Origin: a bacterium
GTDB lineage: Bacteria; J088; JAWLBW01
Assembly: GCA_041690355.1 (NCBI GenBank)
Contig: JAWLHK010000006.1
Span: 186,001-250,000, forward strand
Reading direction: 5' to 3'
DNA: 64,000 bases
Program-made: the position numbers and the translations under genes
The notes under the pieces: model-generated
Database searches by the model: none
Seen by the model: only the letters and a program-made list of their open reading frames with translations
Told to the model about the DNA's origin: nothing
Shown here: piece by piece, positions 1-64,000 of the stretch
Position numbering within the stretch: the first letter of the stretch is position 1
Layout: each line of letters starts with the position of its first letter

Positions 1-162
1 CAGGTGCTGCAGGGCGCGTGCGGGCCCGTCCGGTTCCGCTTCGGCGTCAAGCCTGATTTCGGGGGTCTCTCCGGTCAGTTCTGGGCTGACTTCCAGAACC
101 CTGTCTGTGCGGGGGGTGACCCCTGCTCGTTCCAGGGGGTGCTCGAGCTGGCCGAACCCTGA
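1..162 (+). CDS. 3' end of a hypothetical protein (partial; ...QVLQGACGPVRFRFGVKPDFGGLSGQFWADFQNPVCAGGDPCSFQGVLELAEP*)
   Basis: Frame +1 is open from base 1 to TGA at 160-162 and is followed by a terminator hairpin. Confidence 0.55.
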   Translation, partial: QVLQGACGPVRFRFGVKPDFGGLSGQFWADFQNPVCAGGDPCSFQGVLELAEP

Positions 163-187
163 CCGAACCGTTACGTCGACACCATCG

Positions 188-227
188 AGGCCGTTCTCCC
201 ACGCGGGAGAACGGCCTTTCCTGTTTC
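188..227 (+). terminator. Intrinsic terminator
   Basis: AGGCCGTTCTCCC-acgc-GGGAGAACGGCCT 13-bp stem followed by a T-rich tract. Confidence 0.8.
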
Positions 228-348
228 TGTCTCCTTTCGATTCCGGGGATGCCTTGTCCATAGGGAGAGAACCTGCTCACTGTGGTCGACGAGGAAATTG
301 CTCCGCCGAGTGGGCCAATTTGGGGAAAAGCCTCGACATGACGCCCAC

Positions 349-378
349 TTGACAAGTAAGCCGTTGCCCATATATACT
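349..378 (+). promoter_or_regulatory. sigma70-type promoter of the 467..1687 lipoprotein gene
   Basis: TTGACA (349-354), 18-nt spacer, TATACT (373-378). Confidence 0.75.
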
Positions 379-466
379 TTGTCGTTCCAAAATTTTTTGC
401 CGTTTTGAACGGCTCGATCTGGGGAGGGTCCCCGGGATGAACAACAGGAGAGGAGATATCCTTACT

Positions 467-1687
467 ATGAAGAAGCTTCTGACGTACTCGGCGCTCATGC
501 TGCCCCTGGTGGCCTGCTCGCCGACGGCTGAGGAACTGGCTGACGCCATCGCCGCCGGCGATGCCGGTTCGGTCACTTATGTGAACACCGACCTTGGCCT
601 GAAGGTCAACGTCCAGTACACGGCCGAGTACACCGAAAGCCTGCTCGAACAGCACTTCCGCGTGGTCGAAGGCGCCGAAGCCGTCGAACAGGTCGGCACC
701 GACGCCACCAAGAAGGGCGACAAGGTCACGGTCGAGGCTTCGGCCGGCGGCTCGCAGACCCTGCACATCATCGGCAAGACGACCGACCGCGGCCTGCCGT
801 GGGACAACGATTCGATCGTGTACAACCGCGTCGGCTACCTCGTCGAAGCCCGCGACGTCGCGAGTGTCGATTCGGAGAAGACGACCATCATCGCCGGTTC
901 GCTGACGATCGAAAACCTGGTCGAATCGACGACGCGTGACCGCGTCGGTCAGTTCGTGCTTTCGGGTGACGCCATCGGCGACATCGACGCCGACTACATC
1001 AGCGGCGACACGATTCAGCCGTTCAACGGCCACATCGGCCGCATGAACCCGCGCAACGGCGAGTTCTGGATCGGCAACACGATGTTCGGCGACGCCATCT
1101 TCCGCGTGCTCGGCACCGAAGCCCTGACCATCGCGGTCAACGGCAAGGACACGAACGTCACGGCCGTCAAGGTTGAAGTGCGCGAAGCCGTTCAGGGCCC
1201 CGTGCAGGCCGACCTGATCGAAGCCTGCTTCGAAACGACGAAGGCCGGCGACGCCACCAACATCGACGCTCTGGATTGCCCCCCGGTGATCATCGCCTCG
1301 ACCGAATGGTGGTACCGCAACATGCTGGTCAAGGCCGAGCGCAGCGTCGTCTTCGTGAGCCCCGACGGCGATTGGCTTGAAGTCGACGGCTCCACGGGCA
1401 CGACCAAGTTCGACCAGGGTTACGGCTTCGAGCTCTTCCAGAACTGCGACCACGACCAGGACGCCGGCGCCACGACGGCCGAAGTCGCCTGCCGCTTCTT
1501 CAGCGACAACGACCAGGACCCCGCCGTGCAGCTCTACACCGCCGGTGGTCCGTCGGTCGACTTCTCGGCCAACGCCGCCACGAAGTACTTCCACTATGTT
1601 CAGGAAACGTGGAACCAGAGCTGGGCCGTCACCGCGATCGACGACAAGGAAGTCGAAGAGATCGGTGGCGCGGCCGCTGCCGAGTAA
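467..1687 (+). CDS. Hypothetical acidic lipoprotein (406 aa)
   Basis: AGGAGAGGAG SD upstream; MKKLLTYSALMLPLVA-C lipobox; own promoter and terminator; no family recognised. Confidence 0.85.
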   Translation: MKKLLTYSALMLPLVACSPTAEELADAIAAGDAGSVTYVNTDLGLKVNVQYTAEYTESLLEQHFRVVEGAEAVEQVGTDATKKGDKVTVEASAGGSQTLHIIGKTTDRGLPWDNDSIVYNRVGYLVEARDVASVDSEKTTIIAGSLTIENLVESTTRDRVGQFVLSGDAIGDIDADYISGDTIQPFNGHIGRMNPRNGEFWIGNTMFGDAIFRVLGTEALTIAVNGKDTNVTAVKVEVREAVQGPVQADLIEACFETTKAGDATNIDALDCPPVIIASTEWWYRNMLVKAERSVVFVSPDGDWLEVDGSTGTTKFDQGYGFELFQNCDHDQDAGATTAEVACRFFSDNDQDPAVQLYTAGGPSVDFSANAATKYFHYVQETWNQSWAVTAIDDKEVEEIGGAAAAE

Positions 1688-1712
1688 TCGGACGCAGCTG
1701 ACTGCTTGATTC

Positions 1713-1746
1713 AGGCCTCCGGCGGCAACGCCGGAGGCCTTTTTTC
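1713..1746 (+). terminator. Intrinsic terminator
   Basis: AGGCCTCCGGCG-gcaa-CGCCGGAGGCCT followed by TTTTT. Confidence 0.9.
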
Positions 1747-1778
1747 GTTTGGGTGGAACCGCGTTCGGATCGCGCGAA

Positions 1779-1820
1779 GACTGTGGACTGACGACTGACG
1801 ACTGAATATTGAAGACTGAC
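1779..1820. repeat. Heptamer tandem repeat (GACTGAC-like, about 6 units)
   Basis: gactgtg gactgac gactgac gactgaa tattgaa gactgac; 23-nt near-copy at 55512-55534. Confidence 0.8.
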
Positions 1821-3424
1821 TAAGCCGTCCTGCGTGCGAGCACTTCGTAGGCCCGCACGGTAGCCGTTTTGCCCTTCAGGGATTTCTCGCCCAGGTCGTT
1901 GAAGTCGAACAGGTCGCGCACCTGCGAAAACGTCTGCGCGCCGATCGTCACGGCATTGGGTCGCCCGATGCTCTCGATGCGTTGGGCCGTGTTGACGGCG
2001 TCGCCGATGACGGTGTACTCCATGCGGTTGCGGGCGCCGATGTCGCCGGCGATGACCGTGCCGGTGTTGATGCCGATGCGTATCTGAAAGCGCTTTCGCT
2101 CGTCGATGTGCGAGTGAAAGTCGCGCAGGGCCTCGAGCATGTCCTGCGCCGCCAGAATGGCGTGCGCGGCGTCGTTGCCGTGGCTGATCGGGGCGCCGAA
2201 GATGGCCATGATGGCGTCGCCGATGAACTTGTTGACGCTCCCCTTGTGGCGGAAAATGACCTTCGTCATCAGGTCGAAGTACCAGTTCAGCAGCTCGGCC
2301 AGTTCCGCCGGTCGCAGGCGTTCTGAAAGCGGTGTGAAGCCGACGATGTCGCTGAACAGAATCGTCGCCTGCCGCTCGCTCACGCTCTGCACGGCCGCTT
2401 CTGCGCCCGTGCGGCTGAGAATCAGATCGACTACGTCGGGGCTGTGGTAGCGGGCGAGGTGCGAGCGGCGCACCGCCTCTTCCTGCAGCCGGCTTTGCAG
2501 ATCGTGCTGCTTGAGCCCGAGGGCGAGAAGGTTCGCGATACCGGTGACCAGCTCCAGCTCACGGTCGCCGAACGCGTCGCGCTGCTGCAGGTTGTCGAGG
2601 TAGAGCACCCCGTAGATTTCCTGATCGTTCCACAGCGGCACGGCGAGCACGCTTCGCAGGCTGTAGGCGGCGATGCTCTGACCGCCCAGAAAGCGCGGGT
2701 CGTGCTGGGCGTCGCCCGAGAGTACCGCCGCCCGCTCCTTCACGGCGCGCTCGAGAATCGAGCTCGAAGCCACGAACCCGCCCGGCGTTTCGTCGACGCT
2801 GCGGTGGAACTGGAGGGTGAGGGCGCGGTCGGGCTCAAGGCGATAGATGGCCGCGCGGTGAACCCGCAGTGCCTGAAAAATCAGATCGACGGCCGACTCG
2901 AGCAGCTCTGTACTCGTCGTCGCATTCAGCAGAATACGGCCCAGCTGCGTGAGCACCGCGAAGGCGGGCCGATCGCGGCCCCGGTCTGCGCTGTCGGCCG
3001 TCGGCTCGCCGGCGCTCTGCCAGCCGACGAGCGCGCTCTGGACGTCGCCGTTGAGGGCCTGTGCCATTTCGTCGAGGCTGCGTACGACGAGCGGCTCGCC
3101 CGGGCTCGACCAGCGCGACGGCCGATCGTCGGGAAGCCGTTCCATGTAGAGCAGTTCCAGATTACCCGCGCGAACGATGTCGCCGTGGGTCAACGGGGTC
3201 ACGGCGCGGATGGGCTTGCCGTTGAGCAGGGTTCCGTTGGCGCTCCCCGCGTCGGAGACCCACGCCTGTCCTGACTGGAGGTCGAGGTGGAAATGTCGCC
3301 GCGAGCAGACGGCATCGGGGAGCACGATGTCGCAGTCGGGCGCCCGTCCGGCGACCAGACGTCCGCTCGGCGGAAGGGGCAGGGGAGCAACTCCCGTATC
3401 GTGCTGAAAAAGCAGAAAGGGCAC
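1820..3424 (-). CDS. FHA-GAF class III adenylate cyclase
   Basis: FHA motifs GR..DCDI / SRRH / SANGT; GAF (SVLAVPL, GVLYLD); cyclase FSDIVGFT, KFIGDAIMA, YTVIGDAVNTAQR. Start GTG 3424 preferred because GTG 3433 directly abuts the -10 box. Confidence 0.9.
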   Translation of the reverse strand: MPFLLFQHDTGVAPLPLPPSGRLVAGRAPDCDIVLPDAVCSRRHFHLDLQSGQAWVSDAGSANGTLLNGKPIRAVTPLTHGDIVRAGNLELLYMERLPDDRPSRWSSPGEPLVVRSLDEMAQALNGDVQSALVGWQSAGEPTADSADRGRDRPAFAVLTQLGRILLNATTSTELLESAVDLIFQALRVHRAAIYRLEPDRALTLQFHRSVDETPGGFVASSSILERAVKERAAVLSGDAQHDPRFLGGQSIAAYSLRSVLAVPLWNDQEIYGVLYLDNLQQRDAFGDRELELVTGIANLLALGLKQHDLQSRLQEEAVRRSHLARYHSPDVVDLILSRTGAEAAVQSVSERQATILFSDIVGFTPLSERLRPAELAELLNWYFDLMTKVIFRHKGSVNKFIGDAIMAIFGAPISHGNDAAHAILAAQDMLEALRDFHSHIDERKRFQIRIGINTGTVIAGDIGARNRMEYTVIGDAVNTAQRIESIGRPNAVTIGAQTFSQVRDLFDFNDLGEKSLKGKTATVRAYEVLARRTA

Positions 3425-3433
3425 AGGGAGCAC

Positions 3434-3463
3434 AGCTTACCCCCCCTTCTACAGGGCCGTCAA
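3434..3463 (-). promoter_or_regulatory. sigma70-type promoter of the adenylate cyclase gene
   Basis: Minus strand TTGACG-18 nt-TAAGCT. Confidence 0.55.
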
Positions 3464-3556
3464 GTGTGATATGTGCATCACGGTGTAACGTCGGGGTCAC
3501 TGCGCCCGACCGGGTTGGTAAATTCCAAGTCGTTGAAATTCCACCTGAAAAGGTTT

Positions 3557-3572
3557 TGGCACGGCCCTTGCT
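3557..3572 (+). promoter_or_regulatory. sigma54 (-24/-12) promoter upstream of lpxC
   Basis: TGGCAC-GGCCC-TTGCT matches TGGCACG-N4-TTGCW with exact spacing. Confidence 0.7.
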
Positions 3573-3587
3573 GAGGGGTGGGTCACC

Positions 3588-4481
3588 ATGCAGATGTATC
3601 AGACGACACTCGCCCGCAGCGTTTATGCCGAAGGAGTCGGCCTTCATACCGGCCGTCCTGCCGAACTCGTCCTGCACCCGGCACCCGCGGGTTCGGGCGT
3701 TCGTTTTCTGCGGGCCGACCTGGCGCATGCCGAACCGATTCCGGCCCTCTCGACGTCGATCATGGATACGCGCCTGGCGACGACCATCGCCAAGGGCGCG
3801 GCTTTCGTATCGACCACCGAGCACCTGCTTTCGGCGCTCTACGCGCTCGGCATCGACAACGTACTCGTCGAAGTCAACGGCCCCGAAGTTCCGATCTTCG
3901 ACGGTTCGGCCGCCCGGTTCGTCGACCTGGTGCGCGAAGCGGGCGTTCGCGAGCTTACCGCGCCGCGCAGCTATCTCGTGCCGACCGCCCCCGTCGAGAT
4001 CGCCGAAGGAGACAAGTGGATTCGCCTCGAGCCGCTGACCGACGGTCTGGAGATCGACTGCAGCATCGACTTTGCCCACGTCGCCATCGGGGCTCAGCGC
4101 TTTCAGGCCATGGTCGACGCCGACAGTTTCGTCTTCGGCATCTCCCGCGCGCGCACGTTCGGCTTTCTCCGTGAGCTCGAAGCGCTGCAGTCCTCGGGTC
4201 TCGGCCTGGGGGGCAGCCTCGAGAATGCGGTCGTGCTCGACGACGACAAGGTGGTCAATCCTGAAGGTCTGCGCTTCACCGACGAATTCGTGCGCCACAA
4301 GGCGCTCGACCTGCTCGGCGACCTGGCGCTCATCGGCCTCCCGCTGCTGGGCCGCGTGACCTCTCACAAGAGCGGCCATGCGCTCAACGGACGCCTCACG
4401 CGCTACCTCGTCGACAATCCGGGGTCCTGGGAGCGTTTCGTGCCGGCCGTGCCCGACCGGCTCGTCTACGCGGCCCGCTGA
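3588..4481 (+). CDS. lpxC: UDP-3-O-acyl-N-acetylglucosamine deacetylase
   Basis: [43 protein letters not shown] motifs. Confidence 0.97.
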
Positions 4482-4528
4482 TATCGCCCGAATTGGCGGA
4501 ACACTTTACAGGTTCTCTGAGAACCTGG

Positions 4529-4560
4529 GGGGCGCTCGAAGCGCCCCTTTTCTTTTTCTT
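4529..4560 (+). terminator. Intrinsic terminator after lpxC
   Basis: GGGGCGCT-cga-AGCGCCCC followed by TTTTCTTTTT. Confidence 0.8.
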
Positions 4561-4580
4561 CCTTCAGCCGCGACGGCGTC

Positions 4581-4609
4581 TTGCCGAGGGGACGAGTGTC
4601 CAGTACACT
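4581..4609 (+). promoter_or_regulatory. sigma70-type promoter of the thiolase gene
   Basis: TTGCCG-17 nt-TACACT. Confidence 0.6.
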
Positions 4610-4647
4610 CTCTCTTTTTCCCTTCACCTTCTTCGCAGGAGTACGCC

Positions 4648-5823
4648 ATGGCCGACGCCGTCATCGTTTCGACCGCCCGCACCGGGATCGGGAAAGCCTT
4701 CCGGGGCGGATTCAACAAGACCCATGGGGCCACGCTCGCCGGTCACGTCATTCGCGCCGCCGTCGAACGGGCGGGGATCGATCCGGCCGAAGTCGAAGAC
4801 GTCATTCTGGGCTGCGGGCTGCCTGAAGGGGCCACCGGCCACAACGTGGCGCGCAATGCCGCCATCCGCGCCGGGCTGCCGGTCACGACGTCGGGCACCA
4901 CCGTCAACCGCTTCTGCTCATCGGGCCTGCAGGCGATTTCAATGGCCGCCCAGCGGGTCATCGTCGACCGCGTGCCGGTCATGGTGGCCGGCGGCGTCGA
5001 ATCGATCAGTCTCGTGCAGAACAACATGAACCTGAACCACTTCACCGACGAATGGCTCATGCAGCACAAGCCCGAGCTGTGGATGCCGATGATCCAGACG
5101 GCCGAAGTGGTCGCCGAGCGCTACAAGGTCAGCCGCGAAGCGCAGGACGAATACGCGCTGCAGAGCCAGCAGCGCACGGCGGCCGGCCAGGCGGCCGGTA
5201 AGTTCGACGACGAGATCGTGGCCATGACCACGAAGATGGACGTCAAGGACAAGGCCACCGGCGAAACCCGCGTCGAAGAGGTCACCGTGACCAAAGACGA
5301 AGGTAACCGCGCCGACACGACCCTCGAAAAGCTGCAGTCGCTCGGCCCTGTGGCCGGCGGTTCGGTCACGGCCGGCAATGCGAGCCAGCTCTCCGATGGC
5401 GCGTCGGCCGTCGTGGTCATGGACGCGAAGCTGGCCGAACAGCGCGGGCTGCAGCCCCTCGGCATCTATCGCGGCCTCGTCGTCAGCGGCTGCGAGCCTG
5501 ACGAGATGGGTATCGGCCCGGTCTTCGCCATTCCGAAGCTGCTCGAACGCACCGGGCTCAAGATGGATGATATCGGCCTCTGGGAGCTGAACGAGGCTTT
5601 CGCCGTGCAGACGCTGTACTGCCGTGACAAACTCGGCATCCCGAACGACCGCCTGAACGTGAACGGCGGCGCCATCTCCATCGGTCACCCCTACGGCATG
5701 TCGGGGGCCCGCATGGTCGGCCACGCGCTGATCGAGGGCAAGCGCCGCGGGGCGAAATATGTCGTCGTGACGATGTGCGTCGGCGGCGGCATGGGGGCCG
5801 CGGGGCTCTTCGAAGTCGCCTGA
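4648..5823 (+). CDS. Acetyl-CoA C-acyltransferase (thiolase)
   Basis: [10 protein letters not shown] (catalytic Cys), [31 protein letters not shown]. Confidence 0.96.
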
Positions 5824-5843
5824 TCCGCATCCCGCACTTTCGG

Positions 5844-5884
5844 CGCCGCGGTTCTCTTCGCAGGGATCCGCGGCGTTTTCGTTT
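5844..5884 (+). terminator. Probable intrinsic terminator
   Basis: CGCCGCGG...CCGCGGCG stem followed by TTTTCGTTT. Confidence 0.6.
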
Positions 5885-5888
5885 CCGG

Positions 5889-6338
5889 CTAGCGACCGAG
5901 CGAGATTACGTAGGCAATCATGCCGATGCCGCCCAGGATCAGGATGATCGAGAGCACGACGCTCAGGCCCATGCCGGGCAGCCGGTCGGTAACCCCCTCG
6001 CGCACCTTGCGCACGTACCGCACGTGGTCGATCAGGGCGACCAGATTGACGAGGACGCCGAGGGCCAGAAGGCCGGTACCGATCCAGGCCGAGAACGTGA
6101 AATCGCCTGCGTCGACGTTGGCGGTGCGCACTTCGTGGAGAAACAGACCGAAGCGCGCGACAACGAAACCAAAGGCCATGAGGGCGATTCCGGTACGAAT
6201 CCACGAGAGCAGGTTGCGCTGCGAGGCCAGGAGCACGCGCGGATCCACCTCGTAGCCCGCCGCGGGTTTCGGGGCGGGCAGGCCGCCGTCTGCAAGATCG
6301 TCTTCGAGGGAGGTTTCGCGCCTGGGATCCGAGGTCAC
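5889..6338 (-). CDS. YidH/DUF202 family membrane protein
   Basis: DPRVLLASQRNLLSWIRTGIALMAFGFVVARF motif and three TM segments; GTG start 6 nt after TACAAT. Confidence 0.85.
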   Translation of the reverse strand: MTSDPRRETSLEDDLADGGLPAPKPAAGYEVDPRVLLASQRNLLSWIRTGIALMAFGFVVARFGLFLHEVRTANVDAGDFTFSAWIGTGLLALGVLVNLVALIDHVRYVRKVREGVTDRLPGMGLSVVLSIILILGGIGMIAYVISLGR

Positions 6339-6481
6339 GTTCTCATTGTAGCCTGTAAACAGATCGGTGCGAGCCCGTCGGCCCATGTCGCCGCTCGGAA
6401 GGCATTGCGCCCTGCGGGTCGCCTCCCGGCCTGTGCGGGCCGAGGGTCAGCACCGCGTCGGGCTTCGGCTAGACTGGGCGC

Positions 6482-6739
6482 ATGCGACGATGGCTTGCCG
6501 CGCTGGCCGTGCTCCTCGTGATCCTGGTGGGACTCATGTACGTGAAGTCTGACTGGGAGGCCGGCCGCGAGAACACCCTCGAGCTCGATCGGATTCCCGA
6601 AGAGCGCGTCGGCGTACCCGACGAATCCGCGCAGGAGAGCGCCGTGCCGGCCACCGGGGTCACCGGGGGGGCCGAGCGCACGACCATACCCCCCGGAGAG
6701 CCGCCGGCCGAGGTGCTGAACAGTCCGTATCCCGACTGA
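6482..6739 (+). CDS. Small hypothetical membrane-anchored protein (85 aa)
   Basis: N-terminal hydrophobic helix, acidic Pro-rich tail; TAGACT 6 nt before ATG. Confidence 0.65.
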   Translation: MRRWLAALAVLLVILVGLMYVKSDWEAGRENTLELDRIPEERVGVPDESAQESAVPATGVTGGAERTTIPPGEPPAEVLNSPYPD

Positions 6740-6749
6740 CGACCGGTTC

Positions 6750-8282
6750 TCAGACGGGCAGAACGCCGCGCCGCTTCGGAGCCGGCTCCTTGACCTTCGA
6801 TTCGTAGGCCGCGAGGCGCATCGACAGTTCGCGGCGCAGATCGCGCGCCTCGACGATCTGGTCGACGATGAGGTCCGAGGCCAGGCGCTGGATGTTGATA
6901 TCTTCCTTGTACTCCTCGCGCTTCTGGGCCACCCACGCATCCCGCTCGCCTTCGGGCAGCTCGGCGATCTTGTTGGCGTACACCGCATTGATGGCCGCTT
7001 CGGGACCCATGACCGCGATCATGGCCCCGGGCAGGGCGATGCAGACGTCGGGCTCGAAGGCCGGGCCGGCCATGGCATAGAGCCCCGCGCCGTAGGCCTT
7101 GCGCACGACGACCGAGATCTTCGGCACCGTCGCCTCGCTGACCGCCGAAATCATCTTGGCGCCATGGCGGATGATGCCGCCGCGCTCGACCGCCGAGCCG
7201 ATCATGAAGCCGGGCACATCGGCGAGAAAGAGCAAGGGAATGCGAAAGGCGTCGCACAGCCAGATGAAGCGGGCCGCCTTGTCGGCGCTGTCGGAGAAGA
7301 GCACGCCCCCCTTGAACATCGGCTGATTCGCCAGGATGCCCACCGTGCGACCATCGATGCGGGCGAGCACGGTGATGAGTTCCTTGGCGAAGAGCTTCTT
7401 GATGTCAAAAATGGAGCCCTCGTCGACGAGCGCTTCGATGAAGTGGGCCATGTTGAAGAGCTTGTTCTGGTCGGCCGGCACGATCTGATCGATGGCCTTC
7501 TTCGTCGACGGCGCTTTCGCTTCGGCCTGGGGCGGCGTCCCCCGATGATTCTGGGGGAAGTAGGCGAGGTAGTCGCGGCACAGATCGAGCGCTTCTTCTT
7601 CGGTCTTGCAGAGGACGTCGCCGCAGCCGCTCACGCTGCAGTGCATCTTCGCGCCCCCCATCTCTTCGAGGCTCACTTTCTCGCCGACCACCATCTCGGC
7701 CATGCGGGGCGAACCCAGGTACATGCTCGCGTTGCCCTCGACCATGAAGACGATGTCACAGAAGGCCGGAATATAGGCTCCCCCGGCGGCGGCCGGCCCG
7801 AAGAGCAGGCAGATCTGCGGCACGCGGCCGCTCAGCTGCACCTGATTGTAGAAGATGCGCCCTGCGCCGCGGCGTCCGGGAAACATCTGAATCTGGTCCG
7901 TGATGCGCGCCCCGGCAGAGTCGTCCAGGTAAATGATCGGGATCTCGAGCGAGGCCGCCGTCTCCTGAATACGCAGGATCTTCTCGACGGTGCGCCATCC
8001 CCAGGAGCCGGCCTTCACGGTCGAGTCGTTCGCCATGATGGCGACCGGGCGCCCATGGATCCGGCCCACGCCGCATACCACGCCGTCGGCGGGCAGATCG
8101 CCGGCGAGCACATTGGCGAAGAGGCCGTCTTCGACGAAGCTTTCCGGATCGAGAAGCCGCTTCAGGCGATCGCGAACGAAGAGTTTTCCCTTCTGCAGAT
8201 TGGCTTCGTGGTATTTCGGCGCCCCGCCTTTGTGAATTTCGGCGCTCACTTCGGAAAGAGGCTTGTCCTGCTGGTCAATCAT
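6750..8282 (-). CDS. Acyl-CoA carboxylase carboxyltransferase (beta) subunit, methylcrotonyl-CoA carboxylase-like
   Basis: KGKLFVRDRL, DSAGARI, AAGGAYIPA, DVPGFMIG, RKAYGAG; next to HMG-CoA lyase. Confidence 0.93.
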   Translation of the reverse strand: MIDQQDKPLSEVSAEIHKGGAPKYHEANLQKGKLFVRDRLKRLLDPESFVEDGLFANVLAGDLPADGVVCGVGRIHGRPVAIMANDSTVKAGSWGWRTVEKILRIQETAASLEIPIIYLDDSAGARITDQIQMFPGRRGAGRIFYNQVQLSGRVPQICLLFGPAAAGGAYIPAFCDIVFMVEGNASMYLGSPRMAEMVVGEKVSLEEMGGAKMHCSVSGCGDVLCKTEEEALDLCRDYLAYFPQNHRGTPPQAEAKAPSTKKAIDQIVPADQNKLFNMAHFIEALVDEGSIFDIKKLFAKELITVLARIDGRTVGILANQPMFKGGVLFSDSADKAARFIWLCDAFRIPLLFLADVPGFMIGSAVERGGIIRHGAKMISAVSEATVPKISVVVRKAYGAGLYAMAGPAFEPDVCIALPGAMIAVMGPEAAINAVYANKIAELPEGERDAWVAQKREEYKEDINIQRLASDLIVDQIVEARDLRRELSMRLAAYESKVKEPAPKRRGVLPV

Positions 8283-8327
8283 GGAAAAACTCCTCGCGTA
8301 CTGAAAAAGGCGTGTGGGAGGTCAAAC

Positions 8328-9257
8328 TCAAGGGCGTTCACAGGCGGCCAGGTAGGCCTGCTGATACTTGCCGGGAAGGCGCTTTCCGAGCTGCTCGCCG
8401 ATGTAACGACCGGCGTCGGCCAGGCGATCGATGTCGATGCCGGTCTCGACCCCCATGCCGTGCAGCATGAAGACGAGGTCTTCGGTCGCGGCGTTGCCGG
8501 CGGCGCCCGGGGCGTAGGGGCATCCGCCGAGGCCGCCGACGGCCGCATCGAGAGTCGTGATGCCCATCTGCAGGCCGGCGAGATAGTTCGACAGGGCCGT
8601 GCCGCGCGTGTCGTGGAAGTGCAGGGCGAGCTTCTCGCGAGGGACGCCGGCTTCGAGCAGGCGGGTGAGGACCTCGAACACCTGGCGCGGATTGGCGACG
8701 CCGATCGTGTCGCCCAGCGAGATCTCATCCACGTTCCACGCGAGCATCGTTTCGATGACCCGCAGGACGGCGTCGGGGCTCACCGCCCCTTCGTAGGGGC
8801 AGCCGAAAACCGTCGAGACATAGGCGCGCACCGGCTTGCCGTCGGCCTGCGCCATGCGCACGACGGCTTCGAGCACCGGAAACGTCTCGGCGATCGTCTT
8901 GTTGATGTTCTTCTTGTTGTGCGTCTCGCTGGCCGACATGAAAACGGCCGGCATGTCGAGCGGCGTCGACCGGAAGCGTTCGTATCCCTGCGCGTTGGGT
9001 ACGAGGGCAGCGTAGCGCACTCCTTCGTGACGGGGCAGCTGCTGCGCCAGCTCTGTGGCGTCGGCCAGGGCTGGAATCCAGCGGGGGTTCACGAACGAGG
9101 TGACCTCGATCGTGCGCATGCCCGAGGCGACGAGGCGGTTGATGAACTCGACTTTCGCCTGGGTCGGCACGATGACCGATTCGTTCTGCAGACCGTCGCG
9201 CGGCCCCACCTCGACGAGGGTGACCTGCCTGGGAATGTCCTGAAAGAGCGTACTCAA
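8328..9257 (-). CDS. Hydroxymethylglutaryl-CoA lyase
   Basis: EVGPRDGLQNE, LGDTIG, HFHDTRG, GLGGCPYAPGAAGN; probable TTG start with GGAG SD. Confidence 0.95.
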   Translation of the reverse strand: MSTLFQDIPRQVTLVEVGPRDGLQNESVIVPTQAKVEFINRLVASGMRTIEVTSFVNPRWIPALADATELAQQLPRHEGVRYAALVPNAQGYERFRSTPLDMPAVFMSASETHNKKNINKTIAETFPVLEAVVRMAQADGKPVRAYVSTVFGCPYEGAVSPDAVLRVIETMLAWNVDEISLGDTIGVANPRQVFEVLTRLLEAGVPREKLALHFHDTRGTALSNYLAGLQMGITTLDAAVGGLGGCPYAPGAAGNAATEDLVFMLHGMGVETGIDIDRLADAGRYIGEQLGKRLPGKYQQAYLAACERP

Positions 9258-9376
9258 GAATGGCTCCGCCCGTGGGCAAACGACTATTGTAACGGAGGCG
9301 CCGGCGACGCGCCAAGCGGCCGCGCGCCCAGCGATGGGCCCGGTCACGTTGCGCCGGGCACGCCGGGGCCTTCAGG

Positions 9377-9405
9377 TTGACACCGGAAGGGCTCTCCGCT
9401 AAGGT
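9377..9405 (+). promoter_or_regulatory. sigma70-type promoter of the lipid kinase gene
   Basis: TTGACA-17 nt-TAAGGT. Confidence 0.7.
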
Positions 9406-9505
9406 AATCCTTCTGTTACACACTTGATTCCACGATACCGACCGGGCTCCCGTGCCGGGCGCTTTCTTCGGTGCACACCCTCCCGATAGCAGCCAGGATC
9501 TCTCC

Positions 9506-10429
9506 GTGAAAGTCTGTGTGGTTGTCAACCAGAACGCCCGACGCAACAAAGCGCGCCCCGAGCTGCCTGAGAAACTCGCGCGCATTTTCGGATCGGAAGC
9601 GACCGTCCGGGTCACCCCCTCTATCGAGAGCATCCAGGAGATCGCCCGCGAAGCAAAGACCGCGGAGACAGAAACCCTGGCCATCTGCGGCGGCGACGGC
9701 ACGCTGCACCACACGCTGACCGCGTTTCACCATGTCTATGGTAAGCAGCCGATGCCGCGTATCCTCACGTTGAGCGGCGGCACCATGAACATGATCTGCC
9801 GCTCGGTGAAGGTCCAGGGGCCGAGCGAGGGTATCGCCAACCGCTTTCGCGCCGCCATGGAGCGGGGCAAGGCGGCGACGGTCGAACGGGCAACGGTTTC
9901 AGCCGGCGGCAAACTCTGCTTCATCTTCGGGCTGGGCCTGGTCACGAATTTTCTCGACGCCTATTACGAGGGGGGCAACACGAGCCCCTTGAAAGCGGCC
10001 GTCATCGTACAGAAGACCATCCGTTCGGCGCTCAAGCAGGGCGAGTTCGCGAAGCGCCTCTTCGCCCCGTGGGACGGCGAGATCGTCATCAACGGCGAGA
10101 CCCTCCCGGCCACGTACTTCACGGCCGTACTGGCGCAGACCATCGAGAACCTCGCCTTTTCGTTCAACCCGATGTACCGCGCGCTCGAACGCAACGACCG
10201 GTTCCACGTCATCGCCACGCAGATGGGGCCCGTCAAGCTGGTGAACCACCTGCCGAAGATCTGGGTCGGCAAGCCGGTGAATCACCCCGAACTCTTCGAC
10301 CGTCTGGCCGAAGAGATGGTGCTCAAGCCCTCGGGGAGGCTGCTGTACACCATGGACGGCGACCTTTACTCCACCGAGTCGTCCCTGAAAGTCACCGTAG
10401 GCCCCACGTTGACCTTCTGGCAGGTCTGA
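9506..10429 (+). CDS. Diacylglycerol kinase family lipid kinase
   Basis: VVVNQNA, CGGDGTL, GGTMN, YTMDGDL motifs; GTG start. Confidence 0.88.
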   Translation: MKVCVVVNQNARRNKARPELPEKLARIFGSEATVRVTPSIESIQEIAREAKTAETETLAICGGDGTLHHTLTAFHHVYGKQPMPRILTLSGGTMNMICRSVKVQGPSEGIANRFRAAMERGKAATVERATVSAGGKLCFIFGLGLVTNFLDAYYEGGNTSPLKAAVIVQKTIRSALKQGEFAKRLFAPWDGEIVINGETLPATYFTAVLAQTIENLAFSFNPMYRALERNDRFHVIATQMGPVKLVNHLPKIWVGKPVNHPELFDRLAEEMVLKPSGRLLYTMDGDLYSTESSLKVTVGPTLTFWQV

Positions 10430-10494
10430 GCGCCGCGCACCCCCAATTCCGCCCGGAGGCGGCCCCCCGGAGCGCGCCCGGAGTCCGGTAGAAA

Positions 10495-10524
10495 AGAAAA
10501 GCCCCGCATCAGCGGGGCTTTTCT
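10495..10524. terminator. Bidirectional intrinsic terminator
   Basis: AGAAAA-GCCCCGC-atca-GCGGGGC-TTTTCT between convergent genes. Confidence 0.88.
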
Positions 10525-10544
10525 GCTTGTATGCACATGCAGAC

Positions 10545-13178
10545 TTATTCGGCGCTCTCGGGCGTCTCGGCGGCCGGCATGGGGGCCGCGGGAGGTTCGG
10601 CCGGGGCCTGGGTCTCTGCCGGGGCCGGCAGTTCGTGCGCCGGCGCGGCCTTCTTTTCGCCCCCGGTTTCGGCGGCCGTCGCCTTGATGGCGGCGGCGGC
10701 ATCGCGGGCGATGCGCAGATGCAGGTGGTAGCCGGTCAGCGCCGCCGCCAGACGCTGGTTCGTCGCGTTGCGGCCGAAGGCCTTCCCCGATTCCTTGCGG
10801 GGAACGCGCACCTGAGCCATGCGCTTTTCTTCGTTGACCGCCACCATCTCTCCCTTGAGCCGGGCGGGGAGCAACGCGGTCGCGATGCGCTGCTCGGTCT
10901 TTTCGGCGGCGGGAACGATGTCGACCCGTTCGCCGAGGGCGTCCTGCAGTTTGCGCGCAATGGGAAACAGGTCGCGGCCGGGCGGCACGAGGATCTTGGT
11001 GCGGTGTCCCGGTTCGCGCACGATTTTCTGCATGAGGGGGAGCTTGATGCGGAAGTGCTCTGCGGCGCGCTCGATGAGGCGCTGCGTGAGCGAAAGCGCC
11101 ACCTCGTTGACCACGTCGAGCAGGGCGCTCCCTTCCTTCGAAAGTGCGAACAGGGCGTCCTGCAGCAGGGCCGTATCGGCGAGCCGGCTTTCGAACGGCT
11201 TGACGATGCCTTCGCGAATCGCCTGCTCTGCGCGCTCGCTCAGGGCCGCCTCGAAACGGTCGAGATGCTCGCCGAGCGCCTTCGCGACCGCTTCGCGATC
11301 GGGGGGCAGCGCCTCGAGATCGGGGGCGGCGACCGCTGCGGGGGCGAACGCGTGCGTCCACTCGCGCGGATCGGTCTCGGCGCTGAGCGCCTTGCGGAAC
11401 TTCGCGGTCGCTTCGCGGAACTCCTGGGGCACCGCGCTCATCAGCACCGGCTGGGGCAGGGGGCCTTCGCCGGGCTGGCGGCGCGTTTCGAGCTGGCGGG
11501 CCATCTCGGCCGCTTTCTCGCGCAGGGTGGCTTCGACAGCGCCGCGCACTTCCTCGAAGTAGGCGGCGGAATCAAAACCCTCGAACCGCTTCTTCCACGC
11601 CTCGGCGGCGTCGCTGTCGAGCGCGTGCTTGTTGGCCCAGGCTTCAACCTGGTTCCGATGCGCCGCCAGGGTCTTCTTCGCGAGCTCGCGCGCCGTACTG
11701 CGCGCCGACTTCGCCCAACGGGGGAAGTCGTTCTTCAGTTCGTCCTGACGCAGCTGCCAGCCGCGCGCTTCCTGCAACGACTGCAGATTCACGGTCAAGC
11801 CGAAATCGCGCAGCGGGAGAATACCCTCGACCATCGAATCGAGAAAACCCTGAACGCGCAGCATGCGGGCCCGCGACTGCAGGCGCAGGGCGAGCTGCTG
11901 CTCGACCTCGCGAAACCGGCTGATGTCACGCAGTCGGGCCGATCTCCCTTTGTGTTCCGGCCGCAGCGAGAGCGAAAAGGCAAGCAGATGCACATGGGGG
12001 CGCTGTTCTTCTTCTGCAAGGTCGCGCCGCCCGAAGAACTCGTCGGGATTGGTAAGGAACTTCTCAAAGGCGAATCCGTCGTGCAGATTCACGCGCACAT
12101 TCTCAATGGTGAGAATCGGACGGCCGATGTGCGTGGCCTCGCCTTCGCCCGAACGGACCTCGATGATGCCGTCGGTGGGCTCTGCGGCGGGCATCTCGAC
12201 GAAACGGATCCCGCGCCAGACGGTCGACCCGCGCCCCTGCTCGTCGAAGGCCGGCTCCTGACCGGCATCGCGGGCGAGGGCGTCGATGAGGGTCGTCTTG
12301 CCGGCGCCTTCGGCGCCCGCGACGCCAATCGTGAGCGGGGCTTCGCCGTCGGTCATGCGGGCGAGCGGGGCGTGGGCGAACTCCAGAAGCGCGCGGGCCT
12401 GGCCGAGCGTCGCTTCGGCAAGCGCCGGCGACATGCCCGGAACGGCCTGTACGGCGTTGCCGAACCGCTCGACCTCGTGCACGAGGGCCTGCAGCAGCGA
12501 CTGTGCAAACGTTGCTTCTTCGTGTCCGGTCTTCTCGGTGGCCGAGACGACCGCTTCAATGCGGGGCGCGGGGCGGGAGGCGGGGCGTCCGCGATCCTGC
12601 CCGCGTGCGCCCGGACCGGGACGGCCGCCGCCGCGGCGATCTGTGGGGCCGCGACGTCCTTCACCGTCGGGCCGGCCGCCGTACGGACGCCCTTCGGGTC
12701 GGCCTTCGCGGCGCCCTTCGGAGCGACCTTCACGACGCCCCTGACCTTCGGGCCGGCCCTCGCGGCGCTCGCCGCGGGGCGGGCGGTCATGGCGATCTCT
12801 GCGTTCACGCTCGGGGCGCGCATCGGCATAGCGCGGGTTTTCGGCGGGGGCTTCACGGCGGGCCGGGGGCGGCACGTTTTCGGGGCCCGGCGGCAATTTG
12901 CTCCGCTGCTCTTCGGAGAGGAACCTGGACAGCGCGCCGAACGCGGAGTGGCGCACCGGTCCCGGCTCCTTCTTCCGTTCGGGGCGTGGCGCGGCTTTCG
13001 GGGCGCGCTCCGGCTCGGGAGCAGCCTCCTGCGCCCGCGGAGCTTCTTCAGCCTGCGCATCCGCGCGGGCGGCAGTCTCCGGCGCGGATGCGGCGGCGGC
13101 TTCGGCGGGGGCTTCGGCGGGGGCCTGCGGCTCTGCCGGTTCGGTGGATTCAGGGGCTGAGTTCTCGTTGTCGGCCAT
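10545..13178 (-). CDS. 877-aa protein: disordered Ala/Pro- and Arg/Gly-rich N-terminus, degenerate P-loop GTPase-like domain, helical region, C-terminal NusA-like KH domains
   Basis: GAEGAGKTT Walker A; IVREPGHRTKILV, LGERVDIV and AFGRNATNQRLAAALTGYHL resemble NusA KH1-KH2; GGAG SD. Confidence 0.8.
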   Translation of the reverse strand: MADNENSAPESTEPAEPQAPAEAPAEAAAASAPETAARADAQAEEAPRAQEAAPEPERAPKAAPRPERKKEPGPVRHSAFGALSRFLSEEQRSKLPPGPENVPPPARREAPAENPRYADARPERERRDRHDRPPRGERREGRPEGQGRREGRSEGRREGRPEGRPYGGRPDGEGRRGPTDRRGGGRPGPGARGQDRGRPASRPAPRIEAVVSATEKTGHEEATFAQSLLQALVHEVERFGNAVQAVPGMSPALAEATLGQARALLEFAHAPLARMTDGEAPLTIGVAGAEGAGKTTLIDALARDAGQEPAFDEQGRGSTVWRGIRFVEMPAAEPTDGIIEVRSGEGEATHIGRPILTIENVRVNLHDGFAFEKFLTNPDEFFGRRDLAEEEQRPHVHLLAFSLSLRPEHKGRSARLRDISRFREVEQQLALRLQSRARMLRVQGFLDSMVEGILPLRDFGLTVNLQSLQEARGWQLRQDELKNDFPRWAKSARSTARELAKKTLAAHRNQVEAWANKHALDSDAAEAWKKRFEGFDSAAYFEEVRGAVEATLREKAAEMARQLETRRQPGEGPLPQPVLMSAVPQEFREATAKFRKALSAETDPREWTHAFAPAAVAAPDLEALPPDREAVAKALGEHLDRFEAALSERAEQAIREGIVKPFESRLADTALLQDALFALSKEGSALLDVVNEVALSLTQRLIERAAEHFRIKLPLMQKIVREPGHRTKILVPPGRDLFPIARKLQDALGERVDIVPAAEKTEQRIATALLPARLKGEMVAVNEEKRMAQVRVPRKESGKAFGRNATNQRLAAALTGYHLHLRIARDAAAAIKATAAETGGEKKAAPAHELPAPAETQAPAEPPAAPMPAAETPESAE

Positions 13179-13211
13179 GGTTACTCCCAACAAAGCGCGC
13201 GATAACAGATT

Positions 13212-13301
13212 AGCTTAACAAGCTTCTGCCTCCCGATTCAACAGGACGGGGATCGAAATCACCGCATCCGGTTTGCTGCCCGTACGCCTTTTTGTTAGGC
13301 T
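13212..13301. promoter_or_regulatory. Back-to-back sigma70-type promoters
   Basis: Minus strand TTGAAT-18-TAAGCT (13241..13212); plus strand TTGCTG-17-TAGGCT (13273..13301). Confidence 0.55.
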
Positions 13302-13343
13302 AAAGTGCTAATTTTGGTGCAATTTTTCACTCGGAGCCCTGAC

Positions 13344-15491
13344 ATGGCAAGAGCGTCTCTTGGTATCCTCCTTGTGCTTTTCACCCTGGCCGCGGGCTGT
13401 ACCCGGCTCGAGGATGCTGCGGCTCTCGTGAAAGAAGCCGATGACGCGCTGACCGGCGGCGGCATCGAGGACGCGAAAGTACGCGAGCTTGCGGCGCAGA
13501 AATATGATCGCGCGATTCGCATCGTCTGCGGCGACACGGACTATTACTGCGTGAAGGGCAAGGATGCCGCCGTTGCGGGAGATGACGCGCATACGCTGTC
13601 GCATGCGCACTTCGGCCTGGCGTTCGCGCGCTCCTTCGATCTGATCGACCGTATCCGCCAGCTCTATGTCAGCGACACGCTCTTTCAGACCGAGATCCTC
13701 GCCGCCGGCGACGAGGCGGATGCAGACGATGGGGAGGCCCCGCAGACGACGACCGCCGATCGCTGCGAGCAGCAGCAGAACCTGCAGCAGCTCGTGCCGC
13801 TGCTGCGCACCATCGTGCGCACGAGTCTGCTGCCGATCATCGATTCGCTCAAGACGGTCACCCGGTTCAAGAATTTCTCGATCAGCTACGAGAAGGCGTT
13901 CCTCAACCTGAGCTTTCTCGACCCGTCGCTCGACAAGGCCGAGCAGGCCGACCTGACCCGGCGCGACATCGGGTTCTATTTCGGAGCCTCGGAGGAGGAC
14001 CCGGCCATCGGGGCCGGACTTATCGGGCTTCCCGAAGTGCACCTGATTCTCGGCGTGTTTCGCGTGCTGACGCTCGGCGCCGAAACCGTCTTCGCATACA
14101 ACGACCTCACGCAGGCCCTCATCGTCTTCGGCGGCAAGTTCGTACTTTCCGATCAGGCGAGCCCGTATGTCTGGGCGCGCGCCTTGAACTCCGACGAGTG
14201 CACCGACAACCCGCTTTTCGACCCGTCTTTCGGCGTGCTGTCGTCTACGGGGCGCGACAACTTTTCGCGGGTCAAGGAGCAGCTCGACCTGCTGCTCAGC
14301 GAGCAGGCCGAGGCCATGGCGCTGCTGGCCGCCCGCGGCGAGCCCGAAGCTTCGGCCGGCCTGCTGAACTATCGCGCCGGAGGTTCTGCCTGGGCCGACA
14401 ACCTTTTCCGCCGTATCATGACGGCCGATACGGCGGCGAGCTCGCTGTCGCGCGTCATGGGCGTCGTCAGTACGCTGGTCACGCCCGAGGATGTCGCCGA
14501 GCTGTTTACCGGCCTGGATGCGAGCCTGGGGGCGGGCACGCCTTTCGACGTCGCCACCTACCTTGACAGCAAGGCCGACCTCGCCCAGGAGCTGCGCTTC
14601 GTCGGCATCGAGCCGCTCGCGTTCGGGCTTCCGGCGGTCAACCTGTACCAGTTCTTCAACAATCCAATCGCCGACCTGAAGGGGGTTGCGCCGCTCACCT
14701 ACGCCGAATCGGAGCCCACCAGCCTCGATCAGAAGCCCGGCTACGAGAACGTGCTTTCGCAGGAGCGGCCGGCGGGAATCGAAAAGAAGTCGTTCTTCTG
14801 GCGCGACGTGAACGGCGACCGCCGACTGAACGTCCGCGGCGACTTCATCATCCAGCCCGAACGAGAAGCCTTCTACGATTCGGCAAACAACAATACGCCC
14901 TCGGGCACCGCCTCGAACCTCGGCATTCTCGGTACCTTCTGGGACGCCGACGCGAACGGCATCCCCGATGAGGTCGAAGGATATGCGCTCGGCGTGACGC
15001 CGGGTGTGAGCCGCGGCGCTTCGCCGTACGCAGTCACGGCGGCGGTCTTCGAGGTCGCCGGCGACGTCGTCGTCGAGCTGTTCGCGAATGCCGGCACGAC
15101 GGCGCCCGAAGCGGCGACCTATCGCAACCATTTCGTGCGGGACAATGCCGCCTCGACCGGCTGCCTCGTGAAGCCGGTGCTGAACGTCTTCAACAAGTAC
15201 GATTGCGATGTGCGCGTCGGCGACGTGCTCGGCCACGTGTGGCCCAACGTCTACCCCGAAGCCTACGCCGCTCCAGGGGTCAACGACACCCGCCGCCGCG
15301 ATCCGGCCAACGGCGCCGAAGATCGAATTTACTTCTTCTTCCCGAATCCGAGCTTCAACGGCGTGCTGCTGAAGGCACGGGGGGCGGGCTACGATTCGTT
15401 TGCCAATGAAGATCTGAATCGCTTTCTCAACAACGTGCTTGGACTCTCGGGCCCCGTCAACGACCTGATCATCACGGGGTCGAACCAGTAA
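13344..15491 (+). CDS. Hypothetical large lipoprotein (715 aa), first gene of the trpFBA transcription unit
   Basis: MARASLGILLVLFTLAAG-C lipobox; DxNxD/DxDxNG loops; TAA overlaps the trpF ATG (TAATG). Confidence 0.8.
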   Translation: MARASLGILLVLFTLAAGCTRLEDAAALVKEADDALTGGGIEDAKVRELAAQKYDRAIRIVCGDTDYYCVKGKDAAVAGDDAHTLSHAHFGLAFARSFDLIDRIRQLYVSDTLFQTEILAAGDEADADDGEAPQTTTADRCEQQQNLQQLVPLLRTIVRTSLLPIIDSLKTVTRFKNFSISYEKAFLNLSFLDPSLDKAEQADLTRRDIGFYFGASEEDPAIGAGLIGLPEVHLILGVFRVLTLGAETVFAYNDLTQALIVFGGKFVLSDQASPYVWARALNSDECTDNPLFDPSFGVLSSTGRDNFSRVKEQLDLLLSEQAEAMALLAARGEPEASAGLLNYRAGGSAWADNLFRRIMTADTAASSLSRVMGVVSTLVTPEDVAELFTGLDASLGAGTPFDVATYLDSKADLAQELRFVGIEPLAFGLPAVNLYQFFNNPIADLKGVAPLTYAESEPTSLDQKPGYENVLSQERPAGIEKKSFFWRDVNGDRRLNVRGDFIIQPEREAFYDSANNNTPSGTASNLGILGTFWDADANGIPDEVEGYALGVTPGVSRGASPYAVTAAVFEVAGDVVVELFANAGTTAPEAATYRNHFVRDNAASTGCLVKPVLNVFNKYDCDVRVGDVLGHVWPNVYPEAYAAPGVNDTRRRDPANGAEDRIYFFFPNPSFNGVLLKARGAGYDSFANEDLNRFLNNVLGLSGPVNDLIITGSNQ

Positions 15492-16144
15492 TGGATTTGC
15501 AGCACACCAAGGTCCGCATCAAGATCTGCGGCGTTACCAACCTGCTCGACACCCTCGCGGCCATGGGCGCGGGGGCCGACATGATCGGCTTCAACTTCTC
15601 GCCGCGCAGCCCGCGGTGCGTGACGGTTGAGAAGGTATCCGGCATTCTTCGTGAGGCGCCGAAGGGATTTCAGCGCGTCGGGGTCTTTCAGGATGCCGCG
15701 CCCGACGAAGTCCGGCGCGTGGCCGCCGCGCTTCAGCTCCACTTCGTGCAGCTCCACGGCGCCGAGAATCCGACGGATTACCAGGACGTCGGCGTTCCGG
15801 TCATCAAGGCCTATCCCGTGGCGGCGGCCGCCGATCTGGAGGCCGCCGCGGCTTCGGCGGCGCCGTACGTGCTGCTCGACAGCCGCTCGCCGCAGGGCGG
15901 GGGCAGCGGGCAGCGCTTCGATTGGTCGCTGCTCGGCGGGTTCTCGCGCGACTTCTTTCTCGCCGGCGGACTCACGCCCGAAAATGTCGGCGAAGCCATC
16001 CGCACGGCGCGCCCCTTCGGGGTCGACGTCAGCTCGGGTGTCGAGAAGACCCCGGGCAGGAAGGACAAGGCGCTCATGAAGGCCTTTGTCGTTGCGGCCC
16101 GGGCGGCAGAACAAGAGATCTTTTCCGATATCCGAGGACGATGA
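15491..16144 (+). CDS. trpF: Phosphoribosylanthranilate isomerase
   Basis: [44 protein letters not shown]. Confidence 0.97.
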
Positions 16145-17340
16145 TGTATTCGCAGCCCGACGCCGCCGGCCATTTCGGCGAATTCGGCGGCCGGTTCGTG
16201 CCCGAAACCCTTATTCCGGCGCTCGATGAGCTGCGCGGCGTCTACGAAGCCGCGCGCCACGACCCGTCGTTTCAAACCGAACTCGCCTACTATCTGCGCG
16301 ATTATGTCGGACGCGAAACACCGCTGTATCATGCGCAGCGGCTTTCGGAGCACATCGGCGGACCCAGGATTTATCTCAAGCGCGAAGACCTGAACCACAC
16401 CGGCGCGCACAAGATCAACAACACGCTTGGCCAGGTTCTGCTCGCAAGGCGCATGGGAAAGACGCGCATCATCGCCGAAACGGGCGCCGGCCAGCACGGT
16501 GTCGCAACCGCTACGGTGTGCGCCCTCTTCGGCCTCGAATGCGAGATCTACATGGGCGCCGTAGACGTCGAACGGCAGGCCCTCAACGTGTTCCGCATGC
16601 GCCTGCTGGGCGCGAAGGTCAATCCGGTGCAATCGGGCACGCGCACGCTGAAAGACGCCATGAACGAGGCGATTCGCGACTGGGTCACCAACGTGCGCAA
16701 CACCTTCTACATTATCGGCAGCGCGGCCGGTCCGCACCCGTACCCGATGATGGTGCGCGATTTTCAGTCGGTCATCGGCACCGAGGCCCGCAAGCAGATC
16801 CTGCTCGCCGAAGGGCGCCTCCCCGACATGGTGGTCGCCTGCGTCGGCGGCGGTTCGAACAGCCTCGGCATGTTCTACCCGTTTATCGATGACGCGCAGG
16901 TCGAACTGCACGGCGTCGAGGCGGGTGGCCATGGGCTCGACAGCGGCGCGCACGGCGCGACGCTCACGAAGGGAGACCCCGGCGTGCTGCACGGCAGCTA
17001 CAGCCTGCTGCTGCAGACCCCCGACGGCCAGATTCAGGAGGCGCACTCGGTCAGCGCCGGGCTCGACTATCCCGGGGTCGGTCCCGAGCTTGCGCATCTC
17101 AAGCGTTCGGGCCGTGCGCAGTTTCACGCCGTCACCGACGACGAGGCGCTCGAGGGCTTCAAGCTTCTGTCTCGTACCGAGGGTATCATCCCCGCGCTCG
17201 AAAGTGCCCACGCCATCGCCTTCGCCGCACGCTACGGACCGACCCGGCGCCGCGACGAAGTCATGATTATCAATCTGTCAGGCCGCGGCGACAAGGATGT
17301 CACCCAGGCCGCCCGCCTGCTCAAGATGGAGAACGCCTGA
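16141..17340 (+). CDS. trpB: Tryptophan synthase beta chain
   Basis: [55 protein letters not shown]. Confidence 0.98.
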
Positions 17341-18047
17341 TGTATCGCCTGATTTCTGCATTCGCCGCCGTACTGAGCGTGACGTCGGTGGCGTCGGCCG
17401 CCCCGTACCAGACCGACAAGGAGCTGAATCCCGACATCCGGTTCTGGTGCACCGAGGGGGGGCGCATCGCCGTCGACCGGGGCAAGGCGCCCAAGACGGA
17501 AGCGCGCGTCATCGACATCAAGGCCGACAAGCAGCGCATGGCCCGTCTGAGCGGCGGCGAGATGATCATCTCGCGGCCGGCCGGCCTGTTCGACGAGCTG
17601 CTCGTGCAGGAGCAGGGGGGCAAGTACCGGCGCATCATGCGCACCCAGGGTGAGATAGTCGCACTCCTGGAGTCGCCGGTCTCGCGGCAGCTTGCGGCCG
17701 TGCTGCAGGTCGAGACAGACCCCAAAGTGAACCGCCCTGCGGTTGCCGACCTCTATGTCATCGATGTCGCGACGTGGGAGGGCCGTAAGGTCGCCGAGCG
17801 CGTCGGTTACCGGACGATGGCGTGGGATGCTGCGGGCAAGCGGCTCGCCGTCAGCGACTTCGCCCGGCTGCGCGTGCTCGACGTTTCGGCCGAGGGTAAG
17901 GAAGTCGAGTTCTGCGGCGTCGACAGCGGAACCACGAATGATATGCGCGAGTGGCTGACCGACGTGTCCTGGATCGGCGACGGCACGCTCCATTTCGTCT
18001 ATACTTATCCCGTGAAGAACGTTCCTTTCAAGGTGACTTTGCCGTGA
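17340..18047 (+). CDS. Hypothetical secreted protein (235 aa) between trpB and trpA
   Basis: Signal peptide [25 protein letters not shown] overlap with trpB and GTGA overlap with trpA; propeller-like AWDAAGKRLAV / VSWIGDG segments. Confidence 0.78.
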   Translation: MYRLISAFAAVLSVTSVASAAPYQTDKELNPDIRFWCTEGGRIAVDRGKAPKTEARVIDIKADKQRMARLSGGEMIISRPAGLFDELLVQEQGGKYRRIMRTQGEIVALLESPVSRQLAAVLQVETDPKVNRPAVADLYVIDVATWEGRKVAERVGYRTMAWDAAGKRLAVSDFARLRVLDVSAEGKEVEFCGVDSGTTNDMREWLTDVSWIGDGTLHFVYTYPVKNVPFKVTLP

Positions 18048-18859
18048 GCAGCGCGCTCGAAACCGTTTTCCGCAACCGGGCCGCCGGCCGTCATGCCGCG
18101 CTCGTGACCTACATCATGGCGGGCGATCCCGATCTGGCGACCTGCATCGACCTCGCGCTCGCGCTCCAGGACGCCGGCGCCGACGTCATCGAATTCGGCG
18201 TGCCGTTTTCCGATCCGATCGCCGACGGTCCGGTCATTCAGGCGGCCGGCCTGCGCGCCCTCGCGAACGGGACGACTCTTTCTGCCGTGCTCGAGGCCGT
18301 GGCCGAACTGCGCCGGCGCGGACTGAGAATTCCGCTCGTGCTCATGGGATATCTGAATCCGATTCTGCGTCTCGGCTATGCCGCCTTTGCCGACCGGGCC
18401 GCCGCGGCCGGCGTCGACGGCATCATCGTGCCCGATCTGCCCGCCGATGAAGGGGCGGCGCTGTTTGCCGAGCTCGACCGGACCGGCGTCGCCAGCATCC
18501 AGCTCGTGGCGCCGACCAGCCATGATGACCGGGTTCGCATCGTCTCGGAGCGCAGCCGCGGCTTTCTCTACTATGTCTCGCTGACCGGGGTGACGGGCGT
18601 GCGCGATCGCCTGCCCGACGACGTGGCCGAGCGCATCCTCCATGTTCGATCGCTCGCGAGAGTGCCCGTCGCTGTCGGGTTCGGAGTGAGCAGCCCCGAA
18701 ATGGCCCGGGCGCTCGGAAGTGTCGCCGACGGCGTCGTCGTCGGCAGTGCCATCGTGCAGCGCGTGGCCGAACACGGCGGTAAAGCCGTCACGCCGGTGC
18801 GTGAGTTCGTGGCCGGACTGCGCACCGCCCTCGACGAGGTTGAGCTTGCCGGGCTCTGA
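18044..18859 (+). CDS. trpA: Tryptophan synthase alpha chain
   Basis: YIMAGDP, EFGVPFSDPIADGPVIQ, YYVSLTGVTG, VGFGVS, DGVVVGSA. Confidence 0.97.
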   Translation: MSSALETVFRNRAAGRHAALVTYIMAGDPDLATCIDLALALQDAGADVIEFGVPFSDPIADGPVIQAAGLRALANGTTLSAVLEAVAELRRRGLRIPLVLMGYLNPILRLGYAAFADRAAAAGVDGIIVPDLPADEGAALFAELDRTGVASIQLVAPTSHDDRVRIVSERSRGFLYYVSLTGVTGVRDRLPDDVAERILHVRSLARVPVAVGFGVSSPEMARALGSVADGVVVGSAIVQRVAEHGGKAVTPVREFVAGLRTALDEVELAGL

Positions 18860-21821
18860 CGCTTCGCTCCGACCCGTTCTGCGGCGCCTGAGTTCCCTCC
18901 GGCGCCGTTATGCTTTCTGGGTTGCCGAAGCGCTCGCCATGCGATGGTTCACGGTGGCGGCGGTCATTCTTCTGACGGCCGTGGGGCTGGCCGAAGCCGC
19001 GGCGAATCCGCTGCGCATCCTGCTTCTTCTGCTGTTTGCCGTGGGCTTGGCCGGCGGGGTCTGGGCGCTTCGCGGTGCGCTCGCCGAGCTTGTTTCGAGC
19101 ACCCGGTTTGCCCGTTATCTGCAGCGCGCACGCCCCGACTGGCGGCAGGACGTCGAGCTGGCGCTTTCTCTCGAAGACGCAGCGATTCCGGATCCGCTCG
19201 GCGCACACCTCGCCCACGCGCAGGTGCAACGGGCCGAAGCCCACCTCGAGGCCGTTTCCGCCGACGTGCTGTCTGCGCCGCGAAGCCGGCGTATCGAAGC
19301 GGCTGCGGGCGTGCTGTTCGTCGTTCTTCTCGCGCTCATGCTGGTCTTTCCCGACGTGCTTTCGGCGGCCCGCAAGGCGTGGCTGCGCTGGGACGGTGGC
19401 TCGAGCGCGCAGGGTGAGGCGGCCGGGGGCGAGAACCTCGTGGCCGAGTTCACGTACGTCGTGACCCCGCCCCGGCATACGGGACTCGAAAAGAATACGA
19501 TTACGGGCTCGGGCGCGCTGCTGCGTGCCTATCAGGGCTCGACGGTCGACGTTTCGATCCGCGTTACGTCCGGCGAAGACGCCTCGCTCGGTCTGCCCGG
19601 CGGCGGGGTCGCCGATCTGGAGCCCGGCGAGGATGGACGCCTCACCGGAGAATTCGTCGTCGCCGAAGCCGGCGATCTGGCCTTCAATCTGCTCCGGGAC
19701 GGGGCGTGGGTGGCTGACGCAACCCCGAGACGCATCGAGCTTCTGCCCGATGAGGTGCCCCAGGTGCGTCTTCTCGGCCCCGAAGACGGACTGACCCGCC
19801 GGCCCGAAGACACGTTGACGGTGGAGTACGAGGCGAGCGACGACTTCGGTCTGACGAAAGCCGCTGTCGTGGTCGCCGGGTCGGGGGGCGAGCGCCGGTT
19901 TCCCCTGCCGATGACACGCGAGACGCGCGCGGCGGGGCGCAAGACGTTCACGCTGTCGGAATGGGCCGGACGGGAAGGGGGCGCGCTGCAGTTCTACGTC
20001 GAGGTCTACGACAACGACACGATCGGCGGACCGAAGCGCGGCGTCAGCGAGACGCGGACAGTCGACGTCCAGGCCCCGTTGCGCGAGCACCGCGCGCTGC
20101 TCGAACGGCAGGACCGTCTGTTCGATCAGATCGTGCACCTGCTCGGCGACCATCTCGAGCTTCCCGGCAGCTGGCTCGCCGAGACTGAGTCGCGCCTCGA
20201 GGGAATCCGCCGCCGCCTGAAGGCGGTCGATCAGGAATTCACGACCCTCATCGGCGCCTTTCGAGCCGACACGCTGGCCGACCCGACTTCGGTCGCGGGC
20301 CTCGAAGGGTTTCGTGAACGGTTGCGGTCGCATGCCGGCGAACTCGACGCACTGCACGCGATGCCGGCTGGTTCGCGCGGCGGCGCCTGGGTCGGCCTGC
20401 GCCCCCGGGCCATCGAGACGATGGAAAAGGTGACCCTCGAGTTCGCCGATCAGATCCAGCGCGATCGCATGAACGATCTGCTGCACACGCGCGAGCTTCT
20501 GCAGGCCGCGCGTGACGAGCTGCGGGATATGATCGCCGACTACAAGGCCGACCCGTCGCCCGAGAAGCTCGAGACGATTCGCAACAAGATCGCCGACATC
20601 AAGTCACTCATGCAGGAACTGCACGAGCAGCAGGTCGCGCGCATGGAGACCCTGCCCGACGAATTCGTCAACAGCGACGCCTTTCAGAAATCGCGGGAGT
20701 CCAATCCCGGCGAGCAGATGGCCGACGTCGAGTCGCTTCTCGAGAAGGGCGACATCGAGGCCGCCCTCGCCGAGCTCGAGGCGTTCGAGCAGAACCTCGG
20801 CAACATGCTGGCGCAGCTCGAAGACGCGGGCGAAGGGGTCAACCAGTCTGCGCGCAGCGAGCCCTATCAGCAGCTCAGCAAGATGCTCGACGAAGTGACC
20901 GAGCTCGAAAAGGGTCAGCGCAAGCTTGCCGAAGAGCTCAAGCAGGCCGATCGCCGCCAGCAGGAAACGGCCCGCCAGGATGCCGCCCGTTCGGCCAGGG
21001 AACTTACCGAGCAGTTGCGCCAGCTCGAACAGGACGCCCGCGCGGTGGAACGCCGTTCATCACAGAACCCGCTGTGGAACCGGGGCTTCGGCTACCTCGC
21101 GCGCAACGCCGCCGACGAGATGAAGCGCGCGCGGGAGGCCGTCGGTAACGATCTGGAAGCCGCACAGCAGGCCATGCAGCGCGCCGATGGTGCGCTGCGC
21201 TCGATGGAGCAGATAGCCGAGCAGGAAGCCCGCAGAGGCGTCGGCGCAGAGGCGACGCGCCGGCTCGCGCAGGAATCGGGGCAGATGCGCGAGCGGCTTG
21301 CCGAGCTGCGGCAGCAGGCTGAACAGGCCGGCAGCGGGCAGGACGTGCCCGATGCGAAGCTCGACCAGGCTTCGCGCGCGCAGGAGCGGCTGCAGCAGCG
21401 GCTCGAACGGCTTCAGGAAAAGATGCGCCCGGGGGGCGACGCCCCGGTTCCCGTTCCCCAGGAGAGCCGCGAGGCGCTTCAGGAAGGGGGCCAGGCCATG
21501 GGGCAGGCCCGCGAGAAGATGGAGAGTCGCGAGGCGGCCGAGGCGTCGCAGCGCGCCGACGAGGCGGCCGAGAAGCTCGGCCAGGCCCGCGAAGAGCTGG
21601 CGCGCATGAAGCAGGAGATGCAGCAGGCGGCTTCGGGCGGCGGCTCCCGCGAAGGGAGCCAGGGCGGCCGGCAGTCGCAGCGCGCAGAGAAGGTAGAAAT
21701 TCCCGACAGTGCCGAACGCGCACTCGATCCGCGTGAAGAGGTGCTCAAGGGCATGCGTGAAGGGCTCCCCGAGTCCTACCGGGATCTCAATCGCAAGTAC
21801 TACGACAAGCTGGTGCGCTGA
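18846..21821 (+). CDS. DUF4175-like membrane protein with Ig-like region and long Gln/Glu-rich coiled coil
   Basis: N-terminal TM helices; YEASDDFGL, EVYDNDTIGGPK; C-terminal PESYRDLNRKYYDKL; start uncertain (TTG 18846 with GAGGT SD). Confidence 0.8.
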   Translation: MPGSDASLRPVLRRLSSLRRRYAFWVAEALAMRWFTVAAVILLTAVGLAEAAANPLRILLLLLFAVGLAGGVWALRGALAELVSSTRFARYLQRARPDWRQDVELALSLEDAAIPDPLGAHLAHAQVQRAEAHLEAVSADVLSAPRSRRIEAAAGVLFVVLLALMLVFPDVLSAARKAWLRWDGGSSAQGEAAGGENLVAEFTYVVTPPRHTGLEKNTITGSGALLRAYQGSTVDVSIRVTSGEDASLGLPGGGVADLEPGEDGRLTGEFVVAEAGDLAFNLLRDGAWVADATPRRIELLPDEVPQVRLLGPEDGLTRRPEDTLTVEYEASDDFGLTKAAVVVAGSGGERRFPLPMTRETRAAGRKTFTLSEWAGREGGALQFYVEVYDNDTIGGPKRGVSETRTVDVQAPLREHRALLERQDRLFDQIVHLLGDHLELPGSWLAETESRLEGIRRRLKAVDQEFTTLIGAFRADTLADPTSVAGLEGFRERLRSHAGELDALHAMPAGSRGGAWVGLRPRAIETMEKVTLEFADQIQRDRMNDLLHTRELLQAARDELRDMIADYKADPSPEKLETIRNKIADIKSLMQELHEQQVARMETLPDEFVNSDAFQKSRESNPGEQMADVESLLEKGDIEAALAELEAFEQNLGNMLAQLEDAGEGVNQSARSEPYQQLSKMLDEVTELEKGQRKLAEELKQADRRQQETARQDAARSARELTEQLRQLEQDARAVERRSSQNPLWNRGFGYLARNAADEMKRAREAVGNDLEAAQQAMQRADGALRSMEQIAEQEARRGVGAEATRRLAQESGQMRERLAELRQQAEQAGSGQDVPDAKLDQASRAQERLQQRLERLQEKMRPGGDAPVPVPQESREALQEGGQAMGQAREKMESREAAEASQRADEAAEKLGQAREELARMKQEMQQAASGGGSREGSQGGRQSQRAEKVEIPDSAERALDPREEVLKGMREGLPESYRDLNRKYYDKLVR

Positions 21822-21830
21822 GCCCGGCGT

Positions 21831-22172
21831 TCAGGCGCGGGCGTGGGTGCGACGCACGAAGCGCTCGATGGCCCGCTGCGAGTGCGCGCCCATGGCCTCG
21901 AAACGGACGCCCATGCCCGCTTCGGTCTCGTCGCCCACGCTGACCCAGGCCACGACGGCGTCAGCCTGAATCGGCTTCTCTTCGTCGGGCAGCGTGAAGC
22001 GCACGAAGAGCAGGGTGCCCGGGTCGAAGAGGATGTCTGAGGAGAGAAAGGCGCCGCCGATGGAGACGTTGCGCCCCGCGAAGAACAGGAGCCCGTGTTC
22101 GCCCGCGCCGTCCTGAACCGAGAATTCGACGTCGACGGGGATACGGATGAATTCACGTTTCTCGCGGCTCAT
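21831..22172 (-). CDS. Stand-alone PilZ domain protein (TIGR02266-like)
   Basis: RxxxR (REFIR) and NxSxxG (NVSIGG) motifs, GMGVRF. Confidence 0.9.
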   Translation of the reverse strand: MSREKREFIRIPVDVEFSVQDGAGEHGLLFFAGRNVSIGGAFLSSDILFDPGTLLFVRFTLPDEEKPIQADAVVAWVSVGDETEAGMGVRFEAMGAHSQRAIERFVRRTHARA

Positions 22173-22186
22173 GCCCGGATGCCCCC

Positions 22187-25100
22187 TCAGCGCGAAGAAA
22201 GAAGTTTGCGGACGTCGTTGGCGAAGCGGCCGTTGGGCTCGAGCTGCAGGTACCTGCGGTACGCGGCGTCGGCGCGCTTGGCGTCACCCATGACGTCGTA
22301 CAGACCGCCCAGGTTGACGTGCGCGTCGGCGTTTCTGGCGTTGAGCGCGATGGCCCGCTGCAGGGCCTTCAACGCATTGTCGTTCTGCTCGAGCTCGATA
22401 TAGATCTGCCCGAGCAGGGCCCAGGCCTTGTCGTCATTCCCGTTCAGCTTCAAGGACTCGCTGAGCTTCGCGACCGCGTTTTTCAGATAGCCGCGGCGAT
22501 AGTAGTTCTGCGCCTCGGCAAAAGCGCGCGCGGCGGCTTCGCCGCCGGCCGCCGGAGCCTTGGCCGCCGTTCTGGCCGGGGCCGGCGGCGGCGTGGGTTT
22601 CTGCGGTTCGGCCCGGGCGGCGATGACGGGCTTCGGGGCCTCGCGAACCGCCGGGCGAGCCGGGGCAGGCGCAGCGGCGACGGTCGCCGTGCCGCTCTGC
22701 AACCGCGTGAGCGCTTCGGTCGCTTCGGGATCGCCGGCGGCGATCTGGAGGGCCAGCTCGTATTCGCGGCGGGCCCGCTGCAGGTCGCCCGTCGCCTCGG
22801 CGACCTGGCCTGAGAGCTTGCGCGCCGAGGCGAGCAGGTCGTCGTTCGTGCCCGTTCGCGCCAGCTCGATGACCGTCTGCAGGTGCGGCCGGGCGCCTTC
22901 GTAGTCGCCCGATTCCACCAGCAGCCGGCTCAGGAGTAGGCGGCCCGGAAGATATTCGCCGTTGACGGCCACGGCGGTGCGCACATGCTTGAGGCCGGTT
23001 TCGCTGTCGCCGGCGTCGAGCGCCATGCGGCTGAGCTGGAAGTGCGCTTCGGCATGATTCGGGCTGTGGTTGATCACGCTCTTATAGTGGTTCGCGGCGT
23101 CGGCAGGTCGTTTACTCGCGTCGTACGCGCGGGCCAGCTCGAAGTGGCCGAGCGTGAAGTCGGGATTCTGTTCGACCGCTTTGCGCAGCGCGACGAGGGC
23201 CAGGTCGGGAACCGTACCCTCCTGCAGGCGCATCAGGCCGACGACGAAATTGTACAGGTAGAAGGCTTCGGCGCTGTTGCCGATGCGGCCGGTTGCGGCC
23301 CGGGCCCCCTCGAAGTCGCGCAGCCGGACCCGCGTCTCGGCGTCGGCGAGCAGCAGATACAGGCTCGCAGGCCGTTCCGACAGATATCCGGCGGCCAGTT
23401 CGGCGGCCTTGCGCAGCGGGGCTTCGTCATCTTCGGACGCCCCCAGACGGGCATACGACAGAATCAGTTTCGAGAGCACGATCTCCTGATCGGTGCCGTC
23501 GACCCAGCCCTGCATCCGCCCGACGATCGTCTCGAATCCGGCGATGGCGCTGCGGTAGCCCGTCGGGGTGTCGAGGTTCATCGCCAGCGACGCCCCCTTG
23601 TAATACTCGAGGTCTTCGCCGGTCAGCTTCAGGGCCGCGTCGCGGAACTCGGCCACGTTCACCGTTCCCGACGTGCCCGAGGTCGAGTCCTGCAGGACGA
23701 ACCAGGCGCCGGCGCTCCCGAGGGCGAGCACGAGCGCAGCCGCGGCGGCAAGGATCGGGGTCTTCGACCGCGCCGGGGGCGCAGCCGGGGCGGCGCTGGC
23801 CGCGGCGGCGGGCACCAGGTCGGCCGGATCGATGACCGGCGGCGCGACCGGTCTGGACGCAGGCTTCGCTGCCGGGCGCGGCTGGGGCGCGGGCGGTGCG
23901 GCCGGCGCCGGTGGGGCCTTCGGCTGAATGGAAATTTCTCGCGCCGGCGGTTTCGGCGGCGGCACCGGATCGGCGGGCGCAGGTTCGGGCTCGGATTCGA
24001 CGGCCGCGGCCGCCGCGTTGCCCGGCCCCTTGAGGTAGATGACCTTGCCCTGTTTCGGCCGCGCTTTCTGGCGCTGAGCCGGTTGCGGCTTTTCGGCAGG
24101 CGCATCGGGGGCCGCGGCGGCAGGGCCCGGCACATCGGCTTCGGAGTCGGCTGCCGGATCTTCTTCAAACTCGACCGGAATCTCTTCTTCGACGTCGACT
24201 TCGGCGGCGGGCTCCTGCGCAGACACGTCCTGCACCGGGGGCGGGGCGGGGGGCGGCGCAGGCTCGCGCGCGGCCGCCTTCGGGGCCGCATCCCCCTCGG
24301 CCGTGTCGTCTTCGACCGGCGGCGCCAGATCGAACAGGGGCTCTGACTCGCGGGGTGCGTCCTTGGCTTCGACGGGCAGGTTGACCTCACCCTCGCGCAC
24401 CGGCATCAGAAAGCCCTGGAAGTAGAGCTTGGCGACAATCTCCATCACCTCGAGATCGTCGTAGGGGAGCTTGTCGACTACCTGCTGGATGTTCTGACGG
24501 CCCGTGAATTCAGCCAGAATGTTCTCGATCTTCTCGGGAAACTGGTCGGGATGCTCTTCGAGAATCATCTGGCTGTCGATGGCCAGACAGCTTTCGAGCG
24601 AGGGGAGCTGCTCGCGGATGCGCACGAGCTCGTCGATGCGCCGCATCCCCTCCATGATGAGGCCCTGGGTCGAGATGTTGACCGAGCGCTCGAAATCCTT
24701 GATATCGCGGAAGTCGATGCGGAAGGTGCCGTCGCTCCAGATGAGAAGTTTGTAGACCGCCGCCTCGCCGCGCACGTTGCCCAGAATGGCGTCGATGAGG
24801 CGGCCCTTCTCGAAGGCAAGCTGAGCCTGAAACCCGGCGCGCGACATGTAGACGACGCCTGTCTTCTGCCCCATCTCCATCGTCTGGATGAGGTCGACCA
24901 CGCCCATGTCGGTCAGCGACCCGGAGAACTGGCTGTCGGGTGAGACGTAATCGCCTTTGACCTTCTCGCGCTTCTCGATGAGAAGCTTGACGCGGGCGAG
25001 CACCTCTTTGAGGTAGATCGGCTTCGTAAGGTAGTCGTCGACGCCGAGCTCGAGACCGCGTATTTTCTCGTCGACGCTTTTTTCGCGGGTCAGAAAGATG

Positions 25101-25339
25101 AAGGGGAGTGAGCGGGTCGCGGGCTCGTCCTTGACCTTTCGGCAGAAGGTAAACCCGTCCATCCGCGGCATTTTGGTGTCGCTGATGATCAGGTCGGGCT
25201 GGCTCGTGCGCACCAGTTCCCACGCCTCTTCGCCGTTTCGGGCTGAGGTCACGTTGTAACCAGCCTTCTTCAGGCTGATCGTCATCATGCTGAGGCTCTT
25301 CTCGTCGGCGTCGACGAGAAGGATCTTCGGCTTCGCCAC
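22187..25339 (-). CDS. Response regulator: REC + DUF4388 + Pro/Ala-rich linker + TM + periplasmic TPR array
   Basis: ILLVD...DLIISD(P-site)TKMP...YLTKP; FSGSLTDMGVVDLIQTME...WSDGTF...LIMEGMRRIDE; TM LAAAAALVLALGSAGAWFVL; many TPRs. Confidence 0.9.
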   Translation of the reverse strand: MAKPKILLVDADEKSLSMMTISLKKAGYNVTSARNGEEAWELVRTSQPDLIISDTKMPRMDGFTFCRKVKDEPATRSLPFIFLTREKSVDEKIRGLELGVDDYLTKPIYLKEVLARVKLLIEKREKVKGDYVSPDSQFSGSLTDMGVVDLIQTMEMGQKTGVVYMSRAGFQAQLAFEKGRLIDAILGNVRGEAAVYKLLIWSDGTFRIDFRDIKDFERSVNISTQGLIMEGMRRIDELVRIREQLPSLESCLAIDSQMILEEHPDQFPEKIENILAEFTGRQNIQQVVDKLPYDDLEVMEIVAKLYFQGFLMPVREGEVNLPVEAKDAPRESEPLFDLAPPVEDDTAEGDAAPKAAAREPAPPPAPPPVQDVSAQEPAAEVDVEEEIPVEFEEDPAADSEADVPGPAAAAPDAPAEKPQPAQRQKARPKQGKVIYLKGPGNAAAAAVESEPEPAPADPVPPPKPPAREISIQPKAPPAPAAPPAPQPRPAAKPASRPVAPPVIDPADLVPAAAASAAPAAPPARSKTPILAAAAALVLALGSAGAWFVLQDSTSGTSGTVNVAEFRDAALKLTGEDLEYYKGASLAMNLDTPTGYRSAIAGFETIVGRMQGWVDGTDQEIVLSKLILSYARLGASEDDEAPLRKAAELAAGYLSERPASLYLLLADAETRVRLRDFEGARAATGRIGNSAEAFYLYNFVVGLMRLQEGTVPDLALVALRKAVEQNPDFTLGHFELARAYDASKRPADAANHYKSVINHSPNHAEAHFQLSRMALDAGDSETGLKHVRTAVAVNGEYLPGRLLLSRLLVESGDYEGARPHLQTVIELARTGTNDDLLASARKLSGQVAEATGDLQRARREYELALQIAAGDPEATEALTRLQSGTATVAAAPAPARPAVREAPKPVIAARAEPQKPTPPPAPARTAAKAPAAGGEAAARAFAEAQNYYRRGYLKNAVAKLSESLKLNGNDDKAWALLGQIYIELEQNDNALKALQRAIALNARNADAHVNLGGLYDVMGDAKRADAAYRRYLQLEPNGRFANDVRKLLSSR

Positions 25340-26491
25340 TCAGGGACCTTTCAGGACGGTGATCTCGACCCGGCGGTTCTTTTCCCGGTTCTTTCGATTG
25401 ATGTTGGGCAACAGGGGCCGTTCGCCGCCGTACCCGCGCACCTCGAAGCGCGACGGATCGAGACCGAATTCGCGCACGAGATGGTCGCGGATGATCTCGG
25501 CCCGCTGCTGCGTCAGCTGCATGTTCGTCTCGGCGTCGCCCATGGAATCGGTATGGGCGTCGATGCTCACCCGCACGTCGGGCGCGGCCTGCAGCGCGCG
25601 GCCGAGGTTTTCGAGCACGCTCCGGTAATCTTCGTTCTTGAAGCTCGTCTTATCGAGCTCGAAATCGACCGCTTCGAGCACGAAATTCTCGCCCTGCAGG
25701 CGATCGAGAAACGCCTGGACGGCGGGCGACAGCACGGTCGGCTCATCGGCGGGCCCCGCCACGTCGTCGGAAACGGTGGGCGTATCGGCAGCCGTCGCGT
25801 CAGAGACGGGTTCCGGCCCGGCGACCGGTTCAGCGATCGCCTCGTCGGCGGGCGACGTCTCACTGGAGGCGACGACGGCCGGGGCCAGAGGAACCAGGCC
25901 GGGCGTACCGCATGCCCCGGGCGCGGCGGGTCGATCGCCGAGCAGCACCATCGGGCTCACAAGTTCGCCGGCAACGTAAAAGGCAGAGGCGCTCAGGAGC
26001 GACGGACCCTCGCGCAGCGGCTCCGGGGCGTAGCTGCCGTTGGCGGCATAGACGACACGACCCGTGCGCACGTCGACGATACGCAGGCTCACGGTGAGCT
26101 CGGGACGCCCGTCGCCGGGCCGGTAGCCGAACTCGCTGACAGACCCGACGATGACCGCATCGGCCTGCAGGGCGCGGCCGATCTCGGCCGCGGCGACGGG
26201 GTCGGGACTCAGGCTGAAATCGGGGCGGGTAGCCAGGTAGCGCTGAACCTCGGTGCGCTCTACGACAGAGAACCGGGCATGGGCGAGAAGCGCGTCGCCC
26301 AGGGCATCCGCAAAGACCAGGCCGGCGCCGCGGGCGCGGCTTACGTTCTCGAAAGGAGTCACCACCACGCAGCTGAAGGCGAGGGCGGCATTACGATCCT
26401 GGTGAACGATGGTGCGCGTGGGCGCGCAGGCCGGCAGGATGGCAAATGCGCCGAGCAGGAGGGCGGCGGATGCGGCCAGGCGGCGGATCAT
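25340..26491 (-). CDS. Lipoprotein with PelC/CsgG/GNA1162-like domain fused to an OmpA peptidoglycan-binding domain
   Basis: LPA-C lipobox; VTPFEN...IGRALQADAVIVGSV; HTDSMG..NMQLTQQRA...GYGGERP...NRRVEI. Confidence 0.85.
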   Translation of the reverse strand: MIRRLAASAALLLGAFAILPACAPTRTIVHQDRNAALAFSCVVVTPFENVSRARGAGLVFADALGDALLAHARFSVVERTEVQRYLATRPDFSLSPDPVAAAEIGRALQADAVIVGSVSEFGYRPGDGRPELTVSLRIVDVRTGRVVYAANGSYAPEPLREGPSLLSASAFYVAGELVSPMVLLGDRPAAPGACGTPGLVPLAPAVVASSETSPADEAIAEPVAGPEPVSDATAADTPTVSDDVAGPADEPTVLSPAVQAFLDRLQGENFVLEAVDFELDKTSFKNEDYRSVLENLGRALQAAPDVRVSIDAHTDSMGDAETNMQLTQQRAEIIRDHLVREFGLDPSRFEVRGYGGERPLLPNINRKNREKNRRVEITVLKGP

Positions 26492-27105
26492 GGCGTCACC
26501 CCGTCGGCTGCCGGATGCAGTGCCGTCACCAGATCGGCGACGGCAATCTGGGCCACCGAAGCGAGCGGTTCGCGACTGACGGCCAGCAGTTCGCCGCTGG
26601 TGCGGTTCGCACGCGCCGTCCAGACGATCTCGCCGCTGCGCGGGTCGACCAGGCGCAGCGTGACACCGACGACGGAGTCGAGGCGGCGGTTCAGCCGATC
26701 GACGCGGTCGCCGTATTCGACGACCGTGCCGTAGAAGACGCCGTCCAGATCCAGGGCGCGGCCGACCTCGATGGCCGCTGTGCGGTCGAGCACCGGCGGC
26801 AGCCCCTGGTTGAGCGTCGAGAGACGGCGGGCGACTTCATGCCGCTCGACGATGACGTCATAGCGCGCGCTCCGGTAGAGCGACGCGGCCAGCAGATCGG
26901 AGACGACGTCCGGCGCGGTGCGGTGTTCGGTCAGATTCTCGAGCGGAAGGATCGCGACGCGGCGCATGGCGCGCACCGTCTCGGGCTGAAGCGCGGCGGC
27001 ACGCTGTCCGTAGGAGGTGCAGCCCGTCAGGATGATGGCGAGGAGAATCGCCGCAAAGCTTGTGCGTGATTGCGTCAAATGGCCGACCCGGTTCCGAGGC
27101 ATCAA
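26488..27105 (-). CDS. PelC/CsgG/GNA1162-like lipoprotein
   Basis: LTG-C lipobox; VAILPLENLT, VGRALDLDGVFYGTVVEY, VGVTLRLVDPRSGEIVW, SREPLASVAQ. Confidence 0.82.
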   Translation of the reverse strand: MMPRNRVGHLTQSRTSFAAILLAIILTGCTSYGQRAAALQPETVRAMRRVAILPLENLTEHRTAPDVVSDLLAASLYRSARYDVIVERHEVARRLSTLNQGLPPVLDRTAAIEVGRALDLDGVFYGTVVEYGDRVDRLNRRLDSVVGVTLRLVDPRSGEIVWTARANRTSGELLAVSREPLASVAQIAVADLVTALHPAADGVTP

Positions 27106-27239
27106 TAACGGTCTATCCTACCATATTCGTTAGCGTTTCTCCAACGAGCCGCCCGGCAACCCATCCCCCGGCCTCCGAAGGGGTCGGCCGGGTGCGGCAC
27201 GAGGGGGTCGAGCGCTGAAATTGAAACGATTCCGCGAGG

Positions 27240-27268
27240 TTGACGCAGTCGGCCAAACCCTGTACCCT
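27240..27268 (+). promoter_or_regulatory. sigma70-type promoter of amidase-glnD
   Basis: TTGACG-17 nt-TACCCT. Confidence 0.6.
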
Positions 27269-27314
27269 GTGCCCATCAACCCCCATGCGTTCTCCCTGCT
27301 TCCCCTATTGACCG

Positions 27315-29012
27315 GTGCCTGTTCGCGTTGCGCTCGTACTGCTGCTGGCGTTCTCCTTTCTCTGGGCCCCCGGTCCCGCCCACGCCCGCGACGCGAAATA
27401 CAGTTTCGACCAGGCCCTGAACTTCGCCAACGGCATCCGCCGCAGCGATGAGAAACGCCAGCTGCGCCACTACTGGGTACGGGCCATCGAGAAATTCCAG
27501 AAGGTCGCCGATTCCTATCCGCATACGCAGGAGGCGGTCAAGTCGCAGTACCTGGTTGCCAAGCTGAACGCCGAGATGTCGGAGGTCTCGCGCATCTCCG
27601 ATGACGTCGACAGCGCCATCGCGGCCTACCGCAAGGTCGTGCGCAATTTTCCCTCCGACAGCCTGGCCGACGATGCGCAGTATGAGATCGGCGTGCTCTT
27701 TCTCGACCGCCGGGGCGATCGTACGGGCGCGTATGTGGAATTCGAGAAGGTCGTCACCCTGTTTCCGCGGGGCGACATGGCCGGCAAGGCGCGGCGCAAG
27801 CTGACCGAACTGGCCGACGCGAAACCGGCACCGAGCCTGGCGCGTACGTCGCTCGTCAACGTCAACCGCATTCTGCATTGGTCGAACCCCGACTCGACCC
27901 GCATCGCCATCTACGTCGGCGACAAGACCACTTTCAAGTACGGCTTTCTGGCCGAGAACGACGCGGCCGGCCGGCCCAGCCGCATCTACGTCGACATCGA
28001 AGGGGCCCGCCTCGACACTACGCTGCGCGAACCGATCCCCATCGGCGACGGACTGCTGGTGCAGGCGCGCGCCGGGCAGTTCAAGCCCGATACCGTTCGC
28101 GTCGTGCTCGATATGAAGAGCGTCGGCGAATTCAAAGTCTTTCCGCTCGTGAGCCCGTACCGCATCATCGTCGACGTCTACGGCGAACCGGTGCCCGGGG
28201 GCGACGCCATTCGCAACGCGCTCGAGACCGCCCGCCCGGCCGATCCGCGGCGCCCCTCGCGCGAGGTCGAGATTCACGCGCCGCCGCGCGAGGCCGCCAG
28301 CGTGCCGTTCACGAAGCAGCTCGGCCTGCAGATCAAGCGCATCGTTCTCGATCCCGGACACGGCGGCCACGACCCGGGGGCCATCGGCGTCGGCAAGATC
28401 TACGAGAAGGAGGTCGTGCTGAAGATCTCGCGCAAGGTCGCCCAGAAGCTTCGCGAGCGCCTGAACGTCGAGGTCATTCTGACGCGTGAAGACGACACGT
28501 TCATTCAGCTCGAAGGGCGTCCCGGGATTGCGCGCGCCAAGCGGGGCGATCTTTTCATCTCCATTCACGCGAACTCGGCGCGCTCGGCCAATGCCTACGG
28601 CATCGAGACCTATCATCTCGACTTCACGCGCGACGAGCAGGCGATTGCGGTGGCCGCCCGTGAAAACGCGTCGAGCGAAGCGAGCGTTTCGGAACAGGAG
28701 ACGATTCTGCGCGACCTCGTGCTGACTTCGAAGAAGAACGATTCCATCCAGCTCGCCCGCGCCGTACAGGGTTCGCTCATCGGCAACCTGTCGAAACACT
28801 ATGACGGCGTGCGGGATCTCGGCGTGAAAGGGGCTCCGTTCGTCGTGCTCATCGGCGCAAACGTTCCGGCCGTGCTGGTCGAGACCGGCTTCGTCTCGAA
28901 CCCCAAAGAGGCCAAACGGCTTCGCGACTCCGGGTACACTGATAAGATGGCCGAAGCGATCGCCGCCGGCGTCGCCCGCTACATGGAACAGTTGCGCACC
29001 GTGACATTCTGA
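27315..29012 (+). CDS. N-acetylmuramoyl-L-alanine amidase (AmiC-like) with N-terminal TPR and AMIN domains
   Basis: Signal peptide; LADDAQYEIG TPR; RIYVDI / VRVVLD AMIN; LDPGHGGHDPGA, EK, FISIHAN, VLVETGFVSN. Confidence 0.93.
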   Translation: MPVRVALVLLLAFSFLWAPGPAHARDAKYSFDQALNFANGIRRSDEKRQLRHYWVRAIEKFQKVADSYPHTQEAVKSQYLVAKLNAEMSEVSRISDDVDSAIAAYRKVVRNFPSDSLADDAQYEIGVLFLDRRGDRTGAYVEFEKVVTLFPRGDMAGKARRKLTELADAKPAPSLARTSLVNVNRILHWSNPDSTRIAIYVGDKTTFKYGFLAENDAAGRPSRIYVDIEGARLDTTLREPIPIGDGLLVQARAGQFKPDTVRVVLDMKSVGEFKVFPLVSPYRIIVDVYGEPVPGGDAIRNALETARPADPRRPSREVEIHAPPREAASVPFTKQLGLQIKRIVLDPGHGGHDPGAIGVGKIYEKEVVLKISRKVAQKLRERLNVEVILTREDDTFIQLEGRPGIARAKRGDLFISIHANSARSANAYGIETYHLDFTRDEQAIAVAARENASSEASVSEQETILRDLVLTSKKNDSIQLARAVQGSLIGNLSKHYDGVRDLGVKGAPFVVLIGANVPAVLVETGFVSNPKEAKRLRDSGYTDKMAEAIAAGVARYMEQLRTVTF

Positions 29013-29057
29013 TTTTCGTAACCCCCCGTGATCCCAACCCCATGATGGAGTTTGCGC

Positions 29058-31772
29058 ATGCGTTTTCGCGCCGATGACGGCGGGGCGTTTCTACCGGAGC
29101 TTCCTCCCGCTCCGGCCCCCGGGGCAAGTACACTCGCCGAGTGGAAGGATTACGTGCGGACCGGCCTGGCCGCCGTGGCCGCGCTGCAGCGTTCGCGCCG
29201 CCGCGGCTGGCAGGTGGCCGAAGCGATGTCGGCCTTCTGCGATCACCTGATTCGCTCGCTGCTCGAGCACATCGAGGCCGAATACTTTCACAAGTACCCG
29301 CGGGTCGAGACCCGCCTTGCCTTCGTGGCGCAAGGGGGGTATGGCCGGCGCGAGATGAGTCCGCGCAGCGACATCGATCTGATCTTCGTCTATCCGACCC
29401 GCACGAACCAGTATGTGGAGTTCGTGTCGGAGCGCATGCTGTACACGCTCTGGGATCTCGGGTTCCAGGTCGGCCACGCCATCCGCAGCATCAAGGACTG
29501 CGTGCGGCTGGGGATGCAGGACTCGACTGTGCGCACGGCACTGCTCGACCACCGTTTCGTCGCCGGCGATCGGGCGACGTTCGACGAACTGCGCCAGGCT
29601 CTGCACGGCGAGCTGCTCTTCGACAACCCGAGCCGGTTCGTCCGCGACAAGCTGCAGGAGGCCCGCGAACGGCATGCGCGCTTCGGCAATTCGACCAACG
29701 TCGTCGAGCCGCATGTCAAAGAAGGCGAAGGGAGCCTGCGCGACCTGCACACGGCACTCTGGGTGGTAAAAGTCCGTTTTCGTGTCGACGATTTCTACGG
29801 CCTCTTTCAGAAGGGGTTGCTCGGCCGCTCAGACCTGCAGGCGCTGGAGCGTGCCTGGGATTTTCTGCTGCGCGTGCGCCACGAACTGCACCTGCGCACG
29901 AACAAGAAGCACGACATCATCAACTTCGAGCTCACGGCGCCGATCGCCGAGGCCCTCGGATTCAAGACGCGCGGGGGCACGCTGGCCGCCGAAGCGTTCA
30001 TGCAGCGCTACTACTACCATGCGCGCATGGTGCTCTATCTGACCCGGGGTGTGCTCGATCGCTCGGTCGAGATTACCGAGGGGCGGCTGCGCGGCGCCTT
30101 CGGCCGCCTCGGCATCCGCGAGCTGGGTCACGGTTTCCGCACCTATCGCAAGGAACTGATTCTCAGCGAAAAAGCGCTCGTCGACAATCCAGCGAACGTC
30201 ATGCGCGCGTTTCGTTACGCGCAGAAGTTCAAGGTGCCGTTCTCACGGTCCTCGTATGATCTGCTGCGCCGCTACGCCCGTAAGATTGACCGCGGCTTCC
30301 GGCGCAATTCCGAGGTGAACGACCTGTTTCTCGAAATTCTCGGCGATCCGTCGGGCTGCTCCGAGATCATGCTGCAGATGAACGAAACGCGCGTCCTGGG
30401 CCAGTACATGCCCGAGTTCGGGAAGCAGTTCTGCCGCATGCAGTATCAGCTCTATCATCGTTACACCGTCGACGTGCACTCGTGTTTCTGCATGCGCGAG
30501 CTCGAGCGCCTGCTGCAGAACGACCCCGACGTGCCGGAGTACTACCGGGGGGTCGCGGCGCGCATTCCCGACCGGGCGCTGCTCATGCTGTCGGCGCTGG
30601 TGCATGACGTGGGCAAGGGGCGGGGCGGCGACCACTCTGTCATCGGCGCGCGCCTGGTGCGCGGCATCGGCAAGCGCATGGGGTTGAGTGCGAAGCGCAT
30701 CGATCGCCTGAGCCTGCTCGTGCGTCATCACCTGACGATGAACGCCGTTGCCCAGCGGCGCGATCTGCAGGATCCGGCGACGATCAACGATTTCGCGCAG
30801 GATGTCGGCGATATCGAGAACGTCGATATGCTCTACCTGCTGTCCTATGCCGACACGCGCGCCGTCGGGCCCAATGTGTGGAACGACTGGAAGAGTTCGC
30901 TGCTGACCGAGCTCTATGAGCGCACGCGCTGGGTTCTGGAGACGGGGGATTACCGCGGCAAGTGGATTACCAAGGAAGTGCGCGAGCGCAAGGAGCGGCT
31001 GCGCGAACTCGCCGCCGGCGCGCTCGACGTCGACGCCTTGACCTCGGTGCTTCCCGACCGGTATTTCCTCAATAACGAGCCCGAGGCCGTTCTGCGTCAT
31101 CTCGAGCTCATGCCCCGGCTGCAGGGCAAGCCCTTCGTCATCGCGCATCGCGACGTGCAGCCGGGCGTGCACGAAGTCGTGTTCCTGGGATACGACCGCC
31201 CCGGGCTCTTCTCGGTGCTTTCGGGAACCTTCCGCGCCTGTGATCTGACGATTCTCGACGCCTCGATCAACACGCTGCGCGACGGACGCGTGCTCGACGT
31301 CTACCGCGTGGCCCCCTCGGCGTCGGATCAGGTTTCGGAGAGCCGCTGGGGGCGCGTGCACGACGTGCTCGAGGGCGCGTTGGCGGGTTCGACCGACCTC
31401 GAACAGCTCGTGCGCCAGAGCCGGCAGAGTCTGCTGGCCACGGCGGGCAAGCGCCAGCTGCGCGTGCGCAATCCGCGCGTTGAGATCAACAACGCGCTTT
31501 CGCCGCAGTACACGATTGTCGATGTCTTCGCCTACGATCGCATCGGTCTGCTCTACGACATTACCCGGGAGCTGACCGCGCTCGGACTGACCATTCATCT
31601 CGCCAAGGTCGCCACGGCTGCCGACATGATCGCCGACGTCTTTTACGTGAGTAAGGTCGGCGCCGGCAAGGTGACCGATGACGCGGAACTCGATCGGATA
31701 CGCGAGCGCGTGCTTGCCGTGCTGCAGGAGCCAGAAGACCCGGCGCCGTCGCCGCGCGACGATCAGCGGTAG
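29058..31772 (+). CDS. glnD: [Protein-PII] uridylyltransferase
   Basis: GGYGRREMSPRSDIDL, EPHVKEGEGSLRD, YHRYTVDVH, HDVGKG, two ACT domains (DRPGLF, DRIGLL). Confidence 0.96.
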   Translation: MRFRADDGGAFLPELPPAPAPGASTLAEWKDYVRTGLAAVAALQRSRRRGWQVAEAMSAFCDHLIRSLLEHIEAEYFHKYPRVETRLAFVAQGGYGRREMSPRSDIDLIFVYPTRTNQYVEFVSERMLYTLWDLGFQVGHAIRSIKDCVRLGMQDSTVRTALLDHRFVAGDRATFDELRQALHGELLFDNPSRFVRDKLQEARERHARFGNSTNVVEPHVKEGEGSLRDLHTALWVVKVRFRVDDFYGLFQKGLLGRSDLQALERAWDFLLRVRHELHLRTNKKHDIINFELTAPIAEALGFKTRGGTLAAEAFMQRYYYHARMVLYLTRGVLDRSVEITEGRLRGAFGRLGIRELGHGFRTYRKELILSEKALVDNPANVMRAFRYAQKFKVPFSRSSYDLLRRYARKIDRGFRRNSEVNDLFLEILGDPSGCSEIMLQMNETRVLGQYMPEFGKQFCRMQYQLYHRYTVDVHSCFCMRELERLLQNDPDVPEYYRGVAARIPDRALLMLSALVHDVGKGRGGDHSVIGARLVRGIGKRMGLSAKRIDRLSLLVRHHLTMNAVAQRRDLQDPATINDFAQDVGDIENVDMLYLLSYADTRAVGPNVWNDWKSSLLTELYERTRWVLETGDYRGKWITKEVRERKERLRELAAGALDVDALTSVLPDRYFLNNEPEAVLRHLELMPRLQGKPFVIAHRDVQPGVHEVVFLGYDRPGLFSVLSGTFRACDLTILDASINTLRDGRVLDVYRVAPSASDQVSESRWGRVHDVLEGALAGSTDLEQLVRQSRQSLLATAGKRQLRVRNPRVEINNALSPQYTIVDVFAYDRIGLLYDITRELTALGLTIHLAKVATAADMIADVFYVSKVGAGKVTDDAELDRIRERVLAVLQEPEDPAPSPRDDQR

Positions 31773-32824
31773 ATGCCGGCCATCGCTTCGGGTTCGCCGC
31801 CGCGCACCCGGAGCCAGACAGCGCGCCAGAACGACTCGCGGGCGAGAAGGCGATCGCGCACGGCCGGCCTGGACCCGGGATGGGCGCGCAGGCGGCTGCG
31901 GGCCGCTTCGCGCACATGCGGAGACGGATCGTCCAGGGCGTTGGCGACTGGAGCGATCCAATCCCCGGCGGCGGGGCGGCAAGCCCCCACGGCCGCCGCC
32001 CGCACTTCGGCATCGCGGTGGCCGAGGCTGCGGCAGGTGCCGGCCGCCTCCACCGCATCGCCGCGTCCCAGATAACCCAACGCGCGCGCATGCACGGCCG
32101 CCGGCCAGTCCGCCAGATTCCGCTTCCCGAGGGCAACCCGCAAACGGGCGGCGTCCCAGGTGTGCAGCAGTACGAGCAGTCCCGTCTGCGTGGGGGGCAG
32201 CATCGTCGAGCGTGAAATCAGATCCAGTGCCTGGTCGTAGGCCGCATCGGGCACGGCCGCGCCCGGGATGCGCAGAAGCGCCTGCAGCGCGTCTCCCTGA
32301 AGCGGCGCATGCTCGTGCTCGAGCTGGGCGAAGAGAAACTCGAGATACGGCCCGGTTCGCGCCTCAGGGGGCAGGGCCAGCACGCGCGCGACCCCCACGA
32401 CGTAGTCTTTCAGCACCGGCTCGAGTCCGGCCGCGCGCTGCGTCTCCCAGGCGTTCTGCAGTACGCGCCAGGCGATTTCGCGCCCCTCGGCCCGGGCGGT
32501 ACGGCGCTTGAGCGCGAGCAGGTACAGCACCCCCGCTTCGTAGCGGTCGGCATGGTCGTCCCACGCGAGAATCTCGACCAGCCCTTGCGGACACGCCCCG
32601 TGCAGGCAGGCCTCGATGCGCACCGGGGTGAGCAGAAGCCTGGCGTCATTGCCGCCGGACGTGCGGCTCGCCGCCGCCGGCCGCGCCAAAACCACGGCGT
32701 CGGCCTGGGCCACGAAGGCATCCAGCGGGCGACGCCCGGTCACCAGGTGGGCCTCGGCGGCTGCGGCCAACGCCAGGCAGGCCGCCACGAACAGGAAGAC
32801 CGGAGCTGCGCACAGGCGTAACAT
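31763..32824 (-). CDS. Hypothetical secreted protein with C-terminal HEAT-like repeats
   Basis: Signal peptide MLRLCAAPVFLFVAACLALAAAAEA; RDAEVRAAA and LDDPSPHVREAA repeats; the upstream part of the 781-aa ORF is the antisense shadow of citrate synthase. Confidence 0.7.
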   Translation of the reverse strand: MLRLCAAPVFLFVAACLALAAAAEAHLVTGRRPLDAFVAQADAVVLARPAAASRTSGGNDARLLLTPVRIEACLHGACPQGLVEILAWDDHADRYEAGVLYLLALKRRTARAEGREIAWRVLQNAWETQRAAGLEPVLKDYVVGVARVLALPPEARTGPYLEFLFAQLEHEHAPLQGDALQALLRIPGAAVPDAAYDQALDLISRSTMLPPTQTGLLVLLHTWDAARLRVALGKRNLADWPAAVHARALGYLGRGDAVEAAGTCRSLGHRDAEVRAAAVGACRPAAGDWIAPVANALDDPSPHVREAARSRLRAHPGSRPAVRDRLLARESFWRAVWLRVRGGEPEAMAGIYR

Positions 32825-32962
32825 CGGCTTCAGTGTAGAGCAGGGGGGGCGGCCGATGCCAGCCGTCCGGTGGCGTCCGCGAACCCCGCCGGCCGCGCGC
32901 CGCGCCTTGGCACTGAGCAGAGCGAACGAGTAGAATGAGGGAACACCTCCCGCACTGCCGCC

Positions 32963-34078
32963 ATGAAGTTCAATCCCGGTCTCGAAGGGGTCGTCGTCGC
33001 GACGACCGAAATCACGTTCATCGACGGGTCTGAAGGGCGCCTGCTGTATCGCGGATACAACATCCACGACCTTGTGCAGGCGACGTTCGAGGAGATCGTC
33101 TACCTGCTCTGGTACGGGGATCTTCCGCGCAAAGAGGAGCTCGAGGGCCTGCGCGCGGCGCTCGTGGAGGAGCGTGAACTGCCCGGCGACATCGTCGACC
33201 TCATCGGCAGGCTGCCGACGACGGCCGTGCCGATGGAGGTACTGCGCACGATGATCAGCGCGCTGTCGGCTTACGACACCGAGGCGAACGAAGTCTCGAC
33301 CGAGGCCAACCGGCGCAAGGCGGTGCGCCTGACGTCCAAGATCGCGTCGATCGTGGCCATGTTCCACCGTATCCGCGAGGGCAAACCGGTCATCGAGCCC
33401 GATGCGGCGCTCGGTCACGCGGCCAACTTTCTCTACATGATGACCGGCCGCCGGCCCGATGAAGTCACGGCGAGCGCCTTCGACACCTGCCTCATTCTGC
33501 ACGCCGATCACGAGCTGAACGCCTCGACCTTCGGCGCGCGCGTCACCGCCTCGACCCTGTCCGATCTCTACTCGGCGATTACGACGGCCGTGGGCACGAT
33601 CAAAGGACCGTTGCACGGCGGCGCCAATGAAGCGGTCATGCGCATGCTGCTGCAGATCGGAGAAGTCGACCAGGCAGAAAAGTGGATTCTCGACGCGCTC
33701 GAGAGCCGCAGGCGCATCCCCGGTTTCGGCCATCGCATCTACAAAACCGAAGATCCGCGCGCGCCGCACCTCAAGCGCATCTCCCAGCGGCTGAGCGAGC
33801 TGAAGAACGAGCGCAAGTGGTTCGAGATGAGCCGCATCGTCGAAGACGTCATGGGCAAGGAGCGCGGGCTCTACCCCAACGTCGATTTCTACTCCGCCTC
33901 TTCCTACTACCTCATGGGCATTCCTCCGGATCTCTACGTGCCCATCTTCGCCGCCAGCCGCATCTCGGGCTGGACGGCCCACGTCTTCGAACAGTGGGCC
34001 ACGAACCGGCTCATCCGCCCCGAAGGGGAATACATCGGGCCGCTGCGTCGCCAGTACCGCCCCCTGGAGCAGCGCTGA
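32963..34078 (+). CDS. Citrate synthase / 2-methylcitrate synthase (short type)
   Basis: GLEGVV, LLYRGY, HADHELNASTF, GPLHGGAN, GFGHRIYK, YPNVDFYS. Confidence 0.96.
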   Translation: MKFNPGLEGVVVATTEITFIDGSEGRLLYRGYNIHDLVQATFEEIVYLLWYGDLPRKEELEGLRAALVEERELPGDIVDLIGRLPTTAVPMEVLRTMISALSAYDTEANEVSTEANRRKAVRLTSKIASIVAMFHRIREGKPVIEPDAALGHAANFLYMMTGRRPDEVTASAFDTCLILHADHELNASTFGARVTASTLSDLYSAITTAVGTIKGPLHGGANEAVMRMLLQIGEVDQAEKWILDALESRRRIPGFGHRIYKTEDPRAPHLKRISQRLSELKNERKWFEMSRIVEDVMGKERGLYPNVDFYSASSYYLMGIPPDLYVPIFAASRISGWTAHVFEQWATNRLIRPEGEYIGPLRRQYRPLEQR

Positions 34079-34082
34079 CCCT

Positions 34083-34925
34083 ATGCTGCCCATCCCCCGC
34101 GTCGACATCGATCAGCTGCAGCGCGAGATTCGCGCCACGCTCAAGCGGCGCCCCGCCGGTCTCGCCGTCTTCGATGCCGACGGCACGCTCTGGGCGCCCG
34201 ACATCGCCAACCGCCTGTGGCGCCGGCTGCTCGCCGATCGCGTCCTGCGCTCGCCGGGCCGCGAGGCGCTCTTCGCCGCCATGGACAAGGCGGGGCTTGC
34301 GTCGAGCGGTGATCCCCATGAGGATGCGCTCGCGCTCTTTGCCGCCTACTTCGTGGGCAAGGTGGATGAGGAGATCGTGGTGCGCATCATGATCAACGGC
34401 CTGGCCGGCCTGTCGCGCGCCGACGTGCAGACGCTGCTGCGCAAGGCGCTTCACCAGGAACATCCGCGCTGGGCCGACGAAGCCCACCTGGGCATGGCCG
34501 AACTCGTTCACGACATGCACGCCATGGGCACACGCATCGTCGTCTGCTCGGGGTCGCCGGGCTGGGCCGTCGAGGCGGGCATCGAGGCCCTGGGGCTTCC
34601 GGTCGAAAAGGTGCTTGCCGGCGAGGTGCTCGAAGCCGGCGGCTGGCTGACGACCGACATCGTCGAGCCGCTCACCTTCCGCGAGGGCAAGGGGCGTGCC
34701 TGGGACAAACACTTCCGCGAGCGGCCGCTGTTTGCGTTCGGCGACGGCACGAGCGATCTGCCGCTGTTCGAGCGGGCGCGCGCGCTGGCGGTGGCCGTGA
34801 ATCCGCGGCCGGGGCTCCTGCGCGAGCTTGATCGGTTCGGCACGCGCGCCCGCATCCTCGAGTTCCGCCGCACGGTCGGCGGGCGCTTCATTCGCGCGCC
34901 GGAACAGGACGAGTCCACCGAGTAG
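34083..34925 (+). CDS. HAD-superfamily (IB-like) hydrolase
   Basis: FDADGTLW motif I, CSGS motif II, GK motif III, FGDGTSD motif IV. Confidence 0.88.
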   Translation: MLPIPRVDIDQLQREIRATLKRRPAGLAVFDADGTLWAPDIANRLWRRLLADRVLRSPGREALFAAMDKAGLASSGDPHEDALALFAAYFVGKVDEEIVVRIMINGLAGLSRADVQTLLRKALHQEHPRWADEAHLGMAELVHDMHAMGTRIVVCSGSPGWAVEAGIEALGLPVEKVLAGEVLEAGGWLTTDIVEPLTFREGKGRAWDKHFRERPLFAFGDGTSDLPLFERARALAVAVNPRPGLLRELDRFGTRARILEFRRTVGGRFIRAPEQDESTE

Positions 34926-35022
34926 AGGCATTTGCCCCGTGGGCGAGCGCGCGCCGGGTGAGCCCCCATGCCGGAGGCGCACGGTATCCCCGCTGTTCCC
35001 GCAGACCCTTTACGCTGCGGGT

Positions 35023-35592
35023 ATGGCTGCCACGGAGATCAGGCCCGGCGACGCCCTCGTAATTCTTCACGTGCAGAACGATTTTCTGGACGAGGGGGCC
35101 TGTCCAACCCCTGATGGAGAACGGGTTCTCGACCCGCTCAACCGCCTCATCGAACGCTTCGAGGGGCGCAACCTCCCGGTGGTTCTTCTGCGTCACTGGC
35201 ACTGCCTCATCGACGAGGAGCCCGGCACCGACGGCGAGCTTCCCCGGCATTGCGTCGCCGACAGCAGGGGGGCGCAGTTTGCGTCCGGTCTGACCGTCCC
35301 TTGGGATGCCGAGGTGATCTCGCGGACCGATTGCCGTGACGAAGCCTTTCACTCCGACCTTCATGCGACCCGGTTGGGGGCCGTGCTCGAACGCGCCGGT
35401 ATCCGGCGGCTTTTCGTCGGCGGGCTGACGACCGAGGCCGCCTGGGACGCGCTGGTCAGCGATGCCCTTGCCGATGGGTACCGGGTGGTGGCGATAGCCG
35501 ACGGGATCGGCCTGCGCGAACCGCTGAGCATCGAGGCCGAATCGGCGCGGTGGGCCGCCGACGCGGTCGAGAGCGCCGACGTTTCTGCCTGA
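35023..35592 (+). CDS. Isochorismatase/nicotinamidase-fold protein with substituted catalytic residues
   Basis: ALVILHVQNDF, HWH, PRHCV, RRLFVGGLTTEAA. Confidence 0.8.
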   Translation: MAATEIRPGDALVILHVQNDFLDEGACPTPDGERVLDPLNRLIERFEGRNLPVVLLRHWHCLIDEEPGTDGELPRHCVADSRGAQFASGLTVPWDAEVISRTDCRDEAFHSDLHATRLGAVLERAGIRRLFVGGLTTEAAWDALVSDALADGYRVVAIADGIGLREPLSIEAESARWAADAVESADVSA

Positions 35593-35600
35593 GCGCGCGA

Positions 35601-36011
35601 TCAGCCGGGATGGGGGAGCGCGGCCAGCAGCAGGTCTGCCAGCAGTCTGTCGGGGAGGTTCGACGCCAGTATGCGCGCGGCGGCGAGCACGTCGGCGCGG
35701 GATTCGCGATCGGTCTGTACGAAACGGGAAGCCGGCGCCCCGAGGCCCTGAACGTCCATCTCGTCGGTCTGGCCGGTGCGCAGGGTGCCCTGTTCGAGCA
35801 CGAGCCAGCAGCCGGCAAACGTTATTTCGACGCGATCGAGCGCGCCGCCGGGTGCGAAATCGAGAAAGATGTCGGTGTAGCGGGGGCCGTGCAGCCAGCG
35901 ATGGAGAAAGCCGGGCCGCGGCTGGCGAAGATTTTCGGTCAGAATCTCGCGGGTGCCCCCGGCCAGGCGTGCGAGGTCGGCTTCAGAAAGGCCGGGGGGC
36001 AGGGCGCGCAA
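35601..36011 (-). CDS. Hypothetical protein downstream of rpmB
   Basis: Fills the gap; TTG at 36011 preceded by GAGGG; no family recognised. Confidence 0.55.
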   Translation of the reverse strand: MRALPPGLSEADLARLAGGTREILTENLRQPRPGFLHRWLHGPRYTDIFLDFAPGGALDRVEITFAGCWLVLEQGTLRTGQTDEMDVQGLGAPASRFVQTDRESRADVLAAARILASNLPDRLLADLLLAALPHPG

Positions 36012-36019
36012 GAGCGCCC

Positions 36020-36211
36020 TCAGACGGCCTTCTGCACGAATCCCGAGCGGATGCAACGAGTGCAGGCGCGCACGTGCGTCGGCGAACCGTTGACGACAGC
36101 CTTCACACGCTGCAGATTGGCGTGCCAGACCTTCTTGGTCTTGTTGTTGGCGTGGCTGACGTTGTGGCCGGTCTGATTTCCCTTGCCGCAGATGTCACAA
36201 GTACGGGCCAT
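36020..36211 (-). CDS. rpmB: 50S ribosomal protein L28 (zinc-binding C+ form)
   Basis: [10 protein letters not shown]...[20 protein letters not shown]...CTRCIRSG. Confidence 0.97.
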
Positions 36212-36249
36212 GATGCGAACTCCTGAAAATTCGAAAGCTTAAAAGGTTA

Positions 36250-36278
36250 AGCTTACCACGGGTTCGTGAAGTCCGCAA
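36250..36278 (-). promoter_or_regulatory. sigma70-type promoter of rpmB
   Basis: Minus strand TTGCGG-17 nt-(TG.)TAAGCT. Confidence 0.6.
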
Positions 36279-36342
36279 TGAAAAAGAAGCCCCATCCCCC
36301 CCGTCCGGGCGCAAGGCTTGCATGGCGGCTGGGGGGCGCCTG

Positions 36343-37221
36343 TTACCAGCGGACGCGGATGCCCGTGCGGCCGGCGGTCGGGTCGGCAACCGGGTTGTCG
36401 GTCGGCCGCTGCGTCGCGTCGACGGGGACCTGCTCGTGGATGGTCTCGGTACGGTCGAGCAGGTCTTCACCACTGGGCGGCGGCGGTTCGTCGCCATCTG
36501 CGCCGTCCGAGCCGTCGCCGGTCGAGCCCGGATCGCCGTCGCCGTCGGACGAGCCGGATTCGTTTTTCGGGTCGTCCTTGTCGGCAGGATTGGCGTCGAA
36601 CCCGTCGCCGGCGCTCCCCGCCTCTTCGTGGGAAACGGCGCGTGGCTGCGACGGGTTGCCGCCATTGCCCTGCCTCGACTGCTGACGGGTCGAGACGACC
36701 ACGCTGCTCTGTTCCCTGGTGTTCGCCGGCGCGAAGACGACGGTTCCTTCGATTACGGTGAGCGTCGACTGATTCGTGTTTCGATCGTGTTCGAGCACGA
36801 GCGTCGTGCCGCGCACGCCGGCGACGGCGGTCGGCGTCTGGAACTTGAAGTCGGTGGGGCCGGCGACGAATTTGCTGACGGCGGCCTTCATCTTGCCGTA
36901 CCACATGCGGAATGCGCCCCGGCGAGAAGATGTCGAGGTGGCGAAGCCGTTTACCTGAAAGCGGGTCGCGGCGCCGATGCTGATGACGCTCTCGTCGTTC
37001 AGCAGGAGCTTGGCGACGCTTGCTTTGCCCGTCGTGAGTACGTCGCCGTTGTACACGCTCGCGCCCTGGGGCAGCCGGTAGCGCTTGCCGCCGCGCTCGA
37101 GCTGCACGGTTCCGGCGACGGCCGCAATCTTGCCGACGGGCGCCGGCGCCGCGGCCCGGGCGTCAGACAGCAGTACGGTGACCGAGAACAGCAGACTGAG
37201 AACGATTGCGATCGGCTTCAT
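36343..37221 (-). CDS. Secreted FecR-domain protein with acidic Gly/Asp tail
   Basis: Signal peptide; VYNGDVLTTG, FQTPTAVAGVRGT, VIEGTV; AAGGAG SD. Confidence 0.88.
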   Translation of the reverse strand: MKPIAIVLSLLFSVTVLLSDARAAAPAPVGKIAAVAGTVQLERGGKRYRLPQGASVYNGDVLTTGKASVAKLLLNDESVISIGAATRFQVNGFATSTSSRRGAFRMWYGKMKAAVSKFVAGPTDFKFQTPTAVAGVRGTTLVLEHDRNTNQSTLTVIEGTVVFAPANTREQSSVVVSTRQQSRQGNGGNPSQPRAVSHEEAGSAGDGFDANPADKDDPKNESGSSDGDGDPGSTGDGSDGADGDEPPPPSGEDLLDRTETIHEQVPVDATQRPTDNPVADPTAGRTGIRVRW

Positions 37222-37311
37222 GGGCGCTCCTTGGACGGGCTCGCAGGCAGACGCTGACGCGGCCGCCTTATGTTTATACCGCACACCGGCGTGCGAAGCA
37301 CGTGACGGCCG

Positions 37312-38700
37312 TCACGGAAACTGCCAGCGAACGTCGGCGCCGACCAGAACCTTGGCGTAACTGTCGGCCGTCAAGGTTATGTCGGCGGCGCGCAGGTTTT
37401 CATTGTTCGTCCAGGCGCCCGAAAGGCGGGCCCCCAGGCTGCCCCACCAGCGGCTGAGGCCGAGGGCGAGGGTCAGGGCCTGATCGGTCCGGTCGACGGG
37501 CTGAGCCAGGTACGGGGTGAGCGCGAAGTCGAATGCGGCGTCGGCCACCAGCCCCGCCCCCACTTCGCCGCCGCCGAACAGACGGATGACCGCCAGGTCG
37601 TACTTCCAGTAATCGTCCTGCGACCGGTTCTGCTCATAGCTCCCGCCGAGGCCGAGATAGTTCGTGCGGCCCCAGAAGAAGAACTGCGTCAGCTCGGTGC
37701 GCCGGTTCACGCTGTCACGCCCGTCGAATGCGTAGTCATCGGCCCGCCACTGCCACGCGAGGCTGGTCGCCAGGCTGCTCCCTTCGGCCACCATCAGCCG
37801 CGGCGTGACGAGCCCGGCACGCTTATAGTAGTTGAAGTCGAGCGTCCAGTAGTCGGCGCCGAGCCCCAGTCCGATGCGCACGGGCAGGGTGCCGATGCGG
37901 TACTGGCCGTCGAGGCGCAGGTTGTGCACGCCGAGGTCGAAGGGCTGATGCACGGGCTTGAAGTAGCGCCCCTGATTGATGCCCGCGGCGATCTCGGCGC
38001 GAAAGGGTTTGGTCTCGAGCAGCGCATAGCGCCCCTGCGCATTCACGACGGCCCGCCACCCGTCGGCGTCGGCGGTGCTGGCGGGTAGCAGGAGGACGTT
38101 CGAATCGTAGCGCAGCCCCGCATCGACCGAGAGGGCCAGCTTCTGCTGCGCACGGCGGCGCTGAATGTCGGCGATGCCCGCCCGCGCCTCGTCGGCGAGC
38201 GCGCCGGCCGACTCGAGCTGCAGAAGGCGCTCGAAACTCTGCTGCGCCGTCACCAGGTCGCCGGCCGACATGGCCATCTTGCCGGCCTCGATGAGCGCGC
38301 GCGAGCCGAGCGGCCCCCGGAGCCGGGCCGCCTGCGAGTAGGCCCGATGCGCTTTCTCCCGGTCGCCGAGCGCTTCCCATGACTTGCCGAGAAAGAAGGC
38401 GGCGTCGCCGGCCAGGGGGCCGCGCAGGGGCGCAGCACTCAGAATGTCGACGGCCTCGCGATGGCGTCCGAGGCGCGACAGCGAGATGCCCAGCGGCAGC
38501 AGTACGTCGGGATCGTCGGGCCTCGCCGACCGGGCTCGTTCCAGGTAGACCACGGCACGCTCGTCCCGGCCCAGGCGAAAGAGCGTCGAGCCGATCTCGA
38601 CGTCGGTTTCCCAGGGGGCATCCTGGGCGCCGACAGGGCCCGGAAAGAGCAGGAAGATGGCGAACAGGACCAGAAGGGTCGGCAGGGTGTACTTGCGCAT
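37312..38700 (-). CDS. TPR-containing outer-membrane beta-barrel protein (Slam/DUF560-like architecture)
   Basis: Signal peptide; about 4 TPRs; GLRYDSNV barrel-start motif; amphipathic strands; C-terminal VRWQFP. Confidence 0.8.
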   Translation of the reverse strand: MRKYTLPTLLVLFAIFLLFPGPVGAQDAPWETDVEIGSTLFRLGRDERAVVYLERARSARPDDPDVLLPLGISLSRLGRHREAVDILSAAPLRGPLAGDAAFFLGKSWEALGDREKAHRAYSQAARLRGPLGSRALIEAGKMAMSAGDLVTAQQSFERLLQLESAGALADEARAGIADIQRRRAQQKLALSVDAGLRYDSNVLLLPASTADADGWRAVVNAQGRYALLETKPFRAEIAAGINQGRYFKPVHQPFDLGVHNLRLDGQYRIGTLPVRIGLGLGADYWTLDFNYYKRAGLVTPRLMVAEGSSLATSLAWQWRADDYAFDGRDSVNRRTELTQFFFWGRTNYLGLGGSYEQNRSQDDYWKYDLAVIRLFGGGEVGAGLVADAAFDFALTPYLAQPVDRTDQALTLALGLSRWWGSLGARLSGAWTNNENLRAADITLTADSYAKVLVGADVRWQFP

Positions 38701-38816
38701 GTGCGTAACGCGGCGATCTTCAGGGTGAAGCGGTAGCCTAGCAGGTCACGACGCAACGCGCTAGTCGGCGGCGGAACTCGGGAGGCGGGTGGGTTGCCGG
38801 AGTGTGATCGGGATCG

Positions 38817-38845
38817 TTGTGAGGGGTCGGGGGCTATGGTACGAT
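38817..38845 (+). promoter_or_regulatory. sigma70-type promoter of the giant lipoprotein gene
   Basis: TTGTGA-17 nt-(TG.)TACGAT. Confidence 0.55.
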
Positions 38846-38921
38846 TGCTCCCGGCGTGCCGCCCCACGAGCGGCACGCCTTCGACTCCTATCGGTTTTCT
38901 CCGAGTCTTTCGGGGGGGGAT

Positions 38922-41900
38922 ATGGCACCAGCGAAGGCTACGGCGCGGCTTCTGACCGGCGCGTTGCTCTTTTTTCTTTCAGCCGCTTGCGGCGGCGGCG
39001 AGCCGGGCGGGCTTGCCTTCAGGGCACATTTTCCCGACCACGTGTCTTTCGGAGATACCCGCGGCGACCTCCGGCCCGCGGCGTACCGTACGGCGGGCTA
39101 CGACACCGCGGTGACGCTGTCGACGGTTCGCGTCCTGCTTGCGCGCGACGGAGCCGTCGTCAAGACCGAGACCTTCAGCGCCGCCGCTCGCGAGGCCGAA
39201 CTCATCGGCATCGAACCGGGCATGTACCAGGTGACCGTCGAGGGGCTCGTGGGGGCAACCGTCGTGGTGCGCGATCGGAAAAACGGCATTCACGTTCCGT
39301 CGGCCACGGTCGCAGACGCGGGTGAGTTCTTTCTGAGCCCCGTGAAGCCGCGCCGCCCCGTCCTGAGCGCATACCCCGCTCCGATCACGAACCAGGCCGC
39401 ACTGGTTCTCGAAGGGACGAAGGAGATGTACACCGGCGTCTCGCTCGGAGGCCGTACGGTGGTGGCGCCCGATGAGAAGAAAACCTTCCGCCACGACGTC
39501 CGGCTGGCCGAGGGGGCCAACGCGCTGGTTCTCGCGGCCGTGAACCGTCTCGACGAGCCCGGTGAGACGCTCGCGCTGAACGTCACGCTCGATACCCAGC
39601 CGCCGGCTATCTCCCTGCTTCACCTGTCCAACTCGGCGACTGCCGTCAGCACGACGGCCGTCACGCTCGAACTGCGCGCCGAAGGGGCCAGCGCGATGAA
39701 GCTGAGCGAGTCGACGGACTTCACGGGGGCCGTCTGGCAACCGTTCAGCGCGGCGCCCCGGTTCACGCTGTCGGCGACGCCGGGGTTGAAGACGATCTAT
39801 GCCCTCGTGCGGGATCGCGCCGGCAACGTGAGCGAGCGGCAGAGCCTCGTGGTCACCTACGATACGACCCCTCCGCCGGCGCCGCAGGTCGGCATGGCCG
39901 GCGGGGCCGTCTACTCCCGCACGCGCACCGTCGTTCTTCAGGTTGCGGCTGCCGGGGCGACCGAGGTGCTCGTGCAGGAGGCGGGTACTGCGGCGGGCGC
40001 CTGGCAGGCGCTTGCGACCCAGGTCCCCTTCACGGTGTCGGCCGGCGACGGCCCGAAATCGCTGCTCGTGCGCGTGCGCGACGCCGCCGGAAACATCTCG
40101 CAGGCCTCGGGGGTCGAGGTCACGCTCGACGCAACTCCGCCGTCGACGCCGGGAGCGCCTGTTTTCAACGCCAATCCCGTGACGGGCCCGGTGTCGTTCT
40201 CCTGGACGCCGGCAACCGACGTGACGTCTGGCGTGAAACAATACGTCTATCAGTACAGTGCCGACGGGGGATCGGTCTGGGGAGGCAACCTCGTCGCCGT
40301 CGGTACGTCGGCGGGGATCGTGCTCGATTTCTCCGGCACCTATCTTTTCCGCGTCGCCGCGGTTGACTTCGCGGGAAGTACGGGTCCGTGGTCTGTGAAT
40401 TCGGTGCCCCTCGTCGTGTCCGATTCGGCGCCAACCGCGCCGGGGACGCCGACGTTCGCCGCCAACCCGGTCAGCGGACCGACCATCGTTTCGTGGACGG
40501 CCGCCACGGATCCGGGATCGAACATCGAGCTCTATCAGCTCGAGACCAGTATCGACGGCGGCACCACCTGGCAGCTAGTGCTGACCACGGCGTCCACGAG
40601 CGGCCAACTCACCCCGGAAGTGGAGGGGACCCTTCTCGTTCGGGTCCGTGCGATCAACGCGCTCGCCGTAAGCGGCCCCTATTCCACGGAAGCCGCGTTG
40701 ACGGTAGACCTGACGCCGCCGGTTCTGGAGTCGATCAGCATTGGTGGAGGCGGTTTCACCAATGTTCCGCTGATCACGGTCACGCTCCCGGCATTCCAGG
40801 CGCTTGAATATCAGCTCTCCGAAGACCCGGCCTTTGCGGGCGCGGTCTGGGCGGCATTCGATCCGAGCCCTGCATTCAACCTTGCGCCGGGGGATGGAAG
40901 CCGCACGGTCTATGCCCGGGTACGCGATGCGGTGGGCCATGTCTCGACCGTGCAGAGCGCATCCGTGGTGCTCGATACGCTCTCTCCGGGGGCGCCTGTC
41001 GGCCCGTCCTTCAGCGCGAATCCGGTCTCCGAGTCCGTGCAGATCAACTGGAGCGTGGTCACTGATTCAGGCAGCGGCGTCGAGCAGTACCTGGTCGAGG
41101 AGTCGACCGATGGGGTCACGTTCGGGTCGACCCTGGCCGTAACCGGTCCCACGGCGGATATCTTTTATTTCCTCACCTCGCAGACCCTCTATTACCGCGT
41201 CCAGGCGGTTGATCGTGCGGGGAACGCCGGATCGTGGTCGACGGTCATCGGGCCTTTGACCGTCGATCGCTCGCCTCCGTCGGCTCCGGGAGTACCGGCA
41301 CTTTCGACGACGCTCACGAATACGTCGGTCTCGTTGACCTGGGACCCGGCCGTCGATGTCGACACGGCGATCGTGAGCTACGATATCGAAAAGACTGTCG
41401 ACGGCGGCGCGACATGGTTTCCCCTCGGTTCGACGGCAGGGACGTCGTTCACCTATTCCGTTTCCGTACCCGGCCAGCTCCAGTTCCGCGTCCGCGCGCG
41501 CGATCAGGTCGGCCACGTGGGCGCCTATTCCACAAGTTCGGCCCCTCTTGCCGTGGATTTGACGGATCCGGTCGTGAGCCTGTTCGAAATCAACGGCACC
41601 CCGGCTTTCGTCGGCATGCTGTCGGTCGACCTGAACATGGACGCAAGCGACGACACGGGGGTCGAACAGTTCGAGATTGCCAACGACGCCGGCTTTCAGT
41701 TCGCGCAGGCCGTGTCTTATCAGACCAGCTACCTGGGATGGGCACTGGGTGGCGGCGATGGTGTCCAGACCATCTATCTTCGCGCCCGCGACGGCGCCGG
41801 TAATTACTCGGCGGTGGTCAGCACCACGACGATTCTCGATACGACGCCCCCCGCGTCCGTCGCCAACATAGGTTTTTCTGCCAATCCGGTTTCTGACACG

Positions 41901-44900
41901 GTGACCCTGACCTGGAGCGGCGGTAGCGACACCGGCTCCGGATTCGCGAGCTTCAACGTCGAGCGCAGCGACGACGGGGGAGCCACCTGGGGACTCTTCG
42001 GCGTTCCGACGACCCCCAGCTTTCTCGAAGAGGCCATGGTAGACGGCGACTATACATACCGGATCGCCGCCGAAGACGCCGTCGGCAACGTGGGTGCGCC
42101 GTCCTTGTCGGGATTGCTGGTGGTCGACACCCTCGAGCCCGTATTTTCAGGCGCCGTCTCTTTCTCCAGCAATCCGGTCACAGGCAGCGTACAGCTCGTC
42201 TGGCCGAGCGCGAGCGACGATCGCGGCACGATTGCCGGATACGATGTGGGGCGCTCCGCCGACGGCGGCGCGACCTGGGTCTATGTTGCCCGCGACCTCG
42301 CCGGTACGAGCTACATCGATACGGGTATCCCCGCCGGCGAATACATGTACCGGATCCGCGCCCGCGACCCGGCCGGTAACGGAACCTATCTCCTTTCGGG
42401 TCTGTTGACGGCCGACGACGGCCCCCCGCCGGCCCCGGATGCGCCGGTTGCCAGCGCGACGGTCACGAACTCCCCGATGATCACCGTCTCCTGGAATGCG
42501 GTAACCGACCCCACCGGAATCGCCAACTACGATGTCGAGCAGACGAGCGACGGGGGGTCGATCTGGAATCCGGTGACGACGACTGCGTCTGCTTCGATCA
42601 TGACGACCCTCACCGACGGCGTCTACGGGTTCAGAGTCAGGGCCCGGGACAACAGTGGGCAGGTCTCTGCCTGGTCATCTCCCAGTGCCACCGTGACCGT
42701 CGACACCCAGATGCCTGATGTGGTTATCGATGCCCCGCTGCCCGCGACCTGGTACGGCGCCGGACTCATGGCTTCGGGCACCGCGACCGACTTTGGTTCC
42801 GCGGGGCTCACCGAGGTCGCCTACGCGGTTTTCGACGGCGCTCTCTACTATGACGGCACAGGATTTTCGTCGGGAACCCCCGTCTGGCTTCCGGCGGCGG
42901 GGCTCGCTTCCTGGACTGCCGACCTGAGCCTGCTGCCCCCGGGCAGCTATACGCTCGAGGCGCAGGCCACCGACGCCGCGGGCAATCTTTCGCTCGTGGC
43001 CCAGGTTTCGTTCGGGATCGACGCCGCGCCGCCGACCTGCGGCGTCTGCGCGACGCTGACCGGCGACGCCGACACCTATGCCACCACGTCGGCCGTCACG
43101 CTCGCCAGCGACGTGGTCGACGATACGACGCTCGAGGCCATGGTCACCGGCGACATCGCCGACGCGTTTGCGGGCACCTGGGTTGCCTGGGAAGGCACCT
43201 TGGGCCTGACCCTGACGGCGGGCGAGGGGACCAAGTTCGTCGACGTCAGCTTCCGCGATCAGGCGGGCAATCTCTCGGGACCTCACTCGACTTCGATTAC
43301 CTTCGACGAGACGCCGCCGACCGCCCCTGAAGCCTTGAGCTTCACGGCGAATCCGGCAGGGGCGAGCTATTCCGTTCTCTGGTCGGCCTCGGACGGCAGC
43401 TGGCTTCCGGTTGCCGACTATGAGGTGGAACGCAGCGTCGACGGAGGCGCTTCGTGGACCCCGCTGGGAACCGTGGTTCCCACGCAGTACGACGAAACCG
43501 GTATGGCGCACGGCACGTACGTCTATCGGGTGCGGGCCCGAGACACCCTGAGCCGATACTCGGCATTCTCCCTGCCGGCGACCGTCTCGGTCGATCTGCA
43601 GCCGCCGGCCGTGACGATGTTCGATCCCTATCCGCAATCCTACTCGTTCGCCCCCACGGTGACGGGTACGGCGCAGGATGAAAGCGCGCTGGGCGTGATG
43701 CAGGTCGAGGTCAACCTCAGCAACGGCAGCCTGTTCTGGGATGGGGCGGCTTTCACATCGCCGGGCATCGTCTGGCTTGCGGCTTCGGGCGCCGAATCCT
43801 GGTCCTGGCCACTGCCGGGACTGGCTGACGGCACGTATTTCGTCGAGGCGCGGGCCACCGACTACGCCAACAACATCGGCGCCCAGAGCGGGCCGCGGCC
43901 GTTCACGATTGACACCCTGACCCCCGCCTGCTCTTTCTGCGTGGCCGTCGAGCCCATGAAGGGGAATTATCCCTTCGCTACCGAAACAGCGGTCAACCTG
44001 CACTTCGATGTTTCGGGTGAAACCGGCCCGGTCGAAATGCGCATTACGGGGGATGTCACCGATCCGTGGGCCGGGACGTGGGTACCATACGCCTCGCCGG
44101 TTTCGGCCATGCTGACGGCCGGTGACGGTGTCAAGACCGTCTATGCGGAATTCCGCGACGCGGCCTTCAATGCGACCGGCGTCTACTTCGACAGCGTGAC
44201 GCTCGATACCGCCGGCCCCAGCCTTTTCGGCATTACCCTCGCGGGCGGCGCGGTGGCCGTGAGCGAACCAACGATTTCGCTCGCGCTGAGCGACAGCGGC
44301 GGCGCGGCGCTCCTGGCCGTCACCGGTGAAACCGTTGAGTTCCAGATTCGACCCTATGCGCCGTTCACGACGACGACGCTCGCCTATGCTTCGGCCGCGA
44401 CGTTCTACAATAGCGGCCAGGCCGAGCTCATTTATGATGGCGTTCTCCAGAGCGACGGCAAGCTGGTCGTCGCCGGCTCGCGCTACAACGGCGCCGACGG
44501 TGACATGCTTCTCGCCCGCTTCACCCCGAACGGCACGCTGGACGCAGGCTTCGGTGCCGGGGGCATCGTCAGCCTCGACATCGGCGGCACCAATGCGGCC
44601 GACTACGCTTATGCCGTCACCGTGCAGACCGACGGCAGAATCGTCGTCGCCGGTTCGAGCGGCCCCTCGGCCTTCGTCGCCCGCTTCACGCAGAACGGCT
44701 CGCTCGACACGCTCTTCAGCGGTGACGGCAAGCATTTCCAGAACGGCGGCATCTCGAGCTACTTCTCGGCCGTCCAGGTGCAGGCAGACGGCCGGATTCT
44801 CGCGGCCGGCACCAACGTGCTCGCCAGCAACGAGAACGTCTATCTCATGCGCTTCAACACCGACGGCACCCCCGACAACGCGTTTGGCTCGCTCGGGATC

Positions 44901-47900
44901 GCCGAAGTCGATCTGTCACCCTCGAGCATCGACCGCGCCTACGGCCTCGCCCTGCAGGCCGACGGCCGGATCGTCATCGCCGGCCGTCTCGACGCCGGCA
45001 CCTCGTTCGTGGCGCGCCTGCAGAGCGGCGGCGCGCTCGACACGTCGTTCAACGGCACGGGCGTCGCGACCATGAATCCGGGCGGGCAGAGCCTCTTCAA
45101 CGAAGTGGCCGTTCAGGATGATGGATTCATCGTGGCGGTCGGACAGGCGCAGCCCGCGACGCAGTTCGATGCGACCGTCGCGCGCTTTACCCCCGAAGGC
45201 GGGCCCGACAACGGATTCGCCGACAACGGCCTTTTCATCCACCCGTTTTCGGCGGCCGCCGATTATGCCGTAGACCTCTCCATCGACGAAAAGGGTATTG
45301 TCGTGGCCGGCTATGGTTACGGAAACGGAAACGACGATTACTTGGTCTTCCGCCTGCGGCCGAACGGGCAGCTCGATGACAAATTCGGGACGCAGGGTCA
45401 CAGGTGGGCCGACATGTCGGGGGGCACCGACAACGCCCGCGCCATGGTGCGGCTTGCCGACGGCCGCATGGCGCTCATCGGCGACGCAGCCGTTTCGGGG
45501 AACCAGGACCTGGTCATCGCCCAACTGCTCCCCGACGGCCGCCCCGACGGCAGCTACGGAATGGCGTCTGACAGTCTGAAGACAGTCTGGGTGCGCATCG
45601 CCGATGAGGCGGGCAACTGGAGCGACCCGGTCAGCGCGGCCATCGATCTGGATCGGGCGCCTCCGGGGGGCGGTATCGCGCTTCCCGCGTCGGCTACGGA
45701 TGCGCTCGTCAGCGTCAATCTGCTCGCCACCGACGCGAACGGACCGATTGAAATGATGCTGAGCGGCGATATCACGGATCCCTTCCGCAATACGTGGATC
45801 GGGTATCAGAGTAACATCACGCTGACCACCACGGCCGGGCGCGGCACGAAGACCGTGACGGTGCGCTTCCGCGACGCTCTGGGCAACACGGGGCCGGTGA
45901 AATCGGATTCGACGCTGCTCGATGTGCCCGAAAGCTATACGCTCGGGGTCACGTCGGGCACGGGCAACGAGGTCGTGCTCATCTCGGGCGCGGGTTATGG
46001 CGCTCTCCAGGGAACCGGCTATGTCGACATCGGCGGCTTTTCGGCCATCATCAACAGCTGGTCCGACACGACCATCGAATTTCTGGTTCCCGAGGGCGTT
46101 CCTGCGGGTCCGCGCGATGTGATGGTCGTGCGCGATGACGGCCTCGATGCCAATCTGCTCCCGTTCGACGTACGCCCCTCAATCATTTCCGACCTTTCGG
46201 GGGTGGTCACGGGCGGCGATACCTTCGTGGCCAGCGGGACCAACTTCGAAGCCGGACTCACCGCGACCCTGGATGGAAATCCGGTTTCCATCAGCGCGGT
46301 ATACTCGAACGAATTCCACGTCACCGTCGACACCGCACAGGAGCCGGGTTCGTGGCCCCTCGTCGCCACGGTAAACGGCCGGGAGTCGAACCCCTACTTC
46401 ATCGCGATTCGCCCGAACATCGTGTCGCTCGACCTTTCGTCGGCCGCGGGCGGCGACGTCGTGACCATTACCGGGCACAACTTTGGTGCCGCGCTCGGCA
46501 CAGTCCTGGTCGACGCTGCGCCCGTTGTCGCCTCCTATTGGGACAATACGACCATCACATTCACCCTGCCCAACGAGACGAACCCGGGCAGCCGGGTCGT
46601 CATGGTCGAAGCGGGGGGCGAGCAGAGCAACACCTGGGGTCTCAACGTCGCCATGACGCTGGTGAGCGCGCTGCCCAACTTCGCATCGGGCAATGAACAG
46701 ATCGCCATCTCGGGCGCCAACTTCGGCGCCACGCAGGGAACGGTCGAGTTCGACGGTTCACCGCTTTCGATCGTCAGCTGGACGAGCACGGTCATCGAAG
46801 CGCTGTTGCCGCCGGAGCCCGAGGCCGGACCGGGCACACTCTCGGTGACCGAAGGCTATGCGTTTTCGACGACGTCGATGGCCTACACGATGGCGGCCCG
46901 CATCACCGAGGTAACCCCGGTGACGGTCACCCCCGACGACATGATTGTCATTCGCGGCACCAACTTCGGCGCCGTGCAGGGTGCGAACACAGTCGACGTC
47001 GGAGGAATCTCGGCCGGCATCCTTTTCTGGGGCACTCGTGAAATTCAGGCCACGGTGCCGAACGGTATCCAGCCGGGTACCCGGTTCGTTTCGGTCGACG
47101 TTGCGGGCGCGCCTTCGAACACGGTGGCCCTGACCGTCAAACCCGAGGTCAACTATGTCTCGCCCGGTCCGGGCGCGACGGGCGGCGAAAACATCACGAT
47201 CTCGGGTGCGGCTTTCGGAGATGTAATGGGTTCGGTTACCGTCGGCGGCATTTCCGCTCCGGTAGCTTCATGGTCGAACTACAGCATCAGTGCGACCGTG
47301 CCGACCAGCGTCGCGGCCGGCTGGCGTGACGTGGTCGTGACCGCGGCCGGGCAGGCGAGCCCGCCGTGGTCGTATGCCATCAAGCCGGGGGTGACGGCGC
47401 TTTCGCCCGCGACCGGCCCCGTGGGGACCGTCGTGCAGATTCTCGGCCACAACTTCGGGCCCCCGGTCACCGGAAACGCGGTCGAAATCTATGGCGTGTC
47501 GGTGACGCCGGATACGTGGACAGACACGCAGATCACGTTCACGGTGCCGCCGCTGCCCAACGGTCTCGCTTCGGTGGCCGTCATCGTCGATTTCCAATAC
47601 AGCCAGTACCTGAACTTCAACGTCGTGCCCGGCGTACCGGTCATCGACTCGGCGCCGGCAACGTCTCAACCGAATGACACGGTCATCATTCTGGGCTCGC
47701 ATTTCGGCGACTTCCAGGGCGACAGTCAGGTCTTCTTCGGGGGGAGCCAGGCGTTCGTGAACTCGTGGAGCGATACGAGTCTCGAAGTCGTCATGCCTCC
47801 CTACGCCGCCCCCGGCACGCTCGAAGTCTGGGTGCGCACGGCCGGCGGAGAGTCGAACCGGGTGCCGCTTGAACATCAGCGCCCGTGGATCGATCATCGC

Positions 47901-50180
47901 TATCCGCTGCACGTTTCCGACGGCGGCACCGTGACCCTGGTGGGTCGTTACTTCGGTCCCGACGATCCCTTGAACGCCATCGAGGCCGGCGGTTATGTCC
48001 AGACGCCCATCGCCTGGAGCCCGACGGCCATTACGTTCGCCATCAGCACGCCGACGGGCGGTGTCTTCGCCGTGAGGGTCACGCCGTCGGGGAACGGGAT
48101 GTCGAACGACGTCGCCGTGCACAAGCGCGGCAACGACCAGTGGATACCGCTCACCGATGGTCTGCTGGCGCGCACGGCACATTCCGCCGTCTGGACCGGC
48201 GCCGAAATGATCGTCTGGGGCGGCGCCATGGGCAGCTACGAGGTGAATACGGGGGGGCGCTACAATCCGCTCACCGACACCTGGACACCGACGAAGAACA
48301 GCGAGTTCGGCGGCCAGCCCTCGCCGCGTCGCGACCATTCTGCCGTATGGAGCGGTGAAAAGATGCTGATCTTCGGCGGCTATGGCGGCGGCCTGCACCT
48401 CGATGATCTGTACGCCTACGATCCGGCGACCGACGTATGGGAGACGCTGCCCACGAATCCGTCGGGCGGCCGCAGCCGGCACGCGGCCGTCTGGACCGGC
48501 CGGCAAATGGTGGTCATCGGCGGCACCAACGGGTCGCCCCTTTCTGCGGTATCATCGTATGATCCGGGCACCTACACCTGGGGCAGCGATCTCGCGATGG
48601 CCGCCCCGCGTGAAGGCCACATTGCCGTGTGGACCGGCAAGGAGATTCTCGTCCACGGCGGCGGAGAATTCTCGCCGGGCTCGGCGCTCGAAATCATCGA
48701 CCCGTTCGGCTGGACCATCCAGAGCGGACCCGACAGCCTGGCCCCGCGGTCCGGGCATGTCGGCGTCTGGACCGGCAGCGAACTGATCGTCTGGGGCGGC
48801 ACGGATGCCGGACGGCTGAATTCGGGCGAGCGCTTCGACGGAACGACCTGGTCGGCCATCGAGTCTTCGCCGCTGGTCGCCCGTACCGGACACACAGCCG
48901 TCTGGGACGGCTCGGCCATGGTCGTCTGGGGCGGCGAAGACGACGGCGGCACGTTCCGCGCCGACGGCGCCCGGTACGAGCCGGGCATCGGCTGGTCGTT
49001 GCTGCCGACCGCGGGTGCTCCGGCAGGCCGCCGCGGACACACGGCGCTCTGGACGGGCGTCGAGATGCTCGTCTGGGGAGGCGAAGCGGGTTCGGCAGCC
49101 AGCCTTCATCTGGCGCCGTTCGGTGCCCGTTACAATCCGCAGGCAGACGTGTGGAACCCTGTTTCCAACCCCGAATCCATCGCGCCGCGCATGGAACACT
49201 CCGCTCTCTGGACGGGTGCCGAGATGATCGTCTGGGGGGGCATGGACGCCGTGGCGAACTCGGTCCTGAGTGACGGCGCCCGTTTCCTGCCGGCGAGCAA
49301 CACCTGGATGCCCATCGCCGCCACCGGGCCCACCGGGCGTACGGCGCACACGGCGGTCTGGGCCGCTGACCGCATGCTGATTTTCGGCGGCTGGCTTGGC
49401 GCCGTACCCATCGGCGAAGGCTGGAGCTATGCGCCGGATACCGATTCCTGGACTCCGCTTCCGGGCACGAACGCGCCGTCGTCGCGTGGCAATCACTCGG
49501 CTGTGTGGACCGGAACCGACATGATCGTCTGGGGGGGCATGGACAACGGCTTCACCGAGGTCGGCGACGGGGCGCGCTTTCATGTCGCATCCGACCAGTG
49601 GTATCCGCTGGGAACGACCGGCGCTCCCGAAGCCCGCTACGATCACGCGGCCGTCTGGGCCGGCGATCGCATGCTGGTCTGGGGCGGACGGAATTCTTTC
49701 GTGCTCAATACGGGCGCCTATTACGATCCGGCCCAGGACGCATGGTTTGCGACACCTTTGACGGCGGTCCCCGAAGCGAGGTTGAATGCGAGCGCGGTAT
49801 GGACGGGTTCAGAAGTCCTGATCTGGGGCGGGAGTAACAATGTGTCGAGCCATGACACGGGCGCCCGGTGGGACCCTGCCGGCAATGCCTGGACGGCCAT
49901 GAGCACGGTGTTCCCCCCTGCGGCTCGCGAGCGCCACGCCGCCGTCTGGGCCGGAACCGCCATGGTGGTGTACGGGGGGGTGGATCTCGGCAGCACGCAT
50001 TACGGTGACGGCGGCGTTTATGATCCCGTGCAGGACACCTGGACGATGCTTCCGTGGAACAACCTCTATCCGCGTGCCGACGCTTCGGCGGTCTGGACGG
50101 GCAGCGAGGTCATCGTCTTCGGAGGGGGGAATTCTTCTGTCGGCGTCAGCTTCTCCGACGGCGCGATGTATCTTCCCTGA
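38922..50180 (+). CDS. Giant (3752 aa) multi-domain surface lipoprotein/adhesin: Ig-like and FN3 repeats, delta-60 propeller, IPT/TIG repeats, Kelch-like double propeller
   Basis: LSAA-C lipobox; repeated D..PP / RD.AGN Ig modules; SxDGGxxW FN3 loops; 7 QxDGxIVVAG...GxLDxxF repeats; 9 GxNFG IPT repeats; 14 RxxHxAVWTGxEMIVWGG repeats. Confidence 0.92.
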   Translation: MAPAKATARLLTGALLFFLSAACGGGEPGGLAFRAHFPDHVSFGDTRGDLRPAAYRTAGYDTAVTLSTVRVLLARDGAVVKTETFSAAAREAELIGIEPGMYQVTVEGLVGATVVVRDRKNGIHVPSATVADAGEFFLSPVKPRRPVLSAYPAPITNQAALVLEGTKEMYTGVSLGGRTVVAPDEKKTFRHDVRLAEGANALVLAAVNRLDEPGETLALNVTLDTQPPAISLLHLSNSATAVSTTAVTLELRAEGASAMKLSESTDFTGAVWQPFSAAPRFTLSATPGLKTIYALVRDRAGNVSERQSLVVTYDTTPPPAPQVGMAGGAVYSRTRTVVLQVAAAGATEVLVQEAGTAAGAWQALATQVPFTVSAGDGPKSLLVRVRDAAGNISQASGVEVTLDATPPSTPGAPVFNANPVTGPVSFSWTPATDVTSGVKQYVYQYSADGGSVWGGNLVAVGTSAGIVLDFSGTYLFRVAAVDFAGSTGPWSVNSVPLVVSDSAPTAPGTPTFAANPVSGPTIVSWTAATDPGSNIELYQLETSIDGGTTWQLVLTTASTSGQLTPEVEGTLLVRVRAINALAVSGPYSTEAALTVDLTPPVLESISIGGGGFTNVPLITVTLPAFQALEYQLSEDPAFAGAVWAAFDPSPAFNLAPGDGSRTVYARVRDAVGHVSTVQSASVVLDTLSPGAPVGPSFSANPVSESVQINWSVVTDSGSGVEQYLVEESTDGVTFGSTLAVTGPTADIFYFLTSQTLYYRVQAVDRAGNAGSWSTVIGPLTVDRSPPSAPGVPALSTTLTNTSVSLTWDPAVDVDTAIVSYDIEKTVDGGATWFPLGSTAGTSFTYSVSVPGQLQFRVRARDQVGHVGAYSTSSAPLAVDLTDPVVSLFEINGTPAFVGMLSVDLNMDASDDTGVEQFEIANDAGFQFAQAVSYQTSYLGWALGGGDGVQTIYLRARDGAGNYSAVVSTTTILDTTPPASVANIGFSANPVSDTVTLTWSGGSDTGSGFASFNVERSDDGGATWGLFGVPTTPSFLEEAMVDGDYTYRIAAEDAVGNVGAPSLSGLLVVDTLEPVFSGAVSFSSNPVTGSVQLVWPSASDDRGTIAGYDVGRSADGGATWVYVARDLAGTSYIDTGIPAGEYMYRIRARDPAGNGTYLLSGLLTADDGPPPAPDAPVASATVTNSPMITVSWNAVTDPTGIANYDVEQTSDGGSIWNPVTTTASASIMTTLTDGVYGFRVRARDNSGQVSAWSSPSATVTVDTQMPDVVIDAPLPATWYGAGLMASGTATDFGSAGLTEVAYAVFDGALYYDGTGFSSGTPVWLPAAGLASWTADLSLLPPGSYTLEAQATDAAGNLSLVAQVSFGIDAAPPTCGVCATLTGDADTYATTSAVTLASDVVDDTTLEAMVTGDIADAFAGTWVAWEGTLGLTLTAGEGTKFVDVSFRDQAGNLSGPHSTSITFDETPPTAPEALSFTANPAGASYSVLWSASDGSWLPVADYEVERSVDGGASWTPLGTVVPTQYDETGMAHGTYVYRVRARDTLSRYSAFSLPATVSVDLQPPAVTMFDPYPQSYSFAPTVTGTAQDESALGVMQVEVNLSNGSLFWDGAAFTSPGIVWLAASGAESWSWPLPGLADGTYFVEARATDYANNIGAQSGPRPFTIDTLTPACSFCVAVEPMKGNYPFATETAVNLHFDVSGETGPVEMRITGDVTDPWAGTWVPYASPVSAMLTAGDGVKTVYAEFRDAAFNATGVYFDSVTLDTAGPSLFGITLAGGAVAVSEPTISLALSDSGGAALLAVTGETVEFQIRPYAPFTTTTLAYASAATFYNSGQAELIYDGVLQSDGKLVVAGSRYNGADGDMLLARFTPNGTLDAGFGAGGIVSLDIGGTNAADYAYAVTVQTDGRIVVAGSSGPSAFVARFTQNGSLDTLFSGDGKHFQNGGISSYFSAVQVQADGRILAAGTNVLASNENVYLMRFNTDGTPDNAFGSLGIAEVDLSPSSIDRAYGLALQADGRIVIAGRLDAGTSFVARLQSGGALDTSFNGTGVATMNPGGQSLFNEVAVQDDGFIVAVGQAQPATQFDATVARFTPEGGPDNGFADNGLFIHPFSAAADYAVDLSIDEKGIVVAGYGYGNGNDDYLVFRLRPNGQLDDKFGTQGHRWADMSGGTDNARAMVRLADGRMALIGDAAVSGNQDLVIAQLLPDGRPDGSYGMASDSLKTVWVRIADEAGNWSDPVSAAIDLDRAPPGGGIALPASATDALVSVNLLATDANGPIEMMLSGDITDPFRNTWIGYQSNITLTTTAGRGTKTVTVRFRDALGNTGPVKSDSTLLDVPESYTLGVTSGTGNEVVLISGAGYGALQGTGYVDIGGFSAIINSWSDTTIEFLVPEGVPAGPRDVMVVRDDGLDANLLPFDVRPSIISDLSGVVTGGDTFVASGTNFEAGLTATLDGNPVSISAVYSNEFHVTVDTAQEPGSWPLVATVNGRESNPYFIAIRPNIVSLDLSSAAGGDVVTITGHNFGAALGTVLVDAAPVVASYWDNTTITFTLPNETNPGSRVVMVEAGGEQSNTWGLNVAMTLVSALPNFASGNEQIAISGANFGATQGTVEFDGSPLSIVSWTSTVIEALLPPEPEAGPGTLSVTEGYAFSTTSMAYTMAARITEVTPVTVTPDDMIVIRGTNFGAVQGANTVDVGGISAGILFWGTREIQATVPNGIQPGTRFVSVDVAGAPSNTVALTVKPEVNYVSPGPGATGGENITISGAAFGDVMGSVTVGGISAPVASWSNYSISATVPTSVAAGWRDVVVTAAGQASPPWSYAIKPGVTALSPATGPVGTVVQILGHNFGPPVTGNAVEIYGVSVTPDTWTDTQITFTVPPLPNGLASVAVIVDFQYSQYLNFNVVPGVPVIDSAPATSQPNDTVIILGSHFGDFQGDSQVFFGGSQAFVNSWSDTSLEVVMPPYAAPGTLEVWVRTAGGESNRVPLEHQRPWIDHRYPLHVSDGGTVTLVGRYFGPDDPLNAIEAGGYVQTPIAWSPTAITFAISTPTGGVFAVRVTPSGNGMSNDVAVHKRGNDQWIPLTDGLLARTAHSAVWTGAEMIVWGGAMGSYEVNTGGRYNPLTDTWTPTKNSEFGGQPSPRRDHSAVWSGEKMLIFGGYGGGLHLDDLYAYDPATDVWETLPTNPSGGRSRHAAVWTGRQMVVIGGTNGSPLSAVSSYDPGTYTWGSDLAMAAPREGHIAVWTGKEILVHGGGEFSPGSALEIIDPFGWTIQSGPDSLAPRSGHVGVWTGSELIVWGGTDAGRLNSGERFDGTTWSAIESSPLVARTGHTAVWDGSAMVVWGGEDDGGTFRADGARYEPGIGWSLLPTAGAPAGRRGHTALWTGVEMLVWGGEAGSAASLHLAPFGARYNPQADVWNPVSNPESIAPRMEHSALWTGAEMIVWGGMDAVANSVLSDGARFLPASNTWMPIAATGPTGRTAHTAVWAADRMLIFGGWLGAVPIGEGWSYAPDTDSWTPLPGTNAPSSRGNHSAVWTGTDMIVWGGMDNGFTEVGDGARFHVASDQWYPLGTTGAPEARYDHAAVWAGDRMLVWGGRNSFVLNTGAYYDPAQDAWFATPLTAVPEARLNASAVWTGSEVLIWGGSNNVSSHDTGARWDPAGNAWTAMSTVFPPAARERHAAVWAGTAMVVYGGVDLGSTHYGDGGVYDPVQDTWTMLPWNNLYPRADASAVWTGSEVIVFGGGNSSVGVSFSDGAMYLP

Positions 50181-50250
50181 CCTGATCGGGCCTGAGCGGG
50201 GGCCTGAGCGCCTGAGCGGGGCCTGACCCGGCCTGGAGTCTGAGCCGGGG
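50176..50250. repeat. Degenerate short direct repeats (CCTGA[GCGGG]) after the giant gene stop
   Basis: CCTGA at 50176, 50181, 50191, 50203, 50211, 50222. Confidence 0.6.
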
Positions 50251-50319
50251 CGGGCGCAACATGAGCGGAGCCCGTCGGCGACGACGCGCTCCGCTTTTTC
50301 ATGCCGCGAATTCCGGCCT

Positions 50320-50733
50320 TCAGGGGCGTCGCTCTTCGGGCGGCAACGGTCCCGACTGCCTGGCAGAAGGCGGCGGCAGCCGCTGATCCCGGCCCGGCAT
50401 GCGCGCCGGCCCATGGTCTTCGGCCGTTGCCTGCCCGGCCCCTTCTTCGGGCCATGTCTGCTGGCCCCGGCCGGGGTCGGCGCCCGTGGGACCGCGCCGG
50501 TCTCCCGGTCGTTCGAGAACCGTCTTCCAGTTCTCCCGGCCCGAACGGCGGAACAGGAGCCCGGCGGCGAGAAGGCCGATGCTGAAGGCCAGACCGAAGA
50601 GAAACGCCGGAACGTCGCCTTCGATGAGTCCCACCACGCTCCACAGGCCGACAATCAGCGCCAGCGAGTAGAACATGATCCCTGAAATCAATCGTCCCCG
50701 CTGGCGGCGGGGTACCTGTCGATATTCAACCAC
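50320..50733 (-). CDS. Small hypothetical membrane protein
   Basis: Two TM helices (GIMFYSLALIVGLWSVVGLI; AFLFGLAFSIGLLAAGLLF); low-complexity tail. Confidence 0.55.
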   Translation of the reverse strand: MVEYRQVPRRQRGRLISGIMFYSLALIVGLWSVVGLIEGDVPAFLFGLAFSIGLLAAGLLFRRSGRENWKTVLERPGDRRGPTGADPGRGQQTWPEEGAGQATAEDHGPARMPGRDQRLPPPSARQSGPLPPEERRP

Positions 50734-50837
50734 GAGTTCACCCTGGCTCCATTGTCACCCGGTTTCGGCGGAAAGGGAGTGGTAAGCGGCAGGGGGACGC
50801 CCGGCCGCTTTCCATGAGCAGCGGGATATGCTTCCCG

Positions 50838-51425
50838 TCAGCCGCACTCGCCGCCGAGCAGTCCGGTGCGCAGACCGGGGTTCGGCGGATTCGGGCCGAT
50901 GAAGATGCGCATGAAGGTCTCGGCGAAGTCCTGATCGTCGATGACCCCGAGCTCCTGGCCGTTGCGGGTGACCTGCAGGCCGGCCTCGGGCCGATACGTG
51001 AAGCCGAGGTCGTCGCCCCGCTTGAGATCGACCATCCACGAGGTCAAGCGGTCGAGATCGGCCTGAAAGCGGCCCATGCTCTGCCCGGCGTTCTTGGCGA
51101 ACCCCTCGCGCCAGGCTTCGTTGATGTCCTTGCGGCCGACGTCGCGCACGAAGCTCAGGCTGAGGTGCCGCGGACTGTCTTCGAGGTCGAGCAGCTCGTT
51201 CGCCCCCTGAACGTCTCCGGGCGCATAGAGCCCGGCAACGTATACGTCGACGTTGAAGGCGGTCGCTTCGCGCAGGCCGAGCCCGTGCAGCGGCATCTCG
51301 GTGCCGCCGAGTTCAATCTGGTCGGGAAAGCGCACGCCGGCGCATTCCGCCGCGTGAACGGCCGCCGGGGCCGCCAAAAGGCAGATTCCCAAGGCAGCCG
51401 CCGCGATCCTGTGGCGTGAATTCAT
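50838..51425 (-). CDS. Chalcone isomerase-like (Chalcone_3) periplasmic protein
   Basis: Signal peptide; GVRFPD, LHGLGLRE..FNVDVYVAGLY, FMRIFIGPNP...LRTGLLG; AGGAGG SD. Confidence 0.88.
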   Translation of the reverse strand: MNSRHRIAAAALGICLLAAPAAVHAAECAGVRFPDQIELGGTEMPLHGLGLREATAFNVDVYVAGLYAPGDVQGANELLDLEDSPRHLSLSFVRDVGRKDINEAWREGFAKNAGQSMGRFQADLDRLTSWMVDLKRGDDLGFTYRPEAGLQVTRNGQELGVIDDQDFAETFMRIFIGPNPPNPGLRTGLLGGECG

Positions 51426-51666
51426 GATGAGATCCTCCTGGGCGCAGGCTCGCACTCGCGGTTTCGGGCGGCAACTCCGGTGCGCTCAGACCCCTTCCGC
51501 AGCCCGGCAGGGAGAGGCATCATGGGAACTGGACGGTAACCGGCCGGACAACGTGAGGGACGCCGCCGAAAGCGACCGTGCCCGCAGGCGGCTACAGGGA
51601 TACAATGCAGGGATCGCTTCTCCCGGCCTTGCGCGCCGGCGAGGGCGCTTCGAGGGAGTGAATGGC

Positions 51667-53067
51667 ATGATGCGAATGGACGCCGTCGTCGTCGGTGCGG
51701 GCACTGCGGGGAGCGCCGCGGCCTATCACCTGGCACGCAAGGGGCTGCGGGTTCTTCTGCTCGATCGCAGGGGGGCCGATGAAGCGGGCGCGTCCTGGGT
51801 CAACGGCGTCCCCCCGGGGATGTTCGAAGAGGCCGACATTCCGCTGCCCGAAGAACCGGAGCGGTGCGGGCACGCAGGGGCCTTTCACGTGCTCTCTCCC
51901 ACCGGCGATGCCCGCGTAACCGTACCGGAAAGTCCCGTGTGGCAGGTCGACATGCGCCTTCTGGTGCGCCGCCTGCAGCGCATGGCCCGCAGCGCCGGCG
52001 CCGAAGTGCGCTTCGGGATGCGGCCGGTGCGGCTCGAGGGGGACGCCAGACGCGGGCGCACCCTCGTCTGCCAGGCCGGTGACGGATCGCAGAAGACCCG
52101 GCTGCTGCGCATCGAAGCCCCCCTGTTTGTGGATGCCGGCGGCCTTGCCGGAGCGCTGGGCCGGTTGCGCCCGGGACGGCCGACGGCGCTGCCGCGCGAA
52201 GATCTCTGCGCCGCCGCGCAGGAGGTGCGCGTCATCCGCGACCGCGCCGGGGCCGAAGCCTTTCTCGAGGCCATGCGGGCCCGCCCGGGCGACGCCCTGG
52301 CGTGGACCGGTTTCGAGGGGGGCTACTCGACGCTCGCCGTCACCGTGACCCCCGACTTCGAAGAGGTGCATCTGCTTACGGGCGCCGCCGCGCTACCCGG
52401 TTTGCGCTCGGGAAAACGCATTCTCGACGACTTCGCGGCCGAACGGGACTGGGTCGGCGAGACGATCTTCGGCGGGGCAGGGGTCATCCCCATCTGCCGC
52501 TCGGCCGATCGCTTTGTCGAGCCGGGGATTGCCTCGATCGGCGACAGCGCCCTCCATGTCTTTCCGGCGCACGGCAGCGGTATCGGGAACGGTCTGGTGG
52601 CCGCGCGCCTTCTCGCCGAGGCCGTAGGCGAGGCGCTCAATCCGGGGTCGCCCGAGGTGCTCTGGGGCTACCAGTGTGCCTGGCAGCGCGGGCGGGGGGC
52701 GGTGGCCGCCGCCTACGACGAATTCCGCCGGTTTTCGCAAAGCGTTGCGCCCGGCGATCTGGCGGCCCTGATGGCCTCGGGCTTGCTGCAGGCTGAACTC
52801 GTGGCGGCCGGTCTGGCCCAGGAAATGCCGCGGATCACCCCCGCGCTGATCGCCCGCATGGCCCCCGCCGCGCGCCGGCGGCCGGATCTGGCCGGGCGCC
52901 TGCTGCCCGTGGTCGCACGCATGCGAGCGGTACACGCGCTGTACCGCCGATTTCCCAGACGCGACGGGTGGCGCTATGCGGCATGGCGCGAAGCGGTCAC
53001 GCGCCTGCGAACGCAGGGCGCCCCCGGAAAAGACCCCCTGCCGGAGATCGACGTCGAGGCGGCGTGA
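51667..53067 (+). CDS. FAD-dependent oxidoreductase, geranylgeranyl-reductase-like
   Basis: VVVGAGTAGSAAA Rossmann motif, VDAGG, IGDSA..FPAHGSGIG. Confidence 0.85.
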   Translation: MMRMDAVVVGAGTAGSAAAYHLARKGLRVLLLDRRGADEAGASWVNGVPPGMFEEADIPLPEEPERCGHAGAFHVLSPTGDARVTVPESPVWQVDMRLLVRRLQRMARSAGAEVRFGMRPVRLEGDARRGRTLVCQAGDGSQKTRLLRIEAPLFVDAGGLAGALGRLRPGRPTALPREDLCAAAQEVRVIRDRAGAEAFLEAMRARPGDALAWTGFEGGYSTLAVTVTPDFEEVHLLTGAAALPGLRSGKRILDDFAAERDWVGETIFGGAGVIPICRSADRFVEPGIASIGDSALHVFPAHGSGIGNGLVAARLLAEAVGEALNPGSPEVLWGYQCAWQRGRGAVAAAYDEFRRFSQSVAPGDLAALMASGLLQAELVAAGLAQEMPRITPALIARMAPAARRRPDLAGRLLPVVARMRAVHALYRRFPRRDGWRYAAWREAVTRLRTQGAPGKDPLPEIDVEAA

Positions 53068-53077
53068 CGGACCGGAC

Positions 53078-53656
53078 GTGACCGAAATGCCGGCCGCGCA
53101 GGAGATCGGGGGTCGCGGGCGCACTCTGGCGCGCCTGTTTCTGTGGGTCGCCTTTCCCCTGCAGACGCACCTGGGGCCCGGTTCAAAGGCGCTCCTTTTT
53201 CTTCACCAGTGGAGCTGGGGGCTTCTCAACACATTGGTGGGTCTCGCGGCCGGCGGCGTCGCGGTGATGCTGCTTCACGGGCGGGTCCGCCGGCGCCGGT
53301 CGGCCACGGTCGTGCTCGTTCCCGGGCGGCGTTGGTTCGGCGTCGCCCTCGGCCCGGTGCTGCTGGTCAGCGACCGGGTTCCCGCGCATGTCCTGGATCA
53401 CGAAACCGGCCACTGGTTGCAGAGCATCCTTCTGGGGCCGTTCTATTGGCCGGTGATCGGCCTGCCGAGCGTGCTGCATGCCCTCTGGTTCAGGCGTCAG
53501 AACAGGGCGCCGCTCGATTACTACCGCTTCTACACCGAGTCGTGGGCCGACCGCTGGGGCGGCGTGCGAACGGTCGGCGGCATTCGCCGTGCGCCTCCGA
53601 GTGCGACGCCATCCCGTGCAGAGGGGGCGACGCCCGGAGAGTCGGCGGATTCCTGA
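53078..53656 (+). CDS. Hypothetical membrane protein with HExxH motif
   Basis: WGLLNTLVG, HETGHWLQS..LGPFY..VIGLPS, YYRFYTESWADRWGG; start GTG 53078 or ATG 53087. Confidence 0.72.
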   Translation: MTEMPAAQEIGGRGRTLARLFLWVAFPLQTHLGPGSKALLFLHQWSWGLLNTLVGLAAGGVAVMLLHGRVRRRRSATVVLVPGRRWFGVALGPVLLVSDRVPAHVLDHETGHWLQSILLGPFYWPVIGLPSVLHALWFRRQNRAPLDYYRFYTESWADRWGGVRTVGGIRRAPPSATPSRAEGATPGESADS

Positions 53657-53772
53657 CGGGGCCTTGCGCTCACGCCGACCATCGGGCCTTGTTCATCATG
53701 GGTTCGGTCACGCGCATGGACACACGGAAACCGTTTCCGCTTGTTTTCAGCGCGCCAGAGGGAGACCCGAAG

Positions 53773-54411
53773 ATGGCCGAAAAAGCCCATCGTACGGCGG
53801 CGACCGTTCACAAGCTCAAAGAGAGCGATACGGAATCGTTCTACCAGGTGTTCGACGCGGCCATCTCTGCGCTCGACCGCGCCCGCATCATGTATCTGGT
53901 CGGTGGCGGAATTGCGGCCAAGGCGTTCGGCCGCGAGCGCACGACCCATGACATCGATTTCTTCGTCAAGCCTGCCGACGCCGAACGTTCGCTCGACGCG
54001 CTCGCGAATGCGGGATTCGACACTGAAATGACGAATCCCAAGTGGCTCTTCAAGGCCTTCAAGGAAGAAGTGATGGTCGACATCATCTTCGCCTCGACGG
54101 GCGAGATCCGCGTCGACGACCGGATGATGGAGCATTCGCGCATCTCTGACTTCGCCGGGCGTCACGTGCGCACGCTGCCGCCCGAGGATCTGCTCATGAT
54201 GAAAATCATGATTACCGACGAAGACATGCCGCGCCACTGGCACGACGCCCTCGGGGTTATCCGCTGGATCGAAGTGGACTGGGAGTACCTGCTCAGCCGT
54301 GCACGCTACGGCCCCCGCCGGCTGCTCAGTCTGCTGCTGTTCGCCCAGAGCATGGATCTGCAGGTGCCCAACCGCGTCATTCAACGCCTTTTCCGCATGG
54401 TCTACGAGTGA
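53773..54411 (+). CDS. Pol-beta superfamily nucleotidyltransferase
   Basis: YLVGGGIA...RTTHDIDFFV (GG + DxD), VDIIF, PEDLLMMK. Confidence 0.88.
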   Translation: MAEKAHRTAATVHKLKESDTESFYQVFDAAISALDRARIMYLVGGGIAAKAFGRERTTHDIDFFVKPADAERSLDALANAGFDTEMTNPKWLFKAFKEEVMVDIIFASTGEIRVDDRMMEHSRISDFAGRHVRTLPPEDLLMMKIMITDEDMPRHWHDALGVIRWIEVDWEYLLSRARYGPRRLLSLLLFAQSMDLQVPNRVIQRLFRMVYE

Positions 54412-54421
54412 GGGGCGCACC

Positions 54422-54691
54422 ATGACATCGAGCGATTACCTGGTCGCGCACCTGCGCGAGGCTCTGGCCGCCCATCCGGATGTGGGCATGCTCGATCTCT
54501 ACCTCGAGGTCACGGATCGGTCTGTTCATGTGTCGGGGGTCGTCGATTGCGAGAGCAAGCGCGATGCGGCCCTGGCCCTCGTGCGCCGGATGGCGGCTCC
54601 CCGGGAGGTGGTCGACAACACGAAGCTGCTCAATCTTCTTCCTTCGGAACCCCCCGAGGTCCTGCATGATCCGTCTGGCGGCCATCGCTGA
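54422..54691 (+). CDS. Small BON-like domain protein
   Basis: LREALAAHPDVGMLDLYLEVTDRSVHVSGVV...VVDNTKL; no signal peptide. Confidence 0.78.
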   Translation: MTSSDYLVAHLREALAAHPDVGMLDLYLEVTDRSVHVSGVVDCESKRDAALALVRRMAAPREVVDNTKLLNLLPSEPPEVLHDPSGGHR

Positions 54692-55424
54692 CACCCATTG
54701 CACGCAGCGTACGTGCGACCGCCTGTCGCCGGTCTGGCGCGAGCTCAACGACAAGGCCGATCTCTTTCTCGTCGCCGGCGACCTCACGACGACCGGCACG
54801 GCGCAGGAGGCCGAGATTCTCGCCCGCGAGCTGTCGGTGGTCGACGTGCCGGTGGCCGTCGTCCTCGGCAATCATGATTACCATGCCGGAGCCGAGGGCG
54901 AAGTCACCCGGATCCTGCGCGATGCCGGCATTCACGTGCTCGAGGGTGACTCGCTCACGCTGCAGATCAACGGCGAGTCGGTCGGCGTCGCGGGCATCAA
55001 GGGGTTCGGCGGCGGGTTCGTCGGGGCCTGCGCCACCGACTTCGGCGAGCCCGAGATGAAGTCGTTCGTGCGCCACGGTACCCGGGCCGCCGCGCGGCTG
55101 CGCGACGCACTGGCGCGTCTCGACACCGACTATCGCATCGTGCTCATGCACTACAGCCCCATCGACACGACGCTGAATGGAGAGCCGCCGCCGATCTATC
55201 CGTTTCTGGGAAGCTATCTCTTCGCCGAGGTCGTCGACGAGATCGGGGCCGACCTGGTGCTGCACGGGCATGCGCATCACGGGTCGGAGAAGGGGGTGAC
55301 CGCGCGGGGCATTCCCGTGCGCAACGTCGCCATGCCGCTCGTGCGCCATCCCTACGTCATGTTCCACCTCGAGCACACCGAGGGCTACCTGCCGTTTCCG
55401 ATCCGGCTCACCGAACACCGATAG
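54666..55424 (+). CDS. Calcineurin-like metallophosphoesterase
   Basis: ADTH, AGDLT, LGNHD, MHYSP, HGHAHHG. Confidence 0.92.
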   Translation: MIRLAAIADTHCTQRTCDRLSPVWRELNDKADLFLVAGDLTTTGTAQEAEILARELSVVDVPVAVVLGNHDYHAGAEGEVTRILRDAGIHVLEGDSLTLQINGESVGVAGIKGFGGGFVGACATDFGEPEMKSFVRHGTRAAARLRDALARLDTDYRIVLMHYSPIDTTLNGEPPPIYPFLGSYLFAEVVDEIGADLVLHGHAHHGSEKGVTARGIPVRNVAMPLVRHPYVMFHLEHTEGYLPFPIRLTEHR

Positions 55425-55429
55425 AAGGA

Positions 55430-55559
55430 CAGTCGTCAGTCTTCGGTCACAGGTCTTCCGTCAGGATTCGCGTCACGTGGCAGACAGACACGATGAAGGG
55501 ACTCGCCGGCCGACTGCGGACTGACGACTGACGATTCAGGATGGCGACTGAGGACTGGC
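55430..55559. repeat. Heptamer (GACTGAC) repeats in inverted arrangement
   Basis: CAGTCGTCAGTC (55430-41) is the reverse complement of GACTGACGACTG (55519-30); further degenerate units to 55559. Confidence 0.75.
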
Positions 55560-55617
55560 AACGGAGTCAGCCCTCCGCCACATGTCCATCCGCGGACGCA
55601 CTTGCTACAATGGCGCG

Positions 55618-56874
55618 ATGGGTTCCATCCTGCGCTCCGTATTCACCGGCCGCATGCTCGTCGTGCTGCTGATGGGTTTCTCGTCCGGGCTTCCGCTCAT
55701 GCTCATCGGCAGCACGCTGAAGGCCTGGCTGCGGCAGGAGGGGATCGACCTGTCGACCATCGGCTTCTTCTCGCTCGCCGGACTTCCGTACACGGTGAAG
55801 TTTCTCTGGGCGCCGCTGATGGATCGCTACGTGCCCGGCCTGCTCGGCCGGCGCCGCGGATGGCTGCTGATCGCGCAGATTGCGCTGATGGCCGGATTCG
55901 CCGGCATGGCGAGCATCGAGCCGGCGTCGTCGCTGCAGACCCTGGCCGTGCTCGCCGTGATCGTCGGGTTCTTCAGTGCGAGCCAGGACATCGCCGTCGA
56001 CGCGTACCGCCGCGAGGTCCTGCGGGATGAGGAGCTCGGCTTCGGATCATCCCTTGCCATCAACGGCTACCGCGTCGCCATTTACGTCTCGGGCGCACTC
56101 GCGCTCATTCTGGCGGGGCTTTTCTCCTGGCAGACGACCTATCTGCTCATGGCCGGCTTCATGGTCATCGGTTTTCTGACGACCATCTTCGCCCCCGAAC
56201 CGGTGACCGAAGAGGCGCCGCCGCGCAGTCTGCGCGAAGCGGTCGTCGGACCCTTTCGGGACTTCTTCTCCCGGAAAGGCGCCATCGCGATTCTCGCCTT
56301 CATTCTGCTGTACAAACTCGGCGACTCGATGGCCAGCGAGATGATGAACCCCTTTTACATCGATACGGGTTTTTCGCTGGAGGAGATCGGGGCCATCGCC
56401 AAGACGCTCGGTCTCATGGGTACCTTCGGCGGCGCAGCGGTCGGCGGCCTGCTCATGATCCGCCTCGGCATCGCCCGGTCGCTCTGGGTGTTCGGCGTGC
56501 TGCAGGCGGTATCCACGGCCTGTTTCGCCTTTCTCGCCATGGTCGGCCACAGCATCCCGATGCTGTCGCTGGTCATCGGTTTCGAGACCTTCTCGGGGGG
56601 GATGGGGACGGCCGCCTACGCCGGGTTCATGGCCAGCATCACGAACCGGCGCTTCACGGCCACGCAGTATGCGCTGCTGACCAGCCTCATGGGGGTGCCG
56701 CGCGTGATCTTCGGGGCCACCACCGGCGTGCTCGCCGAGGCCATGGGCTGGCAGGGGTTCTTCGTCTTCTGTACGGTCATCGCGTTGCCGGGCATGCTGC
56801 TTCTTCTTCAGGTAGCCCCGTGGTCGCAGCCGGCCCCCGGAGAGCCGGCGAAGCCTGTGCGCGAATCGGCCTGA
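55618..56874 (+). CDS. ampG: AmpG-family muropeptide MFS transporter
   Basis: MGFSSGLPL, KFLWAPLMD, GRRRGW, SASQDIAVDAYR, LYKLGD, FTATQYALLTSL. Confidence 0.94.
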   Translation: MGSILRSVFTGRMLVVLLMGFSSGLPLMLIGSTLKAWLRQEGIDLSTIGFFSLAGLPYTVKFLWAPLMDRYVPGLLGRRRGWLLIAQIALMAGFAGMASIEPASSLQTLAVLAVIVGFFSASQDIAVDAYRREVLRDEELGFGSSLAINGYRVAIYVSGALALILAGLFSWQTTYLLMAGFMVIGFLTTIFAPEPVTEEAPPRSLREAVVGPFRDFFSRKGAIAILAFILLYKLGDSMASEMMNPFYIDTGFSLEEIGAIAKTLGLMGTFGGAAVGGLLMIRLGIARSLWVFGVLQAVSTACFAFLAMVGHSIPMLSLVIGFETFSGGMGTAAYAGFMASITNRRFTATQYALLTSLMGVPRVIFGATTGVLAEAMGWQGFFVFCTVIALPGMLLLLQVAPWSQPAPGEPAKPVRESA

Positions 56875-57017
56875 GAAAACGTCCCGAGCCCCCGCCTCGA
56901 ACGCGTCCATAAGGCGCCGCTCACCCTTGTCCGCCCGGGTGCCGGCTGCTACAGTACAGAGATACGCTCCTGTTTCCTGCCCCTCGGCTTGCAGGGGCGC
57001 CTTTGTGACGCACCCGT

Positions 57018-57548
57018 GTGACGCACCCGATGGAGCAACCTCCTTTCCCCTTCAAGAACCCGGTCGAGGGCTATCTGCGGCTGACCGCCGACGGCGTCTG
57101 GCTGTACAAAGGCGAGCCGATCACGCACCCGGGCCTGGTTCATATTCTCGAGAGCAATTACGGTCACGGCCCCGAGGGGGGCTTCGAGGTGCGCCTCGGC
57201 TTCCAGCGCGTGACGGTCGAGGTCGAAGACACGCCGTACTTCATCCGCGCGCTCGAGTGCAACGGGGACGACTGCTGGATTCACGTGAACGACGGCACGC
57301 GCCAGGTGCTCGAGCCGGCACGCGTCTGCATCGGCGCACACGATCGAACCTACGTGACGCTCCCGTCCGGTGACGACGCGCGGTTCCTGCGCAAGGCCGA
57401 GCTCGACCTGGGCGCATTTCTCGAGGAACAGGACGGCAGGCTCGGTCTGCGTCTCGGCGGGCGCTGGACGCCCCTCGGGTCGCGCGATTCGGGCGCGGCT
57501 CTGGCGTCTCGGGCCGGGGCGGACGAAAGCGAAAAGGGGGCGTCGTGA
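57018..57548 (+). CDS. DUF1285-like protein
   Basis: LRLTADGVWLYKGEPITH, VEVEDTPYF, ARFLR; start GTG 57018 or ATG 57030; overlaps the PGM start (GTGA). Confidence 0.72.
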   Translation: MTHPMEQPPFPFKNPVEGYLRLTADGVWLYKGEPITHPGLVHILESNYGHGPEGGFEVRLGFQRVTVEVEDTPYFIRALECNGDDCWIHVNDGTRQVLEPARVCIGAHDRTYVTLPSGDDARFLRKAELDLGAFLEEQDGRLGLRLGGRWTPLGSRDSGAALASRAGADESEKGAS

Positions 57549-58969
57549 AGCCGATCCAGTTCGGTACGAGCGGCTGGCGCGCTCTCTACCATACGGATTT
57601 CACCTGGGCGAACATCGACCGCGTGCTCCAGGCCATCGCCGAAGAAGCATCCCGCTCGCCCCGCGCGGCCGCCGGGGTCGCCGTCGGCTACGACGTACGC
57701 TTCATGGGGCGCAGCTTTGCCGAGCGCGCCTGCGAGATTCTGGCCGGCAACGGGTTGCGCGCAGTGCTGCCGCCGCGCGACATTCCCACGCCGGTGCTGA
57801 GCCACCTGATTGTCTCCCGCAAGCTGGCGGGGGGCGTCAACTTCACGGCAAGCCACAATCCTGCGGAATACAACGGCATCAAATATTCCCCCGAGAGCGG
57901 CGGCCCCGCGCTTCCCGAAACGACCCGGCGAATCGAGGCGCGTATCGCCGAGCTGGGCGAAGCCGACGTGCGCGGCCTTTCGCTGGCCGACGCGCGCGCC
58001 CGCGGCCTCGTCGAAGACGTCGACCCCCGCCACGATTACTTCGCGGCGCTCGACGCCCTGGTCCAGCACAAAGTGTTCTCGCGGCTGCGGGGCCGGCGCA
58101 TCGCCGTCGATTGCAAGTACGCGGTCGCGAGAGGGTACCTCGACGATTATCTGAGCGAGCGCGGCGTGGGGGTGCTGAGCCTGCACGCCACGGCCGACCC
58201 GTATTTCGGCGGTGAGCACCCCGAACCCGCGGCGGGGCACGTCGATGCGCTCCAGGCCTTCGTTCGCGAGCACGGCGACGTCGTGCTCGGGCTCGCCTGT
58301 GACGGCGATGCCGATCGCTTCGGCATCGTCGACGGCGACGGCACCTTCGTCGAAGCCAACGTCGTGCTCGCCGTGCTGCTCGATTATCTCGTGACCAGCC
58401 GCGGGTGGACCGGCGCCGTGGCCCGCAGCGTGGCGACGACGCACCTGATCGACGCGGTCGCGCGCCATCACGGCCTGCTCGTGCACGAGACCCCCGTCGG
58501 CTTCAAGTACATCGGCGACCTGCTGACCCGCGGCGAAATCGTTTTCGGGGGTGAAGAAAGCGCCGGGCTTACGATTCAGGGGCATCTACCCGAGAAGGAC
58601 GGCATCCTCGCCTGCGTCCTGGTGGCCGAAATGGTTTCGGCGACCGGGCGAAGCGTCGGCGACCTCGTGGCCGACCTGTTTCAACGGGTCGGTGCCGTTC
58701 ATGACCGGCGCGCCGGCCTCAAGCTGACCCCCGATATGACGGCGGCCTTCGCGTCGCGGATAGATGCCCCCCCGGCCGAGATCGCCGGGCGCAAGGTCTT
58801 GAAAATCGACCGCACCGACGGCACCAAGCTGCTGCTCGATTCCGGCGAATGGGTGCTGCTGCGCAAGTCGGGTACGGAACCGCTCGTGCGGCTTTATGCG
58901 GAATCGACGCAGCCCGCGCGGCTCGATCCGCTGCTGCAGGCCTGCGCCGCTTGGCTGGGCGCCGCCTGA
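57545..58969 (+). CDS. Phosphoglucomutase/phosphomannomutase family protein
   Basis: FGTSGWR, TASHNP, DGDADR, GFKY, GGEES, RKSGTEP. Confidence 0.95.
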   Translation: MKPIQFGTSGWRALYHTDFTWANIDRVLQAIAEEASRSPRAAAGVAVGYDVRFMGRSFAERACEILAGNGLRAVLPPRDIPTPVLSHLIVSRKLAGGVNFTASHNPAEYNGIKYSPESGGPALPETTRRIEARIAELGEADVRGLSLADARARGLVEDVDPRHDYFAALDALVQHKVFSRLRGRRIAVDCKYAVARGYLDDYLSERGVGVLSLHATADPYFGGEHPEPAAGHVDALQAFVREHGDVVLGLACDGDADRFGIVDGDGTFVEANVVLAVLLDYLVTSRGWTGAVARSVATTHLIDAVARHHGLLVHETPVGFKYIGDLLTRGEIVFGGEESAGLTIQGHLPEKDGILACVLVAEMVSATGRSVGDLVADLFQRVGAVHDRRAGLKLTPDMTAAFASRIDAPPAEIAGRKVLKIDRTDGTKLLLDSGEWVLLRKSGTEPLVRLYAESTQPARLDPLLQACAAWLGAA

Positions 58970-58992
58970 TTTCGCGTTCCGGGAGAAGACCG

Positions 58993-60015
58993 ATGCGACA
59001 GATCTGGATTTCGAAGACCGGCGGCCCCGAGATGCTCGAGCTGCGCGAGGCGCCCGACCCCGCGCCGGGTCCGGGCGAAGTGCGCATCCGGGTCGAGCGC
59101 GCCGGGGTCAACTTCGCCGACATCATGGCACGCCAGGGGCTTTATCCCGATGCGCCCAGGCTCCCCGCCGTGGTGGGATACGAGGTGGCGGGAAACATCG
59201 ATGCCATCGGCGCCGGCGTGCGCGAGTTCAAGGCCGGCGACCCCGTGCTGGCCATCACCCGCTTCGGCGGCTACAGCGATACGGTCTGCGTGCCCGAAGC
59301 GCAGGCCTTCTGGCGACCGGCCGGAATGTCGGCCGATCAGGGGGCCGCATTTCCGGTCGTCTACCTGACGGCCTACCAGATGCTCGTGGCCATGGGGCGC
59401 GTGGGCCCGGGTCAGCGGGTGCTCATCCATCAGGCGGCCGGCGGGGTCGGGCTCGCCGCGCTGGATATCTGCCAGGTATTGCTGGCGACCACGTTCGGCA
59501 CCGCCTCGGCTTCGAAGCACGAGTTTCTTCTCGAACGCGGGCTCGATTTCGCCATCGACTACCACGCCCGTGACTTCGTGGCCGAAGTGCACCGGCTCAC
59601 CGACGGCAAAGGGGTGCACGCGGCGCTCGACCCGGTCGGCGGCGAATCGTGGCGGCGCAGCTACGAAACCCTGGCGCCGACGGGGCGCCTCGTGATCTTC
59701 GGGTTCTCGAGCCTCGTGCACGGCGGCGAGCGATCGCTGCGCCGGCTCATCGAGCGCGTCATCCGCACGCCGTGGATCAAGTTCAACCCGCTGACGCTCA
59801 TGAACGAGAACAAGGGGATTCTCGGCGCCAACCTGGGCCACATGTGGGATCAGGTGCCGACCATGCGCGCGTGGATGAAGGAACTGCTCGACTGGTATCT
59901 GGAAGGAAAGCTGCACCCGCACGTCGACCGCGTGTTCCCCCTCGACCAGGCGGGCGATGCCCACCGGTACGTGGAAGAACGGCGCAACATCGGCAAGGTG
60001 CTTCTGGCCCCCTGA
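58993..60015 (+). CDS. Medium-chain dehydrogenase/reductase, VAT-1/quinone oxidoreductase-like
   Basis: GVNFAD, GYEVAG, HQAAGGVG, RNIGKVLL. Confidence 0.92.
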   Translation: MRQIWISKTGGPEMLELREAPDPAPGPGEVRIRVERAGVNFADIMARQGLYPDAPRLPAVVGYEVAGNIDAIGAGVREFKAGDPVLAITRFGGYSDTVCVPEAQAFWRPAGMSADQGAAFPVVYLTAYQMLVAMGRVGPGQRVLIHQAAGGVGLAALDICQVLLATTFGTASASKHEFLLERGLDFAIDYHARDFVAEVHRLTDGKGVHAALDPVGGESWRRSYETLAPTGRLVIFGFSSLVHGGERSLRRLIERVIRTPWIKFNPLTLMNENKGILGANLGHMWDQVPTMRAWMKELLDWYLEGKLHPHVDRVFPLDQAGDAHRYVEERRNIGKVLLAP

Positions 60016-60062
60016 GTCGGGCGGCAGCGCAGGGGTCGCTATCGGCGAAGACCGTGACCCTG

Positions 60063-61127
60063 CTAGGGAACCCGCCAGGAAACCGCCGGGATGGTGACTA
60101 CCATCGAGGCGATTCCCTTGAGCTTCGGATTTTTCGCGTCGGCGACCTTGATCTGCACGGTGAGCGTTGCCGCTCCGTAGCAGGTCGAACCGTTGCAGGT
60201 GGCTTCGGTCCACTCGTCGACGCTGATGCTCACCTGGGCGGTCTCGGCGCCGAGCCGGGCCACCCGGTAGCGTTTTTCGCAGATCAGCTCGAAATTGACC
60301 AGGTTGAAGAGCAGGCCGAGGTCGGTGCCGACGCCGGGCGCCACCGGGTCGGTGGTCGTTCCGTTGAAACCCAGATACGAGCCGCGTTCGCCGGTGATCG
60401 AGATGTTCAGATCGTTCGGGTTGTTTGCGCCGTAGGTCATCAGGATATCGATGCCCGGATCGAGCATGGGCACCCGGTGATAGCAGACGACCCGGTCGTC
60501 GTCGAGCACTTCGAGAATCATCGTGTCAGGGGTCGGCTCCAGGCTCGGGAGCGGTTCGATGAGCGCCACGAAAGGGCTCAGGCTGTAGGTGTTGCCGGCC
60601 AGGGTCTTCGTGTCGGAGTCGATGCTCAGGTTCGCCAGATCTTCCCACCCCGTGGTGGCATCCTTATGCCCGATGAACACGCGTTCGAACGCCGCGCCGC
60701 TGACCTCTTCGGCGTAGGGCACGGTCACCCGGGCGGGCAGGGCGAGTCGTCCCGTATCCCACTTGCCCTCGAGCATGCGCACCTCGGCCTCGACCACCGG
60801 TCCGATGGGGGTCCCGTCTGTCAGGTCGACGGCAAAGCTTGCCGCGTGCTGAATGATGAGCATGGCGTCAGCGACGGTGCGCGGCAGCGCCCCGCCCGGG
60901 ATGGCAACCGCCGCCCCCTGAATCGGGCTGCCCTCGGTCGTGATGCGCAGTTGAACCGGGTCGCCGCCCCGAAAGCGGATGGCGTCGCCCCCGGCGGCCC
61001 GGGCCGCTTTGCGCGCTTTTTCGAAGGCGGCGCGCTTCATGTCTTCGGCGGCATCTTCGGCCGTGCTGCAGGCGGCGAGAAGAAGCGGGGCGATCAGAAG
61101 CGTACGAAGGAAAAGGGAGTTGCGCAT
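60063..61127 (-). CDS. Hypothetical lipoprotein with ZU5-like domain
   Basis: LLAA-C lipobox; GAAVAIPGGAL...PIGPVV...VTVPY...W..L...SLSPF pattern. Confidence 0.75.
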   Translation of the reverse strand: MRNSLFLRTLLIAPLLLAACSTAEDAAEDMKRAAFEKARKAARAAGGDAIRFRGGDPVQLRITTEGSPIQGAAVAIPGGALPRTVADAMLIIQHAASFAVDLTDGTPIGPVVEAEVRMLEGKWDTGRLALPARVTVPYAEEVSGAAFERVFIGHKDATTGWEDLANLSIDSDTKTLAGNTYSLSPFVALIEPLPSLEPTPDTMILEVLDDDRVVCYHRVPMLDPGIDILMTYGANNPNDLNISITGERGSYLGFNGTTTDPVAPGVGTDLGLLFNLVNFELICEKRYRVARLGAETAQVSISVDEWTEATCNGSTCYGAATLTVQIKVADAKNPKLKGIASMVVTIPAVSWRVP

Positions 61128-61225
61128 GGGCCTCGGGTAGCGAAGGGGTCCGGGAGTCGCAATGATTTTCCCACCCGGGGCGCGACCGGTCAAGTGCGGC
61201 GCAAGGCCGAGCCCTTTGCCGGAAC

Positions 61226-62707
61226 TCAAGCCGCCGTGGCCGCCGTTTCGGGACGCCAGTCAGAAAAATAGCGGGCCGGAGGGACCCAGCCCCCGAAGGC
61301 GCGTTCGAGCTCGAGCCCCGCGGCGATGGTGACGTGATCATTGCCGTCGATGCCGACAACCTGCACCCCCAGCGGAAGCCCGGCGGCGTTGAGCCCGAGC
61401 GGCGTCTGCGTCACCGGAAGCTCCATCACGTTGAGGATGGCCGTGTAGACCCAGTTGAACGGCATGGCCAGGGGGCGCAGGTGGCTCGGCGCAGGGTGGG
61501 AGTAGGAGGGGAACAGCAGGATGCCGTCGCTGCCGATGAGCGACGTCAGTTCCGCGCGCAGGGCCACGCCCATCTCGACGAATTTCTGCATCCGCTTCGG
61601 CATCAGCTTGTTGAGCGGCTCGATGGCGGCCAGGATGAGCGCGGGCAGCGTGTGATCCGATTTGCGCACCGACCACTTGAGCATTTCCTTGAGCACGCCG
61701 ATCTCTTCGCCGCCGCCCATCATGCTCGAGAACGACGGACCGCCGGCCGCGCCCAGCATCGCCCCCCAGATGTCGAAGGAGTGCTTGAGCTTGTCGATGC
61801 GCACGGTGCGCACCTCGCAGCCGAGCGAGGCGAAGTGTTCGGCGGCCCGTTTCTGGGCGGCCATGAGGTCGGGATCCACTTTTACCGCGCCGTTCTCTTC
61901 GATGTTGATGACCCGCAGCTTCCGGACATCCACCTCGGCCGGATCGCCAAGGGTGCGGTCCTTGCATGCGGCATCTTCCGGGTCCGATCCGGCAAGGATC
62001 CGCAGGAGCGGCATCAGGTCTTCGGCGCGGCGGGCGAGGGGACCCGTCGTCAGAAACGGCTGGGCCTCTTCTGCGGCGATGGGGAACTGACCGGCATTGG
62101 GGATCATGAGGCTCGACGGTTTGTGCCCGAAGACTCCGTTGAAGAAGGCGGGCATCCGGATGGAGCCGCCCACATCCGAACCGAGGCCGAACGGCGATGC
62201 GCCCGAACCCACGATGGCCCCTTCACCGCCCGAGCTGCCGCCGACGATGCGGGTCGGGTCGTAGGGATTGTTCGTGCGCCCGTAGATGCGGTTGTGGGTT
62301 TCCATCCACATGCAGAGCTCGGGCACGTTCGTGATGCCGAGGGGGATGCCGCCGGCCTGGCGGATGCGCCGTACCGTGGGGGCGTCTTTCTGCGCGATCG
62401 TATCCTTCCGCGACACCAGCCCGCCCGTCTGGCGGAAGCCTTCGAACCCGAAGCACTCCTTGATGGTGCAGGGTACGCCGTGGAATACGGGGAGGTTTTC
62501 GGCGCCCTTTTCCTTCAGCGTCCTGTCGGCCCGATCGGCGTCGGCGAGGGCCTGCTCGAACCGATCCCAGACGATGGCGTTGAGTTCGGGATTGACGGTT
62601 TTCGCGTGCTGGACGTGCGTTTCGACCGCTTCACGGGAGGTGATCTCACCGGTGCGGATCAGTTCGGCCAGGCGCGAGGCGCTGAGGGTCAGGAGCGTCT
62701 TGTTCAT
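61226..62707 (-). CDS. Amidase signature family enzyme (FAAH2-like)
   Basis: GVPCTIKE, GGSSGGEGA, GSDVGGSIRMPA (Ser-cisSer-Lys triad). Confidence 0.94.
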   Translation of the reverse strand: MNKTLLTLSASRLAELIRTGEITSREAVETHVQHAKTVNPELNAIVWDRFEQALADADRADRTLKEKGAENLPVFHGVPCTIKECFGFEGFRQTGGLVSRKDTIAQKDAPTVRRIRQAGGIPLGITNVPELCMWMETHNRIYGRTNNPYDPTRIVGGSSGGEGAIVGSGASPFGLGSDVGGSIRMPAFFNGVFGHKPSSLMIPNAGQFPIAAEEAQPFLTTGPLARRAEDLMPLLRILAGSDPEDAACKDRTLGDPAEVDVRKLRVINIEENGAVKVDPDLMAAQKRAAEHFASLGCEVRTVRIDKLKHSFDIWGAMLGAAGGPSFSSMMGGGEEIGVLKEMLKWSVRKSDHTLPALILAAIEPLNKLMPKRMQKFVEMGVALRAELTSLIGSDGILLFPSYSHPAPSHLRPLAMPFNWVYTAILNVMELPVTQTPLGLNAAGLPLGVQVVGIDGNDHVTIAAGLELERAFGGWVPPARYFSDWRPETAATAA

Positions 62708-62904
62708 AAGCCCTCAGGGTAGCCGGGAGGCGGGTGCGGGGTCAACTGGTGCGCGGCGGACTTGAGGAGGAGGGGGAGAGTGGGGGAGTGGGAGAGTGGG
62801 GGAGAAACAAGGGACGGAACGAACCAAGGCGCGCGTCACGGGTGAAGCGCCAAGCCCCAAGCACCAACGAAGCAGGCGCCTTCTACAACAGGTCCTTTCC
62901 GGCA

Positions 62905-62930
62905 AATCGTCAATCGTAAATTGTCAATCG
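62905..62930. repeat. Heptamer tandem repeat (AATCGTC-like)
   Basis: aatcgtc aatcgta aattgtc aatcg. Confidence 0.65.
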
Positions 62931-62932
62931 GC

Positions 62933-62961
62933 TTGCCCGTCCCGCACCGGATTGATACGAT
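62933..62961 (+). promoter_or_regulatory. sigma70-type promoter of dnaE
   Basis: TTGCCC-17 nt-(TG.)TACGAT. Confidence 0.6.
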
Positions 62962-63006
62962 CCTACCCTTAGTTTCCCTCCCTGTTCCCCCGCAAGGAAG
63001 TATCCC

Positions 63007-64000
63007 ATGGGTTCGAATCAGAGCTTCGTGCACCTGCACCTGCACACCCAGTACTCGCTGCTCGACGGCGCCATCAAGATTCCGGCTTTGATGAAGAAAA
63101 CCAATGACTTCGCGCTTCCCGCGGTGGCCATGACCGACCACGGCAACCTCTTCGGTGCCGTTGAGCTTATCGATCAGTCGAAGAAGGCGGGGGTGAAGGG
63201 GATCATCGGCTGCGAGGTCTACGTCGCGCCCGAAAGCCGTTTCGACAAGAAGGTGGTCGAGGGGTTCGAAAAAGCCTACCACCTCGTGCTTCTCGTGCAG
63301 GACGAAACCGGCTACAAGAACCTGTGCAAGCTGGTCTCGCGCGCCAACCTCGAAGGGTTCTACTACCGCCCCCGCATCGATAAGGAGTTGCTGCGGGATC
63401 ACTCCGACGGCCTGATTGCACTCTCGGGATGCCTTGCCGGCGAGGTCGCCCGTGAAATCGCCCGCGACGACCTGACCCGCGCCCGCAACGTGATCGACGA
63501 ATACAAGGACATGTTCGGCGACCGTTACTACCTCGAGGTTCAGAAGAACGGCATCGGGCTGCAGGACAAGGTCAACGACCAGTTGCGCAGCTTCAGCCAG
63601 GAGCTCAACATCCCCCTGGTGGGTACGGCCGACTGCCACTACCTGACCAAGGAAGACGCCAAGGCCCACGAGATGCTCCTCTGCATCCAGACGGGCAGCA
63701 CGATTACCGATCCGAAGCGTTTCAAGATCGATTCCGAAGATTTGTACTACAAGTCGTCTGAGGAAATGCGTGAGGATTTCAAAGACTTCCCCGGGGCATG
63801 TGATAGTACGCTTGAGATTGCCGATCGGTGTGACTTCAAGTTCCAGACGAAGCACGTGTTCCCCAAATACCAGGTGGCCGAGGGGGTTTCGCTCGACGAC
63901 GAGATGGAGAAGCAGGCCCGCGACGGCCTCGAGCAGCGGCTCGCCTTCTGCCGCGCGAACTATACGGATTGGACGGAGGAGATCGAGCAGACCTACCGCC
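63007..64000 (+). CDS. dnaE: DNA polymerase III alpha subunit (5' part, runs off the window)
   Basis: My translation: MGSNQSFVHLHLHTQYSLLDGA...AMTDHGNLFG...IIGCEVY...FYYRPRID...LSGCLAGEV (PHP domain); absent from the ORF track because it has no stop in the window. Confidence 0.96.
   Translation, partial: MGSNQSFVHLHLHTQYSLLDGAIKIPALMKKTNDFALPAVAMTDHGNLFGAVELIDQSKKAGVKGIIGCEVYVAPESRFDKKVVEGFEKAYHLVLLVQDETGYKNLCKLVSRANLEGFYYRPRIDKELLRDHSDGLIALSGCLAGEVAREIARDDLTRARNVIDEYKDMFGDRYYLEVQKNGIGLQDKVNDQLRSFSQELNIPLVGTADCHYLTKEDAKAHEMLLCIQTGSTITDPKRFKIDSEDLYYKSSEEMREDFKDFPGACDSTLEIADRCDFKFQTKHVFPKYQVAEGVSLDDEMEKQARDGLEQRLAFCRANYTDWTEEIEQTYR

Follow-up and report, generated by a model that had tools for sequence, protein, structure and literature searches.

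A lineage-restricted LeoBC derivative with a NusA-type KH tail and a reduced G domain: a candidate exaptation of an immune dynamin

The 64,000-nucleotide stretch of bacterial DNA analyzed here (the window) encodes, on its minus strand, an 877-aa protein that sequence comparison and predicted structure place, with good support, as a lineage-restricted derivative of LeoBC, the dynamin-like GTPase of the Eleos (“Dynamins”) system, with a NusA-type KH tail that is ancestral to the LeoBC family. With moderate confidence, we infer that this derivative has been exapted as a nucleic-acid-associated scaffold with a housekeeping role. Coordinates of the gene, its flanking signals and the parts of its product are collected in Table 1.

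Table 1. Features of the gene and its product. Residues are those of the 877-aa protein; coordinates are positions in the window.
Feature	Residues	Coordinates	Strand	Basis
CDS (877 aa + stop), LeoBC-derived dynamin-like protein with NusA-type KH tail	1-877	10545..13178	-	
Shine-Dalgarno-like GGGAG, 5 nt ahead of ATG at 13178		13184..13188	-	direct reading
Promoter-like site, TTGCCA, 17-nt spacer, AAAAAT		13322..13350	-	consensus match only
Intrinsic-terminator-like hairpin GCCCCGC/TGAT/GCGGGGC, then TTTTCTTTTC (T-run)		10491..10518	-	direct reading
Low-complexity N-terminus, presumably disordered	1-215	12534..13178	-	composition
Short conserved motif HSAFGALSRFLSEEQRSKL within the disordered region	77-95	12894..12950	-	family alignment
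N-terminal helical hairpin (neck)	211-276	12351..12548	-	AF2 model helices 2-35, 42-67, pLDDT ~95
Reduced G domain	~282-405	11964..12335	-	alignment, AF2 model
Long helical stalk (trunk)	~407-709	11052..11960	-	AF2 helices 213-300, 328-354, 376-393, 419-499; Foldseek; PADLOC
Tip loop RRQPGEGPLPQPV	566-578	11445..11483	-	alignment columns 670-760 versus LeoBC relatives
KH1-like domain, topology β-β-α-β	718-756	10911..11027	-	alignment, AF2, Foldseek
KH2, type II topology α-β-β-α-α-β	761-823	10710..10898	-	profile, alignment, AF2, Foldseek
Ala/Pro/Glu-rich C-terminal tail	826-877	10548..10703	-	composition

In the list of open reading frames, the frame containing the gene spans 10545..13193 (-), and initiation at the ATG at 13178 yields 877 aa. 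The gene lies between a convergent DAGK-like gene (9452-10429, +) and a divergent gene (13305-15491, +). The terminator-like hairpin, which a consensus scan did not list, falls between the two convergent genes, and the promoter-like site (13350-13322, -) scored 9/12, with 1 found versus 0.1 expected in shuffles. The monocistronic layout with its own promoter and terminator, proposed in a first-pass annotation, is therefore supported by the convergent and divergent flanks, the hairpin with its T-run and the promoter-like site, the last as a consensus match. An antisense 877-aa frame (10527-13160, +) was taken as a by-product of high GC (70-74%), because homology was found exclusively for the minus strand.

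Kinship with LeoBC was assessed by profile, alignment, tree and predicted structure. Five of five distant relatives of ~700-1331 aa, recovered by exhaustive search, match PADLOC LeoBC (E 3.7e-91 to 1.3e-131, 305-439 bits), and MMR_HSR1 scored above its cut-off in 18 of the 19 relatives scanned. The protein itself gives a partial match to LeoBC profile PDLC03841 (E 5.4e-07, 27.1 bits; model positions 265-425 of 601, residues 412-564), and can be aligned with LeoBC relatives over its full length, from G domain through tail, at 19-22% identity. The order of parts is the same in both: N-terminal helical hairpin, G domain, long stalk, tip, return helices and KH1-KH2 tail, the last with the same deletion of α1 and the GxxG loop from KH1. 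In a 57-row tree, the close family of the protein (100 SH-aLRT, stem length 1.68) fell on the LeoBC side of the split from the LeoA outgroup (100), where it is part of a trichotomy that carries a long-branch warning and is compatible both with nesting in LeoBC and with a sister placement.

A profile scan of genome contigs with a LeoBC-only alignment showed the NusA-KH tail, with the identical KH1 deletion, at 68 of 80 LeoBC loci; these loci belong to many phyla. Note that the use of this tail as a mark of LeoBC is our own, derived from these loci and not from the literature; the protein described here carries it. One of these loci (L052) comes from the record of Bacillus vietnamensis strain NBRC 101237, whose LeoBC-LeoA pair Millman et al. 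examined experimentally for defense, which is directed against two jumbo phages (preprint, 10.1101/2022.05.11.491447). The tail of L052 LeoBC matches TIGR01953 (E 8.6e-15), aligns with the tail of the 877-aa protein (E 1e-14) and has the same topology in a predicted model, which also matched NusA. Pfam 38.1 already annotates KH_NusA_2nd (PF26594) in 55% of a cluster of such GTPases. In ETEC H10407 LeoB and LeoC are split (PMC4159319). A search of the openly accessible literature, with bioRxiv preprints in their main text, found no account of the LeoBC tail. Because GTPase and KH domains occur together in 68 of 80 LeoBC loci, the NusA module was inherited and not captured by this protein. Two parts of the first-pass annotation, that the protein was of an undescribed kind and that it had captured a NusA module, are thus not supported. 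The possibility it had raised against itself, that the architecture belongs to an already characterized family, proved largely correct; what stands as unusual is the orphan, soluble and degenerate derivative itself.

The segment VREPGHRTK...LHLRIA (residues 720-824, 10707-11021) has the KH1-KH2 motif order of NusA that had been read at about 10710-11033, as confirmed by TIGR01953, PDB and Foldseek. NCBIfam TIGR01953 matched residues 717-822 (E 1.4e-14) with 53.8 bits, far under the family cut-off of 253.4 bits. The match covers only model positions 220-336 of 340, indicating that the N-terminal RNAP-binding and S1 domains are absent, and the protein does not classify as NusA. Among 18 entries matched in a PDB sequence search at E <= 1, 13 were bacterial NusA (E 1.9e-07 to 1.8e-05), and a Foldseek search with the AF2 model superimposed the NusA KH pair of 1hh2 with an rmsd of 2.8 over 121 columns (32% identity). 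Taken over the NusA structures 1hh2, 2asb/2atw (with RNA), 1k0r and 5lm9, identity is 27-32% and rmsd 2.8-3.9 over 121-143 columns, and the tandem KH markers REPGxRTK, GERxD, ALxPA and GxxGxNxRLAxxLTG are held in common. Unlike NusA, the protein lacks the N-terminal domain, the S1 domain and the acidic repeats, and its gene is outside a nusA-infB operon. A separate canonical nusA is present in the source genome at G000:C2:327738-328751 (417 bits, above cut-off), as the first-pass annotation had anticipated; an 894-aa GTPase frame downstream of it is, from position and size, presumably infB.

Both KH GxxG loops are altered, as had been noted. KH1 is predicted to retain only β-β-α-β, helix α1 and the GxxG loop being deleted (a gap of ~11 residues relative to NusA KH1), and the KH2 loop is GRNA here and in 4/9 members of the family, with GRNG in 5/9. 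The type II KH fold expected of the C-terminus holds for KH2 in the AF2 model (H552-559, E570-573, E578-583, H585-592, H594-606, E609-614). With GRNA in KH2 and no GxxG in KH1, canonical KH-type RNA binding would be weakened. Among 16 LeoBC relatives, the KH2 GxxG is kept in only 5 and a deletion is found there in 7, so that ancestrally the LeoBC tail may have bound proteins instead of RNA. The net charge of the tail is +8 to +13 in 9/9 members of the close family versus -3 to +10 in these 16 relatives. Era likewise joins a TRAFAC-class GTPase to a C-terminal KH domain of the prokaryotic type (type II), a likeness by analogy rather than by demonstrated homology of architecture; Era is ~300 aa long, lacks a stalk, has a single KH domain and keeps a G domain that is complete and active. 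LeoBC relatives showed weak G-domain matches to Era families.

The AF2 model covers residues 210-840 (pLDDT 87.3, pTM 0.78). In it a G domain is joined to a long helical neck and trunk bundle, as is characteristic of the dynamin-like protein superfamily, and Foldseek matched IniA 6j73 (6.3e-07), LeoA 4aur (4.4e-05), BDLP, Cj-DLP and mitofusin, which bears out the dynamin-like nature suggested earlier. The G domain and helical neck/trunk are shared with IniA (6j73), LeoA (4aur), BDLP (2j68/2j69) and Cj-DLP1/2 (5oxf) over ~580-700 columns (E 6e-07 to 5e-04) at 10-15% identity, with a global TM of only ~0.13-0.21 because the conformations differ (rmsd >20). None of these proteins has a KH tail and all have a complete G domain, whereas the protein described here has the tail and a reduced G domain.

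The reduction affects G3, G4 and the interval between them. The G1 motif (GxxxxGK[ST]) is present as the P-loop GAEGAGKT at residues 288-295 (12294-12317), confirming a Walker A motif previously placed at about 12291-12318. Where DxxG and a [NT]KxD-type motif are expected, the protein has EMPA (residues 328-331, 12186-12197) and NVRVNLHD (residues 360-367, 12078-12101), with NVRV where relatives have NVK; both readings, EMPA and NVRV, agree with the first-pass annotation. The family has E-x-P-(A/T/G) versus D-x-P-G at G3 and N-x-R versus N-x-K at G4, and keeps the Lys and Thr/Ser of a P-loop that is invariant in 7/7 sequences. The first G3 residue is D in 14/14 relatives versus E in 7/7 family members, the fourth is G in 14/14 versus 3/7, and the G4 Lys (15/15 relatives) is Arg in 8/8 members. 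From G3 to G4 some 28 columns of the alignment are missing, and the β3-β5 interval contains one strand in the AF2 model versus α2-β4-α3 in the LeoBC model, helices α2 and α3 having been lost. Alignments, models and motif counts thus agree that the G domain is degenerate. Binding of nucleotide phosphate via the P-loop is probably retained, and a dynamin-type, GTP-driven mechanochemical cycle is unlikely. The invariant P-loop suggests that some nucleotide-dependent activity persists, hence the label “pseudo-GTPase” may be too strong. The switch II helix is what dynamin-like proteins use for GTP-driven dimerization.

At the end of the stalk, the tip loop occupies the position of the hydrophobic membrane hairpin (paddle) of LeoBC relatives, and no paddle is present. 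The loop RQPGEGPLPQPV is invariant in all 9 family members, is rich in Pro, Gly and Glu, and has an AF2 pLDDT <50 at model residues 358-366. A hydropathy search of the protein found no hydrophobic segment, the maximum 19-residue value being 0.99 versus 1.76-2.14 in 5 LeoBC relatives. With the hairpin replaced by this invariant loop, we predict a soluble protein.

The N-terminal region is Ala/Glu/Pro-rich at residues 1-75 and Arg/Gly/Pro/Glu-rich at residues 100-210 (R 28%, G 18%, P 16%, E 13%), so the Arg/Gly-rich region reported previously is real. Across 5 full-length relatives this region cannot be aligned, yet its composition is similar, and the motif in Table 1 is kept as SAFxxLxKxLxxExRxKL in the family consensus. 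Richness in Arg, Gly, Pro and Ala is partly expected at the GC content given above.

The close family was found only in 2 genomes of its own taxonomic family (of five compared, in a sparsely sampled phylum) and in eight metagenomic proteins. A scan of metagenome contigs for it returned 0 relatives among 248 candidate stretches, and a second such scan returned four loci in which the KH region matched alone and which were taken as nusA genes. The 9 sequences of the family are 50-56% identical, with the KH tail and tip loop almost invariant; judged from these sequences, the family is under strong selection. Neighbors of the gene are HMG-CoA lyase, the DAGK-like gene, a 728-aa lipoprotein-like gene and trpF/B/A. 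With these metabolic neighbors, and with canonical nusA elsewhere, the reported location outside rimP-nusA-infB stands. The upstream side is syntenic in one other genome (G001, from another genus), the divergent lipoprotein-like gene being present in both. No LeoA is found at the locus, where the downstream gene is the convergent DAGK-like gene, and searches of the source genome with LeoA, LeoBC and Dynamin_N returned only generic P-loop and G-domain matches, with no LeoA or other dynamin-like gene. A weak LeoA/LeoBC stalk match at G000:C17:30658-31116, a 275-aa repeat-rich coiled-coil frame, was dropped.

The protein thus differs from LeoBC in its G3 (D to E) and G4 (K to R) substitutions, the lost α2/α3, a polar loop in place of the membrane hairpin, the lack of a downstream LeoA, an extra disordered N-terminus of ~215 aa, the Ala/Pro/Glu C-tail, a uniformly basic KH tail and a syntenic housekeeping context. 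Parsimony favors a direction of change in which this family would have lost both its hairpin and its LeoA. In the explanation that we favor, the ancestor would have been a membrane-anchored LeoBC GTPase working with LeoA in the Eleos anti-phage system. Remodeling would then have trimmed the G domain (α2/α3, G3, G4), turned the paddle into the invariant loop, dispensed with LeoA, added the disordered N-terminus with its short motif and Arg/Gly tract, and made the KH tail very basic. The resulting elongated scaffold would engage RNA or other nucleic acid via its Arg/Gly-rich tract and the basic face of KH2, and would have acquired its housekeeping role after loss of the defense partner. A more specific version, in which LeoBC domesticated in one lineage gave up mechanochemical GTP cycling and became a soluble housekeeping organizer of RNA, possibly a condensate scaffold, by means of its hyper-basic KH tail and RGG-like arm, is offered as a tentative and rather unlikely conjecture.

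It is unlikely that the protein is still anti-phage, as a single-gene Eleos variant acting alone or with an unlinked partner and sensing a phage component through its KH tail or disordered region. Its closest identifiable family is a defense GTPase, and the P-loop, invariant in 7/7 members, must be intact for Eleos defense, a requirement demonstrated solely in the B. vietnamensis system (10.1101/2022.05.11.491447, which gives the mechanism of defense as unknown). The stem branch of 1.68 is also compatible with arms-race divergence. However, there is no defense island at the locus, whose neighbors are metabolic and whose upstream synteny is shared by two genera; LeoA, directly downstream of LeoBC in 72 of 80 loci, is neither here nor detected elsewhere in the genome; and the protein has lost its membrane hairpin along with two helices of the G domain.

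We consider it decidedly improbable that the protein is a membrane-remodeling dynamin-like protein, attached peripherally by the amphipathic-looking SAFGALSRFLSEEQRSKL motif or by the tip loop and not by a hairpin. The absence of any hydrophobic segment, a tip loop rich in Pro, Gly and Glu, a G domain missing its switch II helix and the lack of a partner dynamin-like protein in the genome all argue against this, despite an overall dynamin-like fold, an N-terminal conserved motif with hydrophobic residues 3-4 apart, an invariant tip loop at the paddle position of relatives, and the divergent lipoprotein-like gene that is syntenic in both genomes. There is very little to recommend the view that the protein is a paralogue of NusA and works on RNA polymerase as an elongation or termination factor. 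KH1-KH2 is closer to NusA than to other KH proteins, only NusA families are found among the matches, and one relative has been named “NusA-like protein/GTPase” by JGI, but the score is 53.8 versus 253.4 bits, the RNAP-binding and S1 domains are absent, KH1 has no RNA-binding loop, and a full nusA is present elsewhere in the genome. Finally, the proposal that a pseudo-GTPase of unrelated origin acquired its NusA KH module independently, within this lineage, is barely credible, for although the NusA similarity is real, the proposal is contradicted by the same tail and KH1 deletion across LeoBC loci of many phyla, by an alignment with LeoBC proteins that spans G domain to tail, and by KH-less cyanobacterial LeoBC proteins that are nested within KH-bearing clades in the 57-row tree.

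The exapted-scaffold reading therefore remains the one we prefer. Partner, membrane anchor and part of the catalytic core have been lost, yet selection appears strong, which makes this protein a candidate for an immune dynamin that was exapted. A corollary of the more specific conjecture on domestication, if that is true, is that Eleos would recognize phage nucleic acid or transcription complexes by means of the NusA-like tail that most LeoBC proteins carry. The KH1-KH2 tail on most LeoBC proteins, including that in the record of the tested strain, offers a directly testable handle on the mechanism of Eleos.

The gene of P0001, the protein under study, lies in a single long open reading frame (ORF) on the minus strand (window 10545-13193). 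Motifs listed in the first-pass annotation were confirmed by position mapping (see table), as was its Arg/Gly-rich region (Arg 28%, Gly 18%, Pro 16% and Glu 13% over residues 100-210); residues 1-75 and 826-877 are rich in Ala/Pro/Glu. Beyond the DAGK-like gene lie genes for HMG-CoA lyase and a carboxyltransferase. The divergently encoded lipoprotein-like protein has a lipoprotein-type signal (…LAAGC…) and is without a Pfam domain. A hairpin between two convergent genes (window 10491-10522), bordered on either side by A-rich and T-rich stretches, may terminate both. An antisense ORF (877 aa, window 10527-13160, plus strand) overlaps nearly all of the P0001 gene; it was rejected as a real gene and taken as a by-product of the 65-74% GC content, because every homology sits on the minus strand.

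Features of the P0001 gene, its surroundings and the LeoBC gene of locus L052 (window coordinates unless a locus is named)
Feature	Position	Strand	Residues	Remarks
Start codon ATG	13178	-	877 (P0001)	
Shine-Dalgarno-like GGGAG before ATG	13188-13184	-		read in sequence
P-loop GAEGAGKT	12294-12317	-	288-295	motif position mapping
EMPA		-	328-331	motif position mapping
NVRVNLHD		-	360-367	motif position mapping
VREPGHRTK to LHLRIA	10707-11021	-	720-824	motif position mapping
DAGK-like gene	9452-10429	+		convergent with P0001 gene
Lipoprotein-like gene	13305-15491	+	728	divergent from P0001 gene; then trpF, trpB, trpA
GC-rich hairpin with T-run, terminator-like	25-55 nt past P0001 stop codon			read directly; absent from consensus scan list
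Promoter-like site	13350-13322	-		consensus scan: 1 site vs 0.1 expected in shuffles
L052 LeoBC	L052:5971-8121	+	716	KH-bearing

For the N-terminal half of P0001, nothing beyond weak P-loop matches came from Pfam and NCBIfam. Residues 210-840 were modelled with AF2 from a 25-row alignment (mean pLDDT 87.3, pTM 0.78), and Foldseek matched the model to bacterial dynamin-like proteins across 580-700 columns, namely IniA (6j73, E 6.3e-07), LeoA (4aur, E 4.4e-05), BDLP (2j68/2j69) and Cj-DLP (5oxf). A word-based protein search returned 7 relatives at 52-57% identity. Exhaustive searching returned 524 proteins with E up to 1e-3, of which 9 reached E <= 1e-10 and 4 reached E <= 1e-30; among the 150 matches listed of the 524, the majority align to the KH region alone and are NusA in appearance. 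Relatives of ~700 aa align with P0001 from residue ~350 to ~822. MMR_HSR1 scored over its cut-off in 18 of the 19 scanned, the exception being a 506-aa fragment, and the PADLOC LeoBC model was hit by all five submitted (E 3.7e-91 to 1.3e-131) and, over residues 412-564, by P0001 itself (E 5.4e-07). According to two preprints, LeoBC and LeoA form the two-gene system “Dynamins”, later Eleos (10.1101/2022.05.11.491447; 10.1101/2022.12.12.520048); background on ETEC LeoA/B/C is found in PMC4159319. A 57-row tree (LG+G4, SH-aLRT support) included the query, 5 close relatives, 38 LeoBC and 8 LeoA, with every second KH-bearing LeoBC locus row omitted. The query family (nine sequences: P0001 and its close relatives; represented in the tree by P0001 and 5 others) is monophyletic with 100% support, its stem measuring 1.68 substitutions per site, and a split that also has 100% support places it with LeoBC and apart from LeoA; with the two main LeoBC clades it forms an unresolved trichotomy, for which the program warned of long-branch effects. 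There is good support for descent of P0001 from an ancestor of LeoBC type, and we hold this identity with high confidence.

Among 41 genomes (the source genome and 40 relatives), full-length matches were obtained only in the source genome and in a second genome of the same taxonomic family but another genus; all others were nusA-type KH hits. Of the 5 genomes covered for the phylum, the query-family profile detected the protein in 2, both members of family f1, and in 0 of 3 members of f2 (84-98% complete). Synteny in the second genome was read on the lipoprotein-gene side, the contig ending on the downstream side. There the gene is again divergent from an orthologue of the 728-aa lipoprotein-like protein (44% identity), past which the ORFs match the window trpF, trpB and trpA in size and order. 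No LeoA or dynamin partner was found in the whole source genome with LeoA, LeoBC and Dynamin_N profiles, which gave generic G-domain hits only. Its contig C17 also holds a 275-aa ORF (~30304-31131; L103:1147-1974, plus strand) with tandem 'LESRLGSDIEDLESRL'-type repeats, a hydrophobic C-terminus and weak stalk-like matches to the LeoA and LeoBC profiles. Kinship with LeoBC would agree with P0001 being a residual single-gene defence protein; given the missing partner, we consider this unlikely.

P0001 and LeoBC were compared using alignment A1 (query family and LeoBC relatives), a motif table, and the models of P0001 and of the LeoBC of locus L052. G1 (GxxxxGK[TS]) is kept in 7/7 query-family sequences covering the site. 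LeoBC G3 is D-x-P-G in 14/14 relatives, whereas in the query family the first residue is E (7/7) and the fourth is G in just 3/7; G4 is N-x-K in 15/15 LeoBC relatives and N-x-R in 8/8 of the query family. The G3-G4 interval is short by ~28 alignment columns and the G2 region by 4 more; where the LeoBC model has β3, α2, β4, α3 and β5 (145-207), one strand is predicted between β3 and β5 of P0001 (115-151). The GTPase is thus degenerate, as first annotated. GTPases use the Asp and Gly of G3 for contacts with Mg2+ and the γ-phosphate, link hydrolysis to motion through the switch II helix, and read the base with the Lys and Asp of G4. Because G3, the switch II helix and G4 are altered or lost, P0001 is, by analogy, unlikely to act as a mechanoenzyme powered by GTP, and its specificity for the base is uncertain. 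The invariant P-loop of the query family suggests that nucleotide or phosphate is still bound. In 5 LeoBC relatives, a hydrophobic hairpin (~residues 485-514) reaches a maximum 19-residue hydropathy of 1.76-2.14, against 0.99 in P0001, where the tip loop RRQPGEGPLPQPV (residues 566-578), invariant in 9/9 query-family members, stands in for this membrane hairpin. A peripheral-membrane dynamin-like protein, as the overall fold might imply, is improbable at this hydropathy. Tip loop and tail are strongly conserved in the query family. Two segments are additions relative to LeoBC: the N-terminal regions (~130-215 residues), which are non-alignable and alike in composition, with a conserved SAFxxLxKxLxxExRxKL motif, and the C-tails, which are Ala/Pro/Glu-rich.

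The NusA-like tail of P0001, as annotated, is real. TIGR01953 (NusA, NCBIfam) matches residues 717-822 (E 1.4e-14; 53.8 bits against a cut-off of 253.4), covering model positions 220-336 of 340, which are the two KH domains only. Searching PDB sequences by phmmer (E <= 1) gave 18 sequences, comprising 13 bacterial NusA chains (E 1.9e-07 to 1.8e-05), 2 uridine kinases, 2 IRG GTPases and 1 archaeal NusA (the last five at E 0.27-0.72). Foldseek recovered NusA KH pairs, among them 1hh2 (32% identity; rmsd 2.8 over 121 columns) and the structure of NusA bound to RNA, 2atw/2asb (143 columns, rmsd 3.8-3.9). Both GxxG loops are altered, again as annotated: the NusA alignments contain an ~11-residue query gap exactly at that of KH1, and the KH2 loop is GRNG in 5/9 and GRNA in 4/9 query-family members (P0001 among the latter). 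The proposed type II fold holds for KH2 (α-β-β-α-α-β in the AF2 model); KH1 is only β-β-α-β, without α1 and GxxG. Net charge of the 106-residue tail is +8 to +13 in 9/9 query-family members, compared with -3 to +10 in 16 LeoBC relatives. Such a strongly basic tail, together with the Arg/Gly-rich tract, suggests that nucleic acid is bound, RNA being the simplest candidate; lack of the KH1 loop and the presence of GRNA in KH2 weaken the case for the canonical KH mode. P0001 might then be an RNA scaffold, binding via tail and tract, a mechanism we offer tentatively and at somewhat less than even odds. Identity and mechanism taken together, the reading of P0001 as a LeoBC-derived RNA scaffold is moderately favoured. 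A NusA-like transcription factor, which the tail could indicate, is very improbable; a full, canonical nusA lies elsewhere in the genome (C2:327738-328751, 417 bits).

When contigs were scanned with an alignment of 14 LeoBC rows, 233 relatives were confirmed, of which the best 80, spread over many phyla, were retained. Their ORFs were searched with an HMM of the A1 KH columns (tail) and with the LeoA half of fusion P0017 (partner). Among these best 80 of 233, 68 have the KH tail and 69 have LeoA directly downstream by the script criterion; in three more (L032, L042 and L091) LeoA comes after a split LeoBC, giving 72. The other eight include three cut by the contig end, two ending <=160 bases from the ORF, one with 685 bases left, and L025 and L049, with short LeoBC ORFs and no LeoA in the next ~6 kb. 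The 12 tail-less loci comprise three cut ORFs (L013, L044, L064), four full-length cyanobacterial proteins (L036, L037, L050, L054), and L025, L028, L049, L060 and L089. The cyanobacterial proteins nest within KH-bearing clades of the 57-row tree, which points to secondary loss of the tail. Single-chain fusions of KH-bearing LeoBC (residues ~11-730) to LeoA (~732-1317), namely P0017 (1331 aa) and cluster member P0158 (1351 aa), independently support joint action of the two proteins. Other relatives carry N-terminal ankyrin-repeat arrays before the GTPase domain (P0011, 925 aa; P0043, 876 aa; P0087, 888 aa), and a planctomycete LeoBC (L031:4375-8154, plus strand, 1259 aa) has an N-terminal extension of ~500 residues, with LeoA next. 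The LeoBC of a MAG labelled as archaeal (Methanolobus, L040) and of one labelled as bacterial (Ignavibacterium, L034) are sister tips on very short branches (0.076 and 0.11), which suggests recent transfer or binning error.

Locus L052 bears the record title Rossellomorea vietnamensis NBRC 101237, which we take to be Bacillus vietnamensis NBRC 101237 under a newer genus name; we infer that it is the experimentally tested operon. Its LeoBC matches TIGR01953 (E 8.6e-15, residues 638-715), aligns with the P0001 tail (E 1e-14), and in its model (pLDDT 79.8) has the same tail topology, resembling NusA structures (e.g. 1k0r, rmsd 2.6 over 120 columns, 32% identity). Millman et al. report that the B. 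vietnamensis system, when tested, shielded B. subtilis from jumbo phages AR9 and PBS1, and lost defence with P-loop mutants of either protein (10.1101/2022.05.11.491447). In the ESM Atlas, a “GTPase family protein” cluster (724 aa) has MMR_HSR1 in 100% and KH_NusA_2nd (PF26594, which is also the Pfam domain precomputed for the query family) in 55% of members. Both databases and a defence protein tested by experiment thus already show this architecture, and the first-pass headline of an undescribed GTPase-NusA fusion fails, this being the norm for LeoBC. Nor was the module captured by P0001: the tail is inherited, being common to LeoBC in general, and independent capture by its lineage, for all that the tail is NusA-like, is scarcely credible.

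The NusA-type tail of Eleos LeoBC proteins is a side point; literature searches, with subscription papers and preprint supplements outside their reach, found no text discussing it. P0001 is a LeoBC derivative that stands as an orphan, is predicted to be soluble and has a degenerate catalytic core, and the main point is that it may represent the exaptation of a defence dynamin.

Follow-up and report, generated by a model that had tools for sequence, protein, structure and literature searches.

A candidate outer-membrane system built on a distant Slam-like barrel, a FecR-domain protein and a giant lipoprotein in a non-proteobacterial phylum

Three neighbouring genes, encoding a TPR-barrel protein, a secreted FecR-domain protein and a giant lipoprotein, probably constitute one candidate system of the outer membrane, with a possible output into cAMP signalling. 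On sequence comparison, the barrel is related to Slam, the pore that exports lipoproteins, by remote homology and not as a member of that family. It is almost always accompanied by a small secreted FecR-type protein, and the barrel-FecR pair is a widespread two-gene core. To our knowledge, Slam, or type 11 secretion (T11SS), is the only dedicated route for lipoproteins to the surface of diderm bacteria, and the genes described here may represent a distant Slam branch outside the Proteobacteria, with a constant extra subunit consisting of a FecR domain and a strand tag, and with clients that lack the canonical cargo domain.

Results

Organisation of the locus

The preliminary description of the window, the whole stretch of 64,000 nucleotides that was analysed, had reported a TPR-barrel and a secreted FecR protein with a divergent lipoprotein gene 221 bp away, and all of these were found where it had placed them. 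The FecR-domain protein gene occupies 36343..37221 on the reverse strand and encodes 292 amino acids from an ATG; the open reading frame reaches a GTG at 37284, but the ATG at 37221 is the likely true start. The gene of the Slam-like outer-membrane protein (462 amino acids) follows at 37312..38700 on the same strand, and the giant lipoprotein gene is read from the forward strand at 38922..50180, encoding 3752 amino acids from its ATG within an open reading frame that spans 38856-50180. By the open reading frame coordinates, the divergent intergenic region of 221 bp extends over 38701..38921. The giant gene is divergent from the pair, is not co-transcribed with it and occurs in this position only in two related genomes, an observation that speaks against a single system.

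The neighbours of the triad are housekeeping genes, as judged by a Pfam scan of 21 ORFs that covered 18.7 to 62.7 kb of the window. Within this range there was no T1SS component, TonB receptor, ECF sigma factor or CHASE2 protein, in agreement with the preliminary description.

The phylum of the host is small, lies outside the Proteobacteria and contributes only three other genomes to a set of 40 relatives. The triad is also present in G001, the sole genome of the same family, where the FecR protein likewise ends in PTGIRVRW, and it is therefore more than a chance arrangement. The divergent giant lipoprotein is retained in G001, and both synteny and a 24-nt intergenic block (38799..38822, forward strand, from the alignment) are kept between the window and G001 at 57% protein identity. 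The divergent arrangement with a giant lipoprotein was found in G000 and G001 only, both of one family. A search for related loci with profile A1 gave no conserved stretch; profile A3, run against genome contigs, returned solely the G001 contig, and profile A4, run against metagenome contigs, returned no loci.

Barrel-FecR pairs and their lipoprotein neighbours

With the FecR protein as sole query, 80 metagenome loci were collected. The barrel gene lies directly upstream of the FecR gene, on the same strand, in 33 of the 80, and further cases comprise two loci with one gene in between and four with a weak barrel match downstream. The genome itself holds three barrel-FecR modules, on contigs C6, C24 and C4.

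Lipoprotein genes recur beside these pairs. In 12 of the 16 metagenome loci with at least 1.1 kb of upstream sequence, a lipoprotein gene immediately precedes the barrel gene, as called by a regular expression combined with reading by eye, the pattern itself having missed at least one true case (L021). These upstream lipoproteins form one family with a common N-domain. In locus L019 a lipoprotein is found directly downstream of FecR, and in the paralogous modules FecR is followed by one lipoprotein of 700 aa on C24 and by two, of 286 aa and 494 aa, on C4. By its own terms, the proposal of the preliminary description would have been refuted had barrel-FecR pairs elsewhere shown no association with large lipoproteins; it was not refuted, in that a lipoprotein neighbour is present in the 12 of 16 loci, in all three modules of the genome and in G001. 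Conversely, a lipoprotein adjacent to FecR was seen in none of the 19 long FecR loci that have no barrel. Most of the lipoproteins beside barrel-FecR pairs elsewhere are not giant, with lengths of 285-1062 aa, and those of the metagenome loci end at their C-terminus in propeller repeats or in Pro/Thr tails.

The giant lipoprotein

The giant protein starts with a signal peptide followed by a lipobox (...FLSAAC), the lipobox cysteine being encoded at 38988-38990. The assignment was made by pattern match alone, on MAPAKATARLLTGALLFFLSAAC in the window and ...AALGGC in G001, where the orthologue has 4664 aa and the lipobox LGGC. A Gly-rich tether is followed by Ig-like and fn3 repeats, delta-60 propeller repeats and a TIG array; by Pfam, the protein contains fn3, Big_13, delta-60/DUF5122, eight TIG stretches and Kelch propellers. 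The Kelch beta-propeller region forms the C-terminus (48105..50177, forward strand; residues 3084 to the end in the GTG numbering) and is matched by Kelch_KLHDC2 (E 2.6e-86) and Beta-prop_ATRN-LZTR1 (E 8e-69). The domain search thus bears out the earlier claim that the giant has no barrel domain of the kind found in Slam cargo. No homology was detected by phmmer or a family profile between its N-domain and the other neighbouring lipoproteins, whether of the metagenome loci or of the paralogous modules, and the ESM Atlas gave only sub-threshold Ig-like leads for this domain, with a best score of 0.84. We know of no route for a folded passenger of ~400 kDa through a 14-strand barrel. Three observations run against the system proposed below: the barrel of the window misses PF04575 even at E 0.1, the N-domain of the giant has no detectable similarity to the lipoproteins of the other modules, and the giant is without the C-terminal 8-strand barrel domain that, in the available text of PMC12282271, unifies the cargo of cluster 1 T11SS.

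The barrel protein is remotely related to Slam

The barrel protein has a signal peptide, and Pfam identifies TPR repeats only. The predicted periplasmic TPR domain comprises residues 28-185 (38146..38619, reverse strand), from Pfam TPR families and AlphaFold2 helices, and is followed in the AlphaFold2 model by a 14-strand beta-barrel of residues 188-461 (37318..38139, reverse strand). The model was built from a 35-sequence alignment (A5) and has a mean pLDDT of 92.8; this alignment was used in place of a single sequence, which had left residues 191-462 below a pLDDT of 50. The Slam barrel also has 14 strands.

The resemblance to Slam/DUF560 that the preliminary description had drawn stands as remote homology, in keeping with the TPR and 14-strand architecture of the model, but not as family membership. 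The protein has no match to PF04575 (SlipAM/DUF560) at E <= 0.1 and fails the gathering score, and a PF04575 search of the whole genome gave no match, yet its controls gave none either. An exhaustive search of 1.84 billion representatives returned only 34 relatives of the barrel at E <= 0.001; the barrel part was used here, as a word-based search with the whole protein was swamped by TPR matches and contained one true relative. Four of the 34 pass the PF04575 cut-off, as does the barrel of metagenome locus L078. The window barrel aligns by hhalign to the PF04575-passing relatives with a probability of 99.9 over 406 columns, that is over the whole protein, a comparison that is partly circular because the partner set had been collected with the window barrel.

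Structural and other profile comparisons were less specific. The best Foldseek matches of the barrel model were BcsC (E 3.2e-12), CymA, OmpG, PelBC and FadL, those to BcsC and PelBC having TM-scores of ~0.35, and there was no Slam entry among the 50 PDB matches listed. NCBIfam gave weak matches to BcsC and PrsT on the TPR part, and a PDB sequence search with profile A1 returned TPR proteins only.

The FecR-domain protein

The FecR protein scores 50.5 bits against PF04773 (cut-off 24) and, as read from its translation, has a signal peptide without a cysteine. The FecR domain (36739..37044, reverse strand) holds the motif TAVAGVRGT, residues T131-T139, which is invariant in the 30 sequences of the family alignment. 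Its Gly-Thr, G138-T139, is encoded at 36805-36810 on the reverse strand. E. coli FecR cleaves itself at Gly-Thr, Gly181/Thr182 (PMC12036975), and G138-T139 may be the equivalent site.

As the preliminary description had stated, an acidic linker leads to the ending TGIRVRW. The low-complexity Gly/Asp/Pro linker (approximately 36415..36678, reverse strand, read from the translation) is found throughout the FecR family with variable length, and the C-terminal strand tag (36346..36366, reverse strand) has alternating hydrophobic residues and a terminal aromatic residue. A strict form of the tag, drawn up after the data had been seen, is present in 19 of 33 barrel-linked FecR proteins versus 0 of 24 barrel-less ones. 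The best NCBIfam matches, far below their cut-offs, were the leptospiral FecR-like surface proteins Lsa33 and LipL45, and in locus L057 the FecR domain is at the head of a 1054-aa Ig-repeat protein.

CHASE2 cyclases and CRP-type sites

CHASE2 sensor domains face the periplasm, and we know of no input to them. Nine of the 33 loci have a CHASE2 adenylate cyclase after the barrel-FecR pair, and a cyclase is present in two of the four loci with a downstream barrel, giving 11 of 39 barrel-bearing loci overall versus 0 of 41 that are barrel-less or unevaluable; the DNA of the other 24 pairs, many of them on short contigs, contains no cyclase. The genome studied here encodes two CHASE2 cyclases, on contigs C5 and C32, away from the three modules, none of which has such a cyclase beside it.

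The same combination of genes occurs more widely. Plasmid pAMI5 of Paracoccus aminophilus has consecutive genes for TPR, FecR and CHASE2 cyclase proteins, the TPR protein having no match to the barrel profile, and in a Sinorhizobium record the CHASE2 cyclase is convergent with the FecR gene. A tblastn search of plasmids with the FecR protein gave seven weak matches, none in Sinorhizobium. According to published work, CHASE2 cyclases are clustered with genes for FecR and TPR proteins in Campylobacterota (PMC9239204), NsrA is required for signalling to CyaK, CyaD1 and CyaD2 (PMC7529298), and in S. meliloti one gene with a FecR domain and one for a TPR protein are governed by the cAMP regulator Clr (PMC5498481).

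Two of the 33 CRP-type sites in the genome, both full sites of the form TGTGA-N6-TCACA, immediately precede the C24 module and the C4 module, against chance expectations of 0.0015 and 0.005. In the 24-nt block at 38799-38822 the left half-site, TGTGA of CRP/FNR type, is strong and the right half is weak, and the block is unique in the genome at up to four mismatches. A scan of the 221-bp divergent region for the sigma-70 consensus gave no sites. The barrel-FecR relay that had been suggested earlier is supported by the cyclases following the pair in 9 of 33 loci versus none of 41. The putative lipoprotein export and the relay are not mutually exclusive readings.

Discussion

Our preferred reading, which we hold tentatively and at a little under an even chance, is that the three genes encode a single envelope system whose core is a distant relative, outside the Proteobacteria, of the barrel of Slam/type 11 secretion; lipoproteins would be displayed or anchored by it, with FecR as a transducer. 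The giant would be lipidated and then delivered to the outer membrane by Lol (the genome has matches to LolA and to the Omp85/BamA family). There the periplasmic TPR arm would take up the lipoprotein, and the barrel would move its adhesin-like passenger to the cell surface or hold it there, in the manner of Slam and its lipoproteins. The terminal strand of FecR may dock on the barrel by beta-augmentation, at the seam or in the lumen, leaving the protein to hang into the periplasm by its flexible acidic linker. In relatives, FecR would inform a CHASE2 adenylate cyclase about the state of the barrel or of the lipoprotein, in this genome the target could be one of the two cyclases encoded elsewhere, and cAMP-CRP may feed back on expression of the modules.

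A serious rival to display or anchoring is a pure trans-envelope signalling relay, in which the barrel would be a receptor in the outer membrane, the role proposed for NsrA in Sinorhizobium meliloti, FecR would pass the signal through the periplasm to a CHASE2 cyclase, and the lipoprotein would be a co-receptor or regulated target that the barrel does not export. The confinement of the cyclases to barrel-bearing loci argues for it, together with the gene rows in Paracoccus and Sinorhizobium, the clusters in Campylobacterota, the dependence of three cyclases on NsrA, the control by Clr and the CRP-type sites upstream of two paralogous modules. We nevertheless regard a relay of this pure form as somewhat unlikely, given that a cyclase is beside none of the three modules of the genome and is missing from the DNA examined for 24 of the 33 pairs, with many contigs short, that the nearest named family of the barrel is a translocon, and that the lipoprotein gene, the commonest third neighbour, is left unexplained.

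The FecR gene is the next gene downstream of the barrel gene, a frequent position for T11SS cargo genes, and the FecR protein could itself be the cargo, secreted or displayed by the Slam-like barrel with its C-terminal strand as export signal, the giant being handled separately. Export of soluble proteins by T11SS (PMC12282271, in its available text), the tracking of the strand tag with the barrel, the leads to Lsa33 and LipL45 and the Ig-repeat protein of L057 would all suit such a role. It is an improbable one to our minds: a single strand stands against the 8-strand barrel domain of known cargo, a periplasm-facing CHASE2 sensor would be better served by a periplasmic FecR, and the adjacent lipoprotein again goes unexplained. 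We give equally little weight to a coincidental adjacency, in which the barrel-FecR pair is independent of the giant and the latter is placed by another route. The limitation of the divergent giant to G000 and G001 and the lack of a sequence link between its N-domain and the other neighbouring lipoproteins are what coincidence would predict, but lipoprotein genes are again found next to the pair in independent loci and in each of the three paralogous modules of the genome, and the synteny and intergenic block are kept at the protein divergence noted above. Finally, a TPR-porin for exopolysaccharide export of the BcsC/PelB/PgaA type, to which the top Foldseek and weak NCBIfam matches point, is highly improbable in view of the low TM-scores (0.35), a model with 14 strands where this type expects a larger barrel, the lack of synthase or glycosyltransferase genes in the Pfam scan of 18.7-62.7 kb, and a constant partner that is FecR and not polysaccharide machinery.

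If display or anchoring by the Slam-like barrel is true, it would explain by what means adhesin-like lipoproteins several thousand residues long get to the cell surface, or stay there, without T1SS, T5SS or T9SS, and the presence of the core beside CHASE2 cyclases provides a testable idea of how the outer membrane feeds into that class of sensors. A more elaborate version, which we consider rather unlikely, is an adhesion- or mechanosensing device, in which the giant surface adhesin is held by the barrel or within it, its engagement is signalled through a strand-docked and possibly self-cleaving FecR to the CHASE2 cyclases, and cAMP-CRP re-tunes the three modules. Such a device would provide CHASE2 with a physical input and extend type 11 secretion beyond the Proteobacteria with a new obligatory subunit.

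Comparison with known systems

The closest known system is Slam/T11SS (PF04575; Neisseria Slam1/2, Xenorhabdus NilB, HrpB), which shares with the modelled barrel protein an N-terminal periplasmic TPR arm and a 14-strand barrel, and which likewise has a lipoprotein gene next door. The window barrel is linked to it through PF04575-passing intermediates and is itself below PF04575. Slam/T11SS cargo carries a C-terminal 8-strand barrel (TbpBBD or lipoprotein C) that is absent from the neighbouring lipoproteins here, one subfamily of which has a common N-terminal domain instead, and the client in the window has ~3750 aa. The system is described as proteobacterial in the available text of PMC12282271, unlike the small phylum of the present host, and FecR, the obligatory partner here, goes unmentioned in the main text of that paper; our literature search found no paper that brings FecR and DUF560 together.

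The second comparison is with the CHASE2-FecR-TPR clusters of Campylobacterota, S. meliloti CyaD1 with SMc02177, and NsrA-CyaK. The same trio is seen in the 9 of 33 related loci and in Paracoccus and Sinorhizobium, whereas the two such cyclases of the genome are not beside a module. The CRP-type sites of the paralogous modules parallel the control by Clr of genes for FecR and TPR proteins in S. meliloti (PMC5498481). CHASE2-FecR-TPR clusters are already in print as gene neighbours (PMC9239204), which tempers the earlier claim of an undescribed system; the accessible parts of PMC9239204 and PMC5498481 speak of "TPR proteins" only, with no Slam-like barrel, lipoprotein partner or C-terminal tag.

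The FecA-FecR-FecI system similarly pairs a FecR (PF04773) domain with an outer-membrane barrel. The invariant Gly-Thr here is part of a GT-x-F sequence, which resembles the surroundings of Gly181/Thr182 in FecR of E. coli (PMC12036975), of which it may be a counterpart. Near the triad the Pfam scan of 18.7-62.7 kb found no ECF sigma factor or TonB-dependent transducer, and in place of a cytoplasmic anti-sigma domain and membrane span the FecR protein described here has a cleavable signal peptide only, and its barrel partner is Slam-like, with 14 predicted strands.

Gene organization of the module

The region (G+C of the window ∼66%) is filled by three long open reading frames with a strong third-position G+C bias. 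The FecR-domain protein is encoded at 36343-37284 on the reverse strand, with a likely ATG start at 37221 and a cleavable signal peptide without Cys; its FecR domain (PF04773) scores 50.5 bits in Pfam against a cut-off of 24 and is followed by an acidic Gly/Asp/Pro-rich linker and the C-terminal TGIRVRW. The barrel protein of 462 amino acids is encoded on the same strand at 37312-38700, and Pfam recognizes only its TPR repeats. The third reading frame, 38856-50180 on the forward strand, encodes a giant protein starting at the ATG at 38922, exactly 221 bp from the barrel gene. Its N-terminus, MAPAKATARLLTGALLFFLSAAC followed by GGGEPGG, is a lipoprotein signal, and it contains fn3, Big_13 and delta-60/DUF5122 propeller repeats, eight TIG stretches and terminal Kelch propellers. 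The preliminary description had claimed this architecture, a TPR-barrel and a secreted FecR protein divergent from a giant lipoprotein, and the reading frames, translations and Pfam searches bear it out. It had also claimed the absence of certain partners nearby; no T1SS component, TonB receptor, ECF sigma factor or CHASE2 protein was found by Pfam among the 21 neighbouring reading frames between 18.7 and 62.7 kb, which have housekeeping functions.

A separate envelope cluster at 22187-27105 on the reverse strand encodes a response regulator of 1050 residues in which DUF4388 and TPR domains are combined, a lipoprotein containing CsgG-like and OmpA domains and another that is GNA1162-like, and 18720-21821 on the forward strand encodes a 1033-residue DUF4175 protein.

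Relationship of the barrel to Slam proteins

A search of 1.84 billion cluster representatives with the barrel part (278 residues) returned only 34 proteins at E ≤ 0.001, five of them close and the others of 300-530 residues with the same layout. The suggested DUF560/SlipAM search gave matches among the relatives but not for the window's barrel itself: the Pfam SlipAM (DUF560) gathering score is passed by 4 of the 34 and by the barrel of the related metagenome locus L078, and many of the 34 have sub-threshold TPR_Slam matches, whereas the window's barrel gave no SlipAM match at E ≤ 0.1. When the six closest sequences and six distant ones were each made into a profile, the two aligned over 406 columns, spanning TPR and barrel together (probability 99.9, E 6.7e-34), a comparison with a degree of circularity, since the window's barrel had served to retrieve the distant set. 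The model built from a 35-sequence alignment (mean pLDDT 92.8) has TPR helices at residues 28-185 and a 14-strand barrel at 188-461; the 50 Foldseek PDB matches listed for it contain no Slam entry, the best being BcsC, CymA, OmpG, PelBC and FadL. Together, the SlipAM-passing relatives, the profile alignment and the TPR/14-strand model argue that the barrel is a distant relative of the Slam/T11SS proteins, predicted to work like them, and by the Pfam criterion not a member.

FecR partner and its C-terminal strand

The FecR protein is the barrel's constant partner. The sole same-family genome examined, G001, carries the same three genes, with a barrel 57% identical, a FecR protein ending in PTGIRVRW and a lipoprotein of 4664 residues transcribed divergently. 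FecR relatives found by sequence have in common a low-complexity linker and the C-terminal motif Q-P-P-x-V ... G-x-L-G-[IV]-x-F. Metagenome loci were fetched with the FecR alignment alone (pattern TAVAGVRGT; best 80 of 506 relatives kept) and searched with a barrel-only profile. The barrel lies directly upstream of FecR on the same strand in 33 of the 80 loci and is separated from it by one gene in two (L026, L057); four show a weaker match on a TPR protein downstream of FecR, 29 are evaluable and have no barrel, and in 12 the upstream sequence is too short for judgement. The order is inverted in L011, L024, L061 and L063, where FecR, with a tail such as K-T-K-V-I-V-x-P, precedes a TPR protein of 628-676 residues with a weak barrel match. 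In L057, the FecR domain heads a 1054-residue protein (8001-11165) with Ig-like (Big_6) repeats, and a 23S rRNA intervening-sequence protein gene stands between the FecR and barrel genes.

The C-terminal strand tag follows the barrel: under a strict pattern, set after inspection of the data, it is present in 19 of 33 barrel-linked FecR proteins and in none of 24 complete barrel-less ones, whose C-termini are unrelated tails, e.g. LAAYLKEVTLD or Thr/His runs. The tag resembles the terminal strand that serves outer-membrane proteins as a signal, and the barrel's own C-terminus is VRWQFP; we infer that the tag is a docking strand. Thr/His-rich tails (...TTTTHHH) end the barrel-less FecR proteins of L022, L028, L033, L038, L056 and L077, and in L028 a radical SAM/SPASM gene comes next after FecR, a hint that the C-terminal tail may be modified.

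Lipoprotein neighbours

The proposed association of barrel and FecR with a lipoprotein recurs outside the window, in G001, in the metagenome loci and in the host genome's own paralogous modules. In the metagenome loci the lipoprotein gene immediately precedes that of the barrel, in the same orientation, and its product has the lipidated Cys, a Gly/Ser-rich tether and a common N-terminal domain (pairwise E 3e-4 to 1e-73 in 33 of 36 pairs), with a variable remainder consisting of YncE/lactonase-type propellers, NosD-type beta-helices, an NHL propeller or nothing more. Sixteen loci have 1.1 kb or more of upstream sequence; in 12 of them (L021, L025, L044, L045, L050, L052, L054, L055, L064, L067, L076, L078) the N-domain profile detected the domain ahead of the barrel, and in L019, L048, L057 and L068 it did not. 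In L019 an unrelated lipoprotein directly follows FecR. The paralogous module on contig C24 has the order barrel, FecR and a 700-residue lipoprotein, and that on C4 barrel, FecR, lipoproteins of 286 and 494 residues and a FadL-type barrel. A regular expression, which marked 38 lipoprotein-like starts in 550 kb, found no lipoprotein adjoining FecR in 19 long barrel-less loci. No similarity is detectable among the giant, the C24 and C4 lipoproteins and the metagenome N-domain, so the giant is tied to the other neighbours by position and lipidation and not by a shared recognizable domain; its own N-domain gives sub-threshold Ig-like leads only. The 12-locus family, always directly upstream of a Slam-like barrel, has an N-domain unknown to Pfam, a conserved Cys-Cys pair and interchangeable C-terminal parts. 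The host genome encodes LolA and Omp85 family proteins.

CHASE2 cyclases and CRP-type sites

CHASE2 adenylate cyclase genes come after FecR in L044, L048, L052, L054, L080 and L076 and are also present in L064, L035 and L067, giving 9 of 33 barrel-upstream loci. CHASE2 cyclases lie a few kb off in two of the four inverted loci and in 0 of 41 others. The host genome has two, on contigs C5 and C32, distant from all three modules.

TGTGA-N6-TCACA with at most one mismatch occurs at only 33 sites in this 4.64-Mb genome. Two of these CRP/FNR-type palindromes stand directly upstream of the paralogous barrel-FecR-lipoprotein operons, at C24:17970 and C4:207145, where chance expectations for such short promoter regions are 0.0015 and 0.005. 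The C32 cyclase ends an operon (L096, C32:11031-15171) in which a 582-residue secreted protein of unknown family precedes it, and the gene of this protein has a perfect site 57 bp ahead of it, at the head of the operon. In the window's divergent region, a 24-nt block (38799-38822) conserved with G001 combines a strong TGTGA half-site with a weak partner half. Many of the remaining sites precede exported-protein or lipoprotein genes. A tie between the module and CHASE2 cAMP signalling is plausible.

Proposed function and comparison with known systems

We consider the module a real, conserved envelope system, of a Slam/T11SS kind and with a FecR subunit as judged from sequence. The architecture, the barrel-FecR pairing, the tag's correlation with the barrel, the lipoprotein neighbour and the co-occurring cyclases are results; the function built on them is a prediction. 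Our tentative preference is for Slam-like lipoprotein display or holding combined with a docked FecR transducer to CHASE2. The lipoprotein would be the barrel's client, brought to or retained at the cell surface after the Slam model; the FecR protein would dock via its terminal strand, with the linker extending into the periplasm, and where a CHASE2 cyclase is available it would relay the state of the barrel or client. A pure relay, with the lipoprotein not exported, is doubtful but deserves attention; the cyclase genes beside barrel-FecR pairs are consistent with it, and the recurrent lipoprotein neighbour points the other way. It is improbable that the FecR protein is itself the barrel's cargo, a reading compatible with the barrel-linked tag and less in keeping with a signalling role beside cyclases. 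We give as little credence to a coincidental adjacency of the giant to the pair, which its lack of similarity to the other lipoproteins would allow and its counterpart in G001 argues against. An exopolysaccharide porin, to which the BcsC and PelBC matches might point, is unlikely.

The signalling link has several published points of comparison. In Campylobacterota, FecR-domain and TPR proteins are found clustered with CHASE2 cyclases (PMC9239204), the S. meliloti cAMP regulator Clr has a FecR-domain gene and the gene of a TPR protein under its control (PMC5498481), signalling to CHASE2 cyclases depends on the outer-membrane protein NsrA (PMC7529298) and a Burkholderia LysM-FecR adjoins a CHASE2 kinase (PMC5192318). 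TPR protein, FecR and CHASE2 cyclase are consecutive on Paracoccus aminophilus pAMI5, and in a Sinorhizobium record the cyclase gene is convergent with the FecR gene. The main texts on such clusters, as far as available, do not call the TPR protein Slam-like and describe neither a strand tag nor a lipoprotein partner, and we found no main text, supplements aside, combining 'FecR' and 'DUF560'. The self-cleavage site of E. coli FecR, Gly181/Thr182 (PMC12036975), may be likened to the invariant Gly-Thr of the FecR family, a putative equivalence. The T11SS family has been characterized as proteobacterial (PMC12282271), whereas the host of the window's barrel belongs to another, small phylum, with one same-family and three same-phylum genomes among 40 relatives.
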